In this document: positions 1 through 64,000 of the stretch, piece by piece
How the letters are laid out: each line of letters begins with the position of its first letter
How positions within the stretch are numbered: position 1 is the stretch's first letter
Assembly (NCBI GenBank): GCA_019352195.1
Contig: JACAFG010000001.1
Coordinates: 66,485 to 130,484 of the forward strand
DNA length: 64,000 nt
Reading direction: 5' to 3'
From: Candidatus Saccharimonadota bacterium
Lineage (GTDB): Bacteria; Patescibacteriota; Saccharimonadia; UBA4664
Position numbers and translations under genes: made by a program
The notes under the pieces: generated by a model
The model's input: the letters and a program-made list of their open reading frames with translations, nothing else
The model's database searches: none
What the model was told of the DNA's origin: nothing

Positions 1-287
1 ATGGTGGCGCCGCTTTCGGCTGTTACCTGAAGGCGCTCGGTATCGACTTCGATACTTTTGGCCCGATTATGAATCACGAGCCCGCGAAAACCGGCATCGC
101 TCACTAAGATGTTCGCACCGGTACCGAGCACAAAGTAGGGGATACCCCTACCCTTAGCTGCAGTCACAGCCGCGGTTAATTCGGCGGCGCTGTGAACCGT
201 AACAAACATGTCGGCCGGCCCGCCAATTTTATAGGTAGTTAACGGGGCCAGCGGGACGTTGGTTTGGAGATTTGGTAGATCAAGCAT
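1..287 (-). CDS. murB: UDP-N-acetylenolpyruvoylglucosamine reductase MurB, N-terminal part (gene runs off window start)
   Basis: Minus-strand translation from ATG at 285-287 reads MLDLPNLQTNVPLAPLTTYKIGGPADMFVTVHSAAELTAAVTAAKGRGIPYFVLGTGANILVSDAGFRGLVIHNRAKSIEV. The TTxxIGGPA and LGxGSNxLxxD motifs match the MurB FAD-binding domain. It is open-ended, so it is absent from the ORF track. Confidence 0.7.
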   Translation of the reverse strand, partial: MLDLPNLQTNVPLAPLTTYKIGGPADMFVTVHSAAELTAAVTAAKGRGIPYFVLGTGANILVSDAGFRGLVIHNRAKSIEVDTERLQVTAESGAT

Positions 288-308
288 CGTGCTAAGGCTT
301 CAGCTTGG

Positions 309-710
309 TTAAACTAGCGCGCGCGCTGTTGTTTGGAGCGAGCTAACCGTGGCCAATAGCTCTGCCGCCGTAGTCTCGGTTACAGCCTGACCAGTCAAGT
401 CTGCGCCGCTGGGGGAAGTACCAAAAATCATGGCATTTTCGTAAGACTCGAGACGGCGGTCGGTATATAGCTGGTAGCCCGTTTCGCGCACACCGCCAGC
501 GACGCGCTTGAGTATTTGCACTTTCACGATGGGGATGGCACTGCTTGCCACCGTACAGCGAGTGAGGTAAATGAGCTGGTTATCCCACGTAAGAAATTTC
601 TGGGTTACAATGGGGGCCCCAGTCTGGGCCATTTTTTCGGTTAAATACCAGGTAATTGCGTTTTCGAGCGCTGTTTTAGTTGGTTCGGTTGCTAGGGAAT
701 TGTCGCTCAT
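309..710 (-). CDS. hypothetical protein (133 aa), upstream of and co-directional with murB
   Basis: Intact ORF packed 20 nt upstream of the murB start. No recognisable motif and no TM segment. Confidence 0.45.
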   Translation of the reverse strand: MSDNSLATEPTKTALENAITWYLTEKMAQTGAPIVTQKFLTWDNQLIYLTRCTVASSAIPIVKVQILKRVAGGVRETGYQLYTDRRLESYENAMIFGTSPSGADLTGQAVTETTAAELLATVSSLQTTARALV

Positions 711-790
711 ACATCAAAGCATAAACTTTATTGCCGGTTGTGCAATGACCTGCTACATTTAAGCTAATTCTAAGCCTTAGGGAGCACATT

Positions 791-1615
791 TTGGAGCCAA
801 CGCTTACCGGAACGGTACCGCAACCAGTTACGCCCTACCAGTCAAATCCGTTTGCACTTATTTGGGACGGCTTTCGGTCGTTAGGCGCGAATGTTGGGCC
901 GCTCATTTTACTGTTTCTTATCAGTATCGCCGTCGTGATCGCGTTTATTCCGGGCATTGCGGTAATCGCTCTCGGTCACTCACAGATGACGAACATATTG
1001 ATTGGCAGTGCGCTTATTTTTGCTGCCCTGGTAGTGGCAGTTGTCATCGGCGTGCGTATATTTGCCGTGGGAGTCTTGCTCTACATGTCGAACGCGCAGG
1101 GCAAAAAGGTCGAATTTGGCGAGCTATACGCTATGGGGAAGCCATTTGCGTTGCGCCTCGCCGGCTTATCACTGCTGATGGGTTTCATCTTTTTCGGCGG
1201 GTTTTTGCTCTTTATAATTCCGGGCATCCTGTTTATATATTGGTTTACCATGGCCCCTTATGTCCTTGTTGACCAAAATTGCAGCATCACCGAAGCTCTC
1301 GGCCGCAGCAAGGCAATGGTAAAAGGCCACGGCTGGGAAGTTTACGGGTTTTTGGCCACGTATAGTCTCATTAGTGCGCTCGAAAATATCCCTGTTATCG
1401 GTAGCCTCATTTCGCTTGTTTTGGGCTATGCGTATGGGAGTGCCAATGCGCTGCGCTATTTTCAGCTACGCGATCACGCCGAAGCGAACAAGCCGACGGG
1501 GCCTGTTAGCGGCTGGAATTATGGCGTAATCATCGGTGTCTCTGTTCTAATAGTGGCGTTCATTGCCTTTTTCATCTACACGATTAGTCAACCAAACTCC
1601 AACTCGACCTATTAA
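791..1615 (+). CDS. polytopic membrane protein (about 6 TM), TTG start
   Basis: 274-aa ORF with repeated hydrophobic 20-aa stretches. AGGGAG SD 8 nt upstream of TTG at 791. Glycine-rich loops resemble DUF975-type membrane proteins, which is a weak call. Confidence 0.6.
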   Translation: MEPTLTGTVPQPVTPYQSNPFALIWDGFRSLGANVGPLILLFLISIAVVIAFIPGIAVIALGHSQMTNILIGSALIFAALVVAVVIGVRIFAVGVLLYMSNAQGKKVEFGELYAMGKPFALRLAGLSLLMGFIFFGGFLLFIIPGILFIYWFTMAPYVLVDQNCSITEALGRSKAMVKGHGWEVYGFLATYSLISALENIPVIGSLISLVLGYAYGSANALRYFQLRDHAEANKPTGPVSGWNYGVIIGVSVLIVAFIAFFIYTISQPNSNSTY

Positions 1616-1727
1616 ACCAAGACTAGTCGCAAAGTGTTGCCAAAGATAAACTGGTCGGAGCAGGCTGCGCCAGCTATACTTCCTATGTCGAAGGCATAGC
1701 CCGCCAAAGCTAGTCCGTACAATTTAG

Positions 1728-1803
1728 GCGCCTGTAGCTCAGGGGATAGAGCACCAGTTTCCGGTACTGGGTGTCGGGGGTTCAAATCCCTCCAGGCGCA
1801 CCA
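1728..1803 (+). tRNA. tRNA-Arg (anticodon CCG)
   Basis: Cloverleaf: acceptor GCGCCTG/CAGGCGC, D-arm GCTC..GAGC, anticodon stem CCAGT/ACTGG with loop TTCCGGT, T-arm GGGGG TTCAAAT CCCTC, 3' ACCA. 76 nt. Confidence 0.85.
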
Positions 1804-1959
1804 TTCGGCTTAGTTGCAGTAAACGATGCCACAGGCTTATAGTGAACTAATGCATTACCGTCTAAGAGTGCCGAAATTATTTGAGGGCGAAATGCCAGTC
1901 GTATCAAAGCAATTATTCCTACTTATTAATACGGCTAAGCGCCGGCCTTTGGTTGTAGG

Positions 1960-2340
1960 ATGAATATGAATCCATCAGAAGTAACGCCATTCGATGAAGT
2001 CAAGCAGTTTGAAAAACGCCAGCCAGAGGCAATTGTAGCCCTCTACTCATTTGATAATCGCTGTCGCTTCGCCTCAGCTACACATCGTACCATTCTCGGA
2101 TACTCTCAGGCTGAAATGATCGGCAAACATTGGTCTGAAGTGGTATCGCCTGAAGATCACGCGCACGCCAACCTCGCCGGTAACGACGCGGTCCTTCTAG
2201 GTCAGTCGATCGAGTTTGGCCTCCGTGTGCTTACTAAGGCGGGTGAAAGGGTGCCGTTGCGAGGCGCGGCCCGAATCCTCACCGATGCTGATAGTGATGA
2301 GTATTATTTGCTGTTTATAGCGGAAGTTGCAGCGCTTTAA
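1960..2340 (+). CDS. PAS domain-containing protein (single domain, 126 aa)
   Basis: Fold pattern typical of PAS sensors (YSFDNRCRFASATHRTILGYSQAEMIGKHWSEVVSPED ... EFGLRVLTKAGERVPL). No output domain. Confidence 0.55.
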   Translation: MNMNPSEVTPFDEVKQFEKRQPEAIVALYSFDNRCRFASATHRTILGYSQAEMIGKHWSEVVSPEDHAHANLAGNDAVLLGQSIEFGLRVLTKAGERVPLRGAARILTDADSDEYYLLFIAEVAAL

Positions 2341-2411
2341 CTCCCAATGAGCGCAACTATGGCCTTAAGCCTGAAAACTTAAGGCCATAATTTTCACTTG
2401 TACGATGGTGG

Positions 2412-2894
2412 CTAAGCCTTGGGAGTAACCGTGGGAACCGTCTTAGGAGTTGGAGTGGGTGTTGGGGTAGGCGATGGCGTTTTCGCTACTTGTGCCGTCA
2501 ACGCCGCGTTTTGCTGCGTAAGCGTCTTGTTTTGCTGCGTCAGTGTGGCATTCTGAGTCTTGAGATCGGTAATCTGTTGGCTCGTGGTACTGCTGTCGTT
2601 AGACTGCGAATTGGTCTGCCAAGCGTACACGGCGAGCCCTGCAATCAAGGCCGCGGCCAGTGCCGTAATTACAACAATGAGTGCGGCCTTAGAATCATTT
2701 TGCTTGGGCTCTGTCACCGGTGACTCGGCCGGAGTCGCGGCTGGCTCAACTGGTGTTGACGCGCTCTCGGTCGATGTCGCTGCTGACGTCTCCGGTGTCA
2801 CACCTGTAGTTTCTGGGCTCGATGCGGGCGTTACGACCGGCTCGGTCGGGGGCACGGACTGGCTAGCTGGGGGTTTGATATCCATGGTACTCAC
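2412..2894 (-). CDS. Pro/Thr/Ala-rich membrane-anchored protein with QQN coiled-coil repeats and TPTPTPTP tail
   Basis: Low-complexity N-terminus, one TM (ALIVVITALAAALIAGLAVYAW), repeats LTQQNKTLTQQNAALTAQ, C-terminal PTPTPTPTP. Confidence 0.5.
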   Translation of the reverse strand: MSTMDIKPPASQSVPPTEPVVTPASSPETTGVTPETSAATSTESASTPVEPAATPAESPVTEPKQNDSKAALIVVITALAAALIAGLAVYAWQTNSQSNDSSTTSQQITDLKTQNATLTQQNKTLTQQNAALTAQVAKTPSPTPTPTPTPKTVPTVTPKA

Positions 2895-3018
2895 TTGTAA
2901 TAATTCTAATCACCACTGTAGCAGAAGCACTTACAAAAGCCGAATAAGCGCTCACGCCATCGCGGCGCCAAGATGCCAACGCTTCAATTACGCTGAATGT
3001 GCGGTACAATGTTAGCCT

Positions 3019-3095
3019 GCGCTCGTAGCTCAGCTGGATAGAGTACTTGGCTTCGAACCAAGGGGTCGGGGGTTCGAATCCCTCCGGGCGCACCA
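3019..3095 (+). tRNA. tRNA-Arg (anticodon TCG)
   Basis: Acceptor GCGCTCG/CGGGCGC (one G-U pair), D-loop AGCTCAGCTGGATAGAGTA, anticodon stem CTTGG/CCAAG with loop CTTCGAA, T-loop GGTTCGAATCC, CCA end. Very close to the classical bacterial Arg-ACG tRNA body. 77 nt. Confidence 0.85.
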
Positions 3096-3235
3096 AAAGT
3101 TCTTATCAGCCTCCCGATCTAAAATGCCTGGCAGCCTCATTTAGCTTGCCAAACGGCTATTTTTTAGCTAGGATAATATCTGCTCAGAGCATATTGGCAC
3201 TCAGCAAAAAGCCCATACTCGTCGGTACAATTTGC

Positions 3236-3312
3236 GGGCCATTAGCTCAGTTGGTTAGAGCAGGGGACTCTTAATCCCCGTGTCCTGGGTTCGAATCCCA
3301 GATGGCCCTCCA
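3236..3312 (+). tRNA. tRNA-Lys (anticodon CTT)
   Basis: Acceptor GGGCCAT/ATGGCCC, D-loop AGCTCAGTTGGTTAGAGC, anticodon stem GGGGA/TCCCC with loop CTCTTAA, T-loop GGTTCGAATCC, CCA end. 77 nt. Confidence 0.85.
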
Positions 3313-3548
3313 GAAATTATCTGCGAATGAACGGCTCTATAAAGCCATTCGTTCGTGCTCGTAATTGATAACCCACATGTTGGCTCGGAACAAGTATCCA
3401 TACCCAGCTAAGATACCCGAGTGATGCCAGTATGAGCCGAACAACTTACCGGCCAATATGTGGGGGATATACCCGTTTGTTAGCTCAGCATAAAAAAGCG
3501 AGCTAAAATGCTTGTAACAAGTCATGGTTACGCGAACGCACCATTTTA

Positions 3549-3962
3549 ATGTATGATAATGCCATGAATAAGCCTGTAAGCAAACCAAAAAAGCATGTTC
3601 CGTTTTTTCTAAAGATCACCGCAATTATCACTGCGACCGTAATACTTATTGTTGGAATAGGCTTGATTGCAATCCGGGCAACCCCTACAAATGAGAATGC
3701 CTTCACCGGGGTAAAGTTTGACGCTGCACAACAGGCGCTAACTTACGATAAAAGTGCCTATTCGCCTGATATTGTAAGCAGTTACACAAAACAGCAAGTT
3801 GTAAGCGTAGTTCCAAGTGTTGGCAACAATGCTAAAGGAGTTGGGGTCTGTTCTACCAACCCAGGCGAGGTCGCATATTATACGGTGACAGTGAAGCGGA
3901 TCTTCTTATTTGGCACAACCTATGCCACCAAGAGCTACAATATGTGCAATTTAGCATCGTAA
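3549..3962 (+). CDS. membrane-anchored hypothetical protein (N-terminal TM, extracytoplasmic domain)
   Basis: KPKKHVPFFLKITAIITATVILIVGIGLIAI signal-anchor. An alternative ATG lies at 3563. Confidence 0.45.
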   Translation: MYDNAMNKPVSKPKKHVPFFLKITAIITATVILIVGIGLIAIRATPTNENAFTGVKFDAAQQALTYDKSAYSPDIVSSYTKQQVVSVVPSVGNNAKGVGVCSTNPGEVAYYTVTVKRIFLFGTTYATKSYNMCNLAS

Positions 3963-4040
3963 TTTCTTAACAGTCCCGACTCAACGTAGTTGATTAATTT
4001 CGGCTTGAGCAATATGATTTTGTAGTTCTCCAGCTTAAGG

Positions 4041-5708
4041 ATGGATGAAAGCACTCCGAGCATGTCGCTCGTGAATTTCCTGAAATCCGCACCTCCTACC
4101 CAGAAGAAGGCGATTAAGTTGGTAAGAAGAAGAGTACTGCTAGCCGTATTGTCTGTCATCCTCGCATGTGTTGCGCTGATTGTGCCAACTGCCGGTCAAG
4201 CGCAAGCTTCAAGCTGTACCGGCCAAACATGGCCCACGACAGGCAGCATCCAGACGTCAAACGTCGCTGGCTCCAACACGTACGATGCAACATTCGAATT
4301 TTCGCTTACCGCGGACCAGCTATGTTCGCTCCAAGCATCAGCTCCTTACTTGGAGATCGACTTCTCGCTCCACAACTTCAGTGTACCTGCAGCCTGGGAA
4401 GGGTATTCGATCGTTGATACCAATCTACCTGGGGCGATACATGACGTGGCGTACGGCGACCCAGTAAATGTAACCAGTCCGGCCACGACGCGTGTATATA
4501 CAGCACAGCTTGTGGCGGGTCACTCATACTACACCTAGTTAAATTGGACGGCTCCCGCTCAGTCCGGTACTACCCCGTACATTCAGTATGTTTGGGTTCC
4601 AAGCCGATGGATTAGCAGCTCACCTTACGAGCAGTACTCCTGCCTTGTCGCTGGCGGAAACGTGTACCCGGAAGGTGATTCCAGGAACCCTAATGAAGCG
4701 TGGTGCGTTTTTCCTATCAATGGAGACGCGGTGACGCTTTTCGGTAGCAAAACCTTCACTGGCGGGTTCCCTGGCGGCGCAATGCCGCTAGATGGATATC
4801 GCTGGTATGATTGGTTTCCGTCGATCAGCTATTCAAGTAGTAATACCGCGTTGCCAGGAACCAATCCGCCTGCACCGCCATCGCGCATAATGGTCGATAC
4901 CGGAAATAGCACTGTTTTTGCCAAAGATGGCCTCGGGAATGGAGGCTGGACTCAAGAAACGGACCCCTCAACCGCCACGAGAATAGCAGCTGGTGGCGCA
5001 ACTCAGCTTCTTACAAACTCGTGCAACCAAATCTACGCTAAAGATACGGTCGGTGTCGGAGGCTGGATACAGGAGACGGATTGCGGCGCATCACAGGCGA
5101 TTGACGTGAGCGCAACTGGTGTTCAAGTACTTTTGAACGCTTGTAACGCGGTGTACGCAAAGACTGGCATTAGCTATGGGGGATGGACCCAAGAGACGGC
5201 CTGTAATACTGCCACCGCAATAGCAGTGGGTGGAAATACCCAAATGCTTATCAACTCCTGCAATGCCGTATATGCCAAGAATACAATTGGTGTTGAAGGC
5301 TGGATACAGGAAACGCCGTGCGGAACTGCCAAAGCCATCGCTACCAGTTCGACCGGAACCCAAATGCTTATCAATGCGTGCGACGCAGTGTACGCAAAAA
5401 CAGGCATTGGGACAGATGGATGGACCCAAGAAACCGACTGCAACACTGCCAGATCAATTGCAGTCGGCGACGACACCCAAGCAGTGATAACTTTTTGCAA
5501 CGCAGTATATGTCAAGAATACAATTGGGGTTGGAGGCTGGACGCAGGAAGCCGATTGCGGAACTGCCAATCTCGTTGCGGTAGGCACTGGTGGCCGACAG
5601 GTAATCAGGACTGGCGATAATTCCGTATACGCCAAGGACACGATTGGAGTAGGTGGCTGGGGGTTACAGGCTGCAGCCGGAACGGCCATAGCAATTGATG
5701 TAGGCTAG
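4041..5708 (+). pseudogene. secreted tectonin/tachylectin-like beta-propeller repeat protein, interrupted by a single in-frame TAG at 4536-4538
   Basis: ORFs 4041..4538 and 4662..5708 are in the same frame, and translation is continuous across the TAG (…HSYYT*LNWTAPAQSGTTPYIQYVW…). N-terminus has a signal-anchor (LLAVLSVILACVALIVPTAGQAQA). C-terminus has seven tandem ~41-aa repeats (GxGGW[TI]QETDCGTAxAIAVGxxTQxLINxCNAVYAK). The downstream part has no ATG or SD of its own and would need a GTG start. Confidence 0.5.
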
Positions 5709-5767
5709 TGCAGTAAAAATCGATAATCTATGTTCGTTGGCCGGAGCTATCGCTTCTGGCTAAGGCC

Positions 5768-5810
5768 GAACCCCCGGTGTGCTTGATTGCACCGGGGGTT
5801 CATTATTTTC
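5768..5810 (+). terminator. intrinsic terminator-like GC hairpin plus T-rich tail after the repeat-protein gene
   Basis: GAACCCCCGGTG-tgcttgattg-CACCGGGGGTTC followed by ATTATTTTCC. Confidence 0.55.
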
Positions 5811-5865
5811 CAAGCAGCAGTGCCTCCGAGGTACGATCTATATCAGTTCTAACACTCAATACAAT

Positions 5866-5904
5866 GCGCCTCCATAGCACTTATGCTTAAACGACCGAAA
5901 GGTC
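5866..5904 (+). repeat. conserved intergenic box, copy A (degenerate), plus GNRA hairpin GACCGAAAGGTC and T-run
   Basis: GCGCCTCCATAGCACTTATGCTTAAACGACCGAAAGGTCGTTTTTGTTAT. Shares ...CCTCCA.AGCACTTATGCTTAA with copies B-F. Confidence 0.5.
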
Positions 5905-5924
5905 GTTTTTGTTATACTAACAAC

Positions 5925-6251
5925 ATGTACAAAATAGTCAGAAAACAGGAAGCGGCAGTACGTAAGATCTCAGAGACTTACGAAGCTCGAAACTACATCA
6001 CGAAGGATATCTCCCGATCAGTATCATTGGCCGTCAATACGGCATCGGGCCATTCTGAGCGAGAGACAACTGATTATGACCGTATCTACTATGTCATTAG
6101 TGGCGAGTTATTGATTAACATTGATGGCGAAAGCAGTGGCATTTCGACGGGCGATAGCCTACTGATCTCAAAAGGCACGATTTACGATTTTTATGGAACG
6201 TTTGAGGCGGTCGTGGTAAATCAGCCAGCTTTTGGTACATCAGTGCAGTAG
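5925..6251 (+). CDS. cupin domain protein (RmlC-like cupin fold)
   Basis: Motifs DRIYYVISGELLINIDGESSGISTGDSLLISKGTIYDFYG typical of a single-domain cupin. TATACT hexamer ends 6 nt before the ATG at 5925. The ORF track's earlier start at 5883 lies inside the conserved box. Confidence 0.55.
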   Translation: MYKIVRKQEAAVRKISETYEARNYITKDISRSVSLAVNTASGHSERETTDYDRIYYVISGELLINIDGESSGISTGDSLLISKGTIYDFYGTFEAVVVNQPAFGTSVQ

Positions 6252-6312
6252 CAACAACGCGTACGACGGCCCTCCAGCACTTATACAATAGAGACCTTCG
6301 GGTCGCTTTTGT
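6251..6312 (+). repeat. conserved intergenic box, copy B, plus UUCG-type hairpin GACCTTCGGGTC and T-run
   Basis: GCAACAACGCGTACGACGGCCCTCCAGCACTTATACAAT then GACCTTCGGGTCGCTTTTGTTAT. Confidence 0.6.
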
Positions 6313-6343
6313 TATGATGTACAAAAGATAATGGATTTAGCAT

Positions 6344-6925
6344 ATGGCTACCCGAATAATTCTTCATGGCGGAAACTCGAATATAAAGAGTGACAAGAAT
6401 GATGACTTTTATCAAGAAATCATCAGGGGCGTAGAAAAGGATAACCTTTCGGTACTGTGTGTTTACTTCGCACGTCCCGAAGCAAGATGGGAAGACTCCT
6501 ATGCCGAAGATCAATCTGTTTTTCATGCTTTGGGCATAGAGACAGGCAGAGACCTTGATACAACAATGGCAACGTACGACATGGACGAGCTGCTTGGGAG
6601 CATTGTCGAGGCTGACGTCATCTTTATCAGCGGAGGCTACAACGGGCACCTCAAGGACACCCTTCTCACAATTGGCGTCAAAAACTTTCGTCAGATGATA
6701 CAGGGCAAAACACTGGTTGGCATTAGCGCAGGAGCAAATATACTCGGTGTATATTATTATTCGCAAGGTAGCGAAGAAATTCGTGAGGGCATTGGACTGC
6801 TGAATATCAAAGTTTTGACTCACTACTCGGAAGACCAAACAAAACAGCTTGCGCTACTGAAAAGCTACAAGGAAGACATACCAACTGTTACCGTTGCCGA
6901 AGAAGAGTACGTCGTCATTCAGTAA
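6344..6925 (+). CDS. peptidase E / S51-family (cyanophycinase-like) serine peptidase
   Basis: FISGGYNGHL ... VGISAGANILG, matching the GxSAG nucleophile elbow of S51 dipeptidase E-like enzymes. 193 aa. Confidence 0.65.
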   Translation: MATRIILHGGNSNIKSDKNDDFYQEIIRGVEKDNLSVLCVYFARPEARWEDSYAEDQSVFHALGIETGRDLDTTMATYDMDELLGSIVEADVIFISGGYNGHLKDTLLTIGVKNFRQMIQGKTLVGISAGANILGVYYYSQGSEEIREGIGLLNIKVLTHYSEDQTKQLALLKSYKEDIPTVTVAEEEYVVIQ

Positions 6926-6975
6926 TTCCCTTCAACCGCAACGCGACCATGTCTGGGCGTCGTATCCGAATTGCA

Positions 6976-7035
6976 GTTGCAACAGCCAACACGATGGCCC
7001 TCCAGCACTTATGCTTAAAGACTTCTTCGGAAGTC
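6976..7035 (+). repeat. conserved intergenic box, copy C (best copy), plus hairpin GACTTCTTCGGAAGTC
   Basis: GTTGCAACAGCCAACACGATGGCCCTCCAGCACTTATGCTTAAA then GACTTCTTCGGAAGTCTTTAAGCTTTGG. Extended -10 TGGTATAAT at 7045-7053, 7 nt before the ATG at 7061. Confidence 0.65.
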
Positions 7036-7060
7036 TTTAAGCTTTGGTATAATCCTCACT

Positions 7061-7618
7061 ATGAAAGCAGACGAAATAGCCGCCTCAATCAAAAGCGCCA
7101 AAATCTCAAATAAACCAGTTTTGATTGCCATCGAAGGTTTTGGTGGGTCGGGCAAGTCAACTTTTGCGGGGCAGCTCACAGAGGCGTTGGGTGATGCCGC
7201 AGTTATCGGCATCGACGATTTTATCGTCAAAGAAAAGATGGATGAGCCAGCTTGGGAGGGTTCATTTGATTTGATGAGGCTCAAAGATGAAGTGCTAATT
7301 CCAGCAAGTCGTGGCCAAACCATCCGCTATCACAAACTCCTATGGGCAACGAATAACCTAAGCGAGGCAATCAACGTTCCCTTCGCGAGTTACCTCATCG
7401 TTGAGGGTATCTCGTCGTATCATCCAGATATTGCCGACTATTATGATTACAAAATCTGGATAGGGACACCGATCGAGGTAGCAAAAGCCAGAGGCCAAGC
7501 CAGAGATGCGGGTAACGAGAACGAATCCAAGTGGGACGTGTGGGCACAAAGTGATTTAGACTATCAGCACAAATACCATCCAGAACAAGCGGCCGATTTT
7601 ACCGTAGAGAATAAATAG
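7061..7618 (+). CDS. P-loop nucleoside/nucleotide kinase (uridine-kinase-like)
   Basis: Walker A IAIEGFGGSGKSTFAGQL at the N-terminus, 185 aa, fold size typical of AAA_18/uridine kinase-like kinases. Confidence 0.6.
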   Translation: MKADEIAASIKSAKISNKPVLIAIEGFGGSGKSTFAGQLTEALGDAAVIGIDDFIVKEKMDEPAWEGSFDLMRLKDEVLIPASRGQTIRYHKLLWATNNLSEAINVPFASYLIVEGISSYHPDIADYYDYKIWIGTPIEVAKARGQARDAGNENESKWDVWAQSDLDYQHKYHPEQAADFTVENK

Positions 7619-7635
7619 TACCGTCTCCAACTTCG

Positions 7636-7700
7636 GTAGCAACAAGCTTCAAGATGGCCCTCCAATACGGTTATGCTTAACCAGAGATTTTGCATCTCTG
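7636..7700 (+). repeat. conserved intergenic box, copy D, plus 7-bp hairpin CAGAGATTTTGCATCTCTG and T7 run
   Basis: GTAGCAACAAGCTTCAAGATGGCCCTCCAATACGGTTATGCTTAAC then CAGAGATTTTGCATCTCTGTTTTTTGTTTATAAT. The TATAAT ends 6 nt before the ATG at 7722. Confidence 0.6.
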
Positions 7701-7721
7701 TTTTTTGTTTATAATGAATCA

Positions 7722-8420
7722 ATGCAACTGAAGACGGTCACTTGGAATATCGGTGGGGGTAAATATCTCAAAGCGGGTGCGGACCCGCTATTGTTGTCCT
7801 CATATTCTGTTGATGCAATATCCAATATAGCTGATTGACTCAAAGCAAGTGGCGCGGACATTATTGCGATTCAAGAAGCTCAAGCGGATAGTAATAGCAA
7901 TCAAGTTGAAGAAATCGCTAAATTGATCGATTTCAAGTATCACAACTTTGATGCAACGTCGAGCTCACATATCGATGAGAACAAACAACTCGGTAATGGT
8001 ATTATCTCAAAATATCCGATTAGTGAACACAGTCATGGTCTATTCCTTAACCCAAATATAGAGGCAGAGCGACAAGGAAAAATAATTAAGACCCACGACA
8101 AGGGTTTTGGTAAATGTTTTATTAATTTTGGCGAAAAAAGTGTTGAAGCTGCCGCACTTCATTTAATTCCATTTCAAACATTTAATATCGATTTGAGCTC
8201 TGAGAAGGGGAGAGAGATATTGTCGAGCGTCACGCAGAAAATTGGCGTATCAAATAAGTATTCTCTCGTAATGGGCGACTTCAACATCGACAGCCCGACT
8301 ATCAGCGAGTATTTACCTAAATTCTTTAATCTTAGTGGCGTTAAAGAGATAACTCTTGATGAACCGACAATTCCATCAGGGAAACAATACGATCATGTCA
8401 TATACAGGGCTTTAATCTGA
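7722..8420 (+). pseudogene. endonuclease/exonuclease/phosphatase (EEP) family protein with in-frame TGA at 7836-7838
   Basis: From ATG 7722: MQLKTVTWNIGGGKYLKAGADPLLLSSYSVDAISNIAD*LKASGADIIAIQEAQADSNSN…, continuing in the same frame into ORF 7923..8420 (…LVMGDFNIDSP…). This has the EEP hallmarks: WNI.G N-terminal motif, D[IV]I.[IL]QE catalytic Glu, GDFN. TGA is a genuine stop elsewhere in the window. Confidence 0.5.
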
Positions 8421-8493
8421 ATAAAATTGAGATAGATAATTCGGTTAAGACGGATCACTACCCGGTATTCTGTAGCTTTACTGTTTTGGCATA

Positions 8494-8535
8494 GTTGCAA
8501 CAGCGAGCACGATGGCCTTCGATAGTACTTATACC
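8494..8535 (+). repeat. conserved intergenic box, copy E (no obvious hairpin)
   Basis: GTTGCAACAGCGAGCACGATGGCCTTCGATAGTACTTATACC. A TATAAT at 8575-8580 ends 5 nt before the ATG at 8586. Confidence 0.55.
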
Positions 8536-8585
8536 TATCCATTATCCCTTGTTGATTCAGCCAGCATAAGAACTATAATCACATC

Positions 8586-9698
8586 ATGGCCACAACTGCA
8601 GTCTCCCTGCGCAGCTATAAGTCGAATTTTTCTGGAATACCGGGCTATATAGCGGGACTCCCTTCATACCCCAGAAATTTCAGTCGGGATACTTTCCTGG
8701 CCGGTATTCTAGCGATGGACAAAGACCTGTTAAGAACCCAAATCATACTGGCCGCAAATCATCAGGGAACGGGCTATGACGCGGCGACTGGAGAGGAGGC
8801 AGGCAAAGTTCATCACGAGTATCCTGGTGTTAAGCTGGCAGGACGGGGAGACTATGTAACTACCTATAACGCTTGCGACACGACCGCTTTATTCTTGCTT
8901 GCAATCGAGGCCCTTGGGCAGTTGGACGAATGCTCTTATGCCGAAATTATCGCTGGTTACCAACGTAATATCGTCTTGGCAGTGTCATATATTCTGCGGC
9001 ATGTTAAGACTAATATTTTTTATGAGTATCCACCTGATGACGCCGACCACTTTGCTCTCAAGGTAACCTACTGGAAGGACTCTATCGCCCCAGACCCTTT
9101 GGCTAGTGAGCTCTGCTACCCGGTTGCCTATGCTCTAGCGCACTTTCAAGCAGCTCGTGGCCTACTGAGCGCCGCACGTATTCTGCGAACCCCGGGCTTG
9201 CTTGAGGCCGCAGACGTCATGTTTAAGACGGGTATTCGTAAGTTCTTGCGCCCAGCACAATTCGTGGTGGCTACGGGGCATCGATTTCAATTGGCGCAAC
9301 CTTCTTCGGATGAGTTGCACAGCCTGGCATACATTCCGCAAAAGTATGGCCACTTGTTGCCGCTAGAAGCAATCGAGCAACGGTCGAAAGGATTGTTTAC
9401 GTCCGTTGGGCTTGCCTGTACGCCCGAAAGTATCGCTACCTTGCTCGATGATCCGTACCATGGCTATGTAGTATGGCCTTTTGAGCAAGCCTTTATCCAT
9501 TATGGCTCAGCCAAATTCAATTTACCTTCGTGTGCTGACTTGGCCAAACGGATAGTGCCTTTCATAGCTCAAGGGAACGAGCTCATTGGGGTAAAGCCGA
9601 AAATAGAGCCGAGGGGGAATAGCCACCAACTTTGGTCAGTTGCTGCCGGTATCTACTTCGATGGTTATTCGAGTTTACGCGATAACCCATGGCTATAA
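8586..9698 (+). CDS. six-hairpin glycosidase-like protein (amylo-alpha-1,6-glucosidase / glycogen-debranching C-terminal domain-like)
   Basis: HEYPGVKLAGRGDYVTTYNACDTTALFLLAIEALGQL resembles the conserved Y..aDaT.LF core of the GDE_C/GH63-like (alpha/alpha)6 barrel. 370 aa, no signal peptide. Confidence 0.45.
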   Translation: MATTAVSLRSYKSNFSGIPGYIAGLPSYPRNFSRDTFLAGILAMDKDLLRTQIILAANHQGTGYDAATGEEAGKVHHEYPGVKLAGRGDYVTTYNACDTTALFLLAIEALGQLDECSYAEIIAGYQRNIVLAVSYILRHVKTNIFYEYPPDDADHFALKVTYWKDSIAPDPLASELCYPVAYALAHFQAARGLLSAARILRTPGLLEAADVMFKTGIRKFLRPAQFVVATGHRFQLAQPSSDELHSLAYIPQKYGHLLPLEAIEQRSKGLFTSVGLACTPESIATLLDDPYHGYVVWPFEQAFIHYGSAKFNLPSCADLAKRIVPFIAQGNELIGVKPKIEPRGNSHQLWSVAAGIYFDGYSSLRDNPWL

Positions 9699-9719
9699 GA
9701 ATTTGATTTAGCTATTTTC

Positions 9720-9790
9720 GTTGCAACAGCCAGCACGATGGCCCTCCAGGAATCATCCGCAAAATAACGGCTTCATAGAGCCGTTATTTT
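9720..9790 (+). repeat. conserved intergenic box, copy F, plus hairpin CGGCTTCATAGAGCCG and T-run
   Basis: GTTGCAACAGCCAGCACGATGGCCCTCCAGGAATCATCC ... ACGGCTTCATAGAGCCGTTATTTTGTTAT. A TATACT at 9831-9836 ends 6 nt before the ATG at 9843. Confidence 0.6.
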
Positions 9791-9842
9791 GTTATTATCT
9801 TTTCTCACTTGTTAATAAAAATTGAAATTCTATACTTCTTGC

Positions 9843-10355
9843 ATGAAGAAAAGTATCACACAAGAATCAAACTATGGATGCGGTACAGTCTGCTTTGCCT
9901 TTGCGGCCGATCTCGCGTTTCTCTATATTTTATTTGCCGTCACTATGGCAAATTTCGTCGCTCAGATTCCGTACTACCTGCATCAGTATTATCTGACATC
10001 GCATACTGCGCCGAGTCCGCTTGGCCTCGTGCTGATGGGTGGAGTATTGGCATGGTTTTTGATTGGGTATCATGGGCTCGCGCGTTACCAGAAATATGGT
10101 TACATCCTCGTACTAAGCTTCTTGAGCGTAGAATTCCTGTTTTATTTGCAAACTCAAATTGCCCAATACCTCAGTGGTCATGGCATATTCCTTTATGTTA
10201 GCTCACCTCATAGCTTGATTCTGTTTATTGTCTTTGGCGTTGGATATATCAACTTTATCGCCTCTGCCTGGTTTATTTACGAGTTGTTGCGTCATGCAAG
10301 AAGCTTTGTGGGTGATGCGGCACTGCCACTCTCGAAGCGTATTACTAAGTCCTAA
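9843..10355 (+). CDS. polytopic membrane protein (hypothetical)
   Basis: About 5 TM helices. ATG at 9843 preferred over the TTG at 9822. Confidence 0.55.
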   Translation: MKKSITQESNYGCGTVCFAFAADLAFLYILFAVTMANFVAQIPYYLHQYYLTSHTAPSPLGLVLMGGVLAWFLIGYHGLARYQKYGYILVLSFLSVEFLFYLQTQIAQYLSGHGIFLYVSSPHSLILFIVFGVGYINFIASAWFIYELLRHARSFVGDAALPLSKRITKS

Positions 10356-10452
10356 CAGGCCGTATTACATTAGCCTTAAGTGACATAGATCACGGTAAAG
10401 CTTAAGCATAAGTGTTATGGTTAGCTCAATTTAAGAGGCTAGAGCGCACTGT

Positions 10453-11010
10453 ATGAATCGTAAGATGCTCGATAAGTTACTTTCCTCAGCCGGTTTATTA
10501 GTGGCTATCATGCTGTTTACGGCCTCATTTGGGGCCGCCTGGGCCAACAGTTTTATCCATAGCCAAGTGCACGACCAGCTGGCCGCCGAAAAAATTAACT
10601 TTCCAGCCTCTGGGACCGCCGGCTTAACCTCGCTGCCCGCGGCCGACCAAGCTAAAGTGGCCCAATACGCCGGCCAGCAGCTGCTCACCGGTGCCCAGGC
10701 GGAAGTGTTTGCCGATAATTATATTGCTGTGCACCTCAAGCTTATTGGCGGCGGCAAAACCTACGCAGAGCTCAGCTCTGCATCGCTCGCCGCTCCTAAT
10801 GACCAAGTTCTTGTCGGCCAAGTCCAGACTGTCTTCCGCGGTGAAACCCTACGTGGCCTGCTGCTCAACGCCTACGCCTTTGACACTATGGCTACGATCG
10901 CGCTCTACGCCGCTTACATCTCATTTATCGGTGGCGTAATCATGCTCATTCTCTCCGGCCTAGGCTTTTGGCACGCAGGAACAGTTAAGCCGGCGCGCCG
11001 CTCCAAATAA
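10453..11010 (+). CDS. membrane protein (N- and C-terminal TM helices, periplasmic middle domain)
   Basis: LLSSAGLLVAIMLFTASFGAAWA N-terminal helix and ALYAAYISFIGGVIMLILSGLGFW C-terminal helix. 185 aa. Confidence 0.55.
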   Translation: MNRKMLDKLLSSAGLLVAIMLFTASFGAAWANSFIHSQVHDQLAAEKINFPASGTAGLTSLPAADQAKVAQYAGQQLLTGAQAEVFADNYIAVHLKLIGGGKTYAELSSASLAAPNDQVLVGQVQTVFRGETLRGLLLNAYAFDTMATIALYAAYISFIGGVIMLILSGLGFWHAGTVKPARRSK

Positions 11011-11092
11011 GGCGCCCCGCCACGCTGGCTAATACTCGTCGAAGGTCACCCCTAGCAGCCTGCATAAGTGCGACGTTGACGCTCATCAAGTG

Positions 11093-11440
11093 CTAACAGT
11101 TGTCTTGAAGGGGCGAATAAGCGGGCAAAAAGTTACAATCCGTTTTAGTTGCATCCAGTGCTACATAATCGCGCTCGCCCGTGCGGGAATTAAACCGTAC
11201 CACCATCCATTGGCCGGTGGTGGCATCCATAAATTTTTCACCTGTTATCTCCCACCCGTCACCACCGCTCGCTTTGGGTTTGTACCGACCGCGTTCAAAC
11301 ACCACGCCAACAATAATAACGACGCCGCTTATTACCAGATACACCGCTAATGGCCAGCCCGCATGCGACCGCAAAATAAAATACGCTCCCACCAAGATTG
11401 CCAGCGCGTAAATAATGATAATAATGCGCAACAGTTTCAT
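11093..11440 (-). CDS. small membrane protein (2 TM) with a C-terminal soluble domain
   Basis: LLRIIIIIYALAILVGAYFIL and LAVYLVISGVVIIVGVVF helices. Confidence 0.45.
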   Translation of the reverse strand: MKLLRIIIIIYALAILVGAYFILRSHAGWPLAVYLVISGVVIIVGVVFERGRYKPKASGGDGWEITGEKFMDATTGQWMVVRFNSRTGERDYVALDATKTDCNFLPAYSPLQDNC

Positions 11441-11775
11441 TACAGGGGCTCAATCACGACGGCTGTACCGTAAGCCACAATCTCGCTCATATTTTGACCA
11501 ATCTCCGACGAATCGAACTGCATGCGCAGCACTGCGTTCGCGCCCATCCCGTTCGCATTTTGCACCAAACGGTCGATGGCATTACGGCGTGCGTCTTCGA
11601 GCATGGCAGTGTATTCATGAATTTCGCCACCCACGAGCGACCGGAATCCGGCCATAATGTTGCCGCCCAGTCCACGGCTACGCACCACCAGCCCAAATAC
11701 CTGTCCTTTTACTTCGGTTACGCGGTAGCCAGCGATCTCTTCGGTAGTAACAATTTGCATCGGTTTCCTCGTCAA
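11440..11775 (-). CDS. YbjQ/UPF0145 family (DUF74) heavy-metal-binding-like protein
   Basis: MQIVTTEEIAGYRVTEVKGQVFGLVVRSRGLGGNIMAGFRSLVGGEIHEYTAMLEDARRNAIDRLVQNA matches the UPF0145 signature (IVTT ... G.V.G .. vrs..). The likely true start is the second Met at 11760. Confidence 0.7.
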   Translation of the reverse strand: MTRKPMQIVTTEEIAGYRVTEVKGQVFGLVVRSRGLGGNIMAGFRSLVGGEIHEYTAMLEDARRNAIDRLVQNANGMGANAVLRMQFDSSEIGQNMSEIVAYGTAVVIEPL

Positions 11776-11906
11776 TTTAGTGCGGTTACTTCTATTCTAA
11801 TACCTTCACTAGTCGTGCGCTGAGTAAACCACAATATTCACCCGCGTTTTCCTCTAATACATATGCTATACTGGCCCAATAATGCTACTCAAAATGGAGA
11901 CAACAT

Positions 11907-12140
11907 ATGGCCACCGCCCAACGTACCGCACTCGATAACGCCAGCACCGGAGCCTTTTACTTAACCGTCATTTCGGCCGTGCTCGGTGGCATATTTTGGC
12001 TAAGTTCATACTTTGTTTCGGGTCACGCCAATATTATCCAAATTGCGACGGGTATTTTCGCGGGTATGACGGCAACCGGCGGTCTGATTATGGGCTTACT
12101 TTACATCTCGCGCCTGGTTCAAAAGAAGCAAAACCCCTAA
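11907..12140 (+). CDS. small membrane protein (2 TM, 77 aa)
   Basis: Two hydrophobic helices. Position is plausible but there is no motif. Confidence 0.4.
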   Translation: MATAQRTALDNASTGAFYLTVISAVLGGIFWLSSYFVSGHANIIQIATGIFAGMTATGGLIMGLLYISRLVQKKQNP

Positions 12141-12154
12141 CCGAACGGCCGCGT

Positions 12155-12730
12155 ATGGAGACATTAGACAGCCTCGAGATAAGCTTGTTTGAAGACAACG
12201 CCTGGCATGCGTGGCTTGAGCAAAATCATACCCAAAACAAAGGTTTGTGGCTCAAGATAAGTAAAAAAGGCTCTGTGTATCCGTCAATTTCGTATGCAGA
12301 CGCTCTCAATGAAGCGTTGTGCTACGGCTGGATCGACGGCCAAAAACAGGCCTACGACGACGGCTACTATCTTCAGAAATTTACCCCGCGCCGAAGTAAA
12401 AGTGTCTGGTCTAAGATCAATGTCAGTCATATCGAGCGGCTTGTGTCCGCTGGCCGCATGCAGCCGTCGGGTTTGGCCGCTGTCGAACCCGCCAAAGCCG
12501 ACGGCTGTTGGGACGCCGCCTACGACGGCGCGCGCAGTATCAAAATGTCGCCCGAATTTGAGGCGGCACTAGCGGCAAGCCCAAAAGCCAAAGCGTTTTA
12601 TAATTCGCTTGATCGGTCTAACACCTACGCCTACTTGTGGCGCCTGCAAACCACCACTAACCCCACCAACCGCGCGCTCAAAATGAAGCAGTTTATCGGC
12701 ATGCTCGAACGCGGCGAGCGGCTCCACTAA
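12155..12730 (+). CDS. YdeI/OmpD-associated (OmdA) family protein
   Basis: AWHAWLEQNH…GLWLKISKKGS…ISYADALNEALCYGWIDGQKQAYDDGYYLQKFTPRRSKSVWSKIN…LVSAGRMQPSGL is characteristic of the bacteriocin-protection YdeI/OmdA family. Start at ATG 12155, not the overlapping TTG at 11996. Confidence 0.65.
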   Translation: METLDSLEISLFEDNAWHAWLEQNHTQNKGLWLKISKKGSVYPSISYADALNEALCYGWIDGQKQAYDDGYYLQKFTPRRSKSVWSKINVSHIERLVSAGRMQPSGLAAVEPAKADGCWDAAYDGARSIKMSPEFEAALAASPKAKAFYNSLDRSNTYAYLWRLQTTTNPTNRALKMKQFIGMLERGERLH

Positions 12731-12790
12731 GCAAAACTTTGGAGCATTTTCCAAGCCAAATGTTGCCGTGCATTTGATACACTACGCGTA

Positions 12791-13153
12791 ATGACTCCCG
12801 CAAAAACAATCAAGCCTTTTTATGCGTGTGTCGCGGTTACGTTGGTTAGTGCGCTCATCAGTTTTGGCTTCGCGCTGGCAGCGCTCGGCGGTTCTGGTGA
12901 CGGGCGCATAAACGCCATGTACGCGGGCGTACGGAGCCTTGCCATTTTGATAATGCTGCTCATTGTCGTTAGCAAACGCTCGAAGCTTGGCCTCATTACC
13001 CTAGCGGGGGTCATGATTTTGGTCCAGGCTGGCGACAGTGTCGTTGGAGGCCTCAATAACCAACTCATTAAAACGCTCGGTCCAGCCTGTCTAGCCATTG
13101 TTAATACCATTGTTCTAATCCCGCTTGCCCGAACGAAAGACGAGCGGTTATAA
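12791..13153 (+). CDS. membrane protein (4 TM, hypothetical)
   Basis: Hydrophobic helices throughout. 120 aa. Confidence 0.45.
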   Translation: MTPAKTIKPFYACVAVTLVSALISFGFALAALGGSGDGRINAMYAGVRSLAILIMLLIVVSKRSKLGLITLAGVMILVQAGDSVVGGLNNQLIKTLGPACLAIVNTIVLIPLARTKDERL

Positions 13154-13175
13154 GCGCTTATGCTATAGTTGCGCC

Positions 13176-13700
13176 ATGAGCGAACGCCGCGAGCAACGTC
13201 GCACCATCACTAAGCACCTTAATCCCAAGCTGCGCCGAAGCTTGAGGCTGCTACTGGCAATTTCGGTTGTGCTGATTGGGTTTGTAATATATGACATCAT
13301 CCGCGACCACGCTAGCATATGGCAAGTGGGGCTGGGACTCCTTGCCGGTATGGGAGTCGGCCTAATTTCGGCTCGCATCTACAAGATCAGCTGGAATGAC
13401 GAAAGTCAGCACGCCGCCAGTAATATCGACATTTACGGCGTTATCGTGCTTGTTCTGTACGTCGCTTTCGATTTGTCGCGCAATCATATTGTGCATCTGT
13501 TTACTTCGAGCCAATCGGTGCCGGCTATCACCTTGGCTTTGCTCGCAGGCGCCATGTACGGTCGAGTGTTTGGTACCGGCCGCAAAATTATGCAAGTATT
13601 GCGTGAGCAGCAGGTGTTAACCTGGCGGCATTCTGAGAAACATCGAGATCGTAAGCCGCCGTCAAGCATTGCCAAACAGGCAAAAAGTGTGAATAATTGA
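13176..13700 (+). CDS. membrane protein (4 TM, hypothetical)
   Basis: MSERREQRR basic N-terminus, then 4 helices. ATG at 13176. Confidence 0.45.
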   Translation: MSERREQRRTITKHLNPKLRRSLRLLLAISVVLIGFVIYDIIRDHASIWQVGLGLLAGMGVGLISARIYKISWNDESQHAASNIDIYGVIVLVLYVAFDLSRNHIVHLFTSSQSVPAITLALLAGAMYGRVFGTGRKIMQVLREQQVLTWRHSEKHRDRKPPSSIAKQAKSVNN

Positions 13701-13707
13701 GCTCAAG

Positions 13708-14484
13708 ATGAATAACGTTACGCACCAAGCTGGGACAGATCGCTCCGAGTATGGGGGGATGCGTTACGACCACGAATTGTGGCGCGACTATGCACGTGTA
13801 TACGACCAAATTTTGACTATTTTGCCATACCGAAATTTGCTGCTTGAAGTCGTAGATTGCGCTAGTATCGACTCCAACATGCGTGTGTTCGATGGCTGCT
13901 GCGGCACCGGCAACTTACTGTGGGCCTTAGGCGAGCAAAAGGTTCGCTGCCGGGTAACAGAAGTAGATTATTCCGAAGAAATGATCGCCAAAGCCCAGCT
14001 CAAAGTGGCAGGTTATGGAGGTGAGGTTGAGCTAGTGCGGGCTAATCTTGATAACCCGACCGCCGACTGGGGCGTGTCGGGAAAGTTTGAACGCTTTATT
14101 TTCAACAATAGTCTGGCATTCTTGAATGATCCCGCCAAAATCTTGCAAGGTGCCGCCGAGTTAGCCACCGACGGTGCGATACTCGTGGCTTCGACTCCGC
14201 GCCCCAATCCCAATATCACCGAGCTGCTAGAGGAGCACCTCCAATTATCCGAAAACATGGGCATGACGCGCGAAGATACTTTGCAGCGCATGTTGCCACT
14301 GCTCCAGCCCGTAATTAAGTGCAATGAACGTCTCATGCAGCAATACGGCGACAGCTATCATTTACCCAATGAGCCGCAGCTACGCGAGTGGTTTAAAGCT
14401 TCAGGTTGGCATATCACCGACATTGGCACTACTTACGCCGGCCAAAACTGGATGGTTGCCGCGGTCAAAGGTTCCTCGGCATAA
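13708..14484 (+). CDS. class I SAM-dependent methyltransferase
   Basis: Motif I VFDGCCGTGNLLWAL. Fold length 258 aa. Paralogous to the next gene. Confidence 0.7.
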   Translation: MNNVTHQAGTDRSEYGGMRYDHELWRDYARVYDQILTILPYRNLLLEVVDCASIDSNMRVFDGCCGTGNLLWALGEQKVRCRVTEVDYSEEMIAKAQLKVAGYGGEVELVRANLDNPTADWGVSGKFERFIFNNSLAFLNDPAKILQGAAELATDGAILVASTPRPNPNITELLEEHLQLSENMGMTREDTLQRMLPLLQPVIKCNERLMQQYGDSYHLPNEPQLREWFKASGWHITDIGTTYAGQNWMVAAVKGSSA

Positions 14485-14503
14485 CTCTCAGTTTTCTTAT
14501 AAA

Positions 14504-15273
14504 ATGGACTCTAGGAGAGAAAACTTTCCGTCCCTTGAAATTATGAGTCGAAGGTGGGTGGAGGCTGTGAATTTTGACAAGCAGGACCTTTGGCGGGAAT
14601 ATGCGGCCCAATATCCGCTTTTGTATGGAATTCTCCCACTACAGGAAATGTTCGCTGAAGTGGTCTCGTTGCTTGGTCCAGCCCAACGTATTCTCGACCT
14701 TGGGAGCGGGACAGGGTTTCTACTGCGTGCGCTTACAAACATAAGCAACCGGCCCCCACCGTTACCGAGCTCGACGCTTCTGAGGACATGTTGGCTGAGG
14801 CGCAAATGGTGCCATATGAGGGCGCGGTTGAGTTTGTCCGCGCGAACCTTGATGAACCCGCCGCAACCTGGCAATTGGAAGGCACGTTTGGCCATTTAGT
14901 AATGGTCAACAGTTTGTATACGGTAAATGATCCGCGAGCGTGCTTAAGTCAGATCATCACGTTGGCGGCACCCGGTGCAAAGCTGGTGATTTCCGCCCCC
15001 AAAGCGGCCCCGGACATGACCGCCGTCCTGACAGAGCACCTGCGTCTCGTGGCGGAAAGCGGCGGTGATGCGGAAGCTGAACGCCAGCGCGTACAAAACG
15101 ATTTTGCTGGCATTATGGCTATCAATCGGCAGATTCTGTCCCACCAGACGTTTCACTTTGCCGACCAATCTACTTTGCTCAGTTGGTTTGACAACACCGG
15201 CTGGAGTATTCTCTCATTGTCTACTACCTACGCTGGCCAAAACTGGCTAGCCCTAGCCCATAGGAGTCCCTGA
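14504..15273 (+). pseudogene. class I SAM-dependent methyltransferase paralog, frameshifted in a C-run near 14735-14750
   Basis: The N-terminal half (LWREYAAQYP…ILDLGSGTGFLLRAL) lies in the frame of ORF 14324..14899. The C-terminal half (TVTELDASEDMLAEAQMV…VEFVRANLDEPAATW…TTYAGQNWLALAH) lies in the frame of ORF 14788..15273. Both align to the upstream paralog (VELVRANLDNPTADW…TTYAGQNWMVAAV). The shift occurs at GGCCCCCACC. Confidence 0.55.
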
Positions 15274-16055
15274 TGTCCACAAGTGGCACGCCTCTCGCGT
15301 GGCTTGCCACCGACGCCGAGGAAGTTCGACGCAGTATTGCAACCCGGCACCGCATCTTCTGCCGCGGGGAAGCCGGCAGCGAAGCTCTCGAAGATTGCAG
15401 TGTTAGTTCACCGGGTGATTACCACGACGATTATGACCCGCGCGCGTTGCATTTCGGTGTCGACTACAACGGACAAAGCATTATGACGGCGCGCCTCATT
15501 TTGGGCACCCGGCTGGCCGTAATGCCCACGGGTCGTCTGCTCGGGCGGCTCGAGCAGCCTCCCGCTGTCAATCATCACCATCGCTACTCGGAGCCGTCTC
15601 GACTCGGCCTTAGCGGTGACTTCCAGGGAACTGAAGTTGGGCGTAAAGCCTTACTGAGCCTTGTTGGCCTGCTCACCGAAACCTCGGTGCTCCAGGGCTT
15701 TGACTCGTATCTGCTGTCACTGCGCGGGGTACTCATGAGGGCATTCAGCTGGTTTCCCTGGACGCTGGCGCCCCCCATCGATTACCCAGCCAGCGAAGGT
15801 GGTCCCAACACCGCCGAACCAATGTGGCTCGCGACGCTCAATTTGCACGAGCTCGTAGTGGCAACGCGGATGTTCAACTCATCGGCCTACCAGATGATGT
15901 TCGACGACAGACCCGCATGGTTTGATCCGACGCTTGCACGCTCTCAAAGCGAACTTCGCGAGCTCGTTCGGTCCAACCGAATTCGGGTGCGCCGTGCCAA
16001 TGAGGCTTGGAAAACCGGCCAGCTCACCCTGGCCAAGCTCGCACCCATTGTCTAA
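15273..16055 (+). CDS. GNAT-fold N-acyltransferase, Acetyltransf_5 family (OlsB / FeeM N-acyl amino acid synthase / autoinducer-synthase-like)
   Basis: RHRIFCRGEAGSEALEDCSVSSPGDYHDDYDPRALHFGVDYNGQSIMTARLILGTRLAVMPTGRLL matches the R..F....W..E.D.YD..a.H..v..G...g..RL core of this family. Start codon overlaps the stop of the upstream methyltransferase. Confidence 0.5.
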   Translation: MSTSGTPLAWLATDAEEVRRSIATRHRIFCRGEAGSEALEDCSVSSPGDYHDDYDPRALHFGVDYNGQSIMTARLILGTRLAVMPTGRLLGRLEQPPAVNHHHRYSEPSRLGLSGDFQGTEVGRKALLSLVGLLTETSVLQGFDSYLLSLRGVLMRAFSWFPWTLAPPIDYPASEGGPNTAEPMWLATLNLHELVVATRMFNSSAYQMMFDDRPAWFDPTLARSQSELRELVRSNRIRVRRANEAWKTGQLTLAKLAPIV

Positions 16056-16125
16056 GCCTCCGAATGGGGCCGCCGAGATCAACTCGGCGGCCCCATTTTT
16101 CGTAGGTAGTGCTAAACTACACACC

Positions 16126-17472
16126 ATGAGCAAAACTACCCCACCGCTGCATTACTGGCACGAATGTATTAATTGCGGCCATCATTTTACGCCCGATAAG
16201 TTTTATTACACCTGTCCCGATTGCAATGGCTTGCTCCTGGTCATGCGCGACGAAGAAGCGGTCAAGGCTAGCATTGGCACGGGCGCTGCGGCTCGGGCTT
16301 ACATCGACCATTTGCGCTTTGGCGCCGCCCGCAAAGACTATCCCAACGATTCTGGAGTTTGGTTGTGGCGTAATTTTTTGCTGCCTGGCTTCCCTGAAGA
16401 CGCGATTGTTTCGCTGAAGGAGGGTCAAACCGATTTGTTTGAAGTGCCAGCCTGGCTAGGTAAAGAGGTGGGGCTATCCAACTTGTTTATCAAAATGGAA
16501 GGGCAGGCTCCATCCGAAAGCTTTAAGGATCGTGGCATGCCCGTAGCCATTTCCGATGCCTTGCGCCTCCAACGCACTCATCCCGAGCTCGGCATTACCG
16601 GCGTATCGTGTGCGAGCACCGGTGATACGTCGGCTGCCGCCGCCATATATTCCGCCTACGTGCGTGACCAGCTCAACTGCCTGGTACTGGTTCCGTTTGA
16701 GAAAATTGCTGACGCGCAACTGTTTCAAGCCATGGCTCACGGTGCTGATGTGCGCGCTATTAACCACCCCGATGGTTTTGACGGCTGCATGAAACTCATT
16801 GCGGAGTTTACCGCTACCCACCCAGAGCTCGTTCTGGTCAATTCCAAGAATGACATGCGCATTGTTGGTCAAGAAAGCATTGGTCTGGAGATAGTGCAAG
16901 ATCTGGGCTGGAAGGCACCCGACTTCATTAGTATCCCGGTAGGCAATGGCGGTAATCTTACCGCACTGCTTAACGGTCTGCTGCGGGCGAAAGAGTTTGG
17001 TTTAATCGACAAATTACCTAGCATCATTGCCGGCCAAACTGCCGCTGCCGACACGTTGGTCCGCTGGCAAGAAAGCGATTATAAAACCTATCAACCGGGC
17101 ACATTTACCGATACCGTAGCCTCAGCCATGAACATTAACGATCCAGTGAGTTTTCCTCGAATCAAAAAACTGCACGATCAATTCGATATTCATTTTTACC
17201 GCTCCACCGAAGCTGAAATTACCGACACTTGGGCGCAATTCATGCGTGGGGGAGCTAATATCTGCCCCCAGGGAGCAGTCGCCGTTCACGCGGTCACCCA
17301 AGCTCGCACGGCCAGCATTGTGAAAGAAAGTGATACCGTGGTAGCTATTTCAACAGCTTCGACGCTCAAGTTTACTGATGCTGGCATTGTGTATCACAAA
17401 AGTGATGCTCGGTTTGCCAACCCGTATAAAATTGTGCCAGGTAATGTTCATGACCTTGAAGCCTCGCTGTAG
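16126..17472 (+). CDS. thrC: threonine synthase-like PLP-dependent enzyme with N-terminal zinc ribbon
   Basis: CINCGHHF…CPDCNG zinc ribbon. PLP-lysine motif PSESFKDRG. G-rich PLP phosphate loop IPVGNGGNLTAL. 449 aa from ATG 16126. Confidence 0.65.
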   Translation: MSKTTPPLHYWHECINCGHHFTPDKFYYTCPDCNGLLLVMRDEEAVKASIGTGAAARAYIDHLRFGAARKDYPNDSGVWLWRNFLLPGFPEDAIVSLKEGQTDLFEVPAWLGKEVGLSNLFIKMEGQAPSESFKDRGMPVAISDALRLQRTHPELGITGVSCASTGDTSAAAAIYSAYVRDQLNCLVLVPFEKIADAQLFQAMAHGADVRAINHPDGFDGCMKLIAEFTATHPELVLVNSKNDMRIVGQESIGLEIVQDLGWKAPDFISIPVGNGGNLTALLNGLLRAKEFGLIDKLPSIIAGQTAAADTLVRWQESDYKTYQPGTFTDTVASAMNINDPVSFPRIKKLHDQFDIHFYRSTEAEITDTWAQFMRGGANICPQGAVAVHAVTQARTASIVKESDTVVAISTASTLKFTDAGIVYHKSDARFANPYKIVPGNVHDLEASL

Positions 17473-17671
17473 GCCCTAACATCTCAACAGCCCAGAGTCC
17501 GCGGGTGCGGATCCTGGACTTTTGACAGGGGACTGAGCTAGTCCTCCTCAGCGGCACCGCCGTCATCAGGGGGAGCCGGTGCTTTCGGTGCAGGAGCATG
17601 GGGTTCTGGGTCTTGCTCCTGAGGCTAGGGATCATCTGATTGCAATAGATTTGTGGTCAGATGCAAGACTC

Positions 17672-18256
17672 TTAGCGGAGCAAACGAAACGCCGGCTCCT
17701 GGCGCTTCAACTGCGCCATCATGGCCTGCTCTACTGTATCGAGATCAAATTCGTGTAGCATGAGTTGATAAAACTGCCACATCGCTTCAGCGTCGGCCAG
17801 CGCTCGATGCCGGGCGCTCACGGGAATTTGGTGACGTTCGATAATGGCTTCCAAGCTATGCTTTGAATACTGCGGAAACAGGCGACGGCTGAGTTTTACT
17901 GTGCATAACAAAGGCGGCGCAAACAAATTGTGTTGCTTAGCAAATTCGCGCTTCATAAAGCCATAATCAAAGCTAACATTGTGCGCGGTAAAAATAGTCC
18001 CATCTAAAATTTCGAGCAACCGAGGTACCGCTTGTTCAAACTGAGGCGCGTGCTCAATGTCGTCGTTAGTGATGCCGGTAATTTCGGTAATTATGGGCGG
18101 CACATACCCAAGCGGGTCCAACATGGTCTCGAAAGTATCCACCACGCGGTTGTTCTCTACCCTAATTATGCCAATTTCGAGCACGCGCGAATCAATGCTT
18201 CCGCCCGTGGTTTCAACGTCAATAAAGGCCAGCGGATAACTCATCGGTTTCATCAC
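17672..18256 (-). CDS. DnaQ-like 3'-5' exonuclease (DEDDh family, DNA polymerase III epsilon-like)
   Basis: Exo I FIDVETTG, Exo II HNVSFDYGFM, Exo III HRALADAEAM. Confidence 0.8.
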   Translation of the reverse strand: MMKPMSYPLAFIDVETTGGSIDSRVLEIGIIRVENNRVVDTFETMLDPLGYVPPIITEITGITNDDIEHAPQFEQAVPRLLEILDGTIFTAHNVSFDYGFMKREFAKQHNLFAPPLLCTVKLSRRLFPQYSKHSLEAIIERHQIPVSARHRALADAEAMWQFYQLMLHEFDLDTVEQAMMAQLKRQEPAFRLLR

Positions 18257-18294
18257 ACTATCTTATGGGCACAGTCCCAAAGGGCGCAAGCGGG

Positions 18295-18498
18295 CTATTT
18301 GTTGGGTTTTTCGACCATATCGATAAGCTGTTTGATCAACTCGAGCTGCTCTTGGTTAATAGCAATAAGCTCGGCTACCTCTTTTTCGGCCCGCACATTG
18401 GTGTTAAAGTCGTGTTCGGCCATCACCGCGCTAATAGCATCTTGGCGTTTGGCTGCAATAAGCAAAATTGCTCCCTGCAAACCAGCCAACATCGACAA
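18295..18498 (-). CDS. small hypothetical protein (67 aa) immediately upstream of the exonuclease
   Basis: Co-directional, 38-nt gap, helical and charged composition. No motif. Confidence 0.3.
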   Translation of the reverse strand: MSMLAGLQGAILLIAAKRQDAISAVMAEHDFNTNVRAEKEVAELIAINQEQLELIKQLIDMVEKPNK

Positions 18499-18822
18499 AA
18501 AAAGTTCAGCAATATGAAGGGGTAGTTATCCCAGTGACCAAACAGGTCAGAGGTATTAATGAGCGCCCAAATGCCCATAAAAACCAGAAAGCCAAAAACA
18601 AACGGTCAGCTACCCATGCCGTTACGCAGTCTGTCGGCCGAGCGCTGCCCCATAGTGAGGCTACGCTTATGGTCGGTGTGCCAATTTGTTGCCATGCGCG
18701 CATTGTAGCATAAGCGGGTTGATCTGAAAGTACGGCTTCAGTTCGTCTGAATATTTAATTGCAACAAATGATAAGCCCCCGACGAGAGCGGGAGCTCATC
18801 AACGGGGGTCTAGAAATCGAAG

Positions 18823-19272
18823 CTACGACGAGCAATCGCGCAACGGATGCGGGTCGCTTGTCGTATTGTGGGCCGCCTTGTGGATGAGGTACAAAGTCGC
18901 CAGATCGAGACTCTCCAGGTCAGAGCCGGCAGCGATGTCTGGATGCCGCTCCAACAAATGATTCACAAGCACCCTACGGTCGAGGTTAAGGCTGCACCAG
19001 TGTTCGAACGCCTCCAAATGAGCACTGTCAGCTTGCGGGCTATCAGTGGCCAAGGTCCAGCGACTGGTTCGTTCGCGAGTTAGCCGGAACGTCCGCCGGT
19101 ACAGGCAGCCGTGCCACGTGTCGCCGTTGATGCCGGTGATAAAGGCTAGCTCAGCCTCTCCGCCAAAAGGGCGCAAACGCAAAGGCTGGCCGCTACGCCA
19201 ATGCTGCGCGAGCAGCGCCTCGGTCAGATCGGACAAGCCATAGACGATTTGAGGTGATACTTTAGTGACCAT
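18823..19272 (-). CDS. hypothetical protein, high-GC
   Basis: 149-aa ORF in a local high-GC patch. Ends at a CCCCCG…CGGGGG hairpin (18779-18815). Confidence 0.4.
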   Translation of the reverse strand: MVTKVSPQIVYGLSDLTEALLAQHWRSGQPLRLRPFGGEAELAFITGINGDTWHGCLYRRTFRLTRERTSRWTLATDSPQADSAHLEAFEHWCSLNLDRRVLVNHLLERHPDIAAGSDLESLDLATLYLIHKAAHNTTSDPHPLRDCSS

Positions 19273-19384
19273 ACCGCATCTCGTTTCTCGGGTTCGCTAC
19301 GGCTCCACCGCAGATTGGATATCGAGCCGTGCGCTCGAAGGATATTCTACTATTGCACGTTTGTCGAATATTAGCAATCAACAG

Positions 19385-19413
19385 TTGACAGGTATTAGTT
19401 AAGTTACTAATAT
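19385..19413 (+). promoter_or_regulatory. sigma70-like promoter (TTGACA-17-TAATAT) overlapping a 7-6-7 inverted-repeat operator TATTAGT-taagtt-ACTAATA
   Basis: -35 TTGACA at 19385-19390, -10 TAATAT at 19408-19413, palindrome at 19393-19412. The MarR ATG at 19425 is 11 nt downstream, consistent with an autoregulated, near-leaderless marR. Confidence 0.5.
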
Positions 19414-19424
19414 TGTTAGAGTCT

Positions 19425-19883
19425 ATGAATAATCACGAACAATCTATCAGCGAACTTTATGAACACTTGGGCGAACTCAAGCGTATGATGATGCGTACTC
19501 GCGATCAAATGCTTGGCGAGCACCAGCTTACCCGGACTCAAGTTGAAGTAATGGCGGCTCTTCGGCACAACGGCGATCAAACCATTGGCGAAGTGGCCGA
19601 TTATTTGGGAGTAACCCATAGTGCGAGTACTCAGACCGTTGAAACCATGGTAAAACGCGGGTTAGTTGAACGCTTTAACGACGCCACCGATCGCCGCATC
19701 GTTCGCATCAAACTCACGAGCGAAGGTATCGTCTTAGCCGATACGCTGTATCAAAGTCATCTTGGCCACATGAAAGCCGTGTTTTCTGATCTCAGCGAAG
19801 ACGAGCTCCGGGTCATGATAACGGTGCTGAGCCGGCTTACTCGCCAGTTCAACAATAATCCAGCCCCAAAAGGAGGTGAATAG
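19425..19883 (+). CDS. MarR family transcriptional regulator
   Basis: Winged-helix signature [67 protein letters not shown]. Confidence 0.8.
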
Positions 19884-21487
19884 TGCCCGATACTAAACCA
19901 CGGCCCGTAGCCATGGCTGCTAGCTATGATGAGCCACAGGAACGCACCCACGCCGAAATTATGGTTGTCATGGGCGCACTCATGCTCGCCATGCTTTTGG
20001 CCGCGCTGGATCAGAGCATTGTATCAACGGCGCTGCCCAAGATTGGCCGTGAACTGAACGCGCTTAATAAAGTCTCGTGGGTTGCCAGCTCGTACCTCAT
20101 TGCTTCGGCCATTGTGACGCCAATTTATGGCAAACTTGGCGATTTATTTGGCCGCAAGAAAATCTTCCAGATCTCAATCGTTATCTTTTTACTGGGTTCT
20201 GCCCTCTCGGGGCTGAGCCAAACGATGAATCAACTCGTATTCTTCCGCGGCGTTCAGGGCCTCGGCGGTGGCGGTTTGATGGCGTTAGTACTTGCCATCA
20301 TTGGTGATGTGGTTCCTCCGCGGCAACGTGGCCGCTACCAAGGTTACTTTGGAGCGGTCTTTGGCATCGCCACAGTAGCAGGTCCGCTGCTCGGGGGCTT
20401 GTTCACCGATCATCTCGGCTGGCGCTGGATCTTTTACATCAACATTCCCCTGGGCATTGCCGCCATTGCGGTTGTCGCGGCGCGCTTGCACTTACCAGTT
20501 GTTCGCCGCGAGCACAAGATCGACTACGCTGGTGCAGCGCTCATGGCCTTCTCAGTAGTGTGCTTTATGTTGGTTGCCATTTGGGCCAATGTTACGTATG
20601 ACTGGGGTTCCACACAAATTATCGGCTTGAGCATCGGTGCCGTGCTGGGTACCATTGCGTTCGTTATTCGTGAGCACTACGCTCCTGAGCCGCTCATTCC
20701 TCTCAAATTATTTAAGAGCGACATCTTCCGGGTCGCCTCATTACTATCATTCCTCGCCGGTATCGCCATGTTTGCAGCCATTCTTTACATTCCGCTTTAC
20801 CAGCAGATTGTTCATGGCTACTCGGCAACCAAGAGTGGTCTGTTGATGCTGCCATTGGTAGCAGGACTGTTTTCCGCCTCACTCACCTCCGGGCGCCTCA
20901 CCACCAAGTACGGCAAATACCGCATTTTCCCCATCATAGGTACGCTCGTTTTAGCCCTTGGTCTGTGGCTGTTTAGTCATCTCGGCGTCAATACTAATCA
21001 AATCCTCATGTCGGCTTGGATGATAGTGCTGGGAGCAGGACTAGGCCTGTTTATGCAGGTGCCAACCTTGGCCGTGCAAAACGCCATGCCGCGCTCGGAG
21101 CTGGGTACGGCCACCTCAACAGTGACCTTCTTCCGCAGCATCGGTTCGGCCTTGGGGGGCGCCGTCTTCGGCACCATTCTCACATCGCGCCTCACTCACC
21201 ATTTGGCCCAGCAGCCCGTTGCGGCACACCTCCACTTGACTGCGAGCAGCCTTAATAGTGGCGCAGCCGCTGCTGCCGGCAACGTTCCGCCAGAACTAGC
21301 CGAGAGCATTCACGCCGCCATTTCACAGGCCTATGTTATGAGTTTTCATGACATGTTCCTCATTGCCATCCCGTTTGCTCTCGCCGCCTTTGGAGTTGCC
21401 TTGTTCCTGCGCGAACAGCCGTTACGTGGCTCGGCCGAGCAAATGGCCGAAGGCGCGGCTATGGAACCGACACCCGCTGCTCACTAA
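19883..21487 (+). CDS. MFS transporter, 14-TM DHA2 (EmrB/QacA-like) drug:H+ antiporter
   Basis: Motif [12 protein letters not shown], about 14 TM segments, 534 aa. Coupled to marR by a 1-nt start/stop overlap. Confidence 0.8.
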
Positions 21488-21601
21488 GTCGGAGTTAATC
21501 GAACTCAGCAAGTAAGATTTGATCCAATACCACTCGGATTGCATGAGGCAGCCGGGTGGTTTCTGGTTATGCTAGAATAGGAGTAATAATAAGGGCTACG
21601 G

Positions 21602-22804
21602 ATGGCAGATTCTGTCGAGGCGTCAAAGTCCAAAGAAATCTCCGGCGAATTTAACGCTTCTACGAATGCCGAAGACTTATTGGCGCAGCTGCCCCAACCC
21701 GATGTGACGGCTGTAGTTGAAGCGGTTGCAACCGATCCGTGGGCCAATTCGCCGTGGACAGCCGGTGTCGATACCGCCAACCTAGAGCGGCCAGCGCGTA
21801 TAATGACTGATGCCGAAATTGAGGCCGCCAAAGCTAAGCCAGAATGGGTCGTAAAGGCTGAACGCAAAGAGGCGATCACGGAGGCGAGCCTAAGCATCAC
21901 CATTGATAAGGCAGCGCTCGCCACCATTCTGGACGGCCGTCCCGACCTCATTAGTCATGGCAATGCGGCGGATAGTTTAGACCGCGCCCGTGAGATCGAA
22001 GCGCAAATTGAGCGCCGAGCCGATCTCCAACGAACCATCGACGCCATTGCAGCGTTGCCCGAGCACCTCAATTTTCAGCCCGGAATCACGTTGGTGCTTG
22101 GCGAAAACGGCGTCGGCAAATCCACGCTCGCGAAGGCCTTACAACTGGCAGCCGAGGTAGCCGAGTGGGTAGACCAATTTGGAGGTACCTTCGAAGAAGC
22201 TAAGAAAATGGTGCTCCAAGGATCTGACTCCGCCCGGTCAACTTCGTCAGTACGGGTACAAATGTCGGGCCTTGCACCAGATATTGCACGCGCCATCACC
22301 GTTGATGAGATGCAAAATTATGGTTACCTGCGTTACTACGATGCCGCGGAGCTTATGGGCTCTAAAGTTGAAAAGCAGCTATCGAGCGCCATGGATTACC
22401 GGCTTAACTCTCAGATTGACGGTTCCCGGAATCGCTCACACCGTCAGACCATCGACGCCGATCTATTTGAATATGTAAAAGCCAACACCGAACGCGAATT
22501 GGCAATACGTCGCGCTCGTGCCGAAAATCATCCGCATCCGCTCGAAGAAGATGGTGCACCGAATTATCATGCCAACCGCAGTAGCGAAGGTCCCCAGATC
22601 TATTTCTTCGACGAACCAGAAGTCGGCATGAGCCCGCGTCGGCAGCGCGCGCTTGAGGCGCAACTAAAAGCTATAACCATGCCCGGTTCTGTCCTGATTA
22701 TCCCTACGAACTCAACTGTGCTCTACGATACCGACTTGCCCCGGATCGATTTAGAATTTCCTGAGCGCGGCATTTTTGGTCCCAGCGAGTATCCGGAGGA
22801 CTAA
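21602..22804 (+). CDS. soluble ABC-type/AAA_21-like ATPase with a 170-aa N-terminal extension
   Basis: Walker A LVLGENGVGKSTLAKAL. Walker B plus D-loop IYFFDEPEVGMSP. No TM. High-GC segment. Confidence 0.55.
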   Translation: MADSVEASKSKEISGEFNASTNAEDLLAQLPQPDVTAVVEAVATDPWANSPWTAGVDTANLERPARIMTDAEIEAAKAKPEWVVKAERKEAITEASLSITIDKAALATILDGRPDLISHGNAADSLDRAREIEAQIERRADLQRTIDAIAALPEHLNFQPGITLVLGENGVGKSTLAKALQLAAEVAEWVDQFGGTFEEAKKMVLQGSDSARSTSSVRVQMSGLAPDIARAITVDEMQNYGYLRYYDAAELMGSKVEKQLSSAMDYRLNSQIDGSRNRSHRQTIDADLFEYVKANTERELAIRRARAENHPHPLEEDGAPNYHANRSSEGPQIYFFDEPEVGMSPRRQRALEAQLKAITMPGSVLIIPTNSTVLYDTDLPRIDLEFPERGIFGPSEYPED

Positions 22805-23595
22805 GCCGCTTTCAGCTCGGCCACGGCCGGCACCATTTCGACAAGTTTAGCTCCTTTTACGAAGCTACCAGTCCTATTGTCCTTGGTGGCCACGTTAGCA
22901 CCAACCAGAAAACCGAGCAGTTGATCCACTTGTGGCTTGGCTGCGTCGTAATTGTAGCTAGATCCCGTCGGCCTGTAATCGTAAACATACGTAAAATCGA
23001 CTTCACGTACCGGCACGGCAGTGGCGCCCTTGACATACAAAAAGTCCTGAATCTTACGCCCCTCGACACTAACACCGGCTTCACCCAACGCCACAACATC
23101 TCCCCTATCCCAGGCTGGACGCGAATTGGGTGTCTCTAACGTCAGCATAAAATTGTCATCAAGTGAATCGGTGGAATAGCCCAGGCCCAAACGGTAAGCC
23201 TTGTCTTCGCCAACGTAGGTGAGTAAATCAATTTGTCTTAAAGACGCGTTGCCCTCCGCCCGAGGGTGGGGCCGAGACATGTCGGCAGCTTGGGCCACAA
23301 TTTCAGCCAAAGCAGCACGAACTTTCTCAATGCGCTCAGCGGATTCCGGAGTTTTGTCGGCCTCAGGTGTGATAGGGCGAAGATCAGCTGGCAATTCAGC
23401 CTTGGCACCAGTGGGAGCTGCTGCAACAACAGCTTCACCGGACACAGCCCCTTCCGCCAGCGGCGTTGGCACGGGCGCAACAGTTGGTTCGGCAGCCGTA
23501 GTCACATCGGCAGCTGCTACTTCGGTGGACACCGCAGGCGTCTCGGGAGCGGGCGTTAATGGTTCTGGCGTGGTACCAGCAGCGTCGATCGGCAT
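22801..23595 (-). CDS. hypothetical protein with Ala/Pro/Thr-rich N-terminus, convergent to the ATPase
   Basis: 264-aa ORF, low-complexity N-terminal 100 aa, globular C-terminus. No motif recognised. Confidence 0.45.
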   Translation of the reverse strand: MPIDAAGTTPEPLTPAPETPAVSTEVAAADVTTAAEPTVAPVPTPLAEGAVSGEAVVAAAPTGAKAELPADLRPITPEADKTPESAERIEKVRAALAEIVAQAADMSRPHPRAEGNASLRQIDLLTYVGEDKAYRLGLGYSTDSLDDNFMLTLETPNSRPAWDRGDVVALGEAGVSVEGRKIQDFLYVKGATAVPVREVDFTYVYDYRPTGSSYNYDAAKPQVDQLLGFLVGANVATKDNRTGSFVKGAKLVEMVPAVAELKAA

Positions 23596-23699
23596 ACGAT
23601 TATCCTTAGTAATTAACCGTAAGTATATACCACGCCAAAAGTCGGCGCGAGCGCCCTTGCCTCAGCCCAATCTCAGCCTAATAATGCTACGATGCGCGT

Positions 23700-24377
23700 A
23701 TGAGAATTTTAATTGTCGAAGACGAACACAAAATTGCCGGCGCCATCAAGCGCGGGCTCGAACAAGAAGCCTATGCTGTTGATGTGGCTTACGAAGCCGA
23801 CGATGGTTTGAGCTCGGCGCTCACCGGCGACTACGATGTAATCATTTTGGATCGCATGCTTCCCGGGCTTATCGAAGGCGTTGAAATCGCCAAAGAGGTA
23901 CGCGCAAACGGCCTTCATACACCCATCCTCATGCTCACCGCCAAAGATCAAATTGCCGACCGTGTGGCGGGCCTCAACGCTGGCGCCGACGACTATTTGG
24001 TTAAACCGTTTGCCTTCGAAGAATTGCTCGCCCGTGTGCGTGCATTGCTCCGCCGTCCACAGGAACATCAAGGTAACACTCTGGGGCTCGATGATCTCAC
24101 GCTGGATACCGTGTCATTTGAGGTTAAGCGTGCCGGCCGCCGGCTCGAACTTTCCCAAAAAGAGTTTGCCCTGCTCGAGTATTTGTTACGTAATCAAAAC
24201 CGTGTCCTATCGAAAGACAACCTTATCGCCCATGTTTGGGACTACGACGCCGACGTTCTGCCAAATACGGTCGAAGTGTACGTTGGTTACTTGCGTAACA
24301 AGATTGACCGCCCATTCTCCGGTCCAGCTCTGCTTCATACGGTTCGCGGTTTTGGTTATAAACTAGGGATAGAATGA
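23700..24377 (+). CDS. OmpR-family response regulator (receiver plus winged-helix)
   Basis: MRILIVEDE… D-box (ILDRMLPG), LTAKD, and C-terminal trans_reg_C motif VEVYVGYLRNKID…IHTVRGFGY. Confidence 0.85.
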   Translation: MRILIVEDEHKIAGAIKRGLEQEAYAVDVAYEADDGLSSALTGDYDVIILDRMLPGLIEGVEIAKEVRANGLHTPILMLTAKDQIADRVAGLNAGADDYLVKPFAFEELLARVRALLRRPQEHQGNTLGLDDLTLDTVSFEVKRAGRRLELSQKEFALLEYLLRNQNRVLSKDNLIAHVWDYDADVLPNTVEVYVGYLRNKIDRPFSGPALLHTVRGFGYKLGIE

Positions 24378-25435
24378 AACGCAATCTTCCCCAATTTCTG
24401 ACCACTCGACCAAGAATTACTCCAACCGTCAAACTAACAATTTCATACCTCGCCCTCCTCATGGCTTTAAGCCTGATATTGACGATACCGCTGTACCGAT
24501 CGTCTACCGGCGCCGCCGACCGTGGTCTGCGGAGCGAGCGATTGTACTTTGAGGGTGCTAATCCGTATTCCATAGGCCCCAACTATCAGCAGATTGAGCT
24601 AGGACAAGTTACCGGCTTCCATAAACACCTGCTCAATGAGCTCATTACTCTCAATCTCTTGGTGCTGCTGATTGGCGGTGGCCTAAGTTTTTACTTAGCT
24701 AGGCGAACGTTGTCGCCTATCGAGGCCGCCTTGGCTGCGCAAAGCCGCTTTGCTGCCGACGCCTCCCATGAACTTCGCACGCCCCTAACCGCTATGAAGA
24801 GCGAAATCGAAGTAAGCCTGCGCGATCCGCATCTACCGATTGCTGGTGCTAGGGAGCTCCTAAAATCTAATCTCGAAGAAGTTGCCAAGCTTGAAGCCTT
24901 GGCCGGCGGCTTACTGAGGCTCGCCCGACACGGAAATGAGCGCTTGCCGCTAAGCCCCGTTGATCTATCTGAAATATCGGCTAAGGCAATCAGTCGGCTA
25001 AGTGTAGCCGCCGAACAACAGCACGTCAGCATCAATATGGCGGATGTTTCGGGGACTGTTTTGGCTGATCCCGATGCGCTGCTCGAGCTAACGGTAATAT
25101 TGCTTGATAATGCCATTAAGTATTCATCTGCTGCTAGCGAAGTTAAGCTATATGCCAAGCGTCATGGCGCTATCATCGATTTCACCGTTAAAGACACGGG
25201 GACGGGTATTGCTGCGAGCGATTTGCCGCACATTTTTGACCGTTTCTACCGCGCCGATACATCACGCTCCAAAGTTACGCCTGGCTATGGGCTTGGGCTG
25301 TCCATTGCTGCGCGCATTGCAGAACTGCACGGCGCTAGCATTGATGCCACGAGCAAGCTGGGGGCAGGTTCGCACTTTACGATTCATTTGCGCGCGGCTG
25401 GAACGCAGCCCAAGGCACTGCCGGCCAAGGTTTAG
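24374..25435 (+). CDS. sensor histidine kinase (2 TM, HisKA plus HATPase_c)
   Basis: H-box AADASHELRTPLTAM. N-box LDNAIKYS. G1 DTGTGIA. G2 GYGLGLSIA. Start overlaps the stop of the response-regulator gene. Confidence 0.85.
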   Translation: MKRNLPQFLTTRPRITPTVKLTISYLALLMALSLILTIPLYRSSTGAADRGLRSERLYFEGANPYSIGPNYQQIELGQVTGFHKHLLNELITLNLLVLLIGGGLSFYLARRTLSPIEAALAAQSRFAADASHELRTPLTAMKSEIEVSLRDPHLPIAGARELLKSNLEEVAKLEALAGGLLRLARHGNERLPLSPVDLSEISAKAISRLSVAAEQQHVSINMADVSGTVLADPDALLELTVILLDNAIKYSSAASEVKLYAKRHGAIIDFTVKDTGTGIAASDLPHIFDRFYRADTSRSKVTPGYGLGLSIAARIAELHGASIDATSKLGAGSHFTIHLRAAGTQPKALPAKV

Positions 25436-25470
25436 CTCGAACTCAAACTACGCTATAATTAAGCGTAAGC

Positions 25471-27885
25471 ATGATTCAAACTGGCCTCACCAGCAAAGAC
25501 GCTGCCGCGCGGCAGCAAAAGTACGGCCGAAATGAAATCGTCTCAAACCGACGACTCCCGGGCGTAACCGCGTTTTTGAGCCGGTTCAAAAACCCGCTCG
25601 TCATCATCCTTATTCTCGCAGCGACGTTATCGGCGTTCGTTGGTGACAAAGTCAGTTTTGTCATCATTATCGTTATCGTGATAATTAGTATCACGCTTGA
25701 CTTTGTTAATACATACCGCAGTGAAGCAGCTGCTGACGCCCTCAAAGACAGGGTGCGCGTCCAGTCAGAAATTCTTCGCGACGGCGTATGGGTGAGCTTG
25801 CCCTTGGCTGAAATTGTCCCCGGGGACATTGTGAAACTGGCGGCCGGCAAAATAATTCCGGCCGATGGGCAAGTAGCCGAAGGCAAAGATCTGTATGCAA
25901 ACGAATCCTCCCTCACCGGGGAGTCGTTTCCGGTCGCCAAAGGTCCGAGCCTGGACCTGTATATGGGCTCAAGTATTATTTCGGGCGGAGGAACCATGCT
26001 GGTTACCGCAACGGGCAAATCAACCAAGTATGCGCACGTAGCTGCTGCCATTAGCGCTAGCTCTGGCCCCACCGAGTTCGATCGCGAAATTAGCCAGTTC
26101 AGCTTGCTCATTATCAAAATCACCACTGGCTTAGTGATATTTATTTTTGCTGCCAACGTCTATTTTCACCGCGGTTTTTTGGAGGCCCTGCTCTTTAGTG
26201 TCGCGCTCGCCGTTGGGCTGACGCCGGAGTTACTGCCACTGATTATTACTCTCAACCTCACTAAAGGTTCACTGGCCATGGCCAAGCATGGGGTCATTGT
26301 AAAGCGCCTGGCCTCCATCCAGAACTTTGGTTCCATGGACGTTCTTTGCACGGATAAAACGGGTACTCTCACCGAAGATCGGATTACCGTGGTTAAGTAC
26401 GTAGATGGTTATGGCGGCGTAAACGAGCATGTGCTTCTGAACGCGTATTTGGGGAGTATTTTTACGACTCGCTACGAGAGTCCATTGGACCGGGCAGTAC
26501 GTAACTTTCGCAAACTTGATGTCTCGGCCTATACCAAGCTGGACGAAGTGCCGTACGATTTTGAGCGCAAGCGTGAGAGCGTGGCCGTAGCTCAGGGCGC
26601 GCATGCCACCCTTATTACCAAAGGTGCTCCCGAAGAGATAATGAAAATTTGCCGCACCTACCACGATGGGCGTCCGTTTAGCGAAGTCGTAAAGCAGGTC
26701 ACGTCCCAATACAATGCCCTTTCGGCCGATGGTTTTAGGGTTTTGGCCGTGGCGAGCCGGGCACTGCCAAAACGCGATAGCTACGAGCCGGAGGATGAGA
26801 CAAAAATGGTGTTCGAAGGCTTTGTGGCCTATCTGGATCCCGCCAAAAAGAGCGTTCGCGGTACGCTAAACCAAATGACTGAATATGGTATTGAGGTAAA
26901 AATTGTCACCGGCGACAACGATCTAGTAACCAGTCGAATTGCCCAAGAAATCGATCTAACTGTGAAGGGCATCCTTACCGGTCTTCAGATTGAACGACTC
27001 AATGATCTTGAACTTCGCGAGGCGGCCGAACGTACTACGATTTTTGCGCGGGTGTCACCGGAGCAAAAGCTGCGAGTAATTCAGAGTCTGCAGGCAAGCG
27101 GTCACGTGGTAGGTTACATGGGGGACGGCATTAACGACGCTCCGGCGCTAAAAGCTGCCGATATAGGTATTTCAGTTAACAACGCCGTCGATGTTGCCAA
27201 GGATACGGCCGATCTGATTTTGCTACACAAAAGTCTGCACGACCTCATTGCGGGCGTTATTGAAGGCCGCCGCACGTTTGCCAACACGCTGAAGTACCTC
27301 ATGATGAGTTTGGGGTCAAACTTTGGCAACATGTTTTCGATGGCCGGCGGATCGCTTATTTTGCCATTCTTACCAATGAAAGCCACCCAAATCTTGCTGA
27401 CTAACTTGCTCTACGACACCTCGCAGTTTGCCCTTCCCATTGACAATGTCGACGTTGAAAGCCTCAAAAAACCGCGTAAATTAAACCTGCGCAGCCTTGA
27501 AAAAGCTATGCTTGTATTTGGTCCGCTTAGCTCAATTTTCGACTTTATAACCTTTGGCGCATTGTATTGGGGCTTTCACTTGAGTGAGTCGGGCTTTCAG
27601 ACCGGTTGGTTTTTGGAAAGTGCCGCCACGCAAACGCTCGTCGTGTATATTATTCGCACTCGCAAACTGCCGTTTATTGGCAGCCGGCCCAGCAGTTGGT
27701 TGGTAGTAAGTACCCTCACCACTGTGGCGGCCGCCTATATTATCGCGCTATCGCCAATCGGCCATTTCTTTGGCTTTTCGTATATTTCGCCGGAGGTGAT
27801 CGGTGTAATTGTACTGATCGTAGCCACTTACTTGGCGACAACTGAGCTCGTAAAACAGTGGTTCTATCGCCATGTTACGCTATGA
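25471..27885 (+). CDS. mgtA: P-type ATPase, MgtA-like (Mg2+-importing type IIIB)
   Basis: DKTGTLT phosphorylation site, TGES, GDGINDAPAL hinge. N-terminus LTSKDAAARQQKYGRNEI typical of MgtA. 804 aa. Confidence 0.75.
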   Translation: MIQTGLTSKDAAARQQKYGRNEIVSNRRLPGVTAFLSRFKNPLVIILILAATLSAFVGDKVSFVIIIVIVIISITLDFVNTYRSEAAADALKDRVRVQSEILRDGVWVSLPLAEIVPGDIVKLAAGKIIPADGQVAEGKDLYANESSLTGESFPVAKGPSLDLYMGSSIISGGGTMLVTATGKSTKYAHVAAAISASSGPTEFDREISQFSLLIIKITTGLVIFIFAANVYFHRGFLEALLFSVALAVGLTPELLPLIITLNLTKGSLAMAKHGVIVKRLASIQNFGSMDVLCTDKTGTLTEDRITVVKYVDGYGGVNEHVLLNAYLGSIFTTRYESPLDRAVRNFRKLDVSAYTKLDEVPYDFERKRESVAVAQGAHATLITKGAPEEIMKICRTYHDGRPFSEVVKQVTSQYNALSADGFRVLAVASRALPKRDSYEPEDETKMVFEGFVAYLDPAKKSVRGTLNQMTEYGIEVKIVTGDNDLVTSRIAQEIDLTVKGILTGLQIERLNDLELREAAERTTIFARVSPEQKLRVIQSLQASGHVVGYMGDGINDAPALKAADIGISVNNAVDVAKDTADLILLHKSLHDLIAGVIEGRRTFANTLKYLMMSLGSNFGNMFSMAGGSLILPFLPMKATQILLTNLLYDTSQFALPIDNVDVESLKKPRKLNLRSLEKAMLVFGPLSSIFDFITFGALYWGFHLSESGFQTGWFLESAATQTLVVYIIRTRKLPFIGSRPSSWLVVSTLTTVAAAYIIALSPIGHFFGFSYISPEVIGVIVLIVATYLATTELVKQWFYRHVTL

Positions 27886-27945
27886 CATAGTTAAGATAAC
27901 CAACGATAAGGCTCGATAAAGCGATCGGTTTTGTAGAATGCGTTA

Positions 27946-29346
27946 TTGGCTTACTCGTCATATACCGGCATCCTTAAAGTAATATTGAGGTTAAATGTGG
28001 CATTATCATTTCGGCGCAGTTACGTTGACCGTCGGGTTTTCACCGCCTTATCAATTTTGGCACTATTTTCTCTAAGTACGACGTTTGTGACAATTGGTGC
28101 TGTCACCAAAATGGTGAGCTCGCGCCAAGAAGGGCTAAATTATAGCAATGCTCGCACCACTTTGGGCGATTTGTTGACTGAGCTTAATGCGGCCGAGAGC
28201 GCCCAGCGAGGCTATTTGCTGGTCGAGGATAAAACCTATCTCGAGCCCTATAACATGGCCATAAAAGTAATTCCGGGGGATGTCACCACGCTTCAGGCTC
28301 AGCTCGCCGGAACCCCGTATAGTACCACCATGAGCACCATCTATCCGCTAGTAAATCAAAAACTCGCGGAGCTGGCATCAACGATTACCGCCAACGATAC
28401 GCAGGGGCACGATGCTGCCATAAGTATCGTGGCCGCGGCCGACGGGCAGTCCCGCATGTCGAAAATTCGAACAATCATCACTAGCATTCTCGACAACCTT
28501 AACGGCGAAGTATCGGCTGCGCGAGTGGAGGTAAATCAGTACGCCAGCTGGGCCCGCGATATTGGCTTGTTGGCCCTGGGCGGAACACTCGTTTTGGTGG
28601 TGGGGATTTACTTCTTGTTTGACCATGCGATTGAGGCTGAACGTGCTCTCGATCAAGCTAAAGATGAGTTTGTTTCGCTTGCGTCGCACCAGTTGCGAAC
28701 ACCTGCCACCGGTATCAAATCCATTTTATCAATGCTTGAACACGGCGATTTTGGCCCCCTGACAGATCGACAGCATAATGTTGTCAGTAAAGCCGTCCGA
28801 AGTAACGCCCGCGAACTCGCCATAATCGAAGAGCTCCTTAACGTTGCCAAGGCCGACGCCGGCCGTTTAGTTTTGAAGCCGGTTGAACTGGATTTGGGTA
28901 AGTTGGTAGAGCAGGTAGTGGGTGAGCAGCAGGCTGCCTACACGACGAAATATATTGCGCTTGGACTGCATCAGCCGAGCCACACGGTGAAATTGCTCGC
29001 TGACGAAGAAAAACTCTATATGGCCATTACGAACCTGGTCGACAATGCCCGCAAATATACGCCAGAAGGTGGCAGCGTTACCGTAACAATAGCCAACCAC
29101 CGTAATCATGTCTCTATCGAAGTGGCCGATAGTGGCATTGGTATCGATGAGCATGAGCTCGATCACATCTTCGATCGGTTCCAACGTTCGCGGATGGTGT
29201 TGGCAGGGACAATCGAAGGTACCGGTCTTGGTTTATACTTGGCTCGTCGCATTGCGGAGCTGCATCATGGTACGATAAACGTAGATTCCAAAAAAGATCA
29301 CGGCTCCAGATTCACAATGATTTTACCGAGGCGTCCTCAATCATGA
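27946..29346 (+). CDS. sensor histidine kinase with CHASE3-like periplasmic domain
   Basis: TM, then CHASE3-like region (AQRGYLLVEDKTYLEPYN), second TM, H-box LASHQLRTPATGI, HATPase_c (DNARKYT, DSGIGI, GTGLGLYLA). The exact start is uncertain; a GTG near 27996 is an alternative. Confidence 0.75.
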   Translation: MAYSSYTGILKVILRLNVALSFRRSYVDRRVFTALSILALFSLSTTFVTIGAVTKMVSSRQEGLNYSNARTTLGDLLTELNAAESAQRGYLLVEDKTYLEPYNMAIKVIPGDVTTLQAQLAGTPYSTTMSTIYPLVNQKLAELASTITANDTQGHDAAISIVAAADGQSRMSKIRTIITSILDNLNGEVSAARVEVNQYASWARDIGLLALGGTLVLVVGIYFLFDHAIEAERALDQAKDEFVSLASHQLRTPATGIKSILSMLEHGDFGPLTDRQHNVVSKAVRSNARELAIIEELLNVAKADAGRLVLKPVELDLGKLVEQVVGEQQAAYTTKYIALGLHQPSHTVKLLADEEKLYMAITNLVDNARKYTPEGGSVTVTIANHRNHVSIEVADSGIGIDEHELDHIFDRFQRSRMVLAGTIEGTGLGLYLARRIAELHHGTINVDSKKDHGSRFTMILPRRPQS

Positions 29347-29738
29347 CTGCTAAAACACTACCCAAAATCATGATCGTTGAAGATGACGATATTATTCGAG
29401 AAGTTTATACGCTCAAATTCGAGCTCGAAGGTTTTCCCGTCACTGCCGCCGAAAACGGTCAAATTGCACTCGAACGCGCGGCCAGCTTTGAACCCGATAT
29501 TATATTACTCGACATGATGATGCCGGTAATGGGCGGCCTCGACTTTATGCGCGCGTGGCGTGCTTTGCCAGAGCGCGCCGCCGAAGTTATTGTTTTTAGC
29601 AATATTTCTGCCCCCAATCAAATGAATGAAGTGCTTGCTCTTGGCGCCAGCGAATATTGGGTGAAGTCTGACTATACGCCCGATCGAGCAACTACTGCCA
29701 TCGTGGAGCGTTGGCAACGTCGCGATAACCAGAAATGA
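29343..29738 (+). CDS. single-domain response regulator (CheY-like receiver)
   Basis: IMIVEDDD…ILLDMMMP…VFSN. No output domain. Start overlaps the histidine-kinase stop. Confidence 0.8.
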   Translation: MTAKTLPKIMIVEDDDIIREVYTLKFELEGFPVTAAENGQIALERAASFEPDIILLDMMMPVMGGLDFMRAWRALPERAAEVIVFSNISAPNQMNEVLALGASEYWVKSDYTPDRATTAIVERWQRRDNQK

Positions 29739-30511
29739 AGCTCCTGGACGGACGCGAGGCGGCCGACTTTATCAAAGCTCGCCACGCAGGCGAGGTGAGG
29801 GGACTACCGCCGATGCGCCTCGCAATTGTGCGCCAAGGCGCCACCGCGGCCACCGACATGTACTTGCGTGTTAAGCAGCGCTACGGCGATGACATTGGTA
29901 TTGATGTCGACTTGTACACTGAAACTGGGGCAACGCTCTTAAAGCGGATTCATCAGCTCAACAGTGACGACAGTGTGATGGCTATTAATGTAGAATTACC
30001 GTTCACTGACGCCCCGGAGCTTACCAATGAGGCCTTGGCCGCGGTTACGCCCAGCAAAGACGTCGAAGGCTTTGCACCCGGATCGGAGTTTGAAGTGGTT
30101 ACACCTAAGGCCATAATGTGGCTGCTGGCGGCATACAACATCGACCTCAAGGCGCGGCGTATTGGCATCGTCGGACTGGGTAAATTAGTAGGAGCACCGT
30201 TGGCCGAGCGCCTCGAAGCCTCAGGCCACACCGTGATGCGCTGCGACGAGCATACGAAAGATTTAGCCGCCCAATTATCGGAATGCCCGGTAGTAATAAC
30301 TGCCACCGGACAGCCCGGACTCATCACTGCCAGCATGCTTGCGGATGGAGCTGTGGTGGTTGACGCGGGTGCCCCCAAGTCCGATTTAGCTGACGATGTC
30401 TTAGCGCGTCCAGATCTCACTCGCACGCCTAACCCGGGCGGTGTTGGACCCATGACGGTAGCTGCCTTGTTCGATAACGTGATTTTAGCCTGTCGCCGCG
30501 CTCGCAAATAA
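29735..30511 (+). CDS. folD: bifunctional methylenetetrahydrofolate dehydrogenase/cyclohydrolase FolD
   Basis: GGVGPMTVAAL signature, Rossmann GIVGLGKLVGAPLA, MKLLDG N-terminus. Confidence 0.85.
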   Translation: MKLLDGREAADFIKARHAGEVRGLPPMRLAIVRQGATAATDMYLRVKQRYGDDIGIDVDLYTETGATLLKRIHQLNSDDSVMAINVELPFTDAPELTNEALAAVTPSKDVEGFAPGSEFEVVTPKAIMWLLAAYNIDLKARRIGIVGLGKLVGAPLAERLEASGHTVMRCDEHTKDLAAQLSECPVVITATGQPGLITASMLADGAVVVDAGAPKSDLADDVLARPDLTRTPNPGGVGPMTVAALFDNVILACRRARK

Positions 30512-30572
30512 GGGAGTGCCGCCAAACGTGGCATCCATCACAACTAAATAGATGGATAGAAAAAGCCGCGAA

Positions 30573-30971
30573 TCAAGCGGCGTTGGGTGATTTCTTGCCT
30601 AAAAGAGTCTGTACGCGCTCAACTACTTCTTTGGGAGTAGATTCGGCTTTGACAATAAAATCATCGGCTGCCATTTTGTAGACGCGCGTGGCAGTTTCGG
30701 TGTCGCCCATATTGGTGAGCACAATCACCTTAAAAGGGTGACTAGTGGACGTCTGGCGCAAATGGCTCAGCACGTCAAACCCAGTTACTTCGGGCATCAT
30801 CAGGTCGAGAAGGACGATGTCTGGCTTAAAAGTATCAAACAACTCCAGGCCGCTCTGGCCGTCACCCGCCGTTTGGACGGCGTAGCCTTCGTGCTCAAAT
30901 TTGGCGCGGTACATTTCAACGATGGCTAAATCATCTTCAACAATAGCAATTTTTGTAGGTTGCTCGCTCAT
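30573..30971 (-). CDS. single-domain response regulator (CheY-like receiver)
   Basis: KIAIVEDD…IVLLDLMMP…VLTN…K. Confidence 0.8.
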   Translation of the reverse strand: MSEQPTKIAIVEDDLAIVEMYRAKFEHEGYAVQTAGDGQSGLELFDTFKPDIVLLDLMMPEVTGFDVLSHLRQTSTSHPFKVIVLTNMGDTETATRVYKMAADDFIVKAESTPKEVVERVQTLLGKKSPNAA

Positions 30972-31027
30972 TTCGCAATCTTACCCCAAAGATCAGGCGG
31001 TCGCAATTAAGTGGCGCCCCAATATGG

Positions 31028-31690
31028 CTACTTGACAGCAAGTTGCGGTAGCTCGAGGTCATAGATGGCGGCGAGCACAGCGTCGGCAGTTGGCTGCGGT
31101 CTCATCGGGCGACCAATGGTAACCTGAAACCCACGCCGGAGCCCGCTCGTCCATTGGATGCGCGCCGGAATAATACGCACCATCGGGTTTACTCCCAAGA
31201 CGGCCACGCCAACACGAGCCGGCGACTGGCGGGGCAGCGTGCGGCGGCCTTCGGGGAACATCACCACGGTCTGACCGCGGCCCAGGTACGCCCGGGCAGC
31301 TTCAATCCCATAGGGCAGCGTCTGCTCTTTTCGGGCAGGGAAGCTGCCAAAGCTAAGCAATGGCCAGCGCAGCCACAGCCGGGTAAACAGGCTGGCGTTG
31401 GCCATATAGCGAAATACGCCCAGATTTGGCCACAAGCTCATGGGTAGCGCGCCGCAAATTACAAATGGATCAGCGGCGCTCTGGTGGTTGGCGGCAATCA
31501 CGTAGTGATAGTTCTTATCCAGATCGCTAGGCAAGAGCTCGATTCGTCGGGCGCCCCGCATAACCAATGCCTCAACCCAGCGGGACGGCCAATACCAAAA
31601 ATGCTGATTAAACCGAATAAACCCCAGATACCGTGAGGAAGTAAGGGGGATGGGGGTTGGAAGCAGGCGCTGAGCGCGAATAGTCGTCAT
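31028..31690 (-). CDS. lysophospholipid (1-acyl-sn-glycerol-3-phosphate) acyltransferase family, PlsC/OlsA-like
   Basis: HX4D motif ANHQSAADPF and FPEGRRT motif. Confidence 0.7.
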   Translation of the reverse strand: MTTIRAQRLLPTPIPLTSSRYLGFIRFNQHFWYWPSRWVEALVMRGARRIELLPSDLDKNYHYVIAANHQSAADPFVICGALPMSLWPNLGVFRYMANASLFTRLWLRWPLLSFGSFPARKEQTLPYGIEAARAYLGRGQTVVMFPEGRRTLPRQSPARVGVAVLGVNPMVRIIPARIQWTSGLRRGFQVTIGRPMRPQPTADAVLAAIYDLELPQLAVK

Positions 31691-31745
31691 TTATCGTAGT
31701 TCTTATTCTTGATTAAAATATAACATAGTGTTATAGTTTAATCAA

Positions 31746-32513
31746 ATGTCAACTTTAAAACATCTTCTGCGCTACCACAAAATTCTGCTTCTAGGCTCAG
31801 ACAAATCATATAACGCAGCCCCGGCCGTGCGTCCGGACGATGATCGGGCCGCGCGCCAATTACACGCTAAAATTTATCGTGAACTTGGCTATGTCACCCC
31901 CGATGGGGTCAACCATCTTGGTCTCATGACGCCAGCAGCCGACCCCTACGGCCACAAAGCGGTCTATTTCGCTGTTTGGTCGTCCGCTAAAACTGCGTCC
32001 GCGCCCGTTGCCACGGGACGTATTATTGAGGCTGCTCCAGGTGACGATCACATGGCATTTCAAATGTACAACGAGCTCACGCTGTCGCCAGAAGCCGTCG
32101 CCACAATAGGAAGCTTCGACCCCAGCACGTGTGCCGAAGTTTCGGGTCTTGCTAAGCGTCGAGGCGAAAGTACGGTCGCTATTTTGCTGCTTTACCGCGC
32201 CATGTGGCAATATTCGATTGGACGACATCATAAACTGTGGCTGATGGCGGTAGATGAGCGACTGTTTGGCCGAATTCAACAGCTCTTCGGGCCTGCCTTT
32301 CAGGTTGCGGGCGAGCCAGTTTTTTTTCGCGGTCACACCGTAGTACCGGCTATGCTAAATTTGGAGACATCGATCGACAAACTCATACGGGCGAGTAAAA
32401 CGGGCTCGCCTTGGCAGCGCTTGGTGCGTGCTCGTTTAGCCGCATTTATGCTGCATGGACTACCAAACGATCTTCGCCGTACCCATCAGTCAAAAGCGAA
32501 AACTGAGGCTTAA
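31746..32513 (+). CDS. GNAT-fold N-acyltransferase, Acetyltransf_5 family (OlsB/FeeM-like), paralog of 15273..16055
   Basis: AARQLHAKIYRELGYVTPDGVNHLGLMTPAADPYGHKAVYFAVWSS…ATGRIIE matches the same R..Y..f..E.D.YD..a.H core. Divergent from the PlsC-like gene, with a 55-nt intergenic region. Confidence 0.5.
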   Translation: MSTLKHLLRYHKILLLGSDKSYNAAPAVRPDDDRAARQLHAKIYRELGYVTPDGVNHLGLMTPAADPYGHKAVYFAVWSSAKTASAPVATGRIIEAAPGDDHMAFQMYNELTLSPEAVATIGSFDPSTCAEVSGLAKRRGESTVAILLLYRAMWQYSIGRHHKLWLMAVDERLFGRIQQLFGPAFQVAGEPVFFRGHTVVPAMLNLETSIDKLIRASKTGSPWQRLVRARLAAFMLHGLPNDLRRTHQSKAKTEA

Positions 32514-32514
32514 T

Positions 32515-33222
32515 ATGAACCGACTCACGAAAGCACTGTGGAGCTTGTATGCTAAATCGTACGACGGCCTGTTGTATTTTTGGCCGTATAAAAACTTGCT
32601 CGGCCTCATGGCGGCGCGATCTCATCCAGCGGCCGGTGAGGTAATGCTCGATCTCGGCTGCGGCACTGGTAACTTACTAAAAATCCTCATCGAGGCAAGC
32701 CCTAACGCTCATTTCATTGGTCTTGATGTCTCTAGCGGCATGCTCGAAGTGGCTCGACGTAAACTCGCAGTACAGATAAAAACCGGTACGGTAGAACTTA
32801 CCGAAGGCGAGATTATGACCTACCTCCGACAACAACCAAACGCCTCGTTTGATGTCATTGCCTCCATGAATGTGCTTTACACTATTGCCGACCAAACAGG
32901 CTTGTGGTACGAGCTCATGAGGGTACTCAGGCCTGGCGGCCGTATTATTATTACCGCCTCGGTGCGGCCGGGCAGCGGCGCTATTATCGCCGAGCATTTC
33001 GCTCATGCTACGTTGTGGCCTTTGTTGCGACTACGGCTCCTAGCCGTATTCATTATCGATGCCATCATTAACGTACTGGGCCACACCGGCCACTTTGCCT
33101 TTAGCGACGAAGCCACTCTGGAGGTTGCCGTTGAGGCAGCCGGCGGCCACATGCACGATGCGGTAACCTGCTACGGGGGCTCTGAAAAAGGCGTTAATAC
33201 GCTTTTTACCGTCTCAAGTTAA
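32515..33222 (+). CDS. class I SAM-dependent methyltransferase
   Basis: Motif I VMLDLGCGTGNLLKIL, post-I D, motif II/III VLRPGGRIIIT. ATG at 32515 overlaps the TAA of the upstream gene. Confidence 0.7.
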   Translation: MNRLTKALWSLYAKSYDGLLYFWPYKNLLGLMAARSHPAAGEVMLDLGCGTGNLLKILIEASPNAHFIGLDVSSGMLEVARRKLAVQIKTGTVELTEGEIMTYLRQQPNASFDVIASMNVLYTIADQTGLWYELMRVLRPGGRIIITASVRPGSGAIIAEHFAHATLWPLLRLRLLAVFIIDAIINVLGHTGHFAFSDEATLEVAVEAAGGHMHDAVTCYGGSEKGVNTLFTVSS

Positions 33223-33246
33223 GCTTAAGCGTGTTAAAATAAGCCC

Positions 33247-35382
33247 ATGACTGTTGAGTTGGTGGGCGTAGTTTTGGTAGCTGCGAGTGCTATTTTATTA
33301 GGGCTCGTGACGCTGCTTACCAACATGCATCGCCGTCCCAACCGTATCTTTGCGATCCTAAGCGGCTTGGCGTGCTGCTTTGTGGTCGTTAATTATCTGG
33401 TCGATCACACCGACAGCCACGCTTTGTTGTTAGCTCGCGCGACGTTTTTTATTGGTTGTTTTATGGCCTGGTCCATGTTTGCTTTTATGGCTAATTTTCC
33501 TCGGCGATTTTGGCCGGGACGCGCCGAATGGGTCGCTCTTATTTTGGCCACTATCACGGCCCTGTTTACGCTGACGCCATACTTTATACCTGGAATTGTT
33601 GTTGAGGCGGGCAAAAATACGGTTCAGGAAGGCCCGCTCTACGGCGTGTTTATTATTTACGCAGCGATCATTTTTATTGCCACCGGCGCGGCAATTGTCA
33701 CGGCCTTAGACAAAACTCGTGCCCTCGAGAGGCGTCGTGTTCGTTTGGTAGCAGTAGCGCTGGGCGCAAGCGCCGTACTGCTTATGGCCACCAACGTGTT
33801 GATTCCGCTTGTGGTGGGTTCGGATGCCTCGGCTAGTTGGGGACCGCTGTCACTGGTATTGTTCATTTCAGTAAGTACGTACGCTATTATCCGCCAGCGG
33901 TTGTTTGATGTGCGTTTGCTCGTTACACGTTCCATCGTTTACCTGCTCCTGCTCATTACCCTCACGGTTATATTCGTAGGGTCCGCTTTTGCCGCTTCGC
34001 ACTTCTTGTTCAATGACCAATCCGGCGGTTTGAATCAAACGCTGGTTTATGCAGCTTTGAGCATTATTCTAGCGTTTGCTTTCCAGCCACTGCGGCGTGG
34101 TTTTGAACATCTGACCAATCGCATTTTTTACCATGATCAATACTCGAGCCGGATGGTTCTCGACAGCATTTCGCGCATTTTGGTGTCGGAATTGCACCTC
34201 GACCGGCTAATGTCGCGTAGTCTTGATACGCTCTGCCGAGAGATGCGCTTGGAGTTTGGGCAGCTCATCATTTTCAACGAAGACCGGGTTTACCGCATTG
34301 AGCACTTTGGACCATTACCCAAACGGCTCATGGTGGTACCAGAGCTGCGTCGCTTGGGCACAGGGCAAGTCGTTGCCGATGAACTTTCGGGTGGCGAACG
34401 TAAAGGTTTGCTCGACGATCATGGTATTCGCATGTCACTTGGGCTCAAAACGAGCGGTGAGTTTGTCGGGTACCTATTGCTTGGCGATAAACTTTCGGGC
34501 GACAGCTACAACAAAGAAGAGCTCGAGCTCATTGCTATCATCGGCAAACAACTGGCTGTAGGTGTGGCTAACGCCATGTCGTACGCCGAAATCGAGGCTT
34601 TTAACCGCACCCTCCAAGACCGCGTCGACCACGCCACCTCTCGTCTGCGCGTGGCCAACCGCCACCTCAAAGAACTTGATAAAACCAAAGACGAATTTAT
34701 TTCCATGGCGTCTCATCAGCTCCGTACGCCGCTAACCACCATCAAAGGCTACCTCAGCATGATGACCGAAGGCGATGCCGGGAAGCTAACGGCGACTCAG
34801 CGCGAATTTGCCGGCTATGCCTACGATGCCTCAGAGCGTATGGTAAATCTCATCTCCGATTTGCTTAACGTGTCGCGACTTGAAGCCGGGCGCTTTATGA
34901 TTCAGACCAAACCCACCGATATTACCGCTATGGTGGCCGACGAAGTTCGGCAGCTTCAGCAGCACGCCGATACTAAAGGCCTCGAAATGAAATTCATCCC
35001 GCCACCCGAAATTTTTCCGCCAATTGAGATTGACGAGAATAAAACCCGTCAGGTAATTATGAATTTTATCGACAATGCTATTTACTACACCAGGACCGGC
35101 GGCAGCGTTACTATTAGTTTGAAGCGCGTGGGCGAGAATGCTCGTCTAGAAGTTACCGATACCGGCATCGGTGTGCCGACTATCGCTAAGAAAAAACTCT
35201 TCAGCAAATTTTTCCGCGCCGAAAACGCCCAGGGTATGCGTCCAGATGGGACTGGTCTGGGGCTCTACTTAGCGCGGCGCGTAATTGCTGATCAAAATGG
35301 TACAATCATTTTTAAGAGCACTGAAGGCGAAGGTTCAACCTTCGGATTCGAACTGCCGTTTACAGCAATAAGCAATAAGTGA
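33247..35382 (+). CDS. multi-sensor histidine kinase: 7-TM N-domain, GAF-like domain, HisKA, HATPase_c
   Basis: About 7 TM in the first 300 aa. GAF-like region (GEFVGYLLLGDKLSG). H-box MASHQLRTPLTTIKGY. N/G boxes DNAIYYT, DTGIGV, GTGLGLYLA. Confidence 0.8.
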   Translation: MTVELVGVVLVAASAILLGLVTLLTNMHRRPNRIFAILSGLACCFVVVNYLVDHTDSHALLLARATFFIGCFMAWSMFAFMANFPRRFWPGRAEWVALILATITALFTLTPYFIPGIVVEAGKNTVQEGPLYGVFIIYAAIIFIATGAAIVTALDKTRALERRRVRLVAVALGASAVLLMATNVLIPLVVGSDASASWGPLSLVLFISVSTYAIIRQRLFDVRLLVTRSIVYLLLLITLTVIFVGSAFAASHFLFNDQSGGLNQTLVYAALSIILAFAFQPLRRGFEHLTNRIFYHDQYSSRMVLDSISRILVSELHLDRLMSRSLDTLCREMRLEFGQLIIFNEDRVYRIEHFGPLPKRLMVVPELRRLGTGQVVADELSGGERKGLLDDHGIRMSLGLKTSGEFVGYLLLGDKLSGDSYNKEELELIAIIGKQLAVGVANAMSYAEIEAFNRTLQDRVDHATSRLRVANRHLKELDKTKDEFISMASHQLRTPLTTIKGYLSMMTEGDAGKLTATQREFAGYAYDASERMVNLISDLLNVSRLEAGRFMIQTKPTDITAMVADEVRQLQQHADTKGLEMKFIPPPEIFPPIEIDENKTRQVIMNFIDNAIYYTRTGGSVTISLKRVGENARLEVTDTGIGVPTIAKKKLFSKFFRAENAQGMRPDGTGLGLYLARRVIADQNGTIIFKSTEGEGSTFGFELPFTAISNK

Positions 35383-35801
35383 GAAAGTATAAGACAATGG
35401 CTCAATCTGCCTCTGCTGCGCACGACAAAATCATTTTGCTGGCCGAAGATGATCCGTTTATTTCACGAATGTACCAAGTAAAGCTTTCTGGTGCCGGTTT
35501 TACCGTTATTACCAAAACCAATGGCCGTGAAGCCTATGAGGCCATTAAGTCGGACAAGCCGAGTCTCATAATGCTCGATATCAATATGCCAGAGCTATCC
35601 GGGTTGGAAGTGCTATCGGCATTAGCGAGCGATAGCTTCGACTTTAGCACCACGCCTACCATTGTCCTCACAAATTCATCGAGCATGGAAGACCGCAAAA
35701 AAGCCGAGCAGTATGGCGCCGAATACCTGGTAAAAGCCGAGCTCACGCCTCGCCAGGTGCTCGATTTAATCGATGACAAGCTGGGTATCGGCCATGCTTA
35801 G
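35379..35801 (+). CDS. single-domain response regulator (CheY-like receiver)
   Basis: ILLAEDD…IMLDINMP…VLTN…K. Start overlaps the histidine-kinase stop. Confidence 0.8.
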   Translation: MRKYKTMAQSASAAHDKIILLAEDDPFISRMYQVKLSGAGFTVITKTNGREAYEAIKSDKPSLIMLDINMPELSGLEVLSALASDSFDFSTTPTIVLTNSSSMEDRKKAEQYGAEYLVKAELTPRQVLDLIDDKLGIGHA

Positions 35802-35973
35802 TGCCGGGCTTTTCGGCATGGCCTGCTTTATAATTGTTTTTCTTGGACTGCGCGGCTTCGAATATTTTTACCATCACCTGCGCCACACACCCGACTGGTC
35901 GCCTCATTGGGGCAGCTGGGTCTTTGCGGTCCTGGCGGGCCTTTATGTTTTTCTGACCAATATTGGCCGGTAA
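35794..35973 (+). CDS. small membrane protein (about 60 aa, 2 TM), possible
   Basis: ATG at 35794 overlaps the response-regulator stop. Two hydrophobic helices. Confidence 0.25.
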   Translation: MLSAGLFGMACFIIVFLGLRGFEYFYHHLRHTPDWSPHWGSWVFAVLAGLYVFLTNIGR

Positions 35974-35999
35974 ATAAGTAGCTTGAAGGCAATGGAATG

Positions 36000-37130
36000 C
36001 TAAGGTAGTCCAATTGTGGTCCTTATCCGGCTGAGCGTGTAAGTATAACCAGGTAGCTGATACTCGCCGCTGGATGTGGTTACGGCCGTCCTATAACCAG
36101 CTGCCGCCACTATTTTTACCGTATCCGAATCGTAGTTTCCGTACGGATAGGAGAAATCATAAATTGAATGGCCAATTTCGTGTTCAATCGCCGTTTTTGA
36201 GTCGGCAATCTCGTGCCGCTGCTCATCGACTGGTAGGGTTGCTAGCTCAAGGTGATTAAGTGAGTGGCCACCAATGGTGATCAGACCGCTGGCATCTAGC
36301 AGGCGAATTTGATTCCACGAGAGGTACGCATCACCGCAGCCCGCCGCCGGTTGCATGGGGTCGTTATAGCGCCGCCCAGCTCCAATGCACCAGCGGCTTT
36401 CAGTACCGCCATTGATAATGTAGTACGTCGCTTTCATGTTGTGAGCCTTGAGCATATCAAACGCCTGCATCTGGTTCTCAAAACCATCGTCAAAAGTGAG
36501 TACCACCGGTTTGGCCGGCAGCGGGCCTCCCAAGGTGAGCGCCGCATAGACCGTTTTGAGATCAATCACGGTGTAATTATGCGCCTGCAGATAATCCAGT
36601 TCATCGTTGAAGTCGGCGGGAGTGTAGTGATAAATGACAATCGGAATAAACAGTCCGCTCGGCGATACGCTCGAAAATGGCGTTGGGGTTGGCACGGTAG
36701 CTACCACCGCTCCGGAACCTAGTAACGATAATTGGCCGCGCCAGTTACCGAGCTGACCTTCAAGCTGCTTAATGTTGGTCTCAGCCGCGATGTATTGGCC
36801 ACTGGCAGCTTGCAGCGATATATTAGAGACCTTGCCCGCCAACATTCCCGGCGCGACCAAGCTGGCATCATTACGCGCCTGCAGCGAATTAAAACTATGG
36901 ACATCGTTTTGGAGCTTGGCTAAATCTTGTCGTAGTTTCAGCGGGTAACCCGTGTAAATGCCGGTACCCGTTGGCGCAGGCCAGTTGGTAACGACAGCGT
37001 AAATGGCCGCGGTAACAATAAGCAATAAGCCCAAAAAAATGAGTCGGCGTTGGGGGAAGAGTTTCGCCTTTGCCTGAGGCAGGGCTTTCGCCTTCAATTT
37101 GCGTTTAGCTTTTGATTTAGACCTGGTCAT
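36000..37130 (-). CDS. polysaccharide deacetylase (CE4/NodB homology domain) with N-terminal Lys-rich tail and TM anchor
   Basis: VVLTFDDGF (TFDDG motif 1), HSLNH. N-terminus KSKAKRKLKAKALPQAKAK then TM. Confidence 0.75.
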   Translation of the reverse strand: MTRSKSKAKRKLKAKALPQAKAKLFPQRRLIFLGLLLIVTAAIYAVVTNWPAPTGTGIYTGYPLKLRQDLAKLQNDVHSFNSLQARNDASLVAPGMLAGKVSNISLQAASGQYIAAETNIKQLEGQLGNWRGQLSLLGSGAVVATVPTPTPFSSVSPSGLFIPIVIYHYTPADFNDELDYLQAHNYTVIDLKTVYAALTLGGPLPAKPVVLTFDDGFENQMQAFDMLKAHNMKATYYIINGGTESRWCIGAGRRYNDPMQPAAGCGDAYLSWNQIRLLDASGLITIGGHSLNHLELATLPVDEQRHEIADSKTAIEHEIGHSIYDFSYPYGNYDSDTVKIVAAAGYRTAVTTSSGEYQLPGYTYTLSRIRTTIGLP

Positions 37131-37153
37131 TAGAACCGATTATAAGGTTGGCC

Positions 37154-37651
37154 TTAGGAGGTTGGCAATTCCACCTTGGCCTGATGACGGCGATATTCAA
37201 TGATCGTAAGCCAGACTACTAAGCCATCTATAACCGTCAGCAGCCCATCGAATACCCAATGGCCTTCGGTAAAAATTCGGTATATTTGGTACAGCATAAA
37301 CAAAATCAAAACTACGATTGCCGCCGGATACAAGGCGTATTTACGGCTTAACAGAGCTATCACAAGCCCTACCTTTATGACGCCGTGAAGCAATAAATAA
37401 GCGGCGGTATACATTTGGATTCCCGGCGTAAAACTATGCCCCAGTGAGGTCACCGCATGCGTTAACCAGTCGTGATCTACTACCAGATCATTTTGGCCAA
37501 TAGTTATGATCCAGGCATGCAGCGACGCGCTTGGGACGAGCAGTAAGGCTAGGCCGCCAATCAGCTCCAGAGCACCGTCAATACCCTTAAAAACCAGAAC
37601 AATCTTAAACCAGCGGTCAAGCCATGTTTGTGAAATTGGGTGATCGTGCAT
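37154..37651 (-). CDS. DUF2127-like membrane protein (4 TM)
   Basis: WFKIVLVFKGIDGALELIGGLALLL… topology and size match the DUF2127 family. Confidence 0.5.
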   Translation of the reverse strand: MHDHPISQTWLDRWFKIVLVFKGIDGALELIGGLALLLVPSASLHAWIITIGQNDLVVDHDWLTHAVTSLGHSFTPGIQMYTAAYLLLHGVIKVGLVIALLSRKYALYPAAIVVLILFMLYQIYRIFTEGHWVFDGLLTVIDGLVVWLTIIEYRRHQAKVELPTS

Positions 37652-37660
37652 AGATTAAGC

Positions 37661-38377
37661 CTACAGTGAATCAACAAATCGCGCGAGCGTCGTACGCAAT
37701 TTTGGCGCCGACCACAAGCCTACGATAAACGGCGCCAAGATAGTGAAGTGGCTTTGGAAGCGATAATTTAGCATATCGACGCGGCCACCATGCTCCTTAA
37801 GTGCTTTAGCGAGTAATACCGAAACATGAGGGCGCACAATAGCATCCATCTGGCCGTGTACGAGCAGCGCCGGTACGGGCAGCTGATTGATGAGTTTCGT
37901 CGTCCGCCAGCTTTGTTCGCCCGTTTCTAATATCGGCCGAAGTGACCGAGCCGGATCAAAATCGTAGCCTCCAGCGAGGCCTATAAAACCGTCGATTGCC
38001 CCTGCTTCGCCTATGGCCCTCAGGTACGTGGAATCAAACGCCACCGCGCCTGCAATTTGACCACCCGCCGAGTGTCCCATGGCAACGAGGCGCTTGGGTT
38101 TGAGCCGATGTTTAGCAAATGCCACCGCCAAAGCCGCGTCTTCGGCAAACACGGGCCACACTACTTCGGGATAAAGCCGGTAATTTGGTATTACTACGGT
38201 GTAGCCGAGCCGTACTAAAGCCCTGCCCACATAATGGTAAGATTTTTTATCACCGCGCTGCCACGACCCACCGTGCCAAAATATGATGACCGTCTCGTTA
38301 CTGGCTTTACTCGGTGCATAAACATCGGCCCGTTGACGGGGATGGGGGCCGTAAGCTTGGTTAGTTGTAATCCGCAT
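37661..38377 (-). CDS. alpha/beta hydrolase (carboxylesterase/lipase-like)
   Basis: Oxyanion HGGSW, nucleophile elbow GHSAGG. 238 aa. Confidence 0.75.
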   Translation of the reverse strand: MRITTNQAYGPHPRQRADVYAPSKASNETVIIFWHGGSWQRGDKKSYHYVGRALVRLGYTVVIPNYRLYPEVVWPVFAEDAALAVAFAKHRLKPKRLVAMGHSAGGQIAGAVAFDSTYLRAIGEAGAIDGFIGLAGGYDFDPARSLRPILETGEQSWRTTKLINQLPVPALLVHGQMDAIVRPHVSVLLAKALKEHGGRVDMLNYRFQSHFTILAPFIVGLWSAPKLRTTLARFVDSL

Positions 38378-38654
38378 CTATGTATTTTATCGCTATCTCA
38401 AAACAAAATCGAGTGACCTACGTTGGATTGGGTAAACTTCTGATACATTCCCATTTCAGGCGAGCTCTCCCGCTCCTGGGTTGCGCCGTCTCAGGCTATT
38501 AAGAGCAACCAATCCTTATTTACATATGATGCGATTAACTTGCTTGTCAGCTCATACTGTAGGGTGATGTTAGGGCTTCAGTTTCACCATAACTTCGTAT
38601 AAGCCGCCTCTCAACTATTCTTTGTAAGCTTGCTTTGTAACTAGGGGACCCAAC

Positions 38655-38852
38655 ATGAAAACCACCGATCACCACTTAGCTGCTCTTGAACGTTTAAGTA
38701 AATATCCACAACTCATAATTAATGCCGGCAAATCTACGCCTGCCAAAGCACGCCGGTTATACGTCCATCAGATAGCGTTTTTGGCCAACATCTACGGCGT
38801 TACGGCCACTCAGCTTGAACAGCGGCTTAGCGCTCGTCGTCAATTTATTTAG
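38655..38852 (+). CDS. small hypothetical protein (65 aa)
   Basis: AGGGGA SD 7 nt before ATG 38655. Confidence 0.35.
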   Translation: MKTTDHHLAALERLSKYPQLIINAGKSTPAKARRLYVHQIAFLANIYGVTATQLEQRLSARRQFI

Positions 38853-38881
38853 GCTGCTAATTATTACATGAGGAGACCAAC

Positions 38882-38974
38882 TATGAATCATGCAACTTCC
38901 AAATCGCGCCTGCCTTACAAAATGCGAATGCGACAGCGCTGGCAGCACAAGCACGCCAAGCACCTCGGTAACTA
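38882..38974 (+). CDS. very basic small protein (30 aa), candidate
   Basis: GAGGAG SD 9 nt upstream of the ATG. MNHATSKSRLPYKMRMRQRWQHKHAKHLGN. It is too short for the ORF track. Confidence 0.3.
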
Positions 38975-39053
38975 GCTAATTTCGTTTACGGTACGAGGTA
39001 ATATCAAAGTCATGTCTCAGTTTCGTCTCAACTAAGTACGCTAATATGAGGTC

Positions 39054-39731
39054 ATGAGAGTTTTAATCATCGAAGACGAACACAAGATTGCGGCTGCGCT
39101 CAAGCGCGGCCTCGACCGCGAAGGCTACGCCACCGACCTAGCTTACAACTCGGATGACGGTCTCGATGCAGCCTTAAGCGGCGATTACGAGCTCATTGTG
39201 CTCGATCGCATGCTCCCAGGTTCACTCGAAGGCCTCGAGGTTTGCCAGCAGCTGCGTACTAACAAAATTCATACGCCAATTATTATGCTCACCGCCAAAG
39301 ATAACATCAACGACCGTGTAGCAGGACTGAATGCAGGCGCCGACGACTATTTGGTAAAACCGTTTGCCTTCGAAGAACTGGTCGCACGTATGCGCGCCCT
39401 TATGCGTCGGCCGGGTGAGGCTTTAACGACTGTGTTGACAGCCGGCGATCTCACACTTAACACCACCACCTACGAGGTTCGCCGCGACGGTAAACTTATC
39501 ACCCTATCCAATAAAGAATTTACCCTGCTGCACTACCTTATGCGTCACCAAAACCAAGTCTTATCCAAAAATAACATCATCGCTCACGTCTGGGATTTTG
39601 ACGCCGACATTTTAGACAATACTGTCGAGGTCTACATCGGATACTTGCGTAACAAAATTGACAAGCCGTTTAAGTCTCCCAGTCTTATCCATACCATTCG
39701 TGGGTTCGGCTATCGACTCGGAGCCGAATAA
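39054..39731 (+). CDS. OmpR-family response regulator (paralog of 23700..24377)
   Basis: MRVLIIEDEHKIAAALKRGL…, near-colinear with the first OmpR-type response regulator, including the VEVYIGYLRNKID…IHTIRGFGY C-terminus. Confidence 0.85.
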   Translation: MRVLIIEDEHKIAAALKRGLDREGYATDLAYNSDDGLDAALSGDYELIVLDRMLPGSLEGLEVCQQLRTNKIHTPIIMLTAKDNINDRVAGLNAGADDYLVKPFAFEELVARMRALMRRPGEALTTVLTAGDLTLNTTTYEVRRDGKLITLSNKEFTLLHYLMRHQNQVLSKNNIIAHVWDFDADILDNTVEVYIGYLRNKIDKPFKSPSLIHTIRGFGYRLGAE

Positions 39732-40801
39732 TGAACTGGCTGAGCCACCTGCCAGTTCGCTTGCGCCAGCTATGGGACGACGAACCAGCCGTTCGTCTTG
39801 CTGCGGGATACGCCTTCATTTTGCTTATCTTAAGCTTAATTTTCAGTTTCGTTTTGTATCATTTTGCAGTTGGTCAACTGGCTCGTGGCCTCAATCATCA
39901 ATACCTGGAATATAGGGGGGAAGCTCCTACGGGGCCGTTTGATCCCTCGCATATCCCGACGGGAGTTCAATCGTATCTCGATGATGGCCGTCACAACCTG
40001 ATCCTAAACCTTGTCTATTTCAACGTAGTGATTATTGTTTTGGGTGCCGGCCTCAGCTATTTGCTCGCTAAACGCACCTTCCGTCCCATCGAAGAAGCAT
40101 TAGCCTCTCAGCGCCGCTTCGCTTCCGATGCCTCCCACGAACTGCGGACGCCGTTGGCGGTTATGCAGACTGAAATCGAAATTGCTCGTGCCGATCCCAG
40201 GCTCAGCCGCGACGAGGCCATCGAACTGCTGGGAAGTAACTTAGATGAGGTGAAAAAGCTCCATCAGTTATCAGACAGCTTGTTGCGTCTTGCCCGTTCG
40301 GAAGGCCGAAGCCTCACCCTCACCAACGTGTCGCTGTCGCGCGTCGCCGATGACGCGGTCGATCGGTTAGCTGGCGCCGCCAAAGCTAAACGAATTCAAC
40401 TGATTAATGACACTACGGCTGTGATCGTGTTAGCGGATCATGAAACCTTGGCCGAATTGGCGGCAATATTGCTCGATAATGCTATCAAATACAGCCCGGA
40501 CGGCTCCACGGTTACATTAACCACCGCCGTTCAGGGACACGCCGGCTGGCTCACCATTATCGACCACGGTCCCGGTATTGCCGCCAGCGATCTGCCGCAT
40601 ATTTTCGACCGGTTTTACCGCGCTGACAAATCTCGAACGGGCGGCCAAGCGTCGGGCCATGGGCTCGGCCTTTCACTAGCCAAACATATAGCGGAGCTCA
40701 ATGAAGCCGAAATTGTGGCAACCAGTCAGCTTGGAAAAGGCTCGAGCTTTACGATCAAAGCGCGTCTGGGGGAGGACGAACTTTCTCAGCTGGAAGGGTA
40801 G
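39731..40801 (+). CDS. sensor histidine kinase (paralog of 24374..25435)
   Basis: H-box ASDASHELRTPLAVM, N-box LDNAIKYS, G-boxes DHGPGIA and GHGLGLSLA. Start overlaps the response-regulator stop. Confidence 0.85.
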   Translation: MNWLSHLPVRLRQLWDDEPAVRLAAGYAFILLILSLIFSFVLYHFAVGQLARGLNHQYLEYRGEAPTGPFDPSHIPTGVQSYLDDGRHNLILNLVYFNVVIIVLGAGLSYLLAKRTFRPIEEALASQRRFASDASHELRTPLAVMQTEIEIARADPRLSRDEAIELLGSNLDEVKKLHQLSDSLLRLARSEGRSLTLTNVSLSRVADDAVDRLAGAAKAKRIQLINDTTAVIVLADHETLAELAAILLDNAIKYSPDGSTVTLTTAVQGHAGWLTIIDHGPGIAASDLPHIFDRFYRADKSRTGGQASGHGLGLSLAKHIAELNEAEIVATSQLGKGSSFTIKARLGEDELSQLEG

Positions 40802-40894
40802 CGGCAGGTTACAGTTTCGCCTAAGATTCGCCCCAGCTCAGAAACAGCTCAGTTTTGTAGAGTAGATTCAAACTTACAGGAGTCCAAACCTACT

Positions 40895-41353
40895 ATGAAT
40901 CAAAAACGTGTGATCTCGGCTGTTGCTTTTATCGTCATTGCAATTGGTGCGTTCGTTGGCGGTGTCCAATATCAAAAACACGCCGGTTCCACTATCGCCT
41001 CAGCGGCTAATGCCCGCGGAGGCTTTGGCCCTGGAATTGTCGCCCAACGCGGCGCGCGTGGTGTTTTTGGCACGGTTTCAGCCATTAATGGCACTACCTT
41101 AACGGTAACTAGTGAGCTCGGCACCACTACTACCTACACCGTCAACACATCGGCATCTACCACCTACACCGATGGCACTGGCGCTTCCACCACGGCCAGC
41201 AGCCTCGCTACCGGAGATACGGTAATCGTACAGGGGACTAAGTCTGGTACTACGGTTACAGCCACGGCCATCCGCATCAACCCGGAATTTGGTGGAGGAA
41301 TGGGGGGCGGGCCAACTTCCGGTTCGGCCGATCCTAACGCGTCAACCAACTAA
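40895..41353 (+). CDS. secreted/anchored Thr/Gly-rich protein (DUF5666-like)
   Basis: N-terminal signal-anchor AVAFIVIAIGAFVGGV. Repeated G.TLTVTS…TYTV / GDTVIVQGTKSGTTVTATAIRIN motifs. Confidence 0.5.
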   Translation: MNQKRVISAVAFIVIAIGAFVGGVQYQKHAGSTIASAANARGGFGPGIVAQRGARGVFGTVSAINGTTLTVTSELGTTTTYTVNTSASTTYTDGTGASTTASSLATGDTVIVQGTKSGTTVTATAIRINPEFGGGMGGGPTSGSADPNASTN

Positions 41354-41374
41354 ATAATCTTCCAAATAGAGAAT

Positions 41375-41404
41375 GCCCCGCCGACAAGGTCGGCGGGGCA
41401 TTTC
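41375..41404. terminator. bidirectional intrinsic terminator hairpin GCCCCGCCGAC-aagg-TCGGCGGGGC
   Basis: 10-bp GC stem, followed by ATTTCGG on plus and preceded by an A-rich stretch (TTCCAAATAGAGAAT), giving a T-run on the minus strand. Confidence 0.55.
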
Positions 41405-41417
41405 GGTCTCGGTCGGG

Positions 41418-41978
41418 TCAGGACAGCAGCAGCATCAGCCCAAAGCTGCCGACTCGGTCGACGTAGGGGAGAGCCTCGAAGGTATCAGATAACGCCCAAG
41501 AGTCGCCGAAACTGCCATCGTTACCAATGACTCGGCCACACGAGCGGCCATCGCAGTTGACGCTGGTGGCGATGCTCGGCCGGTCGTCTGCCTCCTCGTC
41601 CGGGCGCTTATTGTAGAACCGGCGGATTAGGTCTGAGAGTTGGGCCAAGGCCAGTTCTTCTCGCAATACGGCATGTGCTTCGGCGAGTCCGTTGCGTTTG
41701 GGCGGGAAGAAATCGAGTTCGATGTCCTCCGTGTTGGAGGAAGCCACACCCATAGGCATGTGGCGGATCGCGATCTCTTCGAATGCATAGCTCATGGCCA
41801 GCTCTCCGGGCAGCCGCCCGTCGATTTCGCGCATGAGGTCGGCAAAGCTTCCCTGAAGCCAAGCCGATAAATCTTTGGTGGCCTGCTGCCGCGTTGTCTG
41901 CGACCCGTTCGCATCCTTCTTCCAAGCGCTGGTGGGGGTGAAATCCTGGGCGGTCATCATAACTACTACTACGGGCAT
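41418..41978 (-). CDS. hypothetical protein, high-GC island, gene 2 of 2
   Basis: 186-aa ORF in about 60% GC DNA. 27-nt gap to the upstream gene on the same strand. Confidence 0.5.
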   Translation of the reverse strand: MPVVVVMMTAQDFTPTSAWKKDANGSQTTRQQATKDLSAWLQGSFADLMREIDGRLPGELAMSYAFEEIAIRHMPMGVASSNTEDIELDFFPPKRNGLAEAHAVLREELALAQLSDLIRRFYNKRPDEEADDRPSIATSVNCDGRSCGRVIGNDGSFGDSWALSDTFEALPYVDRVGSFGLMLLLS

Positions 41979-42005
41979 GACGTGCTCCTAGGGTAGAGGA
42001 TTCGG

Positions 42006-42620
42006 TCAGCTCAAGGTGGTCAAGCTGTTATCACCGGCGAGCCGTGTCAGTGCGTAGGTGAGTTCCGCCGCGGGGCAGTTGTCGTTGGCATACCAGCTGT
42101 TCTTCGGGTGGTCTGCCTCCGACTGCTTGCGAGCGGAGTCGAGCGCACAATTGAAGTCGGCAACGAAGCGCGTCACCAGCATGCGGTCCTGGAGCTCTTT
42201 CTGGCCGCTCCCCCCGGCGAAGGTGCCGTCGAGGAGTGCGGAGAAGCCCCACTTGAAGTAACGATCCGGAATGGTGCGCTTCATGGTATAGACCGCGATA
42301 CCGGCCTCCTGGCCGTGGTCACGGTGTATCACCACCTTGGCGAGAGCGTTCACTAGCAGCCCGTCACCGTTGTTGCCCACGGCGATGGTCGCCAGAATGC
42401 AGTCGGTGCTTGGCCGCCAGTTCGGTGCGGCCGGATCGAGGATTACCATCCCGAAGGAGTCGCTCAGGTACTCGCCCGATTCGTAGCCCCGCCGCACTTC
42501 GTTGTCGAGTTGCCGCCCCATCTCGTAGACCAGCTTGGCCAGTTCGCCGGGAGGGAACGTGTCGTTCCAATTGCCAGCGCTGACGCGGACTCGCGGAGCC
42601 ATGCGAGTGGGAATGGTCAT
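42006..42620 (-). CDS. hypothetical protein, high-GC island, gene 1 of 2
   Basis: 204-aa ORF. No TM, no recognised motif. An A/T-rich 160-nt promoter-like region lies upstream (42621-42783). Confidence 0.5.
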   Translation of the reverse strand: MTIPTRMAPRVRVSAGNWNDTFPPGELAKLVYEMGRQLDNEVRRGYESGEYLSDSFGMVILDPAAPNWRPSTDCILATIAVGNNGDGLLVNALAKVVIHRDHGQEAGIAVYTMKRTIPDRYFKWGFSALLDGTFAGGSGQKELQDRMLVTRFVADFNCALDSARKQSEADHPKNSWYANDNCPAAELTYALTRLAGDNSLTTLS

Positions 42621-42783
42621 TTTCTAGCCTTTCGTCAGAGGTGTACAGCGAACCAAAAGCGAACCTCGTTTCTAGATCGCTGCACGCCGCTCGAAAGGTT
42701 AATGCAAAAAAACCGTCGGCTCAAAACCGAATTGGCTCATAATAGCATAAAAAGTAACAAAAGTCAAAGAACTTAAGCTAATT

Positions 42784-43833
42784 TTAGCCAAATATGAGGT
42801 TGGCCGCCTGGGCGCGCACCTCGTTGATGCCGTCGCGCGTGCCAGGCCGGTCAGGATACGTTCGGTTACTCAGTAGTACCATGGCCTTATTTTGATCCGG
42901 ATCAATCAGAACTAATGAGCCCGTGAAGCCGGTTTTGCCAAATCCATTGGTGCTCATTTTAGTGCCCATGAAACGTTCCTGGCCCATCTCCCAGCCCAAC
43001 CCGGCGGCTTGGCCGATACCAGCCAGCTGATTGGTGTGCATGGCGGCGATTGTCGCCGTATCAAAGTAGCGCTGGTCATTTAACTCACCGCCACCGAGCA
43101 ACATGTCGCAAAACGTTAGTAAATCACCGGCGGTTGAAAAGACGCCAGCATTGCCGGCAATAAGGCCGCTTTCACGTAGTGCCCAAGCTGTCTCGTCGTG
43201 CACTTGTCCGACAATTTCGCCGCGGTCGGTAATTTCGGTGGGTGCAATGTCGCGCTTACCCAATTTTTCGGCGTGAAAAGTAGTGGAAGTCATACCGAGC
43301 GGCTCGAAAAAGCGTTCGGTGGCCACTTGGTCGAGAGGTTTGCCAAGCACCCGCTCAATGATGAGGCCCAGCAAAATGGCCGGCGCGTTGGTGTAAAAAT
43401 AAATTGTTCCGGGAGCAGCCTTCAGCGGCGAATGAAATAGTACGTCATAAACTGCTGAGCTGCCTTTCTTAGCTGTCGCTCCCAAGCCTTCGGCTAGATC
43501 ATATACCACCGTGTAGGTCATGAGGTGACGAATTAGCATAGTCTCGCGGTACTCATTATCAATTTCCGGCAGATACAAAATTACCTTATCATCAAGTGAA
43601 ATACGCCCCTGTTCAACGAGCTGCATAATGAGCGCATTAACCGGAATACTCTTGGTTACCGAGGCGACGTCGTACACGGTCTCAGCAGTTACCGCCGGCG
43701 ACGATGGGTCGTAAGTGAGGTGTCCGCGACTAATAACTGTGCGCTTCCCGGCATCACTAAAGCCTAGCACGGCGCCCGGAAAGACGTTGGCTAAAATTGC
43801 GCTGTTCAAAATAGCGGTTAGATCGTTGTTCAT
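42784..43833 (-). CDS. serine hydrolase, beta-lactamase (class C / PBP4-like) family
   Basis: SxxK ASVTKS, YxN-like YTN. 349 aa. Confidence 0.75.
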   Translation of the reverse strand: MNNDLTAILNSAILANVFPGAVLGFSDAGKRTVISRGHLTYDPSSPAVTAETVYDVASVTKSIPVNALIMQLVEQGRISLDDKVILYLPEIDNEYRETMLIRHLMTYTVVYDLAEGLGATAKKGSSAVYDVLFHSPLKAAPGTIYFYTNAPAILLGLIIERVLGKPLDQVATERFFEPLGMTSTTFHAEKLGKRDIAPTEITDRGEIVGQVHDETAWALRESGLIAGNAGVFSTAGDLLTFCDMLLGGGELNDQRYFDTATIAAMHTNQLAGIGQAAGLGWEMGQERFMGTKMSTNGFGKTGFTGSLVLIDPDQNKAMVLLSNRTYPDRPGTRDGINEVRAQAANLIFG

Positions 43834-43871
43834 GGGCTTAGTATAATACCCGTATAACGTTTGGGGGAAAA

Positions 43872-44153
43872 ATGTGTCGCAACATCAAGCCGCTGTATAA
43901 CTTTGATCCGCCCGCCACGGGTGACGAAATTGAGGCCGCCGCACTCCAGTTTGTGCGCAAGATTTCTGGTTTTAATGCGCCGTCGGCTGCCAATGAAGCG
44001 GCTTTTAATGCGGCCGTTCACGACATTGCCCACATCGCCGGTCATTTGCTAACGGATCTCGTAACTTCGGCCGCGCCTAAAGACCGCGCAACCGTCGCAG
44101 CGCAGCATCGCGCGCGTATCGCCAAACGTTTCCCCGAGCCTTACGCTGATTAA
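43872..44153 (+). CDS. DUF2277 family protein
   Basis: N-terminus MCRNIKPLYNFDPPAT is the hallmark start of DUF2277 proteins. Confidence 0.6.
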   Translation: MCRNIKPLYNFDPPATGDEIEAAALQFVRKISGFNAPSAANEAAFNAAVHDIAHIAGHLLTDLVTSAAPKDRATVAAQHRARIAKRFPEPYAD

Positions 44154-44444
44154 CATGACGATCCCCCGCCGCAAGGTTCTGCGACGGGGGACTATGGTCC
44201 GAGGCGCTTCACTCGCCCGCGACCGTTGATAGCCTACGATATGGCTATGCTTAAAGCCTTCAAAATCTTCAGCACCGTTGGCTAAAACTCCGTTCTCAGC
44301 TTCGAACCCAAGCGGGCTGCCGGCCGCAAAAATCCGCCACACCACTGCGATGCCGATAACCGCGGTCAGCCCGGCCATCGCCAGCAGCCCACTACGTGAG
44401 ATCTCGCGGCGAGCACGCATTGGACGGGATGTGACCTTGTTCAT
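44049..44444 (-). CDS. possible membrane-anchored small protein (overlaps the 3' end of the DUF2277 gene)
   Basis: TM LLAMAGLTAVIGIAVVW. TATAAT upstream. The 105-nt antiparallel overlap makes this doubtful. Confidence 0.25.
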   Translation of the reverse strand: MNKVTSRPMRARREISRSGLLAMAGLTAVIGIAVVWRIFAAGSPLGFEAENGVLANGAEDFEGFKHSHIVGYQRSRASEAPRTIVPRRRTLRRGIVMLISVRLGETFGDTRAMLRCDGCAVFRRGRSYEIR

Positions 44445-44535
44445 AATGCTTATGATTATATAATAGAACAATTTAAGCAAGTTAGCCCCAGCTTCCGGGC
44501 GGGCGTATAGTTATGCCATAACGAGAAAGATAGAT

Positions 44536-44910
44536 ATGAAGCACCAAGTTGTTACCGCTAATACCAAATCTGCCCACCTACTGTCTCAGGGCATTAGTGC
44601 TGGTGGTTTTATCTTTGTTTCGGGCCAAGTTCATGCCGGATCAGATATGGTCCTAAGCCAGGGCACAACTGCCGATAAAGTAGAACTAATTATGAAAAAT
44701 ATTGCCGAGGTGCTGACAGCAGCGGGCGCGCGCTTGGATGATATCGTCAAAGTGATCATTTATGTCACCGACATGGCACTTATGCCCGAGATCAACGCGG
44801 TGTATCCAACTTATTTTCAAGATTCACTACCGGTCCGTGAAGCTGTCTGTGTAGCTGCTTTGCCCCTGGGAGCATCAATCGAAATGAGCGTCATAGCGGT
44901 TCAAAACTAG
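44536..44910 (+). CDS. ridA: RidA/YjgF family reactive-intermediate (enamine/imine) deaminase
   Basis: 124 aa. DDIVKVIIYVTDMA and C-terminal SIEMSVIAV match the RidA signature. Confidence 0.75.
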   Translation: MKHQVVTANTKSAHLLSQGISAGGFIFVSGQVHAGSDMVLSQGTTADKVELIMKNIAEVLTAAGARLDDIVKVIIYVTDMALMPEINAVYPTYFQDSLPVREAVCVAALPLGASIEMSVIAVQN

Positions 44911-45043
44911 CCACCGTTGAGCGATTATCAGACCTGCCAGAGTTAAGATCTTGAACGTTGCCATTTATCACCTCTTGTCACAAAACCAAGCGGTGATCAA
45001 ACTGACGCAAGACAAAACCCTCACCGAAGTGAGAGTTTTATCT

Positions 45044-45118
45044 TGGTAGTCCCACGGGGAATCGAACCCCGGTTACCAGGATGAAAACCTGGCGTCCTAA
45101 CCGTTAGACGATGGGACC
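45044..45118 (-). tRNA. tRNA-Glu (anticodon TTC)
   Basis: RC reads GGTCCCATCGTCTAACGGTTAGGACGCCAGGTTTTCATCCTGGTAACCGGGGTTCGATTCCCCGTGGGACTACCA, with anticodon loop TTTTCAT. 75 nt. Confidence 0.85.
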
Positions 45119-45273
45119 ATATGAAGTTGAGAGCCTATTTGGAGAAATCCCAATTGGCCATAGAACCGCTCAATGCTATCATTTATAAGCTCAAAACTCA
45201 ATAAACTAGCCTCACGCTCACGGCTAAGCTAAAATGATATGAGATTATTACGCATTTAACACCAAAGGATACT

Positions 45274-46680
45274 ATGCTCGCAGCCTCATTTAAACGCACC
45301 AAAATTGTCGCCACCATTGGACCTGCGTCCAGTTCTGTCGACGTCCTCGAAGAATTGTTACTGGCGGGCGTCAACATGTTTCGCCTCAATTTTTCGCACG
45401 GCACCCACGAAGAGCATGGCGCCGTCATTAAACTGGCCCGTGATTTGTCGAAAAAGCACGACAAGCCAGTTGCCATCCTCGCCGATATTCAGGGACCAAA
45501 AATTCGCGTCGGCTCGCTCCCGGGCGACGGCGTACCGTTTGTACGTGGGCACATTGTCCACTTTCAGTTTGGCGCCGTTTATGACGAAACGGGCGTTATT
45601 CCAGTTCAGCACGACGTTAGCAAATACCTCAAAATTGGCGAACGTATTTATTTGCGCGACGGCCAAATTCAAGTTGAGGTAAAGAAAATTGAGAAGTCGC
45701 TCATTAGCGGCGAAATTCTTAACCCGGGCCTACTCTTCTCCAACCAGGGCATGAACCTCCCCGATACCGACTTAGGTGGCGAAATTCTCACCCCTAAGGA
45801 CGTGGCTGACATCGAGTTTGCCGCTCATGCGGACACGGATTACATCGCGCTAAGCTTTGTCCAAACACCCACCGACATCAATAATCTTCGAGCGCGCATC
45901 AAGAAATTGGGGGGCGATCAGCTCATTATCGCAAAAATTGAGACCAAGGCCGCCGTTGATAACCTGGACGCCATCGTTGCGGCCACCGATGCGGTTATGG
46001 TTGCCCGTGGCGACCTGGCTATTGAAACTAAGCCCGAGGCCGTACCGTCCACCCAGCGCCGCATGATTGAACTCGCTCGCCAAGGCCGCAAGCCGGTGAT
46101 TGTAGCCACGCAGATGCTCGAAAGCATGATCCAAACGCCGCAGCCAACGCGCGCCGAAGTCTCCGATGTAGCGACCGCCGTGCTTGAAGGTGCCGATGCC
46201 GTTATGCTCAGTGGCGAAACTGCCATGGGTCTGTTCCCAGTTGATACCGTCAAAATGATGAAGCGCATCATTTTATACACCGAGCAAGACGACCACACCG
46301 AGTTCCGCGCCCCGGAAATTGCTCATAACAGCGTCAACGCCATTTCGGCTGCCGCCGTAGTGCTAGCTAAGCAACTTCCTGCCAAGGTGATTATCGCCGA
46401 AACTGCTACCGGCCAAACGGCTCGCAACGTCTCAGCCCTGCGCCCGGGCGTGCCCATCATTATGGTCACCAATAATCGCCGCGCCTATTTCCAGATGGCC
46501 ATCATCTGGGGCGGCAAGAGTTACTATTTCGACAAGCCCGCCGAAGCCACCGAGCACGTTATCCAGCAGCTGCGTTCTGCCGGCAACGTCGTGATTGGCG
46601 ACGCGCTGGTGATTGCTTCCGGCCACCAACCCGGCATCACCGGTGGCACCAACACCGTTTCTGTCCAAATAGTTCAGTAA
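45274..46680 (+). CDS. pyk: pyruvate kinase
   Basis: KIVATIGPAS…MFRLNFSHG… ADIQGPKIR… MVARGDLA. 468 aa. Confidence 0.9.
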   Translation: MLAASFKRTKIVATIGPASSSVDVLEELLLAGVNMFRLNFSHGTHEEHGAVIKLARDLSKKHDKPVAILADIQGPKIRVGSLPGDGVPFVRGHIVHFQFGAVYDETGVIPVQHDVSKYLKIGERIYLRDGQIQVEVKKIEKSLISGEILNPGLLFSNQGMNLPDTDLGGEILTPKDVADIEFAAHADTDYIALSFVQTPTDINNLRARIKKLGGDQLIIAKIETKAAVDNLDAIVAATDAVMVARGDLAIETKPEAVPSTQRRMIELARQGRKPVIVATQMLESMIQTPQPTRAEVSDVATAVLEGADAVMLSGETAMGLFPVDTVKMMKRIILYTEQDDHTEFRAPEIAHNSVNAISAAAVVLAKQLPAKVIIAETATGQTARNVSALRPGVPIIMVTNNRRAYFQMAIIWGGKSYYFDKPAEATEHVIQQLRSAGNVVIGDALVIASGHQPGITGGTNTVSVQIVQ

Positions 46681-46698
46681 CAAGCTCTCAACAGCATA

Positions 46699-46728
46699 AA
46701 GCCCCCAGTCAACTTCGACTGGGGGCTT
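46699..46728. terminator. terminator hairpin AAGCCCCCAGTC-aacttc-GACTGGGGGCTT after pyk
   Basis: 10-bp GC-rich stem 19 nt after the pyk stop. Confidence 0.5.
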
Positions 46729-46764
46729 CGGCGTTGGTACGCCGTGCGGGCAGATCTGGGTCGG

Positions 46765-47148
46765 TTAGAACCGACTCGGCCAGGCCGACCGGCGATCGCG
46801 GACGACCGCCAGAACCCGGTCTTCCCAGGCGGCCTGCACTAAGGCGGCTGCGTCTGGGTCCATCTCGTAGCGGAGGCGAAGCCGGCGGTGGAACCGCGGC
46901 AGCGGAATGTTGGTCACCCCGCGGTGGAAGTTCCATACGGCAGTGCCCATCAGGGCTTTGAGCATATCGGCGTTGCGCTCGTCGCTGCCTTTGGGCGTCA
47001 GCGTCCCGATTTCATACGGACCCGCGGGGGTCTGCCAGCGGGCCCAGATCACCAGATCCCGGCCGTTGGCCATATGCAACGACCAATGCTCGCCGATTTC
47101 GACACTGAACCGACCGGTGTGCTCGTTGTAGCGGTACTTCACGTACAT
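46765..47148 (-). CDS. hypothetical protein in a high-GC insert between pyk and pgk
   Basis: 127-aa ORF, about 65% GC, on the strand opposite the glycolytic genes. Confidence 0.4.
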   Translation of the reverse strand: MYVKYRYNEHTGRFSVEIGEHWSLHMANGRDLVIWARWQTPAGPYEIGTLTPKGSDERNADMLKALMGTAVWNFHRGVTNIPLPRFHRRLRLRYEMDPDAAALVQAAWEDRVLAVVRDRRSAWPSRF

Positions 47149-47291
47149 GACTACTCCTCGGGTTGTCGTGAAAGATGTATAGATACATTACCACTTTTTG
47201 ACACGTTAGTCAACTATCAGTCTCGTCAAACCCTTTGAACATGGGCGGCCCTAATACTCTGGGTTACAATGAGATTAAATCAGGAGCTACT

Positions 47292-48497
47292 ATGAACAAG
47301 CAAACCGTCCGGGATATCGATGTAAAAGGCAAACGAGCGCTCGTGCGCGTTGATTACAACGTGCCAATCAAAAACGGGGAAGTGGGAGACACACTGCGGA
47401 TTCAAGGCTCATTTGAAACCATTAACTATCTGCTTGAGCAGGGCTCTAGCCTGGTCTTAATGAGCCACCTCGGTGAGCCCAAGGGCAAAGTCGATCCGGC
47501 ATTGAGCCTCGAGCCGGTAGCTGCCAAAGCTGCCGAACTGCTGGGCAAGCCAATCGCGTTTTATCACGACTGCATTGGTGACGAAGTGGATGAGGCGGTA
47601 AAAGCGTTGCAGCCGGGCCAGATTATGATGCTCGAAAACGTCCGTTTTCATCCCGAAGAACTCGACAATGATCACGCTTTTGCCGAAAAATTAGCCTCCT
47701 ACGGCGATATTTACGTCAACGACTCGTTTGCCGTCGATCACCGCGATCAAGTGTCGGTGAGCGGCATTGCTGCTATCATTCCCGGCGTAGCTGGTTTTCT
47801 GGTTGAAAAAGAGGTTAATTACATCAAGGGCGCCCTCGATCATCCTAATCGCCCCCTCGTCGCCGTAATCGGCGGGGCCAAGGTATCGTCAAAAATTGAA
47901 GTCCTCGAAAACCTTATTCCCAAGGTCGATGTGCTCATGATTGGTGGCGCCATGGCTAACACGTTTTATCTAGCGGCCGACCTACCCGTCGGCAAATCTC
48001 TGGTCGAGCCCGACTTTGTGGCCGAAGCCAAGCGGCTTGTAACCCTCGCCAAGACCGAGAACTGTGAGCTCATTTTGCCGGGCGATGTAGTCGTGTCAAA
48101 CGACATCGATGCCCCCAAGGATGTTCGCACCATCAAGGTGGCCGAAATTAAACCCGATCAAATTATTGTGGATGCGGCCCCCGCTTTTGGTCCCGAAATT
48201 ACCCCTGCCGTCCACGAATTTTTGGACTTTGATAACAAATGTACGGTTATCTGGAACGGACCCATTGGCGTTACCGAGGTGCCCGAGTTTGCCCTTGGCT
48301 CGCGGGCGTTAGCCGACGCCATTATCGCCTTACCGGGTGTAATTAGCATTATTGGCGGCGGCGATACGGCCGCTTTCATAGACGATGCTGGTCTGCACGA
48401 TAAGTTTACCTGGGTGTCCACTGGCGGCGGAGCTAGCCTTGAGCTCATGAGCGGTAAAACGCTGCCAGGTATCGCGGCCTTGCTCGATAAAAAATAG
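47292..48497 (+). CDS. pgk: phosphoglycerate kinase
   Basis: RVDYNVP, GGAKVS.KI, GGGASLELM. AGGAG SD 5 nt before ATG 47292. Confidence 0.9.
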   Translation: MNKQTVRDIDVKGKRALVRVDYNVPIKNGEVGDTLRIQGSFETINYLLEQGSSLVLMSHLGEPKGKVDPALSLEPVAAKAAELLGKPIAFYHDCIGDEVDEAVKALQPGQIMMLENVRFHPEELDNDHAFAEKLASYGDIYVNDSFAVDHRDQVSVSGIAAIIPGVAGFLVEKEVNYIKGALDHPNRPLVAVIGGAKVSSKIEVLENLIPKVDVLMIGGAMANTFYLAADLPVGKSLVEPDFVAEAKRLVTLAKTENCELILPGDVVVSNDIDAPKDVRTIKVAEIKPDQIIVDAAPAFGPEITPAVHEFLDFDNKCTVIWNGPIGVTEVPEFALGSRALADAIIALPGVISIIGGGDTAAFIDDAGLHDKFTWVSTGGGASLELMSGKTLPGIAALLDKK

Positions 48498-48536
48498 CTT
48501 ATGCTAGACTAAAGACAACTAAGCATAAGGGTTACC

Positions 48537-48713
48537 ATGGCAAAAGACAAGGAAGATAAAGTTGGGTCGGTCGCCGGGGCGGTGTTCGTTGGTTTGATTA
48601 TCATCGGCACGGGTGTCGGGCTGCTAGTAAATAACGTTGCCGTATACGCTATCCTCGGCGTGGGCGTTGGTTTTATCGCTCGGGCCGCCATCATCTATTA
48701 CGGTCGTAAATAG
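48537..48713 (+). CDS. small membrane protein (58 aa, 2 TM), candidate
   Basis: AAGGG SD. MAKDKEDKVGSVAGAVFVGLIIIGTGVGLLVNNVAVYAILGVGVGFIARAAIIYYGRK. Confidence 0.35.
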   Translation: MAKDKEDKVGSVAGAVFVGLIIIGTGVGLLVNNVAVYAILGVGVGFIARAAIIYYGRK

Positions 48714-48985
48714 CTTCCAATACATGCAACTAGCACGGCTACCCAAAGGTGACCGTGTTTTTTGTTACCATAAGAACATTGATTTATCACCTAAAAAGTG
48801 ATAAAATGAGACCAGCGTATCCCGTATAGCAACCTTCACAACTTCATGTTGCCGGCGCTCACCGACAGAAAGCACTCAAGCTGATCTCAACGGCCAAGGA
48901 AAGGTCAGTCAGCTACGCAATCTACTCGTTCCTGGGGATCAAGAACATCGGTCTCACCTCCGGAGAAGAGCTGCTGGCAGTAGAG

Positions 48986-49237
48986 GTGCGTCCTGACAAC
49001 ACGGTCTTGTTTGCCACGCGCACACCAGGCAGCCACGAGCCACCCCGGATCATTGGGATTCCCGATGCCAGGTTCGTCGTTTCGGACGACGACTCGATCC
49101 TGGTGATTGCGCCGCCGAACCAGCGCTACACCCAGCAACCCAACCGGATCTTGGGAAGGTTGACTCCGGTCTCCCTTCCGCAAGCCGCCTCCATCGACGG
49201 CGAGGTGGTATCGCCGTACCAAATCGAAGCCCGCTGA
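48986..49237 (+). CDS. possible ORF in a high-GC insert between pgk and tpiA (strand and start ambiguous)
   Basis: Plus-strand frame open from 48830 to 49237 with no in-frame ATG. A competing minus-strand ORF at 48905..49246. About 65% GC. Confidence 0.2.
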   Translation: MRPDNTVLFATRTPGSHEPPRIIGIPDARFVVSDDDSILVIAPPNQRYTQQPNRILGRLTPVSLPQAASIDGEVVSPYQIEAR

Positions 49238-49368
49238 CCACATCACCCGCCCGTGCGACGATAAACCTCGTCACACCCTACTGCAAACACCTTACCGTGC
49301 TCGCGGTGGGGTGTTTGCTTTTATTGGGACGACTAAAGCATTAGAATAACCATTAGAAAGAGGTGAGC

Positions 49369-50142
49369 ATGGCGCGTCTGATTGTTGCGAATTGGAAAAT
49401 GAACTTGGATCCGGCGGCGGCCATTAAATTGGTCACTAAATTGGAGCCAAAAATCGACCCCAGCGAGCGAGTGGAGGTGGTGATTTTGCCGCCATCGATC
49501 GACTTATACCCGTTGGATGAGACTATCGACAAGACCAAGCTCAAGCTGGGCGCTCAAAACATCCATTACCTCGATGAGGGGCCTTTTACCGGTGAAGTAT
49601 CGGCCGCCATGCTCAAAGGCGTTATCGACTACGCGCTCATTGGTCACTCTGAGCGCCGCGCTATGGGCGAAGATGACAAATTGATTGCCAAGAAAGTGGC
49701 GGCCGCTTACCGCAACGGGATTACCTCCATTGTGTGTATTGGGGAAAATCTGGACCAACGCGAGCACAAATTATCGTCAAAAGTGGTGGTCGATCAACTC
49801 ACCGCCGATCTAGCCCTGGTGACCGCCGAAGAGGTAAAAGATATCGTCATTGCTTACGAACCACTGTGGGCCATTAGCCACGGCGACGGCAAAGGCCGCC
49901 ACGCCACGCCCGATGATATCCGAGCTGTCCTGAGAGCCATTCGATCAACCGTTGAAGACTTGTATGGCGAAGCGGGCGGGGTAGGTATGCGGCTGCTGTA
50001 CGGCGGCAGTGTGAACGCTGACGACTGCATGGCCTACCTGGGGATGGATGAAATCGACGGGTTACTCGTGGGCGGCGATAGCCTAAACTACGAAGATTTT
50101 GCCTCGATTATTGATGCTTCAGATCGCGAAAATACCGACTAA
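49369..50142 (+). CDS. tpiA: triosephosphate isomerase
   Basis: ANWKMN, IGHSERR, AYEPLWAI, GGSV. AAGAGGTG SD before ATG 49369. Confidence 0.9.
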   Translation: MARLIVANWKMNLDPAAAIKLVTKLEPKIDPSERVEVVILPPSIDLYPLDETIDKTKLKLGAQNIHYLDEGPFTGEVSAAMLKGVIDYALIGHSERRAMGEDDKLIAKKVAAAYRNGITSIVCIGENLDQREHKLSSKVVVDQLTADLALVTAEEVKDIVIAYEPLWAISHGDGKGRHATPDDIRAVLRAIRSTVEDLYGEAGGVGMRLLYGGSVNADDCMAYLGMDEIDGLLVGGDSLNYEDFASIIDASDRENTD

Positions 50143-50298
50143 ACCACACCTGCTTGAACCAAACTAACGATAGCTCAATCAACCATAAAAACCGCTTTGA
50201 AGTTTCGGTGGAGGGCGCTTAATGTGACTGCTCTTGTCCGAGCCGTAGCCTCACTGGCTGCTATACGCTAGAATGGGTGGAGTTTAACGAACCTGGTC

Positions 50299-50736
50299 AT
50301 GAACCTTCCTCTCGACGACAACGACAAACGCAAACTCATCGAGCTCGCATATCTTGGCGAGTGGCTGATAAATGCCCATCACGATCCGGAGCATCAAGAC
50401 GATGCTGCCCGCGCTGCCTTACAGCAAGTCTTGGCGGACGCCGGGCGTACTGAGGGCGTCGGCAAAGATGTTGAAACGGGCGACTACTACCTGGATGAAG
50501 CGTGGACCGAGCGTTTATACAATCACTACATCGCCGATTACGACGACCATGTTTTTTGGGATGAGCTGACCGAACGCATGGCACAGCGCGATTTAGGTCG
50601 CGAACGCGACGTCCCTACCGATGAAATTAATCGCGACGACGATTTGTTGGCTCTTAGGCCGCTCGAAGACGTCTACCGCCGCGAGTTTGAAAACAATGGC
50701 ATCGATCACCTTGAAATCGGCGACAATAGGCCATAA
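50299..50736 (+). CDS. acidic hypothetical protein (145 aa)
   Basis: D/E-rich, no TM, no motif recognised. Confidence 0.45.
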   Translation: MNLPLDDNDKRKLIELAYLGEWLINAHHDPEHQDDAARAALQQVLADAGRTEGVGKDVETGDYYLDEAWTERLYNHYIADYDDHVFWDELTERMAQRDLGRERDVPTDEINRDDDLLALRPLEDVYRREFENNGIDHLEIGDNRP

Positions 50737-50786
50737 TAACCAATTAAACTGGCTATTACGTAAAATGGTTATGGTATAATCGAGGC

Positions 50787-51743
50787 ATGAAATGCCCCGA
50801 GTGCCAGAATGATATGGTCCAGTCGCATAAGGGCTGGCTGTGTCTGCATTGTGGCCATGTTGAGAATACCTCACCGCACGACGTGCCGCTCATTCCCGGC
50901 GACCCCCCCAAACCTACCGCCGCTGCCCTTCCTGAGGCGCCGGCAATTAGCTCTAGTACCGCCAGCAGTTCCCCGGCGTCGTCGATGGCGTCAGTACCTC
51001 CAGATACGGCCATCAGCGATAAAGCGGCCAGTCCTGACCTCGACAAAGCGGATGTCCCCGAAGCAAATCCTGCCGATCTCACGCCGGCTATGCAGGCAGA
51101 TGCCGCTGCCGCCGAAGCCATCGCTGAAGGTGCGCTTGAGCACGCCCCCGAGCCGATCCCCGAAGTGTCCCCTGTTGCGACCACCACACCTGAATCTTCA
51201 GCTAACCAGCCAGCCGAGACCGTCGCTGCTCCAGAAGCAACGCTAGCGGCCGACGAGCCAGTCGTGGCTCCAGAACCAAAAGCGCCGGACGAACCCGCCC
51301 AGGCGGCGGTACCGCCCGTCGATCCTGTGTCGCCGTCGCCTGAAGCAATGAAGTCACCAGCGCCTACGCTTGAGCCAGCTCCAGCGGAGCCAAACCCCGC
51401 TCCGGCCGCGCCCACCGATAAGGCCACCGAGGCTCCGGCCGAAGCAGCCCCAGCGGCTGTACCGACGCCGCTTCCACCCGAGCCGACTCCACCAGCCGCT
51501 CCGGTACCACCAGCCGTAGTATCGTCGCCTGCCAAAGCCATCGATGGCCTGGCTGCCAAGAGCAAGGCACCTGCACCGGTAGCGCCTCCCGCTCAGGCGG
51601 TGGCTGCTGCAACCCTGAATACCGTCACTCCAGAAACTCATCCTGGCGAACTGTCTGGCGCCATGGTCGCGGCGATTATCGCCCTATCCATTATTACGGT
51701 TGGCGGTCTCGGTACGGCAGGCTATATTTTCGTTATTAAATAA
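50787..51743 (+). CDS. zinc-ribbon protein with long Pro/Ala-rich linker and C-terminal TM anchor
   Basis: CPECQ…CLHCGH zinc ribbon, about 230 aa of PA/PE/PT low complexity, C-terminal MVAAIIALSIITVGGLGTAGYIFVIK. Confidence 0.5.
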   Translation: MKCPECQNDMVQSHKGWLCLHCGHVENTSPHDVPLIPGDPPKPTAAALPEAPAISSSTASSSPASSMASVPPDTAISDKAASPDLDKADVPEANPADLTPAMQADAAAAEAIAEGALEHAPEPIPEVSPVATTTPESSANQPAETVAAPEATLAADEPVVAPEPKAPDEPAQAAVPPVDPVSPSPEAMKSPAPTLEPAPAEPNPAPAAPTDKATEAPAEAAPAAVPTPLPPEPTPPAAPVPPAVVSSPAKAIDGLAAKSKAPAPVAPPAQAVAAATLNTVTPETHPGELSGAMVAAIIALSIITVGGLGTAGYIFVIK

Positions 51744-51823
51744 TCTCGCGTGCAGTTGAATACGAAGCGGCCCCGGAAAGCGCATGCTTCCCGGGGCTCA
51801 TTCGGTCGATTGATTGAACAGGA

Positions 51824-52291
51824 CTAGGCCGAGCGCACTGACTGTCGCGGTGGTCGCAGCTTGAGCCGCATGTACGCAATTGCCAGGTCGTCTTCTGACG
51901 GCTTGGTGACGTTGCGCCGAGACTGGGTCTGGCGCGCCGGCAACTGAAACACTACTGTCCAGTTGTCGGAGTCGGTCTCAAGGTCAACTACGCGGATGAC
52001 CGGCTCATGGTCACTGAGCGTACGAAACGCGACTCCGTTTGCCAGCTCGCCCCGCCGCTGCAGTTGGTAGATAGTTGCAACAGCTGCGGGGGACAAAAAG
52101 GCGCTTGTTCGTGTATCGCTAACGGTACGCGTTGCTTTCGCCAATGGTTCCGACGGACGGCGAGGAAAAGTCGGCAAACTGCGGCGGGGGGCATGGGGAA
52201 CCAGTCGGGCTGGCCGATGGTGCGTGCCAAACTTTTCGGCAAGCCAAGCCCAACAGGTGAGTCCGGCTACTTTACCGCTTGAGTACGACAT
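51824..52291 (-). CDS. hypothetical protein (high-GC, Arg-rich)
   Basis: 155-aa ORF. Composition-driven, low support. Confidence 0.3.
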   Translation of the reverse strand: MSYSSGKVAGLTCWAWLAEKFGTHHRPARLVPHAPRRSLPTFPRRPSEPLAKATRTVSDTRTSAFLSPAAVATIYQLQRRGELANGVAFRTLSDHEPVIRVVDLETDSDNWTVVFQLPARQTQSRRNVTKPSEDDLAIAYMRLKLRPPRQSVRSA

Positions 52292-52526
52292 AAAACACCT
52301 CCGGGACTCTCGGGGAAATGGGTTTGCTCATTAGCTTTAGACCATGCCGACGAAACTGCAATTCGTCATTTGGGCTTGATACGAAGCCAAAGAGCGCGTC
52401 AGCACCACACTGACAAATCTATTGTGACAGCTTTAATCGCCCAGATGCAACCCCTGCAAGCGAAAAACCAAAAAACTCTGTGCCTGTTCGCTCCCTGTTC
52501 GGCCCAAAATGCGTTACAATCTGTAA

Positions 52527-54773
52527 GTGAATCCACTTTTATCTGACCTCAACGAACAGCAACGTTTGGCTGCTGTCACCTCCGACGGGCCCGTCCTCAT
52601 TCTGGCCGGCGCGGGTTCCGGTAAAACTATGGCCCTTACGCACCGTGTTGCATATTTGGTGGCTGAGAAACAGGTACAGCCAATGAATATTTTAGCCGTC
52701 ACATTTACCAATAAGGCTGCTGGTGAAATGCGTGGCCGCGTCTTGCAACTACTGCGCCTTGACCCAAATAACCGCAATTATTTCCCATATATTGGTACCT
52801 TTCACTCGGTGTGTATGCGCCTGTTGCGCCGCGAAGCTACTGAAATTGGGCTACCGAGCAATTTTCTTATTTTTGACGCAGCTGATTCGGCCAGTGCCAT
52901 CAAGCGTGCCATGCGTCAGCTCAGCATCGATGAAAAACAGTTTAATGTTTCACTGATCGCAAACCTTATTTCGAGCGCCAAGAATGAACTTGTTGGACCA
53001 ACAAATTATGCCAAACTTGCCCAAGGGCGCGCCCAAGAAGCCGCCGCTCAGGTGTACCCAAAATATCAGTCGATCTTAAAAGAAGCTGGCGCGCTCGATT
53101 TTGACGACCTCATTTTTCAAACCGTCCGCATGTTCCGCGAATATCCGGCCATTCTGGCCAAATATCAGCAGCAGTTTCGCTACATCATGGTCGACGAGTA
53201 TCAAGACACTAATCACGCTCAGTACCAGGTAACCAAACTGCTCGCCGAGGTCCACCATAATTTGTGTGTGGTGGGTGACGACTGGCAGAGTATTTATAGT
53301 TGGCGTGGCGCCAATTTCCAAAACATTCTCGATTTTGAAAAAGACTATCCCGAAGCGACCGTAATCAAACTCGAGCAAAATTATCGTTCTACTAAGCACA
53401 TTTTGGATGCCGCCCACGCCATCATTACCAAGAACCGCACCCGTAGCGACAAAAAGCTGTGGACTGAGCGCGGTGACGGTGTCGGCGTGCTCGTCGCCAA
53501 CGTATATAACGAAATCCAAGAAGCCGAGTGGATCGTCCAGAGAGTCCAGGACATAAAAGCCAAAGACAATCGCGAGCTGTCTGATTTTGCCGTGCTATAC
53601 CGTACCAACGCGCAATCACGCTCGCTTGAAGAATCATTTCTGCGTGCCGGTATGCCGTATAAAATTGTTGGCGGCACGCGCTTTTACGAGCGCCGCGAAA
53701 TCAAAGATGCGCTGGCCTATTTGCGTTTTATATACCAGCCCGACGATATTGTGAGCTTTGGCCGCATTATCAACCTGCCACCGCGGGGGCTCGGTGATGT
53801 CTCGCTCGAGCGCGTCGAAAGCTGGCGCGTCCAGCAAGGCCTAACTCTTATGGATGCGCTGGGCCGAGCCGACCAAATTCCAGGTTTGCAAACTCGGGCC
53901 GTAAACGCACTTCAGCAGTTTGGCCAGCTCATTGGTGGGTTGCGCTCCGAGATGGAAAAACTCGCGGTCGGACCGTTGCTCGATTTAGTGATCAAGCGCT
54001 CAGGGTATCTAGCCTACCTCGATGATGGCTCGGTAACCGCTGCCGATCGCATCGAAAACGTCAAAGAACTCCTCAGTGTCGCCGAAAATTATAACGAATT
54101 AACCCTCGAAGGTTTTCTCGAAGAAATTGCCCTCATTGCCGACCTCGATAATTACTCGGCCGATTCCAACGCCGTTACGCTCATGACGATGCACGCAGCT
54201 AAAGGCCTCGAGTTTCCGGTCGTTTTCGTACCTGGGATGGAAGAAGGTATCTTTCCGCACTCACGCAGCCTGTTTGACCCCGACCAAATGGAAGAAGAGC
54301 GCCGTCTGTGCTACGTGGCATTTACGCGCGCTAAAGAACGTCTTATTTTGCTCTACGCCAACTCCCGTCTGCTCTACGGCCGCACCGATCACAACCCGCC
54401 TTCACGTTTTGTGCTCGAATTACCACCCGCCTTGCAAGATTCCGGGAGTGAATGGGGAACTGCCAACCGGGCTCTGGGCGACGCCGTCTTTGGCGGACGC
54501 AGCGCCAGTTTTGGCCATGGTCATGGGGCCGGTGGAGCGAGTTGGAGCGCCGATACCGGCGGAGGGTTGGCGATTACGGCCCATGATGCCGCTGCTCACC
54601 GTGAGGAATTATTGGGTCTCGAGCTCGTTCCAGGCGATAAAATTACGCATACCAAGTTTGGTGAAGGAATTGTCGCCGCAATTAATGGCGATGAAGTTAC
54701 GGCCGCCTTCGCCGGTGTTGGCACCAAGCGATTGTCCTTGTCATTTGCGCCCATCAAGAAAGTTGAAAATTAG
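52527..54773 (+). CDS. pcrA: ATP-dependent DNA helicase PcrA/UvrD (SF1A)
   Basis: Motif I AGAGSGKT, motif II VDEYQDTN, motif III GDDWQSIYSWRGA, motif V/VI TMHAAKGLEF … VAFTRAKE. 748 aa. Confidence 0.85.
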   Translation: MNPLLSDLNEQQRLAAVTSDGPVLILAGAGSGKTMALTHRVAYLVAEKQVQPMNILAVTFTNKAAGEMRGRVLQLLRLDPNNRNYFPYIGTFHSVCMRLLRREATEIGLPSNFLIFDAADSASAIKRAMRQLSIDEKQFNVSLIANLISSAKNELVGPTNYAKLAQGRAQEAAAQVYPKYQSILKEAGALDFDDLIFQTVRMFREYPAILAKYQQQFRYIMVDEYQDTNHAQYQVTKLLAEVHHNLCVVGDDWQSIYSWRGANFQNILDFEKDYPEATVIKLEQNYRSTKHILDAAHAIITKNRTRSDKKLWTERGDGVGVLVANVYNEIQEAEWIVQRVQDIKAKDNRELSDFAVLYRTNAQSRSLEESFLRAGMPYKIVGGTRFYERREIKDALAYLRFIYQPDDIVSFGRIINLPPRGLGDVSLERVESWRVQQGLTLMDALGRADQIPGLQTRAVNALQQFGQLIGGLRSEMEKLAVGPLLDLVIKRSGYLAYLDDGSVTAADRIENVKELLSVAENYNELTLEGFLEEIALIADLDNYSADSNAVTLMTMHAAKGLEFPVVFVPGMEEGIFPHSRSLFDPDQMEEERRLCYVAFTRAKERLILLYANSRLLYGRTDHNPPSRFVLELPPALQDSGSEWGTANRALGDAVFGGRSASFGHGHGAGGASWSADTGGGLAITAHDAAAHREELLGLELVPGDKITHTKFGEGIVAAINGDEVTAAFAGVGTKRLSLSFAPIKKVEN

Positions 54774-54840
54774 CCCAAGTAATTGCTGAAACATGTCAAT
54801 ACGCTTATGCTTAAGCCCATAAATTCTCGAGGCATTCACC

Positions 54841-57243
54841 GTGTTGTGGGCAATCCTGGCAATAACCGTTCCGGTTTTCTACATTATTGGACTCGTAGTT
54901 ACGTTGCGGTGGATTATGGGCGGGGGCCGTTCCCAAGTTCAGGTTTTACAACAAAAAACGCTCGATCGTCTCGATGACGAGCTAGATGACCCCAATTTAT
55001 CCAAAGATGCTCGCGAGCGCTTAAGCGTTCTCCGGCGAGACCTTGCGTTTCCTGTGGCTACGGGCAATAAGGCTGCCCACTCGCGCGGTAGTGTCACCAC
55101 GGGCACGCGTTATTTGTTTCCAACTTCTGGCCAGACTACACCGCTCGCATCACATGTCGCCACTGCCCGACGAGCAACCGCCGTCAATCCCATGGACAAC
55201 ATCAATTTACTGCTTTACCTCGGCGCATTTTTGCTTGTAGTCTCAGCCGGAATTTTTGTAGCCTACAATTTTTCAACGCTGAGCGGCGAGGCAAAAACAA
55301 TAATTTTGGGCTTGTTTGCAGCCATTTTCTATGTGGGTGGTTTAGCGCTGTATAAATTTCTCCCCAAATTGCGGCCCGCGGGCACGACCTTTGTGGCTAT
55401 CGGTCTTATTGTAGCGCCACTCGTTGGGCTTGCCGCTTACAACTATGGCCTGGCCCGAGAAGGGGGCGGCGTATTATGGTTTGGTGTCTCCGTGATATGT
55501 CTTGCACTTCATTATTTGGCGTACCGAATTACCAGACAAACCTATCTCGCTTATCTCATGGCTGCGACTACGCTATCGCTGTTTGAATCGATTGTGGCGG
55601 TGACCAAACTGCCCATCTATTGGTACAGCTGGATAATGGCAGTCGTTGCCATTGGCTTTACCGTAGTAGCCCGATATCGAGGCAAGGCGGCCGACGACTT
55701 GCAGACGCTGCGGATATCGGCTGACATTTTTATGCTGGTGGCCCTGTTGTTGTCGCTGATATTTAGCGTGAATCACGGGTATAGCCAGCTTGGCTTAAGC
55801 TTAGCGCTCGCCGGATTGTTCTATTTGGCTCTAACAGTTCTAACTTCCTCAACCTTACGGTATCTGTACCTAGGGTTCTCGCTCGCAGCCTGGCCGTTGG
55901 CCGTATTGTCGGGGCTAGGGAGTAGTTCCAATCGGCCGTTTATCGCCAGTGTCATCATGGCGGTGGCGGTTTTGTATGCCCTTGCTTCAGAGCGTTGGCA
56001 AATGCCTGACGTGGCCAATTTGTTGGGCACGGCTGCCTGCTTAACTGCTACCTTCGCGACGCTACTCGTAGTTGATCATGCGCATTATCTCCTTATTATG
56101 CTAGTTATATCGACTGTACTTAGTGGTGCTTTGGCACTGCGCCACCGTCACGGTAATTTTGCCCTTCTAACTGAACTTGCGGCTTTGCTGGTCCCCCTCG
56201 TTGGCCTGCGTTTCGGGCTTGCGATACCTGCTTCATATCAGACCTTGGCCTTAGCCTACGCCGGTCTCACTGCGCTACTGGTAATCTGGCGACTCAAGCT
56301 GCGTGGCTGGCCTCACGACGGCGATTCGATTGGCTTGGCTGGTTATATTTCGGGACTCATCGCCACCCTGACTGCAGCGGCATTGGCTGGGCACAACATA
56401 TTCTTGCTTTTCGGTTTGGCGGCGGCGGTGGCAATAGTGGCCCTAAGCTATATTGAGCATTCCTCGGAGATGATTTACGCCTCGGCTTTACTGGTCTATT
56501 TGTCGGTATGGCAACAGACCCTCACCGCGGCAACTCCGGAACGTACGGGTTCGCTGGTTTTAACCGGCTGTGGTATAGTCCTATACCTCATCGGCCGCAC
56601 CACGCTATTTAATGACGGCCGCGTCAAAGTCTGGCGTTGGAGCGGCCTGATTGGTCCCGGACTCGGATTTATTGTTGGCGTCACCGCCGATCCTGCTATT
56701 TTTGCCCCTAGTTTGGGGCTGCTCGTCATGGCAGCGATTATTTACGCGGAGTCGCGCACGTACTACCGTGAAATTCTCGAAGAAACCGCCGTCGCACTCA
56801 CTATTGCCGCCGTTGCCTGGGCATTCCACGCCAAAGACTACTCCCAGACGCAAATCTACACGCTGCCCTGGGCCGGATTTGTCGCTTGGCTAGGATACCG
56901 CCGGCGACAGCGTGGCCGTGAGGCTATCAACGGCTTCACTGTTGGCGCCCTTACGCTCCTCACGCTTCCGTTGGCGGCACAAGCTTTGGGCGACAACGGC
57001 CAATGGTATGGTTTAGCGCTGGTAGGGGAAGCCATTGCACTGATTTTGGTTGGTATGGCGGCCAAATACCGCCTCATAACCTATTGGGGCGCCGCGACTT
57101 TGGTAGCCGAAACACTCTACCAGCTGCGTGACGTCTTCTTTGCTCTACCCAAGTACCTCATCTCGGCCGCTTTAGGTGCCGCACTCATTGGAGCGGCGGT
57201 TTATCTGTTGCAACGTCGCAAGGACGAGCCTCGCCAACCCTAA
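54841..57243 (+). CDS. large polytopic membrane protein (about 20 TM, DUF2339-like repetitive topology)
   Basis: 800 aa. N-terminal helix, then a charged coil (DDELDDPNLSKDARERLSVLRRDL), then about 19 regularly spaced TM helices. Confidence 0.55.
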   Translation: MLWAILAITVPVFYIIGLVVTLRWIMGGGRSQVQVLQQKTLDRLDDELDDPNLSKDARERLSVLRRDLAFPVATGNKAAHSRGSVTTGTRYLFPTSGQTTPLASHVATARRATAVNPMDNINLLLYLGAFLLVVSAGIFVAYNFSTLSGEAKTIILGLFAAIFYVGGLALYKFLPKLRPAGTTFVAIGLIVAPLVGLAAYNYGLAREGGGVLWFGVSVICLALHYLAYRITRQTYLAYLMAATTLSLFESIVAVTKLPIYWYSWIMAVVAIGFTVVARYRGKAADDLQTLRISADIFMLVALLLSLIFSVNHGYSQLGLSLALAGLFYLALTVLTSSTLRYLYLGFSLAAWPLAVLSGLGSSSNRPFIASVIMAVAVLYALASERWQMPDVANLLGTAACLTATFATLLVVDHAHYLLIMLVISTVLSGALALRHRHGNFALLTELAALLVPLVGLRFGLAIPASYQTLALAYAGLTALLVIWRLKLRGWPHDGDSIGLAGYISGLIATLTAAALAGHNIFLLFGLAAAVAIVALSYIEHSSEMIYASALLVYLSVWQQTLTAATPERTGSLVLTGCGIVLYLIGRTTLFNDGRVKVWRWSGLIGPGLGFIVGVTADPAIFAPSLGLLVMAAIIYAESRTYYREILEETAVALTIAAVAWAFHAKDYSQTQIYTLPWAGFVAWLGYRRRQRGREAINGFTVGALTLLTLPLAAQALGDNGQWYGLALVGEAIALILVGMAAKYRLITYWGAATLVAETLYQLRDVFFALPKYLISAALGAALIGAAVYLLQRRKDEPRQP

Positions 57244-57313
57244 CCAGTTACGCTACAATTGAGCTACCGCCATCTGGCGAGTTCAGCCCTCTTCGACCGA
57301 AAGGACCAGTCCC

Positions 57314-57901
57314 GTGACTGTGCACCAGCCCAGCTCCAGCCCCGAGCTCAAGCCCGCTATCGGCCACTCTACACTTCAGGAATTTGTTGGACCAAACGTT
57401 GCCTTCCCCGAAGTTCGCCAGGCGACCGATGCCGATCTTTTCAAGCTCGTTCTGCACTGGATCTTGAATGATCCAAAGCACATCTTGCTCAACGAAATCA
57501 TCCGCACGCAAGGCTCTGTCGCACTTGCCGAAAGCACAGGCATTGGCGTTACAGCCCACGAGCTGGTTGCAGAGCTATGCGACCTCCTTGCCAGCCTGCC
57601 GCCCGAAGCCTTCGAATTGGCCGACTATGTGGGCAACCTCCCCGCCGCCTCCGTCGGCCGACTGCGGTACATCGAACTGGCGGCGATCATCGACAAGTAC
57701 GCCTCAGCTCATCCGGCCTGCGCGTACCACCGAAATGTCATGGATCACATCCAGACGCTCGATCACGCGGCCGTACTCGATGATGTCACAGACCAGATTG
57801 AGATTCGGCGGCAACAGCTCATGACGGTAGCTGTTGCCCGCGTTCGCGAGTTGGCCGCCCGCATCATTGCCCGCAAGTCTGAAATAGTTCAGGCCGCCTA
57901 A
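57314..57901 (+). CDS. hypothetical protein (195 aa, high-GC)
   Basis: Intact ORF followed by a terminator hairpin at 57904-57940 (CCCCAC…GTGGGG TTTTGCC). Confidence 0.4.
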   Translation: MTVHQPSSSPELKPAIGHSTLQEFVGPNVAFPEVRQATDADLFKLVLHWILNDPKHILLNEIIRTQGSVALAESTGIGVTAHELVAELCDLLASLPPEAFELADYVGNLPAASVGRLRYIELAAIIDKYASAHPACAYHRNVMDHIQTLDHAAVLDDVTDQIEIRRQQLMTVAVARVRELAARIIARKSEIVQAA

Positions 57902-58091
57902 CCCCCCACGGCATACCCACAATGCTGTGGGGTTTTGCCTGTCTCAAACTGAACACTAAAAGTAGTCAAGATTGACTGCCAACTGATTAGGCAGTAGCAT
58001 AAGAGGGATCTTAAAACACAAGCGCTTTAAAAGAAAAAGTCACCACTCATTAACGAGCGAGACTACCATTTTAAACCGCCCTTCTCGGCCG

Positions 58092-59282
58092 GTGGCTACA
58101 ACCATTGAGCGTATTACTGTCCAGCCTCGCAATACGCTTGCCATCGCCATTCTCCTCATTATTGCTGGCTTCGGTTTTAGCTCAAATAATTTCCAGACAA
58201 CGCCATCTGCTAGCGCTTCATCGCAGCGGATCGTATCGCTGTATGTGGATGATCAAAAGCGAGTGATTACCACCGACGACACCACAGTTAGCACATTATT
58301 GCGCGATAGCGGTGTCAAACTAGCTGCCGGAGATGTGGTAGAGCCAAGTGTTAACGCCGCCATTCCCAACGGTTTCTTCAACATCAACGTTTACCGTGCG
58401 CGACCGATTGTCGTCCACGACGGCGATAAAACGTATCAGTTCTCAAGCGCTTATCAAAGTCCTCATCTCTTGGCCGCGCAAGCTGGGCTTACCCTTTACC
58501 CCGAAGACACGTACACCACCGCGGTGGTAACCGACTTTGTGGCCCCCGCTGAAATTGGCGTCGGCGTTACGGTAAACCGCGCTACGCCCATCACCGTTCA
58601 TATTGACGGTGCCAATGAAACGATTCGTACTCAGGCGAAAACGGTCGGTACTGCGCTCGCGGGCGCCGGAGTGAAATTAGGCCTAAAAGATACCATTTCG
58701 GTACCCGATACCACGGCAGTTATGCCAGGCCTCAATATTGAAGTAACGCGTGTTACCGACGTTACAGCTACTCTCACTGACGTCGTACCTTTTAGCACTA
58801 CTACCCTTAACGATCCCACCACATTGGTCGGCTCTTCCAAAGTCCAGACGCCAGGTGTTAATGGCTCACGAACCGGCGTTTGGCTGATTCACTATCAAAA
58901 TGGCGCTGAAACCGGCCGCGTTTTGCAAAGCCTCACTGCCCAAACCGCACCAGTCACCCAGGTTATGGTTATTGGCACCAAGGTTTTATTTGCCGGCTCG
59001 GTGGAGTACTGGCGTCCGCAGGTGGTGGCCGCCGCTACGGCTTACGGTTTAGACCCCAATAAGATGTTGCGAATTATGGCGTGCGAATCGGGTGGTAACG
59101 CTACCAGCGTCAGTCGCCTCATTAATGACGGCCAGCACCCCGAAGGTTTGTTCCAATTCTTGCCCACCACTTGGATCTCGATCGGCGGCACCATGAACAA
59201 CATCTTGGACGGCCCCACGCAAATTCAGTTGGCTGCCAAAAAAATGAGACGCGATGGCTTCTCGGCCTGGGCCTGTCAATAG
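58092..59282 (+). CDS. RpfB-like cell-wall protein: signal-anchor, DUF348 repeats, G5 domain, C-terminal Rpf/lytic-transglycosylase-like domain
   Basis: DUF348-like VSLYVDDQKRVITTDDTTVSTLLRDSGVKLAAGDVVEP. G5-like segment ending VMVIGTK. C-terminus MACESGGNATSV…GLFQFLPTTW…AWACQ resembles the Rpf transglycosylase motif ECESGGNW…GLFQF. Confidence 0.6.
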   Translation: MATTIERITVQPRNTLAIAILLIIAGFGFSSNNFQTTPSASASSQRIVSLYVDDQKRVITTDDTTVSTLLRDSGVKLAAGDVVEPSVNAAIPNGFFNINVYRARPIVVHDGDKTYQFSSAYQSPHLLAAQAGLTLYPEDTYTTAVVTDFVAPAEIGVGVTVNRATPITVHIDGANETIRTQAKTVGTALAGAGVKLGLKDTISVPDTTAVMPGLNIEVTRVTDVTATLTDVVPFSTTTLNDPTTLVGSSKVQTPGVNGSRTGVWLIHYQNGAETGRVLQSLTAQTAPVTQVMVIGTKVLFAGSVEYWRPQVVAAATAYGLDPNKMLRIMACESGGNATSVSRLINDGQHPEGLFQFLPTTWISIGGTMNNILDGPTQIQLAAKKMRRDGFSAWACQ

Positions 59283-59352
59283 TCAACGCGGCTTGATTCC
59301 GACCCTAATCGGGGCCGGAGCCAAATACCTCAAATGGCGCTACAATTAGCTA

Positions 59353-60525
59353 ATGGATACGCTTGATTTCATCATGCTAGCCATCATTATTGGCTACGCG
59401 ATTCGCGGGTTCTCTGCCGGGTTTTTCAGGCAGGCCGGCGCTCTCTGCGGCTTTATTATCGGGCTAAGTCTGGGCTCACTGCTGGCTCCGCTGACGGTGC
59501 GTCTCGCGTCGAGCACAGGCGGAAAAGCCCTTATTACGCTCGTTACGATCTTGGGTCTCGTCGCCATTATTGGCACCTTTGGCGAGTATCTCGGCAATTA
59601 TTTAGCCGGTCTCACCAAAAAGTTTCATATTTTAGTAGTCGACGAAGTGGCCGGAGCTATCCTGAGCGCGGTAGCGGTGCTGATAACAGCGTGGGTACTC
59701 GCCAGTATTTTTGCTCGGCTTCCATTTCCGACGGTGACGAGCCAAATTCAGCGGTCTGCCATTTTGACCTCTCTCGATCGTAATTTGCCGCCTGTCCCGT
59801 CTGCCATCGCTAGAATCGAAGGGCTGGTGGCACCCAATGGCTTCCCCCGCGTTTTCGCTGGTATTGAACCAGAGGCAGGCCCGCCTGTCGCCGCACCAAG
59901 CGACGCCGCCGCCGCCGTCGCTGCGGCCGCCGGCTCTTCATCGACCGTAAAAATTGAAGGCGCTGGCTGCGGCGGCTTAGTTGACGGCTCGGGCTTCATC
60001 GTGGCTCCGGGGCTTGTTGTTACCAACGCCCATGTGGTCGCCGGCATTGCGCGTCCTAACGTTATCGATAGCGCCGGAGAGCACGCGGCTACCGTCCTAG
60101 TATTTGATCCCAATCTGGATATCGCTGTCCTGCGTACAACTGGATTAGCTGGCTCGCCGCTCGCGCTGGCCAGTACCGAATATCCTCGCGGTACGGTTGG
60201 CGCAGTATTGGGCTATCCGGGCGGCGGAAATTTTGACGTCCAGTCTGCCGCTATTTTGTACGAGCAAACCGCTATCGGCCGCAATATTTACGATCGGGGC
60301 CTTGTGAAGCGCCAAATCTATGCCTTACAAGCGTTGGTACGGCCCGGCAACTCCGGCGGACCACTCATCACGCCGAATGGTACGGTCATCGGTGTCGTCT
60401 TCGCGGCCTCTGTCACCGATGCTCACGTCGGCTACGCCCTTACTTCCGCCGAGATTGGTACCGATGTGGCCAAAGCATCCAGTTCAGCCGGCGTATCGTC
60501 CGGCAGTGAATGCGCGGCTGAATGA
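59353..60525 (+). CDS. MarP-like membrane serine protease (CvpA-type 4-TM domain plus chymotrypsin-like domain)
   Basis: N-terminal CvpA-like TM domain. Protease catalytic context VVTNAHVV (His), DIAVLRT (Asp), GNSGGPL (Ser). Confidence 0.7.
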   Translation: MDTLDFIMLAIIIGYAIRGFSAGFFRQAGALCGFIIGLSLGSLLAPLTVRLASSTGGKALITLVTILGLVAIIGTFGEYLGNYLAGLTKKFHILVVDEVAGAILSAVAVLITAWVLASIFARLPFPTVTSQIQRSAILTSLDRNLPPVPSAIARIEGLVAPNGFPRVFAGIEPEAGPPVAAPSDAAAAVAAAAGSSSTVKIEGAGCGGLVDGSGFIVAPGLVVTNAHVVAGIARPNVIDSAGEHAATVLVFDPNLDIAVLRTTGLAGSPLALASTEYPRGTVGAVLGYPGGGNFDVQSAAILYEQTAIGRNIYDRGLVKRQIYALQALVRPGNSGGPLITPNGTVIGVVFAASVTDAHVGYALTSAEIGTDVAKASSSAGVSSGSECAAE

Positions 60526-61091
60526 CGGAGCCAAAGCTCACCGATTTTACCCAGCCAACACCTCAATTGGTTGAGTGGACACGAGACCTAGTACCTGGGA
60601 GCGCATTAGATATTGGCACCGGTAACGGTCGCAATGCGCTCTTTCTTGCTCGGGAAGGATGGGCAGTCACGGCCAATGATACGGACCAAGCGCTCCTGAC
60701 CGAGCTAGCAAAATCGTTCAAAAGCCAAAATTTGACCGGTAATTTTATCGAAGGCAATATTTCTAATCTAGATTTGCACGAATCTTATGATCTCGTGGTG
60801 TGTTTGATGGTGTTGCATTTTCTTGATGCTCTCCAAATCATCGCGGCCGTCGATCGTCTTAAAGCCGTTACCAAACCAGGCGGATGCTGCATCATATCCG
60901 CGTTCACCGATGCCAATCCCACCGGCACTCGACCGTATCTTTTCGCGCATAACGGGCTAAGAGACGCCTTTGCCACTTGGAATATCCTGCATTACGAAGA
61001 ACACTTGGGAAGTTGGGTATTACCACCGGGAAAAACTGACCCTATACAATATATGACGGCACGAGTTTTGGCCGAGAAGCCTGCGGTCTAG
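60522..61091 (+). CDS. SAM-dependent methyltransferase (TehB-like)
   Basis: Motif I ALDIGTGNGRNALFL, acidic NDTD. 189 aa. Confidence 0.65.
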   Translation: MTEPKLTDFTQPTPQLVEWTRDLVPGSALDIGTGNGRNALFLAREGWAVTANDTDQALLTELAKSFKSQNLTGNFIEGNISNLDLHESYDLVVCLMVLHFLDALQIIAAVDRLKAVTKPGGCCIISAFTDANPTGTRPYLFAHNGLRDAFATWNILHYEEHLGSWVLPPGKTDPIQYMTARVLAEKPAV

Positions 61092-61176
61092 TCTAGTTAT
61101 CGCGGCCACTTATCGAAGTTGATCACGCTATTGGGTAAGTACGGCGGGTGGATGGCCATCTTATTGCGCCCGCGTG

Positions 61177-61693
61177 TTAGCGGGCATACACCGCCATGCC
61201 ATCCTTTTCGGCCGAAAATAGCCGCTCCTGACTTTTGCCAACTTTTAGCATCGCCTGTGCGATCTGGATGTCTCCGACAGCCCCGACCAAGTTAACAGCA
61301 AACACAACTGCCGCATAGGATGACACCACCGGCCACATAAAAGCGGCTATCACACTTCCCCCACTGATGAGTATAAGCGCCGCCATACCGACCGTCAGCA
61401 TCCGGCCTCTCGACAGCGCATATCCCGGCGCGATGGCATACAGATAGGGCAAAAAACTTGGCGGCCAGTCCAAAGCCAAAAGTTGGCCGCGCGCCAAATA
61501 ACAGATATGCCAAGCCATGCATGGCTTCGTGAGCGGGTAAGGTCAAAATGACTACTATAAGAATCAAATCAAAGTTAATTGAGGTTGAACTGCCGGGGAT
61601 GAGGCCAAAGGCTAACCCGCTGAGCGCAAATATAAACAATACTAACCACTGAGTAGGCAAAATTGTGTTTACCCATTGCAGCTTGGAGATCAA
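61177..61693 (-). pseudogene. DUF3267-like putative zincin membrane peptidase, frameshifted in an A6/T6 run near 61478-61485
   Basis: N-terminal part (ORF 61292..61693) carries HEAMHG (HExxH) between TM helices. C-terminal part continues in another frame (ORF 61177..61518). The shift is at GCCAAGTTTTTTGCC. Confidence 0.5.
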
Positions 61694-61828
61694 TGAAGCT
61701 AATTCGTTTGGTAGAATGGGTCATTATTGAAAGTTTAGCATAAGCAATTTGGAGGACTTATAATTTCTGACCTCCGGGGAAATAGCGGCCGAATAGGTCT
61801 GAAAACGCTGCTCTGCTAAAATACTCCT

Positions 61829-62656
61829 ATGGACCTTACTCGCGTCGAAGACGTACGCACGGCGCTTAAACTCGCCGGCATCAAACCCAACAAAGGCCTT
61901 GGCCAGCATTTCCTCGTTGATATGGCGAGTCTTGAAGCCATTGTAGCCGCCGCGGATCCCCAAATAGGCGACACGGTGCTGGAAATTGGCCCCGGGCTTG
62001 GGGTAATGACACGCCCGCTTACGAGCCAGGTCAGCAAAGTAGTAGCCGTAGAAACCGACGCCATTTTAGCCGACCTGCTTCGCCGCGACGCCCCAGATAA
62101 CCTGGAAGTCGTAGAGTCGGATATTCTCAAATTTGACCTATCCATGTTACCTTCTGGCTACAAAGTAATCGCTAACCTGCCGTACTACCTCACGAGCAAA
62201 ATTTTCCGTCTCCTCATCGAAAGCCCCAATCCGCCTACGATTATGAGCGTACTGATTCAAAAAGAAGTGGCCGAGCGCATCTGTGCCAAACCGGGCGCGA
62301 TGAGTATTTTGGCGCTCAGTGTCCAGTTCTACGGCCAGCCAACTATCGTGGCCACCGTCGAGCGTCACAAATTTTGGCCGGCACCCAATGTCGACTCCAC
62401 AGTGCTTAAAGTCGAGCTCACTGAGCCCGCTTTTAAGGCCGACCCCGATCGACTGTTTCGCCTCATTAAGGCAGGTTTTGGCGAAAAGCGTAAGCAGTTG
62501 AAAAACAGCCTGGCAGGCGGCCTAAATTGCAGTGTTGAGCACGCCGCGGCCATGATAAAAAAAGCTAAACTTCAGCCTACCGCTCGTGCGCAGGAGCTAG
62601 ATTTATCCAGCTGGGTACGCCTCTACAAAGCAGCCTTGGCTGCGGAGCTGTTATAA
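61829..62656 (+). CDS. rsmA: 16S rRNA (adenine1518/1519-N6)-dimethyltransferase RsmA/KsgA
   Basis: LGQHFLVD, VLEIGPGLGVMT, NLPY. Confidence 0.85.
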   Translation: MDLTRVEDVRTALKLAGIKPNKGLGQHFLVDMASLEAIVAAADPQIGDTVLEIGPGLGVMTRPLTSQVSKVVAVETDAILADLLRRDAPDNLEVVESDILKFDLSMLPSGYKVIANLPYYLTSKIFRLLIESPNPPTIMSVLIQKEVAERICAKPGAMSILALSVQFYGQPTIVATVERHKFWPAPNVDSTVLKVELTEPAFKADPDRLFRLIKAGFGEKRKQLKNSLAGGLNCSVEHAAAMIKKAKLQPTARAQELDLSSWVRLYKAALAAELL

Positions 62657-63484
62657 GTGAAGTGGTTACGTCGCTTGCTGGCGACAGTTCTCGGCGTGGC
62701 GCTGACAGTCACGGCTATTATCACTGTAACCGACGCTACCACCTGGAATTCGGCCTACCTCATGGCCACAGCCGACCGCACCAATTTGGCCCAGCATATC
62801 TCTAACGAGCTGCCGGCCGTAATTGCCAGCTATGCGCCCGCGGCCGATACCCAGGCTGCCATCACGAACGTTTTAACGCCCGCCTACATAGAGACGAAAA
62901 TAAATGACGTTATCCCTGCCTTTGTGACCGGCTTTCGCCACGGCGGATCAGTACCTAACCTTGATGTGACAGATCTAGGTCAGCAGCTAGCACTTAGCGG
63001 CGTACCAGTGCCGCCAGCCCTGGCTGCGATTACCAATTCGCCACAGCCGCTGATGTCGAGTCATCTGGCCGCGCCGCTCCAAACGGTAGGGGGAGTGTCG
63101 GGTTTACTGCAATGGCTAGCGCCGTTGGTGGCTTTGGCCGCGACGGTTATGCTACTTTTGATATCTGACCATCGGCGTTTCTTGGCTCTGGCGCAGGGAG
63201 TCTGGCTGGGATCAGCCCTCACCGCTTTGGCCGCGGCAGTTGTGCAACTACCACCAAGCCTCATAGAAGCAACGCTCAATACTTCGGTAGCGCGTCCCTT
63301 GGCGGCGGCAATTCGCGCCTACTCGCAGGCTATTGCGACCGACCAATCCCACCAACTGCTGAGATACGCGCTTATTTTGGCTGTTGTCGGAGTTATTTGC
63401 ATCGTAGCGCATGTAGTAGCTGGGCTCATTGCCCATCTAATGCATCATGCCAAAACCAAATCTGAGTCGTCGCCAGTCGACTAG
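62657..63484 (+). CDS. membrane protein (N- and C-terminal TM helices, hypothetical)
   Basis: 275 aa. Starts 1 nt after the rsmA stop. Confidence 0.5.
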   Translation: MKWLRRLLATVLGVALTVTAIITVTDATTWNSAYLMATADRTNLAQHISNELPAVIASYAPAADTQAAITNVLTPAYIETKINDVIPAFVTGFRHGGSVPNLDVTDLGQQLALSGVPVPPALAAITNSPQPLMSSHLAAPLQTVGGVSGLLQWLAPLVALAATVMLLLISDHRRFLALAQGVWLGSALTALAAAVVQLPPSLIEATLNTSVARPLAAAIRAYSQAIATDQSHQLLRYALILAVVGVICIVAHVVAGLIAHLMHHAKTKSESSPVD

Positions 63485-63535
63485 CCTCACGCGTGGTAAA
63501 CTGAGAAGATCAAATAAGTCCTTGGGAGCGCCATA

Positions 63536-64000
63536 TGGCTAACAAATTCTATGTCACCACTGCTTCAGCTTATACCAACGCGGGTCCTCACATTGGCTAC
63601 GCGATGGAACTCATTCAGGGTGATGTCATGGCGCGCTACCGGCGTCAGCAGGGTGACGACGTGCGCTATGTCACCGGTACCGACGAGCATGGTACCAAGA
63701 TAAAGCGTTCGGCCGATGCCGCTGGCAAAACACCCAAAGCCTTTACTGATGAGGTTAGTCAACTATTTCGCGATCTGGCGCCGGCTCTAAACGTATCCAC
63801 TGACCAGTTTGTGCGATCAACCGACCCGGCTCACGAAAAGACTGCGCAGGCGCTCTGGAAGGCGTGCGCCGAAGACATCTACAAGGCAAGCTACGAAGGC
63901 TGGTACTGCGTTGGCTGCGAGACCTTTTATACCGCCATTGACGTGCCAAATCACATCTGTCCAATTCACAAAACTAAGCTCGAAAAAATTGCTGAGGAAA
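63536..64000 (+). CDS. metG: methionyl-tRNA synthetase, N-terminal part (runs off window end)
   Basis: MANKFYVTTASAYTNAGPHIGYAMELI (class I HIGH-type motif). Zinc knuckle CVGCE…CPIH in the connective peptide. Open-ended, so absent from the ORF track. Confidence 0.8.

Follow-up and report, generated by a model that had tools for sequence, protein, structure and literature searches.

In the 64-kb stretch of Saccharibacteria DNA analysed here (the window), seven units form an array with a GC content of 43-47%, lower than the ~52% of its flanks as the preliminary description had stated, and punctuated by six copies of a 29-nt box with the consensus GTTGCAACAGC-NNN-CACGATGGCCCTCCA. All six copies reported earlier were recovered, and all lie on the + strand, as do the units and genes described below. 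Five of them, at 6248, 6976, 7636, 8494 and 9720, were grouped into a single family by the repeat finder run on the window, and a 30-mer scan gave 2 occurrences at ≤3 mismatches versus 0.00 expected in shuffles. These five are box B (6248..6276), box C (6976..7004, repeat finder and 30-mer scan), box D (7636..7664), box E (8494..8522; repeat finder, motif search and fold), whose core is degraded to GATGGCCTTCGA, and box F (9720..9748, repeat finder and 30-mer scan), the final detectable box. Box A is a diverged copy (GTTCTAACACTCAATACAATGCGCCTCCA) sharing 21 of 29 positions with box C; it had been placed at 5866, where a box is indeed present, yet the full diverged box spans 5846..5874. Likewise, the repeat once described as a box of about 40 nt is real, but only its 29-nt left part is conserved, the "CACTTATGCTTAA" part being a separate, variable right-hand module outside this unit. 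Across the arrays, the spacing between boxes varies from 153 to 3617 nt, with complete genes in between. No further copy was found elsewhere in the 64-kb window. The box is always located between a stop codon and a terminator, and is therefore transcribed. Two short palindromes, GTTGCAAC and GCATGC, occur within it. The box is conserved in sequence, without inverted-repeat structure or palindromic body, and its copies are all direct repeats. Aligning and folding the copies, as had been proposed, bore out the sequence conservation but not a conserved fold (RNAalifold consensus of -0.18 kcal/mol), and complementary covariation was absent among 58 unique copies. No match of the box to Rfam was obtained.

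The array does not start at 5860, as previously supposed, but at a tRNA-Lys(CTT) gene on the same strand (3236..3312; ARAGORN; Rfam, 70.2 bits; motif search), which is its anchor, the analogue of attB/attI. The box core repeats the final 12 nt of this gene (3301-3312, GATGGCCCTCCA) without a mismatch, whereas the sequence left of the core has no resemblance to the tRNA body. This link and the first unit (3313-5874) had been overlooked. Unit 0 (3313..5845, +) opens with a hairpin module, GAAATTATCTGCGAATGAACGGCTCTATAAAGCCATTCGTT, akin to the module after box F, and contains three ORFs (3549-3962, 4041-4538 and 4662-5708) and a terminator at 5768-5801 (terminator scan). The right-hand module of unit 1 (5875..5924) comprises TAGCACTTATGCTTAA, a hairpin at 5889-5908 with a T-run and an extended -10, TGtTATACT, at 5910-5918. 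It precedes a cupin gene (5925..6251; Pfam Cupin_2) with a likely leaderless start at 5925 and a stop codon, TAG, inside box B; the ATG proposed by the ORF caller (5883) falls inside the repeat and terminator, and no support was found for tiny uORFs opened by the box. Unit 2 (6277-7004) carries a peptidase S51 gene (6344..6925; Pfam). Unit 3 starts with a module (7005..7060) composed of GCACTTATGCTTAA, a 13-bp hairpin at 7013-7042 and TGgTATAAT (7045-7053), 7 nt ahead of the ATG (7061) that opens a P-loop, uridine-kinase-like kinase gene (7061..7618; Pfam PRK). The following endonuclease/exonuclease/phosphatase gene (7722..8493; Pfam), with a hairpin (7682-7700) and TATAAT (7710-7715) ahead of it, is the disrupted gene already recognised in the preliminary description. 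Inspection of its reading frame confirmed a pseudogene, in which codon 39 is an in-frame TGA and the frame shifts near 8400; its original stop TAG (8491-8493) abuts box E. A gene of 370 aa (8586..9698), called glycosidase-like earlier, has no Pfam match and has its own promoter (TTGATT, 8552-8557; TATAAT, 8574-8579). The terminal unit (9749..10355) consists of a hairpin module, with a 15-bp stem at 9759-9792 and TATACT at 9831-9836, and a membrane-protein gene (9843-10355). Beyond it, an inverted right-hand motif at 10402..10420 (CCATAACACTTATGCTTAA on the minus strand), 95% complementary to 5872-5890, may be a relic boundary.

In most units a terminator hairpin comes first, followed by a -10 box whose position suits a leaderless mRNA. 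The terminator scan located a hairpin with T-run after each of copies A, C, D and F, and folding showed one after B; only copy E departs from the rule described earlier for every box; the stems range from 4 to 15 bp rather than 4 to 7 bp. These hairpins are ordinary A-tract/T-tract terminators, unrelated in sequence, and stand between units according to the terminator scan. Copies A, C, D, E and F have a -10-like hexamer whose last base lies 6-7 nt ahead of the ATG (5-11 nt in the preliminary description), and no Shine-Dalgarno sequence is present there, as first noticed. Across loci, 34 of 48 junctions have a -10 whose end lies 4-9 nt from the ATG, versus 18 of 61 elsewhere in the window. The right-hand motif CTTATGCTT also occurs between other genes of the window, at 48498/48521 and 54804.

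Outside the window, scans of genomes and metagenomes revealed this box at ~25 other loci, where it likewise separates small genes unrelated to each other; 9 Saccharibacteria loci came from the genome scan and 17 from the metagenome scan. In total, pattern scans gave 63 copies, arrays of up to nine copies and one matching locus per species genome, whereas viral, phage and plasmid collections yielded no copy. The units (46 across loci) have a median length of 703 nt and mostly hold one intact gene with its own promoter; their cargo is made of unrelated accessory genes, including many unrelated enzymes and five toxin-antitoxin pairs. Thirteen loci have a tRNA-Lys gene in reach, invariably upstream of the array and on its strand, and the tRNA-end core that it has in common with the box measures 9-12 nt. 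In 10 of these 13 loci, the CCA of the tRNA is directly followed by the motif that most often follows boxes; therefore, the tRNA junction and the box junctions are equivalent. Besides, the acceptor strands of the tRNA vary by lineage (CCTGGCCC, GATGGCCC or TGGGCCC) while the boxes always carry GATGGCCC, which places the crossover in or after GGCCCTCCA.

Homologous cassettes recur as discrete units in different arrays. This is illustrated by a ParE pair with 79-85% protein identity between arrays, compared to 50-60% for FolD, and by a cassette common to loci L029 and L022 (90.6% nucleotide identity) that starts at the core. Homology between genomes ends exactly at the ...CCTCCA core: L002 and L007 are 100% identical over 112 nt up to CCTCCAA, past which ~3.5 kb of unrelated DNA precede a return to synteny at 80% identity. 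Similarly, L024 and L025 have their flanking core genes in common and, within the arrays, only the boxes. In the window itself, the module after box A is the one found directly after tRNA-Lys in the sister genomes L009 and L018 (junction table). This order fits a recent insertion at the tRNA, and unit 0 is probably the latest insertion beside it. At the other end, the module after box F, together with the box, is 88% identical over 76 nt to that after the last box of L018, and the module also resembles the one after a degenerate box of L009.

Taken together, the anatomy of the array, its conservation across genomes, the sharing of cassettes and the breakpoints at the core argue that an unlinked recombinase integrated cassettes site-specifically and in tandem at the tRNA-Lys 3' terminus, a reading to which we assign a probability of roughly 65%; of the explanations first put forward, a cassette array with recombination sites is the one that these data support and strongly extend. 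Small mobile cassettes would thereby be stacked at the tRNA end. As a circle, each cassette would carry one composite site, in which the 29-nt box, made of a left arm and a core of 9-12 nt (tRNA acceptor 3' strand, discriminator base and CCA), would be joined to a right-hand module, most commonly made up of the short motif nnCGCTTATGCTTAA, a hairpin terminator with its T-run, and an extended -10 located 6-7 nt before the ATG. Recombination of this site with the core of the tRNA or of a resident box would insert the cassette and leave one box behind it, and repeated insertions would pile up cassettes behind the tRNA, which would be kept intact because the crossover would occur within or after (T)GGCCCTCCA. 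Since the cassette would bring its own terminator and leaderless promoter, it could be expressed at any position. The recombinase would act in trans, from elsewhere in the genome or from a visiting element. Against this reading, no Pfam match to a recombinase, including Phage_integrase, was obtained among ~70 window ORFs, and no recombinase gene was seen beside other arrays among 20 ORFs searched with Pfam and 10 inspected by eye only. Neither an integrase nor a fragment of one was found in the cassette ORFs screened (Pfam, and a further 10 by eye only), and no circular cassette contig was seen among the loci. The site also lacks the inverted symmetry usual for core sites of tyrosine or serine recombinases.

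Simple excision and integration do not predict one observation, namely that in the cassette common to L029 and L022 the downstream box is only 68% conserved against 90% for the gene, for which box exchange or gene conversion would be needed in addition. This uncoupling suggests exchange within the box and is in favor of an unlikely alternative, in which the boxes serve as portable homology and cassettes are swapped between arrays by RecA-type recombination, for which the homology would come from the 29-nt boxes together with the flanking core genes and the conserved tRNA-Lys gene, without a dedicated recombinase. Breakpoints at box edges fit this process equally well, no recombinase is linked to any array among the ORFs checked, and natural transformation, shown in Saccharibacteria (PMC10633639), would provide the DNA uptake. 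However, homologous exchange reshuffles existing arrays and cannot make one box per inserted gene, it leaves unexplained a box that ends in the last 9-12 nt of the tRNA, and 29 nt with a variable middle are very short for efficient homologous recombination. Rather than having created the array, RecA-type exchange more likely operates in addition to what did.

The tRNA anchor also raises the improbable option that the array is the debris of successive full-size prophages, ICEs or IMEs inserted at tRNA-Lys, each with its own integrase and decayed to att-flanked remnants by accretion of cis-mobilizable elements. In streptococci, ICEs, IMEs and CIMEs accrete in tandem at the 3' end of tRNA-Lys and leave integrase-less att-flanked remnants (PMC5704250), and the tycheposon islands of Prochlorococcus, made of tRNA-targeting tandem integrative elements, contain partial-tRNA repeats (10.1101/2020.12.28.424599). 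As in these systems, the tRNA is intact, direct repeats of its end bound the units (13 loci, 9-12-nt core), integration would occur at the tRNA 3' end and each new unit would shift older ones further from it; the absence of integrase from att-flanked units is likewise seen in streptococcal CIMEs. The units described here are, however, 10-100 times smaller and have no integrase, replication or transfer module, and the shared tRNA segment of only 9-12 nt is joined to a non-tRNA left arm kept across many species. Moreover, decayed elements would hardly yield 46 units with a median of 0.7 kb, mostly with one intact self-promoted gene, recurring discretely in different arrays, and no own or decayed integrase was found in the screened cassette ORFs.

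Slightly less probable still is a regulatory or RNA-level module, composed of box, hairpin and promoter and spread locally like a miniature repeat, or in variant forms an operator or a 3' UTR stability or processing signal mimicking the tRNA 3' end. The transcribed position of the box, the presence of the right-hand motif in other intergenic regions and the palindromes, which from their sequence may bind a protein, are compatible with it. Against it stand the lack of a conserved fold, of covariation and of an Rfam match, the occurrence of the box at a single locus per genome, where it invariably follows tRNA-Lys and keeps one orientation, the kinase homologs of 7 other genomes, which lie in box-free contexts, and the breakpoints between genomes at the core. 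The operator or UP-element and the leader with attenuator proposed earlier leave the identity with the tRNA-Lys 3' end, the tRNA anchoring and the single locus unexplained. A miniature repeat element (MITE/REP-like) was discarded on its single locus per genome, direct copies and lack of a palindromic body, and a CRISPR array (~30-nt repeats, 25-50-nt spacers) on the spacing and the complete genes in between. The attC-style sites also proposed earlier did not hold, the box having neither inverted repeat nor covariation.

The array resembles chromosomal (sedentary) integrons and CALINs: it is one-directional, with one repeat after each small, mostly single-gene cassette of unrelated function (seven units in the window; ~0.7 kb across the 46 units) and a fixed entry point at one end. 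Toxin-antitoxin cassettes, some in reverse orientation, and repeats fairly uniform within an array, as Vibrio VCRs, are further common traits, and an integrase is absent nearby, as in CALINs. In contrast to integrons, the repeat is linear, without R''/L''-L'/R' hairpin, and entry would take place at the 3' end of a tRNA gene rather than at attI beside intI, no intI being found among the ~70 window ORFs and 20 + 10 array-side ORFs. Instead of promoterless cassettes under a common Pc promoter, these bring their own terminator and leaderless-type promoter, with a -10 at 34 of 48 junctions. Acinetobacter plasmids carry pdif (Xer) modules of one or two genes, often toxin-antitoxin pairs, between ~28-bp sites recombined by an enzyme encoded elsewhere. 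The small modules are alike, but each pdif site is an imperfect 11-6-11 palindrome and the sites alternate in orientation, whereas the box has no such symmetry and its copies are all direct. A Xer/dif-type site was rejected on reading the sequence, two 11-nt inverted arms around a 6-nt centre being absent; the sole likeness to a XerD arm is that of the right-hand motif TTATGCTTAA, at a distance from CCA that varies from 3 to 7 nt, and the opposite arm is the tRNA end. The rAID-1 clusters of Bacteroidales, described as integron-like, also combine low-GC, co-directional small orphan genes with a repeated intergenic motif; they have a XerD-like recombinase gene at their 5' end and immunity-gene cargo (10.1101/471110), unlike the present array with its tRNA anchor, general accessory cargo and no adjacent recombinase. 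Membership in rAID-1 was rejected, the upstream genes being tRNAs, FolD, a DUF975 protein and a PAS protein, with no XerD-like recombinase. Full-text literature searches returned no description of this array, which does not prove that none exists.

The array would represent a second design for cassette arrays, showing that integron-like arrays can form at a tRNA attachment site with neither attC hairpins nor an integrase alongside, which sets up a hunt for the enzyme. It is conceivable, though somewhat less than an even bet, that some Saccharibacteria evolved a separate, non-integron gene-capture platform, with a tRNA-Lys 3'-end entry, a linear unstructured 29-nt site, self-expressed cassettes and a distant recombinase, which might come from a family so far not associated with the capture of cassettes. 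Saccharibacteria have genomes of ~1 Mb and depend on host bacteria, and to our knowledge their gain and loss of accessory genes are poorly understood. A fixed, recognisable site that stacks and exchanges small, ready-to-express genes would offer a concrete place for studying their gene flow. The 29-nt box provides a search handle for mining their mobile gene pool in metagenomes, and the site could act as a natural landing pad for genetic work. If the separate capture platform is true, these epibionts with their tiny genomes would use it as one of the main routes for trading accessory genes.

The units of the array are separated by a 29-nt box (copies A to F, starting at 5846, 6248, 6976, 7636, 8494 and 9720), and the final 12 nt of this box, GATGGCCCTCCA, occur a second time at 3301-3312. 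At this position they form the end of tRNA-Lys(CTT) (3236-3312), i.e., the 3' strand of the acceptor stem, the discriminator base and CCA. Therefore, the array begins at the tRNA, and its extent in the preliminary description was incomplete, since the tRNA link and a first unit (unit 0, 3313-5845) had been left out. To the left of the shared 12 nt, alignment of the box with the tRNA body scored no better than shuffled sequences, and an origin of the box from the 3' half of a decayed tRNA was rejected. Two sister genomes with box arrays (L009 and L018) have TAGCACTTATGCTTAA immediately 3' of tRNA-Lys; in the window, this very sequence comes after box A, and it is unit 0 that begins behind the tRNA. 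Such junctions would be expected if unit 0 had inserted at the tRNA core, i.e., the stretch shared with the box end, with the older units pushed outward. L009 (UBA5147) has a tRNA-Lys identical in sequence to that of the window and conserves the order Arg(CCG), Arg(TCG), Lys(CTT) seen at 1728-3312; L018 and another compared locus, L021, show just the Arg(TCG)-Lys(CTT) pair. Within unit 0, the ORF at 4662-5708 encodes a 348-aa protein with no Pfam match, in which at least three tandem 237-nt (79-aa) repeats of 61-74% identity were found (4887-5569). In appearance it resembles a surface protein of the repeat or propeller type. A large repeat protein, NHL-like by eye, is also encoded by the unit next to tRNA-Lys in L009.

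The box was then searched in other genomes. Scanning a single genome from each species with a degenerate pattern returned 13 loci, at one locus per genome; nine belong to Saccharibacteria or Patescibacteria MAGs, and the remaining four, with a poor fit to the consensus, appear to be chance matches. A stricter scan of metagenome contigs added 17 loci, and a profile search collected 63 box copies, 58 of them unique, the largest arrays having nine boxes (L029) and five boxes (L001 and L012). Across species, the consensus (c)TTGAATTT(tn)-GTTGCAACAGCATGCACGATGGCCCTCCA is conserved in two blocks, whereas positions 10-15 vary. In all 13 loci with tRNA-Lys in reach (12 CTT, 1 TTT), the tRNA is encoded 5' of the boxes and on their strand. 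The cassette array proposed in the preliminary description is borne out by the same boxed arrays in other Saccharibacteria loci, with cassettes shared among them.

Comparison of these loci pointed to movement with defined breakpoints. In 10 of 13 loci, the CCA of the tRNA runs directly into the right-hand motif also present 3' of boxes, which makes tRNA and box junctions equivalent. The acceptor strand of the tRNA varies by lineage (CCTGGCCC, GATGGCCC, TGGGCCC), whereas boxes read GATGGCCC in all of them; therefore, any exchange between tRNA and box falls within or after (T)GGCCCTCCA. Loci L002 and L007, whose core genes are about 80% identical, share 100% identity over 112 nt ending exactly at CCTCCAA, followed by about 3.5 kb of unrelated sequence and then a return to synteny. 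Between L024 and L025, the downstream core genes retain 66-79% nucleotide identity and boxes alone are common within the arrays. Individual cassettes recur as well, as illustrated by the ABC pair (L029 and L002), the RibD_C cassette (L029 and L008), an OmdA-like cassette (L029 and L022, 90.6% nucleotide identity) and a ParE pair (L001 and L028), which is 79-85% identical at the amino acid level versus 50-60% for FolD. For L029/L022 and L001/L028, identity is high from the box core through the right-hand module into the gene, and sequences 5' of the core are unrelated or far less similar. In one shared cassette, conservation of the gene far exceeds that of the box 3' of it, which suggests that boxes also undergo exchange or conversion with one another. 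At L030 (10343-10425), the box core and the following DNA form a long perfect palindrome (…CGATGGCCCTCCATATTAATAACACCTAC…GTAGGTGTTATTAATATGGAGGGCCATCG…); the core is thus opposed by a second, inverted copy of itself.

From these comparisons, the array is best read, with a probability of roughly 0.65, as very small, self-expressed cassettes without their own integrase, integrated site-specifically and in tandem at the 3' end of tRNA-Lys by an enzyme supplied in trans. Natural transformation followed by homologous exchange between boxes is a probable contributor, but it explains neither the origin of one box per unit nor the tRNA-derived core. An attC-style fold, suggested previously, was not supported: the RNAalifold consensus reached only -0.18 kcal/mol, mutual information was without complementary pairs, and single folds of box regions showed terminators only, which also argues against an RNA structure. 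These hairpins are ordinary terminators, mutually unrelated in sequence, and Rfam matched tRNAs only, with no family for the box. A coding role was rejected, because the synonymous-looking pattern in one frame (GCA/GCG/GCT, TCT/AGC) was lost under position-wise entropy analysis; positions 10-15 vary at all three codon positions. A dif-like or TIR-bounded site was rejected as well: the weak resemblance to dif/Xer-like or TIR-like symmetry lies where the box varies, and its spacing is not constant. Finally, the single locus per genome and the lack of copies elsewhere in the 64-kb window argued against a dispersed repeat.

Within the window, five of the six claimed copies (6248, 6976, 7636, 8494 and 9720) were grouped as one family by a repeat finder, and the sixth, copy A, is a complete but diverged box (5846-5874) with 21 of 29 positions equal to copy C. 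With up to three mismatches allowed, the 30-mer consensus was matched twice, versus none in 100 shuffles. The lower GC content of the array (43-47% versus about 52% in its surroundings) and the single disrupted gene, the nuclease pseudogene, were both recovered. A hairpin with T-run had been described after every box; it is present at copies A, B, C, D and F and absent at copy E. The -10-like hexamer also held, ending 6-7 nt 5' of the start codon of the cupin, kinase, nuclease, 370-aa and membrane-protein genes, as did the lack of a Shine-Dalgarno sequence at these genes. The public call of the cupin gene begins at ATG 5883, inside the repeat motif (ATGCTTAA) and 5' of the terminator hairpin; a start at 5925, where an ATG in the same frame lies 6 nt past TATACT, is more plausible. 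Beyond 10360, no box was detected in the window, only isolated copies of the right-hand motif, and an extension of the array past this point was rejected. Old cassettes with decayed boxes may make up the stretch between 10360 and about 13200. An OmdA/YdeI-like gene lies there (11996-12730), 55% identical to the boxed cassette gene of L029 and L022. The right-hand motif CTTATGCTT also occurs in intergenic DNA outside the array (48498-48530 and 54800-54814), and 3' of the phosphoglycerate kinase gene it forms a terminator-like hairpin with its own inverse; possibly, this genome uses the motif generally as a terminator or intergenic word.

Over 46 units, the site-to-site distance ranged from 153 to 3617 nt (median 703 nt), with 45 ORFs on the box strand versus 16 opposite. 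The sequence 3' of CCA falls into a few recurring classes. In the commonest, nnCGCTTATGCTTAA is followed by a hairpin and T-run, TGnTAnnnT and ATG, and the 11-mer of this class is found in inverted form too. A third class, with a conserved hairpin (AAATAACGGCT...AGCCGTTATTTTG), follows box F and the tRNA in the window and boxes of L018 and L009. A -10-like hexamer ends 4-9 nt 5' of the ATG at 34 of 48 ORF-leading junctions versus 18 of 61 window genes outside the array; a TG extension accompanies it at 23 of these 34 junctions (7 among the 61 genes), and Shine-Dalgarno-like sequences occur at 3/48 versus 13/61. Therefore, cassettes bring their own terminator and a promoter positioned for leaderless translation.

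The nearby recombinase or integrase envisaged earlier was found neither among the roughly 70 window ORFs nor among those inspected near other arrays, of which 20 were screened with Pfam and a further 10 solely by eye. A conserved 267-aa gene 5' of the tRNA in several loci, considered as a candidate, proved to be FolD. An IS-type transposase fragment, identified by eye and with an rve-like integrase core in appearance at its C-terminus, lies just past the last, degraded box of L001 (6395-6870), at this locus only. In L037, a locus with a kinase homolog, a large serine recombinase (1-1605; Resolvase, Recombinase and Zn_ribbon_recom domains) edges a run of small co-directional accessory genes including this homolog, with no box or tRNA there. 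Such recombinases are thus present in the group, as possible candidates for moving cassettes. Two viral-contig scans and BLAST searches of phages and plasmids returned no carrier of the site, and no circular cassette contigs were seen. The window is also unusually dense in two-component systems for a small genome (23700-25435, 27946-29346, 33247-35801 and 39054-40801), namely two OmpR-type regulator and kinase pairs, a CHASE3 kinase and a 7TM kinase with a receiver protein.

Full-text literature searches found no published description of this array. Chromosomal integrons or CALINs are closest in how it works, whereas tycheposon islands (10.1101/2020.12.28.424599) and CIME accretion at tRNA-Lys (PMC5704250) are closest in att-site logic, i.e., tRNA-targeted tandem accretion; rAID-1 clusters (10.1101/471110) offer a further integron-like parallel. 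The array lacks some defining features of each family. Across the arrays, the cargo is varied and includes cupin, peptidase S51, kinase, nuclease, GH63-like hydrolase, methyltransferases, cation efflux protein, ABC transporter, UDG, RibD_C, ArsR and PadR regulators, and five toxin-antitoxin pairs (ParE twice, RelB/YafQ, Phd/YoeB and PIN). The S51 and kinase genes are also adjacent in L033, but an ancestral operon split by a box was rejected: the S51 proteins are only 24% identical versus 62% for the kinases, hence the adjacency is coincidental. In L035, a toxin-antitoxin cluster (BrnA, PIN/MazE, PIN/Phd; 2603-4991) lies in an accessory region free of boxes, about 5 kb from another homolog of the kinase. 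In total, 296 kinase homologs were found, with 55-66% identity among the matches listed, and all those with a named source are Saccharimonadales or Saccharibacteria. In seven other genomes, kinase homologs occupy ordinary or other accessory contexts with boxes absent nearby; thus, the cassette genes are supplied by the group's general pool of accessory genes.

Follow-up and report, generated by a model that had tools for sequence, protein, structure and literature searches.

ORF A, ORF B and a methyltransferase gene (MT) of a Candidatus Saccharibacteria genome, together with the 7TM sensor domain encoded by the next gene, may form one variant of a polymorphic cassette within a conserved two-component locus of the Saccharimonadia. 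With the chemistry and the ligand relationship as we infer them, the enzymes would make a tailored N-acyl amino compound that is detected by the cognate kinase, a reading to which we give slightly less than an even chance. Instead of an ornithine-type membrane lipid, the product appears to be a tailored fatty-acyl amino compound paired with the adjacent membrane sensor kinase.

Saccharibacteria are ultra-small and host-dependent, the cultivated ones being obligate epibionts. Fatty acid synthesis is apparently absent in Saccharibacteria, including the soil and oral members studied so far, and their lipids are believed to come from external sources (PMC6031116, PMC10939385). The small enzyme set should use scavenged acyl chains to build a tailored lipoamino compound, and it is hard-wired to a sensor kinase of the membrane in which the sensing domain changes each time the enzymes do; the locus is a testable candidate for how Saccharibacteria sense hosts or one another. 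The features found in the window, that is, the whole 64-kb stretch of DNA analysed, are listed below. The comparison covered 33 related loci; 29 loci were retrieved through ORF B, and kinase orthologues were also chosen regardless of ORF B.

Features of the locus, with positions counted from the first nucleotide of the window
Feature	Position	Strand	Basis
RRup, stand-alone receiver-domain response regulator, 132 aa	30573-30971	minus	PF00072, E 7e-25
ORF A, PlsC/AGPAT-superfamily acyltransferase, 220 aa	31028-31690	minus	PF01553, HX4D and FPEGRR motifs
Near-perfect palindrome, 37 bp, TTGATTAAAATATAACA-TAG-TGTTATAGTTTAATCAA	31709-31745		within the A/B gap
ORF B, FeeM/LuxI-fold GNAT, putative N-acyl (amino acid) synthase, 255 aa	31746-32513	plus	AlphaFold and Foldseek
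MT, class I SAM-dependent methyltransferase, 235 aa	32515-33222	plus	Pfam, SAM motif LDLGCGTGN
7TM-GAF-HisKA-HATPase histidine kinase, 711 aa	33247-35382	plus	Pfam
7TM sensor domain of the kinase, about aa 1-215	33247-33900	plus	PF16927 HisKA_7TM, E 8.5e-10
RRdown, stand-alone receiver-domain response regulator, 140 aa	35379-35801	plus	orthologues after the kinase

Domains, folds and gene layout

The three open reading frames described in the first-pass annotation, with ORF A divergent from ORF B and MT, were all present, and the domains and folds of their products were established directly. The PlsC-family call for ORF A was confirmed by the PF01553 Acyltransferase model of Pfam (E 9.6e-12, 45.3 bits against a cutoff of 23) and by the HX4D and FPEGRR motifs, seen in the translation as H69-QSAA-D74 and F145-PEGRR150. 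Against TIGR00530 the score was 45.3 bits, below the cutoff of 102.95, and the NCBIfam output for ORF A contained no OlsA-specific model. ORF A is co-oriented with RRup, lies 56 bp upstream of it and is probably co-transcribed with it; a terminator-like hairpin (30565-30581) was found at the RRup end of this unit. ORF A and ORF B, on opposite strands, are separated by a 55-bp gap of 80% AT. The palindrome in this gap has 16 of 17 arm matches and holds mirror-image promoter-like hexamers (31709-31737 on the plus strand and 31745-31717 on the minus strand); it was not conserved in the other loci compared.

ORF B had been labelled Acetyltransf_5. The label itself found no support, as no Pfam model matched ORF B even at E ≤ 0.1, and the PF13444 and OlsB profile searches with ORF B also gave no match; the guess at the fold was right in kind. 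The AlphaFold model was of high confidence (pLDDT 92.7), and its top PDB match in the Foldseek search was FeeM (2g0b; E 3.6e-8, TM 0.77 normalised on FeeM, probability 1.00), followed at ranks 5-16 by the LuxI-type AHL synthases BjaI, LasI and TofI. ORF B is predicted to adopt the FeeM/LuxI GNAT fold because its model matches FeeM best and the AHL synthases next. TIGR03694, the model of the PEP-CTERM/exosortase-associated N-acyl amino acid synthase (NAS), gave 29.1 bits against a cutoff of 111.95, over residues 141-214 only, and PF21926 (FeeM) did not match ORF B itself. Weak matches were more frequent among 80 relatives of ORF B: 68 matched TIGR03694, 32 matched PF21926 and 14 matched PF13444 (best 3.8e-4), and OlsB models were touched by only 3-4 (best E about 3e-3). 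These matches loosely tie the ORF B family to the FeeM/NAS/OlsB group and favour the N-acyl amino acid synthase families.

The ORF B family comprised 507 cluster representatives at E ≤ 1e-3. Its invariant residues are D66, R92 and E131; in ORF B the last of these opens the motif E-V-S-G-L-A-K (131-137). A LuxI-type AHL synthase was considered for ORF B and rejected: PF00765 (LuxI) matched none of the 80 relatives at E ≤ 0.1, the family motif reads E-V/I-S-G/A-L-A/V-K as against the E-x-S-R of LuxI enzymes, and the likeness is in fold only.

MT was matched by generic class I models (Pfam Methyltransf_31/12/11/25, E 1e-20 to 1e-18), in agreement with the class I SAM methyltransferase call, and has a hydrophobic helix near its C-terminus. 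The further assignment of MT to the OlsG type did not hold, since the top NCBIfam matches were again generic (CpaM, UbiE, ArsM and BioC) and the PmtA model (Legionella type) reached 31.6 bits against a cutoff of 390. The fold search was non-specific and did not tell N-, O- and C-methylation apart; a PE N-methyltransferase appeared at rank 31 of the structural matches, behind the natural-product methyltransferases MitM, RebM and CysG. The list of open reading frames starts MT at 32455, but translation most likely begins at the ATG at 32515. This ATG lies one base past the TAA stop of ORF B (32511-32513), a GAGG is located at 32505-32508, and MT homologues start at the same point, indicating that the translational coupling of ORF B and MT proposed in the first-pass annotation is real. 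The gaps between genes are 1 bp for ORF B/MT, 24 bp for MT/kinase and -4 bp for kinase/RRdown, a 4-bp overlap.

Conservation of the locus and fusions among its genes

The layout with ORF A divergent from ORF B and MT was found in about 14 independent Saccharimonadia lineages, in which ORF B identity is merely 33-43%. Adjacency alone is weak evidence because Saccharibacterial genomes are strongly syntenic; this recurrence and the fusions of ORF B with MT together argue that the arrangement is not due to chance. The fusions were observed directly. ORF B and MT form one polypeptide in P0011, P0043, P0073 and locus L016; a membrane module of 3-4 helices is attached to the C-terminus of ORF B in L019, L022 and L026, and a weakly similar module of 3 helices (domain E about 1e-5) to the N-terminus of MT in L010, L013, L014 and L015. 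The two kinds of fusion show that ORF B and MT are functionally linked.

ORF A, ORF B and MT are not a fixed unit across the related loci. An OlsB-type enzyme would be expected always to pair with a PlsC-type O-acyltransferase (OlsA or GlsA) or to be fused to one, as in OlsF. ORF A orthologues occupied the same position in 19 of the 29 loci retrieved through ORF B and also in L033, where the neighbouring enzyme is not ORF B. ORF A was missing from the locus in L018, L022, L026, L030 and L032, in the first three of these beside a retained ORF B. MT was absent or replaced in many loci, with a ThiF-like enzyme in its place in L009, L012 and L018.

The invariant partners of ORF B, established directly across the loci, are the 7TM kinase and a stand-alone response regulator. 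An orthologous 7TM kinase lies downstream of ORF B in every locus reaching that far, and the order RRup (minus), ORF B (plus), 7TM kinase (plus) was found in all 29 loci retrieved through ORF B where the contig reaches, with the exception of L012, in which no RRup was detected. The same order holds for distant ORF B relatives without ORF A and MT, and RRup stands directly upstream of ORF B where ORF A is missing (L018, L022 and L026). Kinase orthologues formed at least 120 clusters; of the 12 labelled with an organism, 10 were from Saccharibacteria/Saccharimonadia/Patescibacteria and 2 were odd (Nanoarchaeia and Mucilaginibacter). RRdown orthologues follow the kinase in L001, L003, L009, L012, L013, L016, L032 and L033, not in all loci. 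No output domain was found in either response regulator.

The divergence of ORF A tracks that of the kinase core (Spearman 0.64) and not that of ORF B (0.08), indicating that ORF A may fall outside the functional unit of ORF B and MT. Neither the 64-kb window nor any of the fetched loci contained a second PF01553-like open reading frame. Both observations would suit a set of unrelated neighbours, in which ORF A is a housekeeping lysophosphatidate acyltransferase rebuilding scavenged lipids, ORF B and MT have nothing to do with it, and Saccharibacterial synteny alone holds the genes together. We consider this highly improbable in view of the fusions of ORF B with MT and of the membrane modules with both. 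Three features of ORF A also speak against it: the score lies far below the TIGR00530 cutoff, no other protein of the block is as divergent (mean identity 29%, the kinase core having 61%), and an aminotransferase has taken the place of ORF A where the flanking DNA is 75-80% identical.

Exchange of the enzyme set together with the sensor domain

The kinase orthologues picked without regard to ORF B showed other enzymes in the same slot: a weak GNAT fused to transmembrane helices in L033, and a 509-aa protein with a TSGSTGEP motif, a ThiF, a nitroreductase and an aminotransferase in L032. Comparison of L013 with L032, whose upstream enzymes differ, gave identities of 90% for the kinase core, 74% for the GAF region and 25% for the 7TM domain; the DNA similarity of the two loci ends exactly at the start of RRup and returns at about codon 278 of the kinase.

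Across the loci, the 7TM sensor domain was directly observed to vary in step with the enzymes encoded upstream and not with its own kinase core. At a kinase-core identity of at least 60%, the 7TM identity was 29-53% for kinases with the same enzyme set and 20-28% for those with a different set, the two ranges being disjoint; in a permutation test of this difference, 0 of 5000 permutations reached the observed value, with non-independent pairs from 20 kinases only. The 7TM identity correlated with ORF B identity (Spearman 0.53, partial 0.45 given kinase identity, in a small non-independent sample) and did not track kinase identity (Spearman 0.16). Two marks of a signal synthase with its sensor kinase were found: a synthase and a membrane-sensor kinase lie in one operon conserved across relatives, and the sensor domain co-diversifies with the synthase, which the kinase core does not (small sample, non-independent pairs).

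The same co-variation would also follow if the 7TM domain physically docks the enzymes or if the block is a recombination hot spot. Docking is part of a model in which the input of the 7TM kinase is an external cue (host contact or an envelope state, for example) and the kinase, through the receivers, controls the activity of the adjacent enzymes, which remodel the envelope lipids of the epibiont; the sensor would then co-vary by docking membrane-bound enzymes and not by binding their product. Protein-protein control of neighbouring enzymes is plausible for response regulators that have no DNA-binding domain, RRup is seemingly co-transcribed with ORF A, and the membrane modules on ORF B and MT could touch the 7TM domain. 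We nevertheless rate this model as quite unlikely: the enzymes found in the slot (a GNAT, a putative adenylate-forming enzyme, ThiF with nitroreductase, and an aminotransferase) are chemically very different, which makes a shared docking or remodelling role less likely, and known neighbours of this kind, synthase and multi-TM kinase, are signal-receptor pairs (LuxM/LuxN, CqsA/CqsS, PhcB/PhcS and Agr).

The swapping of enzyme set and sensor domain as a cassette between near-identical loci is unexpected for a bulk membrane-lipid pathway. It bears on the ornithine-lipid reading that the first-pass annotation had preferred, in which a structural phosphorus-free aminolipid is made: ORF B, like OlsB/GlsB, would form a lyso-aminolipid, ORF A, like OlsA/GlsA, would O-acylate it and MT would N-methylate the head group, with the two-component system only regulating the pathway or standing there incidentally. 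A GNAT N-acyltransferase beside a PlsC-type O-acyltransferase does follow the logic of olsBA/glsBA (PMC12971839). The pairing of ORF A with ORF B is kept in about 14 lineages, membrane modules are fused to ORF B and MT, a PE N-methyltransferase is among the structural matches of MT (rank 31), and an organism without fatty acid synthesis might build simple lipids from scavenged ones. Acyloxyacyl lipids, however, require a 3-hydroxy fatty acyl chain, which would be hard to obtain without fatty acid synthesis. The OlsB, PF13444, PlsC and PmtA models missed these proteins or remained far under their cutoffs, ORF A is missing in the five loci named above and MT is missing or replaced in many, the characterised partners of OlsG are OlsH and OlsI and not OlsB and OlsA, and the wholesale replacement of enzymes and kinase sensor domain between near-identical flanks would be unexpected for a housekeeping lipid. 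We regard a structural aminolipid as unlikely. What stands of that reading is the domain assignments, the link between ORF B and MT and the general chemistry, for which the most economical guess is a FeeM/OlsB-like GNAT that N-acylates an amine, a methyltransferase that tailors the product and a PlsC-type enzyme that possibly adds a second acyl group; no family-specific model was reached. The alternative that had been named, a FeeM-type N-acyl amino acid or an autoinducer-like signal with methylation as a later step, fits better than the ornithine-lipid triad.

The locus could also be a variable secondary-metabolite locus for an antimicrobial or host-directed lipoamino acid, comparable to the N-acyl amino acid antibiotics of FeeM type from environmental DNA, with the kinase serving producer sensing or immunity. 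FeeM is the closest known structure to ORF B, tailoring enzymes of natural-product type occur in the slot (methyltransferases resembling MitM, RebM and CysG, ThiF and nitroreductase), and the locus is polymorphic among close relatives. Neither a transporter nor a resistance gene was found in the cassette in the window, it is a sensor domain and not an exporter that co-varies tightly, and the locus is conserved class-wide and not sporadic, so that we judge a secondary metabolite very unlikely.

Proposed circuit and comparison with known systems

In the circuit that we favour, ORF B would move a scavenged fatty acyl chain to an amine, likeliest that of an amino acid, yielding a lipoamino acid at the membrane that would be tailored by the translationally coupled MT. 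Masking of the carboxylate is an attractive role for MT because ThiF-type adenylating enzymes fill the MT slot in other variants. ORF A might add or transfer a second acyl group or recycle a lyso-lipid, and the cognate 7TM domain of the histidine kinase would detect the tailored lipid and signal through the stand-alone receiver proteins RRup and RRdown. No acyl-donor gene (ACP, acyl-CoA or acyl-ACP synthetase) was found among the larger open reading frames of the window that were scanned. The substrate, the site of methylation, the role of ORF A and the product as kinase ligand are placed as we infer them, and the product may serve as a signal from cell to cell (quorum or kin sensing), be aimed at the host or act within the producer's own membrane.

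A bolder extension, which we consider possible but rather doubtful, is that the Saccharimonadia have agr-like allelic types, in which a hypervariable block combines lipid-signal biosynthesis genes with the matching 7TM sensor domain of a conserved kinase. The signal, here a methylated and possibly doubly acylated N-acyl amino acid, would be made from host-derived fatty acids and serve lineage-specific self/kin recognition or host-directed communication. The Candidate Phyla Radiation would thereby gain its first defined system of this kind. If the product is indeed the kinase ligand, the locus would represent a diversifying signal-receptor system in this radiation, and the FeeM/LuxI-like enzymes would gain a new branch whose tailoring partners, a methyltransferase or ThiF, are new as well. 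Should the product be a membrane lipid, it would still mean a new route to aminolipids in a lineage believed to be without lipid synthesis.

ORF B shares with FeeM and the NAS enzymes the GNAT fold and the glutamate kept in the E-x-S motif strand. It differs from them in falling below the cutoffs of both families and in about 60 extra residues forming N- and C-terminal helices, and its family occurs in Saccharimonadia, where it is associated with a 7TM kinase as well as with MT, ThiF or membrane modules. The OlsB/OlsA and GlsB/GlsA systems with OlsG resemble the window in that a GNAT-type N-acyltransferase adjoins a PlsC-superfamily acyltransferase, with a SAM methyltransferase at hand for tailoring; in contrast to them, the window proteins meet no family-specific model, ORF A and MT are dispensable across relatives, and the organism is apparently without fatty acid synthesis. 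The OlsB-OlsA-OlsG triad that had been said to be exactly juxtaposed here corresponds to no known juxtaposition. Characterisation of OlsG is limited to Singulisphaera, where its gene belongs to an olsH-olsG-olsI operon together with a GH3-like ligase and an alpha/beta hydrolase (PMC12493201).

The same idea has been pursued in the same phylum by Bernard et al. 2020, whose Table S4 lists 18 syntenies of a LuxI homologue with a sensory kinase in CPR genomes, 2 of them in Saccharibacteria, and who report a PlsC-family HdtS homologue near one Taylorbacteria locus (PMC7567580). The fusions, the alternation of MT with ThiF and the co-variation of the sensor domain are not described there, and the proteins were found by PF00765 or LuxI seed models (PMC7567580). 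PF00765 matches none of the 80 ORF B relatives at the threshold given above.

The window also resembles the pairs of a lipid-signal synthase with a multi-pass sensor kinase, namely LuxM/LuxN, CqsA/CqsS, LqsA/LqsS/LqsR, PhcB/PhcS/PhcR and RpfF/RpfC, in that the synthase gene lies in an operon with an adjacent kinase bearing a polytopic membrane sensor. PhcB is a methyltransferase that makes the signal, and in Lqs the regulator, a receiver protein, has no DNA-binding domain. The window differs from these pairs in its enzyme families, in its putative ligand, in the GAF domain between 7TM and kinase and in coming from an obligate epibiont. In Staphylococcus, the agr hypervariable region consists of AgrB/AgrD and the sensor domain of AgrC. 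Whereas the agr signal is a peptide, that of the window would be a lipid or a small molecule, and the variation lies between species or lineages of metagenome-assembled genomes, not among demonstrated intraspecies specificity groups; as in agr, the biosynthetic genes and the N-terminal membrane sensor vary as one block, with the cytoplasmic kinase part and the flanks conserved.

Gene content and enzyme families of the locus

The three ORFs that the first-pass annotation had proposed, for a PlsC-family acyltransferase (A), a GNAT N-acyltransferase (B) and a SAM methyltransferase (MT), were all found to be real in the window, part of a Candidatus Saccharibacteria genome. Gene order and spacing indicate two divergent operons, A-RRup and B-MT-kinase-RRdown, where RRup and RRdown are receiver-domain response regulators and the kinase carries an N-terminal 7TM sensor.

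Features of the locus in the window and in related loci
Sequence	Feature	Position	Strand	Description
Window	OmpR-type response regulator and histidine kinase	23700-25435
Window	Putative CHASE3 histidine kinase and receiver	27946-29738		Domain from Pfam match on the L001 orthologue
Window	RRup	30573-30971	minus	Stand-alone receiver; 56 bp after A; terminator-like hairpin at its end
Window	ORF A	31028-31690	minus	220 aa; PF01553 acyltransferase, E 9.6e-12
Window	Palindrome	31709-31745		37 bp, near-perfect; 16/17 arm matches, 3-nt spacer
Window	ORF B	31746-32513	plus	255 aa; start 55 bp from A, opposite strand
Window	MT	32515-33222	plus	Class I SAM methyltransferase, 235 aa; Pfam E 1e-20 to 1e-18
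Window	Histidine kinase	33247-35382	plus	711 aa; starts 24 bp past MT stop; N-terminal HisKA_7TM, GAF-like middle, HisKA, HATPase
Window	RRdown		plus	Stand-alone receiver protein; 4-bp overlap with kinase end
Window	Small ORF	35773-35973	plus	66 aa, after RRdown
Window	Polysaccharide deacetylase	36000-37130	minus	Named from PF01522 match on orthologues in related loci
Window	Putative DUF2127 membrane protein	37154-37651	minus	From the L003 orthologue
Window	Alpha/beta-hydrolase	37661-38377	minus	BD-FAE/Abhydrolase_3 type; Pfam scan of window ORF
Window	Second OmpR-type response regulator and histidine kinase	39054-40801
L006	MT after B	3199-4190		Two overlapping ORFs, 170 and 161 aa
L030	Two tandem 7TM kinase paralogues	6121-12320		Upstream of one, a 274-aa protein of unknown family; of the other, a 326-aa methyltransferase
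L031	Slot upstream of kinase			247-aa protein of unknown family, ThiF, then kinase
L032	Slot upstream of kinase	145-4991		Class I aminotransferase on minus strand; then 509-aa protein, Rv1355c-type ThiF, Acg-family nitroreductase; receiver gene (minus strand) and kinase on either side
L033	Slot upstream of kinase			RRup and A on minus strand; then 377-aa protein (four TM helices, weak GNAT match to Acetyltransf_9, E 0.016), kinase

B corresponds to NCBI protein HJC99_00650 (100% identity). It had no Pfam match, and its sole NCBIfam match, to TIGR03694 (exosortase-associated N-acyl amino acid synthase), was weak and partial (29 bits vs a cutoff of 112). A word-based protein search returned 6 relatives only; a profile search of 1.84 billion representatives gave 507 cluster representatives at E<=1e-3 and 102 at E<=1e-30. 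In an 80-sequence alignment of the family, on which a confident AlphaFold model was built (pLDDT 92.7, pTM 0.90), D66, R92 and E131 were invariant and the motif was E-V/I-S-G/A-L-A/V-K. PDB sequence searches with B, A and the 80-sequence profile gave nothing useful, and the fold search alone was informative. In it, FeeM, an N-acyl amino acid synthase, ranked first (2g0b; E 3.6e-8, TM 0.77 on FeeM), and the AHL synthases BjaI, LasI and TofI came next. Clustering with LuxI-type or other non-lipid GNATs had been named as grounds against the annotation; with FeeM first and the LuxI enzymes second, B is not a non-lipid GNAT.

Weak family matches were spread over the 80 relatives: 68 matched TIGR03694 (best 2.9e-13), 32 the FeeM model PF21926 (best 1e-8), 14 Acetyltransf_5, PF13444 (best 3.8e-4), 3-4 the OlsB models (about 3e-3) and none the LuxI model PF00765. 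Together with the fold, these matches indicate that B is a new branch of the FeeM/NAS/OlsB/LuxI GNAT group, nearest to N-acyl amino acid synthases and by curated cutoffs a member of none. The Acetyltransf_5 label thus holds at the level of this group, and the profile searches bear out neither that Pfam family nor OlsB for B itself.

The translation of A contains the H69-X4-D74 and F145-PEGRR150 motifs, which together with the PF01553 match confirm a PlsC-family enzyme; the PlsC model TIGR00530 scored 45 bits (cutoff 103). A second plsC-like copy was found neither in the window nor in the fetched loci (accessible sequence, window plus 10-kb flanks). The view that the genes are unrelated neighbours, with A a housekeeping PlsC, is given lower weight.

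The ORF lister started MT at 32455. An ATG preceded by GAGG lies one base past the B stop, at 32515, and MT homologues start at the equivalent position; MT was therefore taken as a translationally coupled 235-aa protein, in agreement with the annotation. A hydrophobic helix is found at its C-terminus. A fold search with a model from a 6-sequence alignment did not distinguish N-, O- and C-methylation. A frameshift, pseudogenisation or an assembly error may account for the split MT of locus L006.

The three enzymes had been read as an OlsB/OlsA/OlsG-like module for an N-methylated aminolipid. This is chemically reasonable: what defines olsBA and glsBA is the pairing of a GNAT N-acyltransferase with an O-acyltransferase of the PlsC type (PMC12971839). 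The family searches, however, speak against it. Moreover, OlsG has other partners, the GH3-like OlsH and OlsI, a protein of hydrolase fold, with which it shares an olsH-olsG-olsI operon (PMC12493201), so that the OlsB, OlsA and OlsG triad is a construct rather than a known cluster.

Several features surround these genes. The palindrome takes up most of the AT-rich (80%) 55 bp that separate the A and B starts and carries mirror-image promoter-like hexamers; its sequence was not conserved in 16 related loci and, without conservation elsewhere, it is not claimed as an operator. The small ORF after RRdown encodes two hydrophobic segments and the motif HLRHTPDWSPHWGSW. The ORF at the corresponding position in L032 (61 aa) has nearly the same motif, and L001 and L003 have ORFs of 60 and 63 aa there; the ORF lies in the conserved flank, outside the variable block. 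The 7TM kinase with its two receivers is the third of four two-component systems within about 17 kb (23700-40801) of a reduced genome. The deacetylase and DUF2127 genes are kept beside the kinase operon in several relatives.

Neighbours of B in related loci

Related loci were collected via B relatives (29) and via kinase relatives (4), and their genes were typed by phmmer and by HMMs made from the window proteins; a genome scan gave 8 loci and a metagenome scan 1 partial locus. A kinase orthologue (430-860 bits) follows B in every locus reaching far enough, and RRup precedes B in all such loci but one (L012, RRup undetected). The gene after B is MT in most loci and a ThiF-family adenylating enzyme in three (L009, L012, L018), and no gene separates B from the kinase where B bears a membrane module (L019, L022, L026). 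This conserved module has 3-4 helices and the motif APYAYV, and many B relatives carry it as a C-terminal fusion; a weakly similar (domain E about 1e-5) 3-helix extension is found at the MT N-terminus in L010, L013, L014 and L015. Single proteins combining B and MT occur in P0011, P0043 and P0073 and in locus L016. These fusions and the hydrophobic helix of MT indicate that B, MT and the module act together at the membrane.

In about 14 lineages A separates RRup from B; it is missing from a distant B subgroup (L018, L022, L026), where RRup is directly divergent from B. The aminolipid model is further weakened by this dispensability of A and MT among relatives. One 8.9-kb contig labelled as a 'Magnetospirillaceae bacterium' MAG (L011, DATLJN010000054.1) has FolD - RRup - A - B, the gene block typical of Saccharimonadia, and is probably mis-binned.

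Enzyme slot and kinase sensor domain

The sensor region of the kinase, a protein of about 720 aa, has at least 120 orthologue clusters, most without an organism label; 10 of the 12 labelled ones are from Saccharibacteria/Saccharimonadia/Patescibacteria, and the labels of the other two read Nanoarchaeia and Mucilaginibacter. In a reverse test, four kinase homologues were picked regardless of B (L030-L033). A B gene was detectable upstream of none of the four, and other enzymes fill the same slot in each. The L032 aminotransferase had GntC/aspartate aminotransferase as its top NCBIfam match, under the cutoff. The 509-aa protein of L032 gave no family match and is putatively adenylate-forming, judging from a TSGSTGEP motif. 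The pairing of ThiF and nitroreductase domains in this cassette is that of the uncharacterised Rv1355c family. The tandem arrangement in L030 suggests that the whole enzyme-plus-sensor unit was duplicated. The L030 274-aa and L031 247-aa ORFs, whose LTRFA and EISRWA motifs recall LuxI, were rejected as B relatives, being undetected by the B profile, hhalign (probability 0.1), Pfam and NCBIfam.

The kinase alignment was split into the 7TM domain (aa 1-225), linker and GAF (226-470) and kinase core (471-711). The 7TM domain tracked the content of the upstream slot and not the kinase backbone. Among pairs with a kinase-core identity of >=60%, 7TM identity was 29-53% for the same slot type vs 20-28% for different types, with no overlap of the ranges, and after regression on kinase and GAF identity the observed 7TM difference was reached in 0 of 5000 permutations, a p-value which, like the others here, is indicative only because pairs are non-independent and the sample is small. 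Across 15 B loci, 7TM and B identity were correlated (Spearman 0.53; 0.45 as a partial coefficient controlling for kinase identity), and 7TM and kinase identity were not (0.16; partial 0.08).

The mosaic seen between L013 and L032 stands apart from these pair statistics. Their kinases share 90% identity in the core, 74% in GAF and 25% in the 7TM domain, with BLASTP identity changing abruptly where TM7 ends; the slot holds A / B, TM-MT in L013 and aminotransferase / 509-aa protein, ThiF, nitroreductase in L032. By blastn, two stretches of 75-80% identity flank a segment without any alignment: one reaches up to the RRup start, and the other runs from about kinase codon 278 across RRdown and the deacetylase gene. 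A lies inside this replaced block. Its divergence correlates with that of the kinase core (0.64) but not with that of B (0.08), and in L033 it is retained beside a non-B enzyme, indicating that A is less tightly tied to the unit than B and MT.

Such cassette behaviour is hard to square with a bulk membrane lipid, and overall we regard the aminolipid model as unlikely. Lower weight is also given to an output model, with the enzymes under the control of the two-component system, and to a secondary-metabolite model.

A candidate signal-receptor unit and its known counterparts

Beyond the folds, fusions, synteny and co-variation, we infer that B would use a scavenged acyl chain to form an N-acyl amino compound, that MT would tailor this product, that A may be responsible for adding or transferring a second acyl group, and that the final product would be detected by the cognate 7TM domain. 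Taken jointly, this reading is tentative, its chances falling a little short of even. The alternation of MT and ThiF could, speculatively, be explained if both act on the free carboxylate of the product, which MT would methyl-esterify and ThiF would adenylate or cyclise. The ThiF-family enzyme TcdA acts likewise on an N-carbamoyl-threonine.

The soil and oral Saccharibacteria studied so far are apparently unable to synthesise fatty acids (PMC6031116, PMC10939385), so that acyl chains must come from the host. A scan of the larger window ORFs revealed no acyl-activating gene; the alpha/beta-hydrolase could be an esterase releasing fatty acids.

The closest prior work to the B family is a survey of CPR and DPANN genomes for quorum-sensing genes, published in 2020, which listed 18 LuxI homologue/sensory kinase neighbours, two of them in Saccharibacteria (OGL33891.1, HBH77738.1); one Taylorbacteria locus has a PlsC-family HdtS homologue nearby too (PMC7567580, Table S4). 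The general notion of a complete quorum-sensing pair in CPR has therefore already been published as an in-silico prediction. In the literature on Saccharibacteria or on histidine kinases with N-acyl amino acid synthases, the FeeM-like B family was not found described. Nor did we find a description of B fusions with the methyltransferase and membrane module, of the MT/ThiF alternation, of the PlsC-like partner or of co-variation between enzyme set and sensor domain.

The architecture resembles that of the agr locus, in which the kinase has a conserved part and the biosynthesis genes and membrane sensor domain are variable. The hypervariable block likewise comprises biosynthesis genes and the membrane sensor of the kinase, and here it lies between the conserved kinase core and the receivers. 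To our knowledge, a synthase gene beside a polytopic sensor kinase is the rule for lipid-like bacterial signals, as in LuxM/LuxN, CqsA/CqsS, LqsA/LqsS/LqsR, PhcB/PhcS and RpfF/RpfC. The agr-like architecture and this rule lead us to favour the signal-receptor reading.
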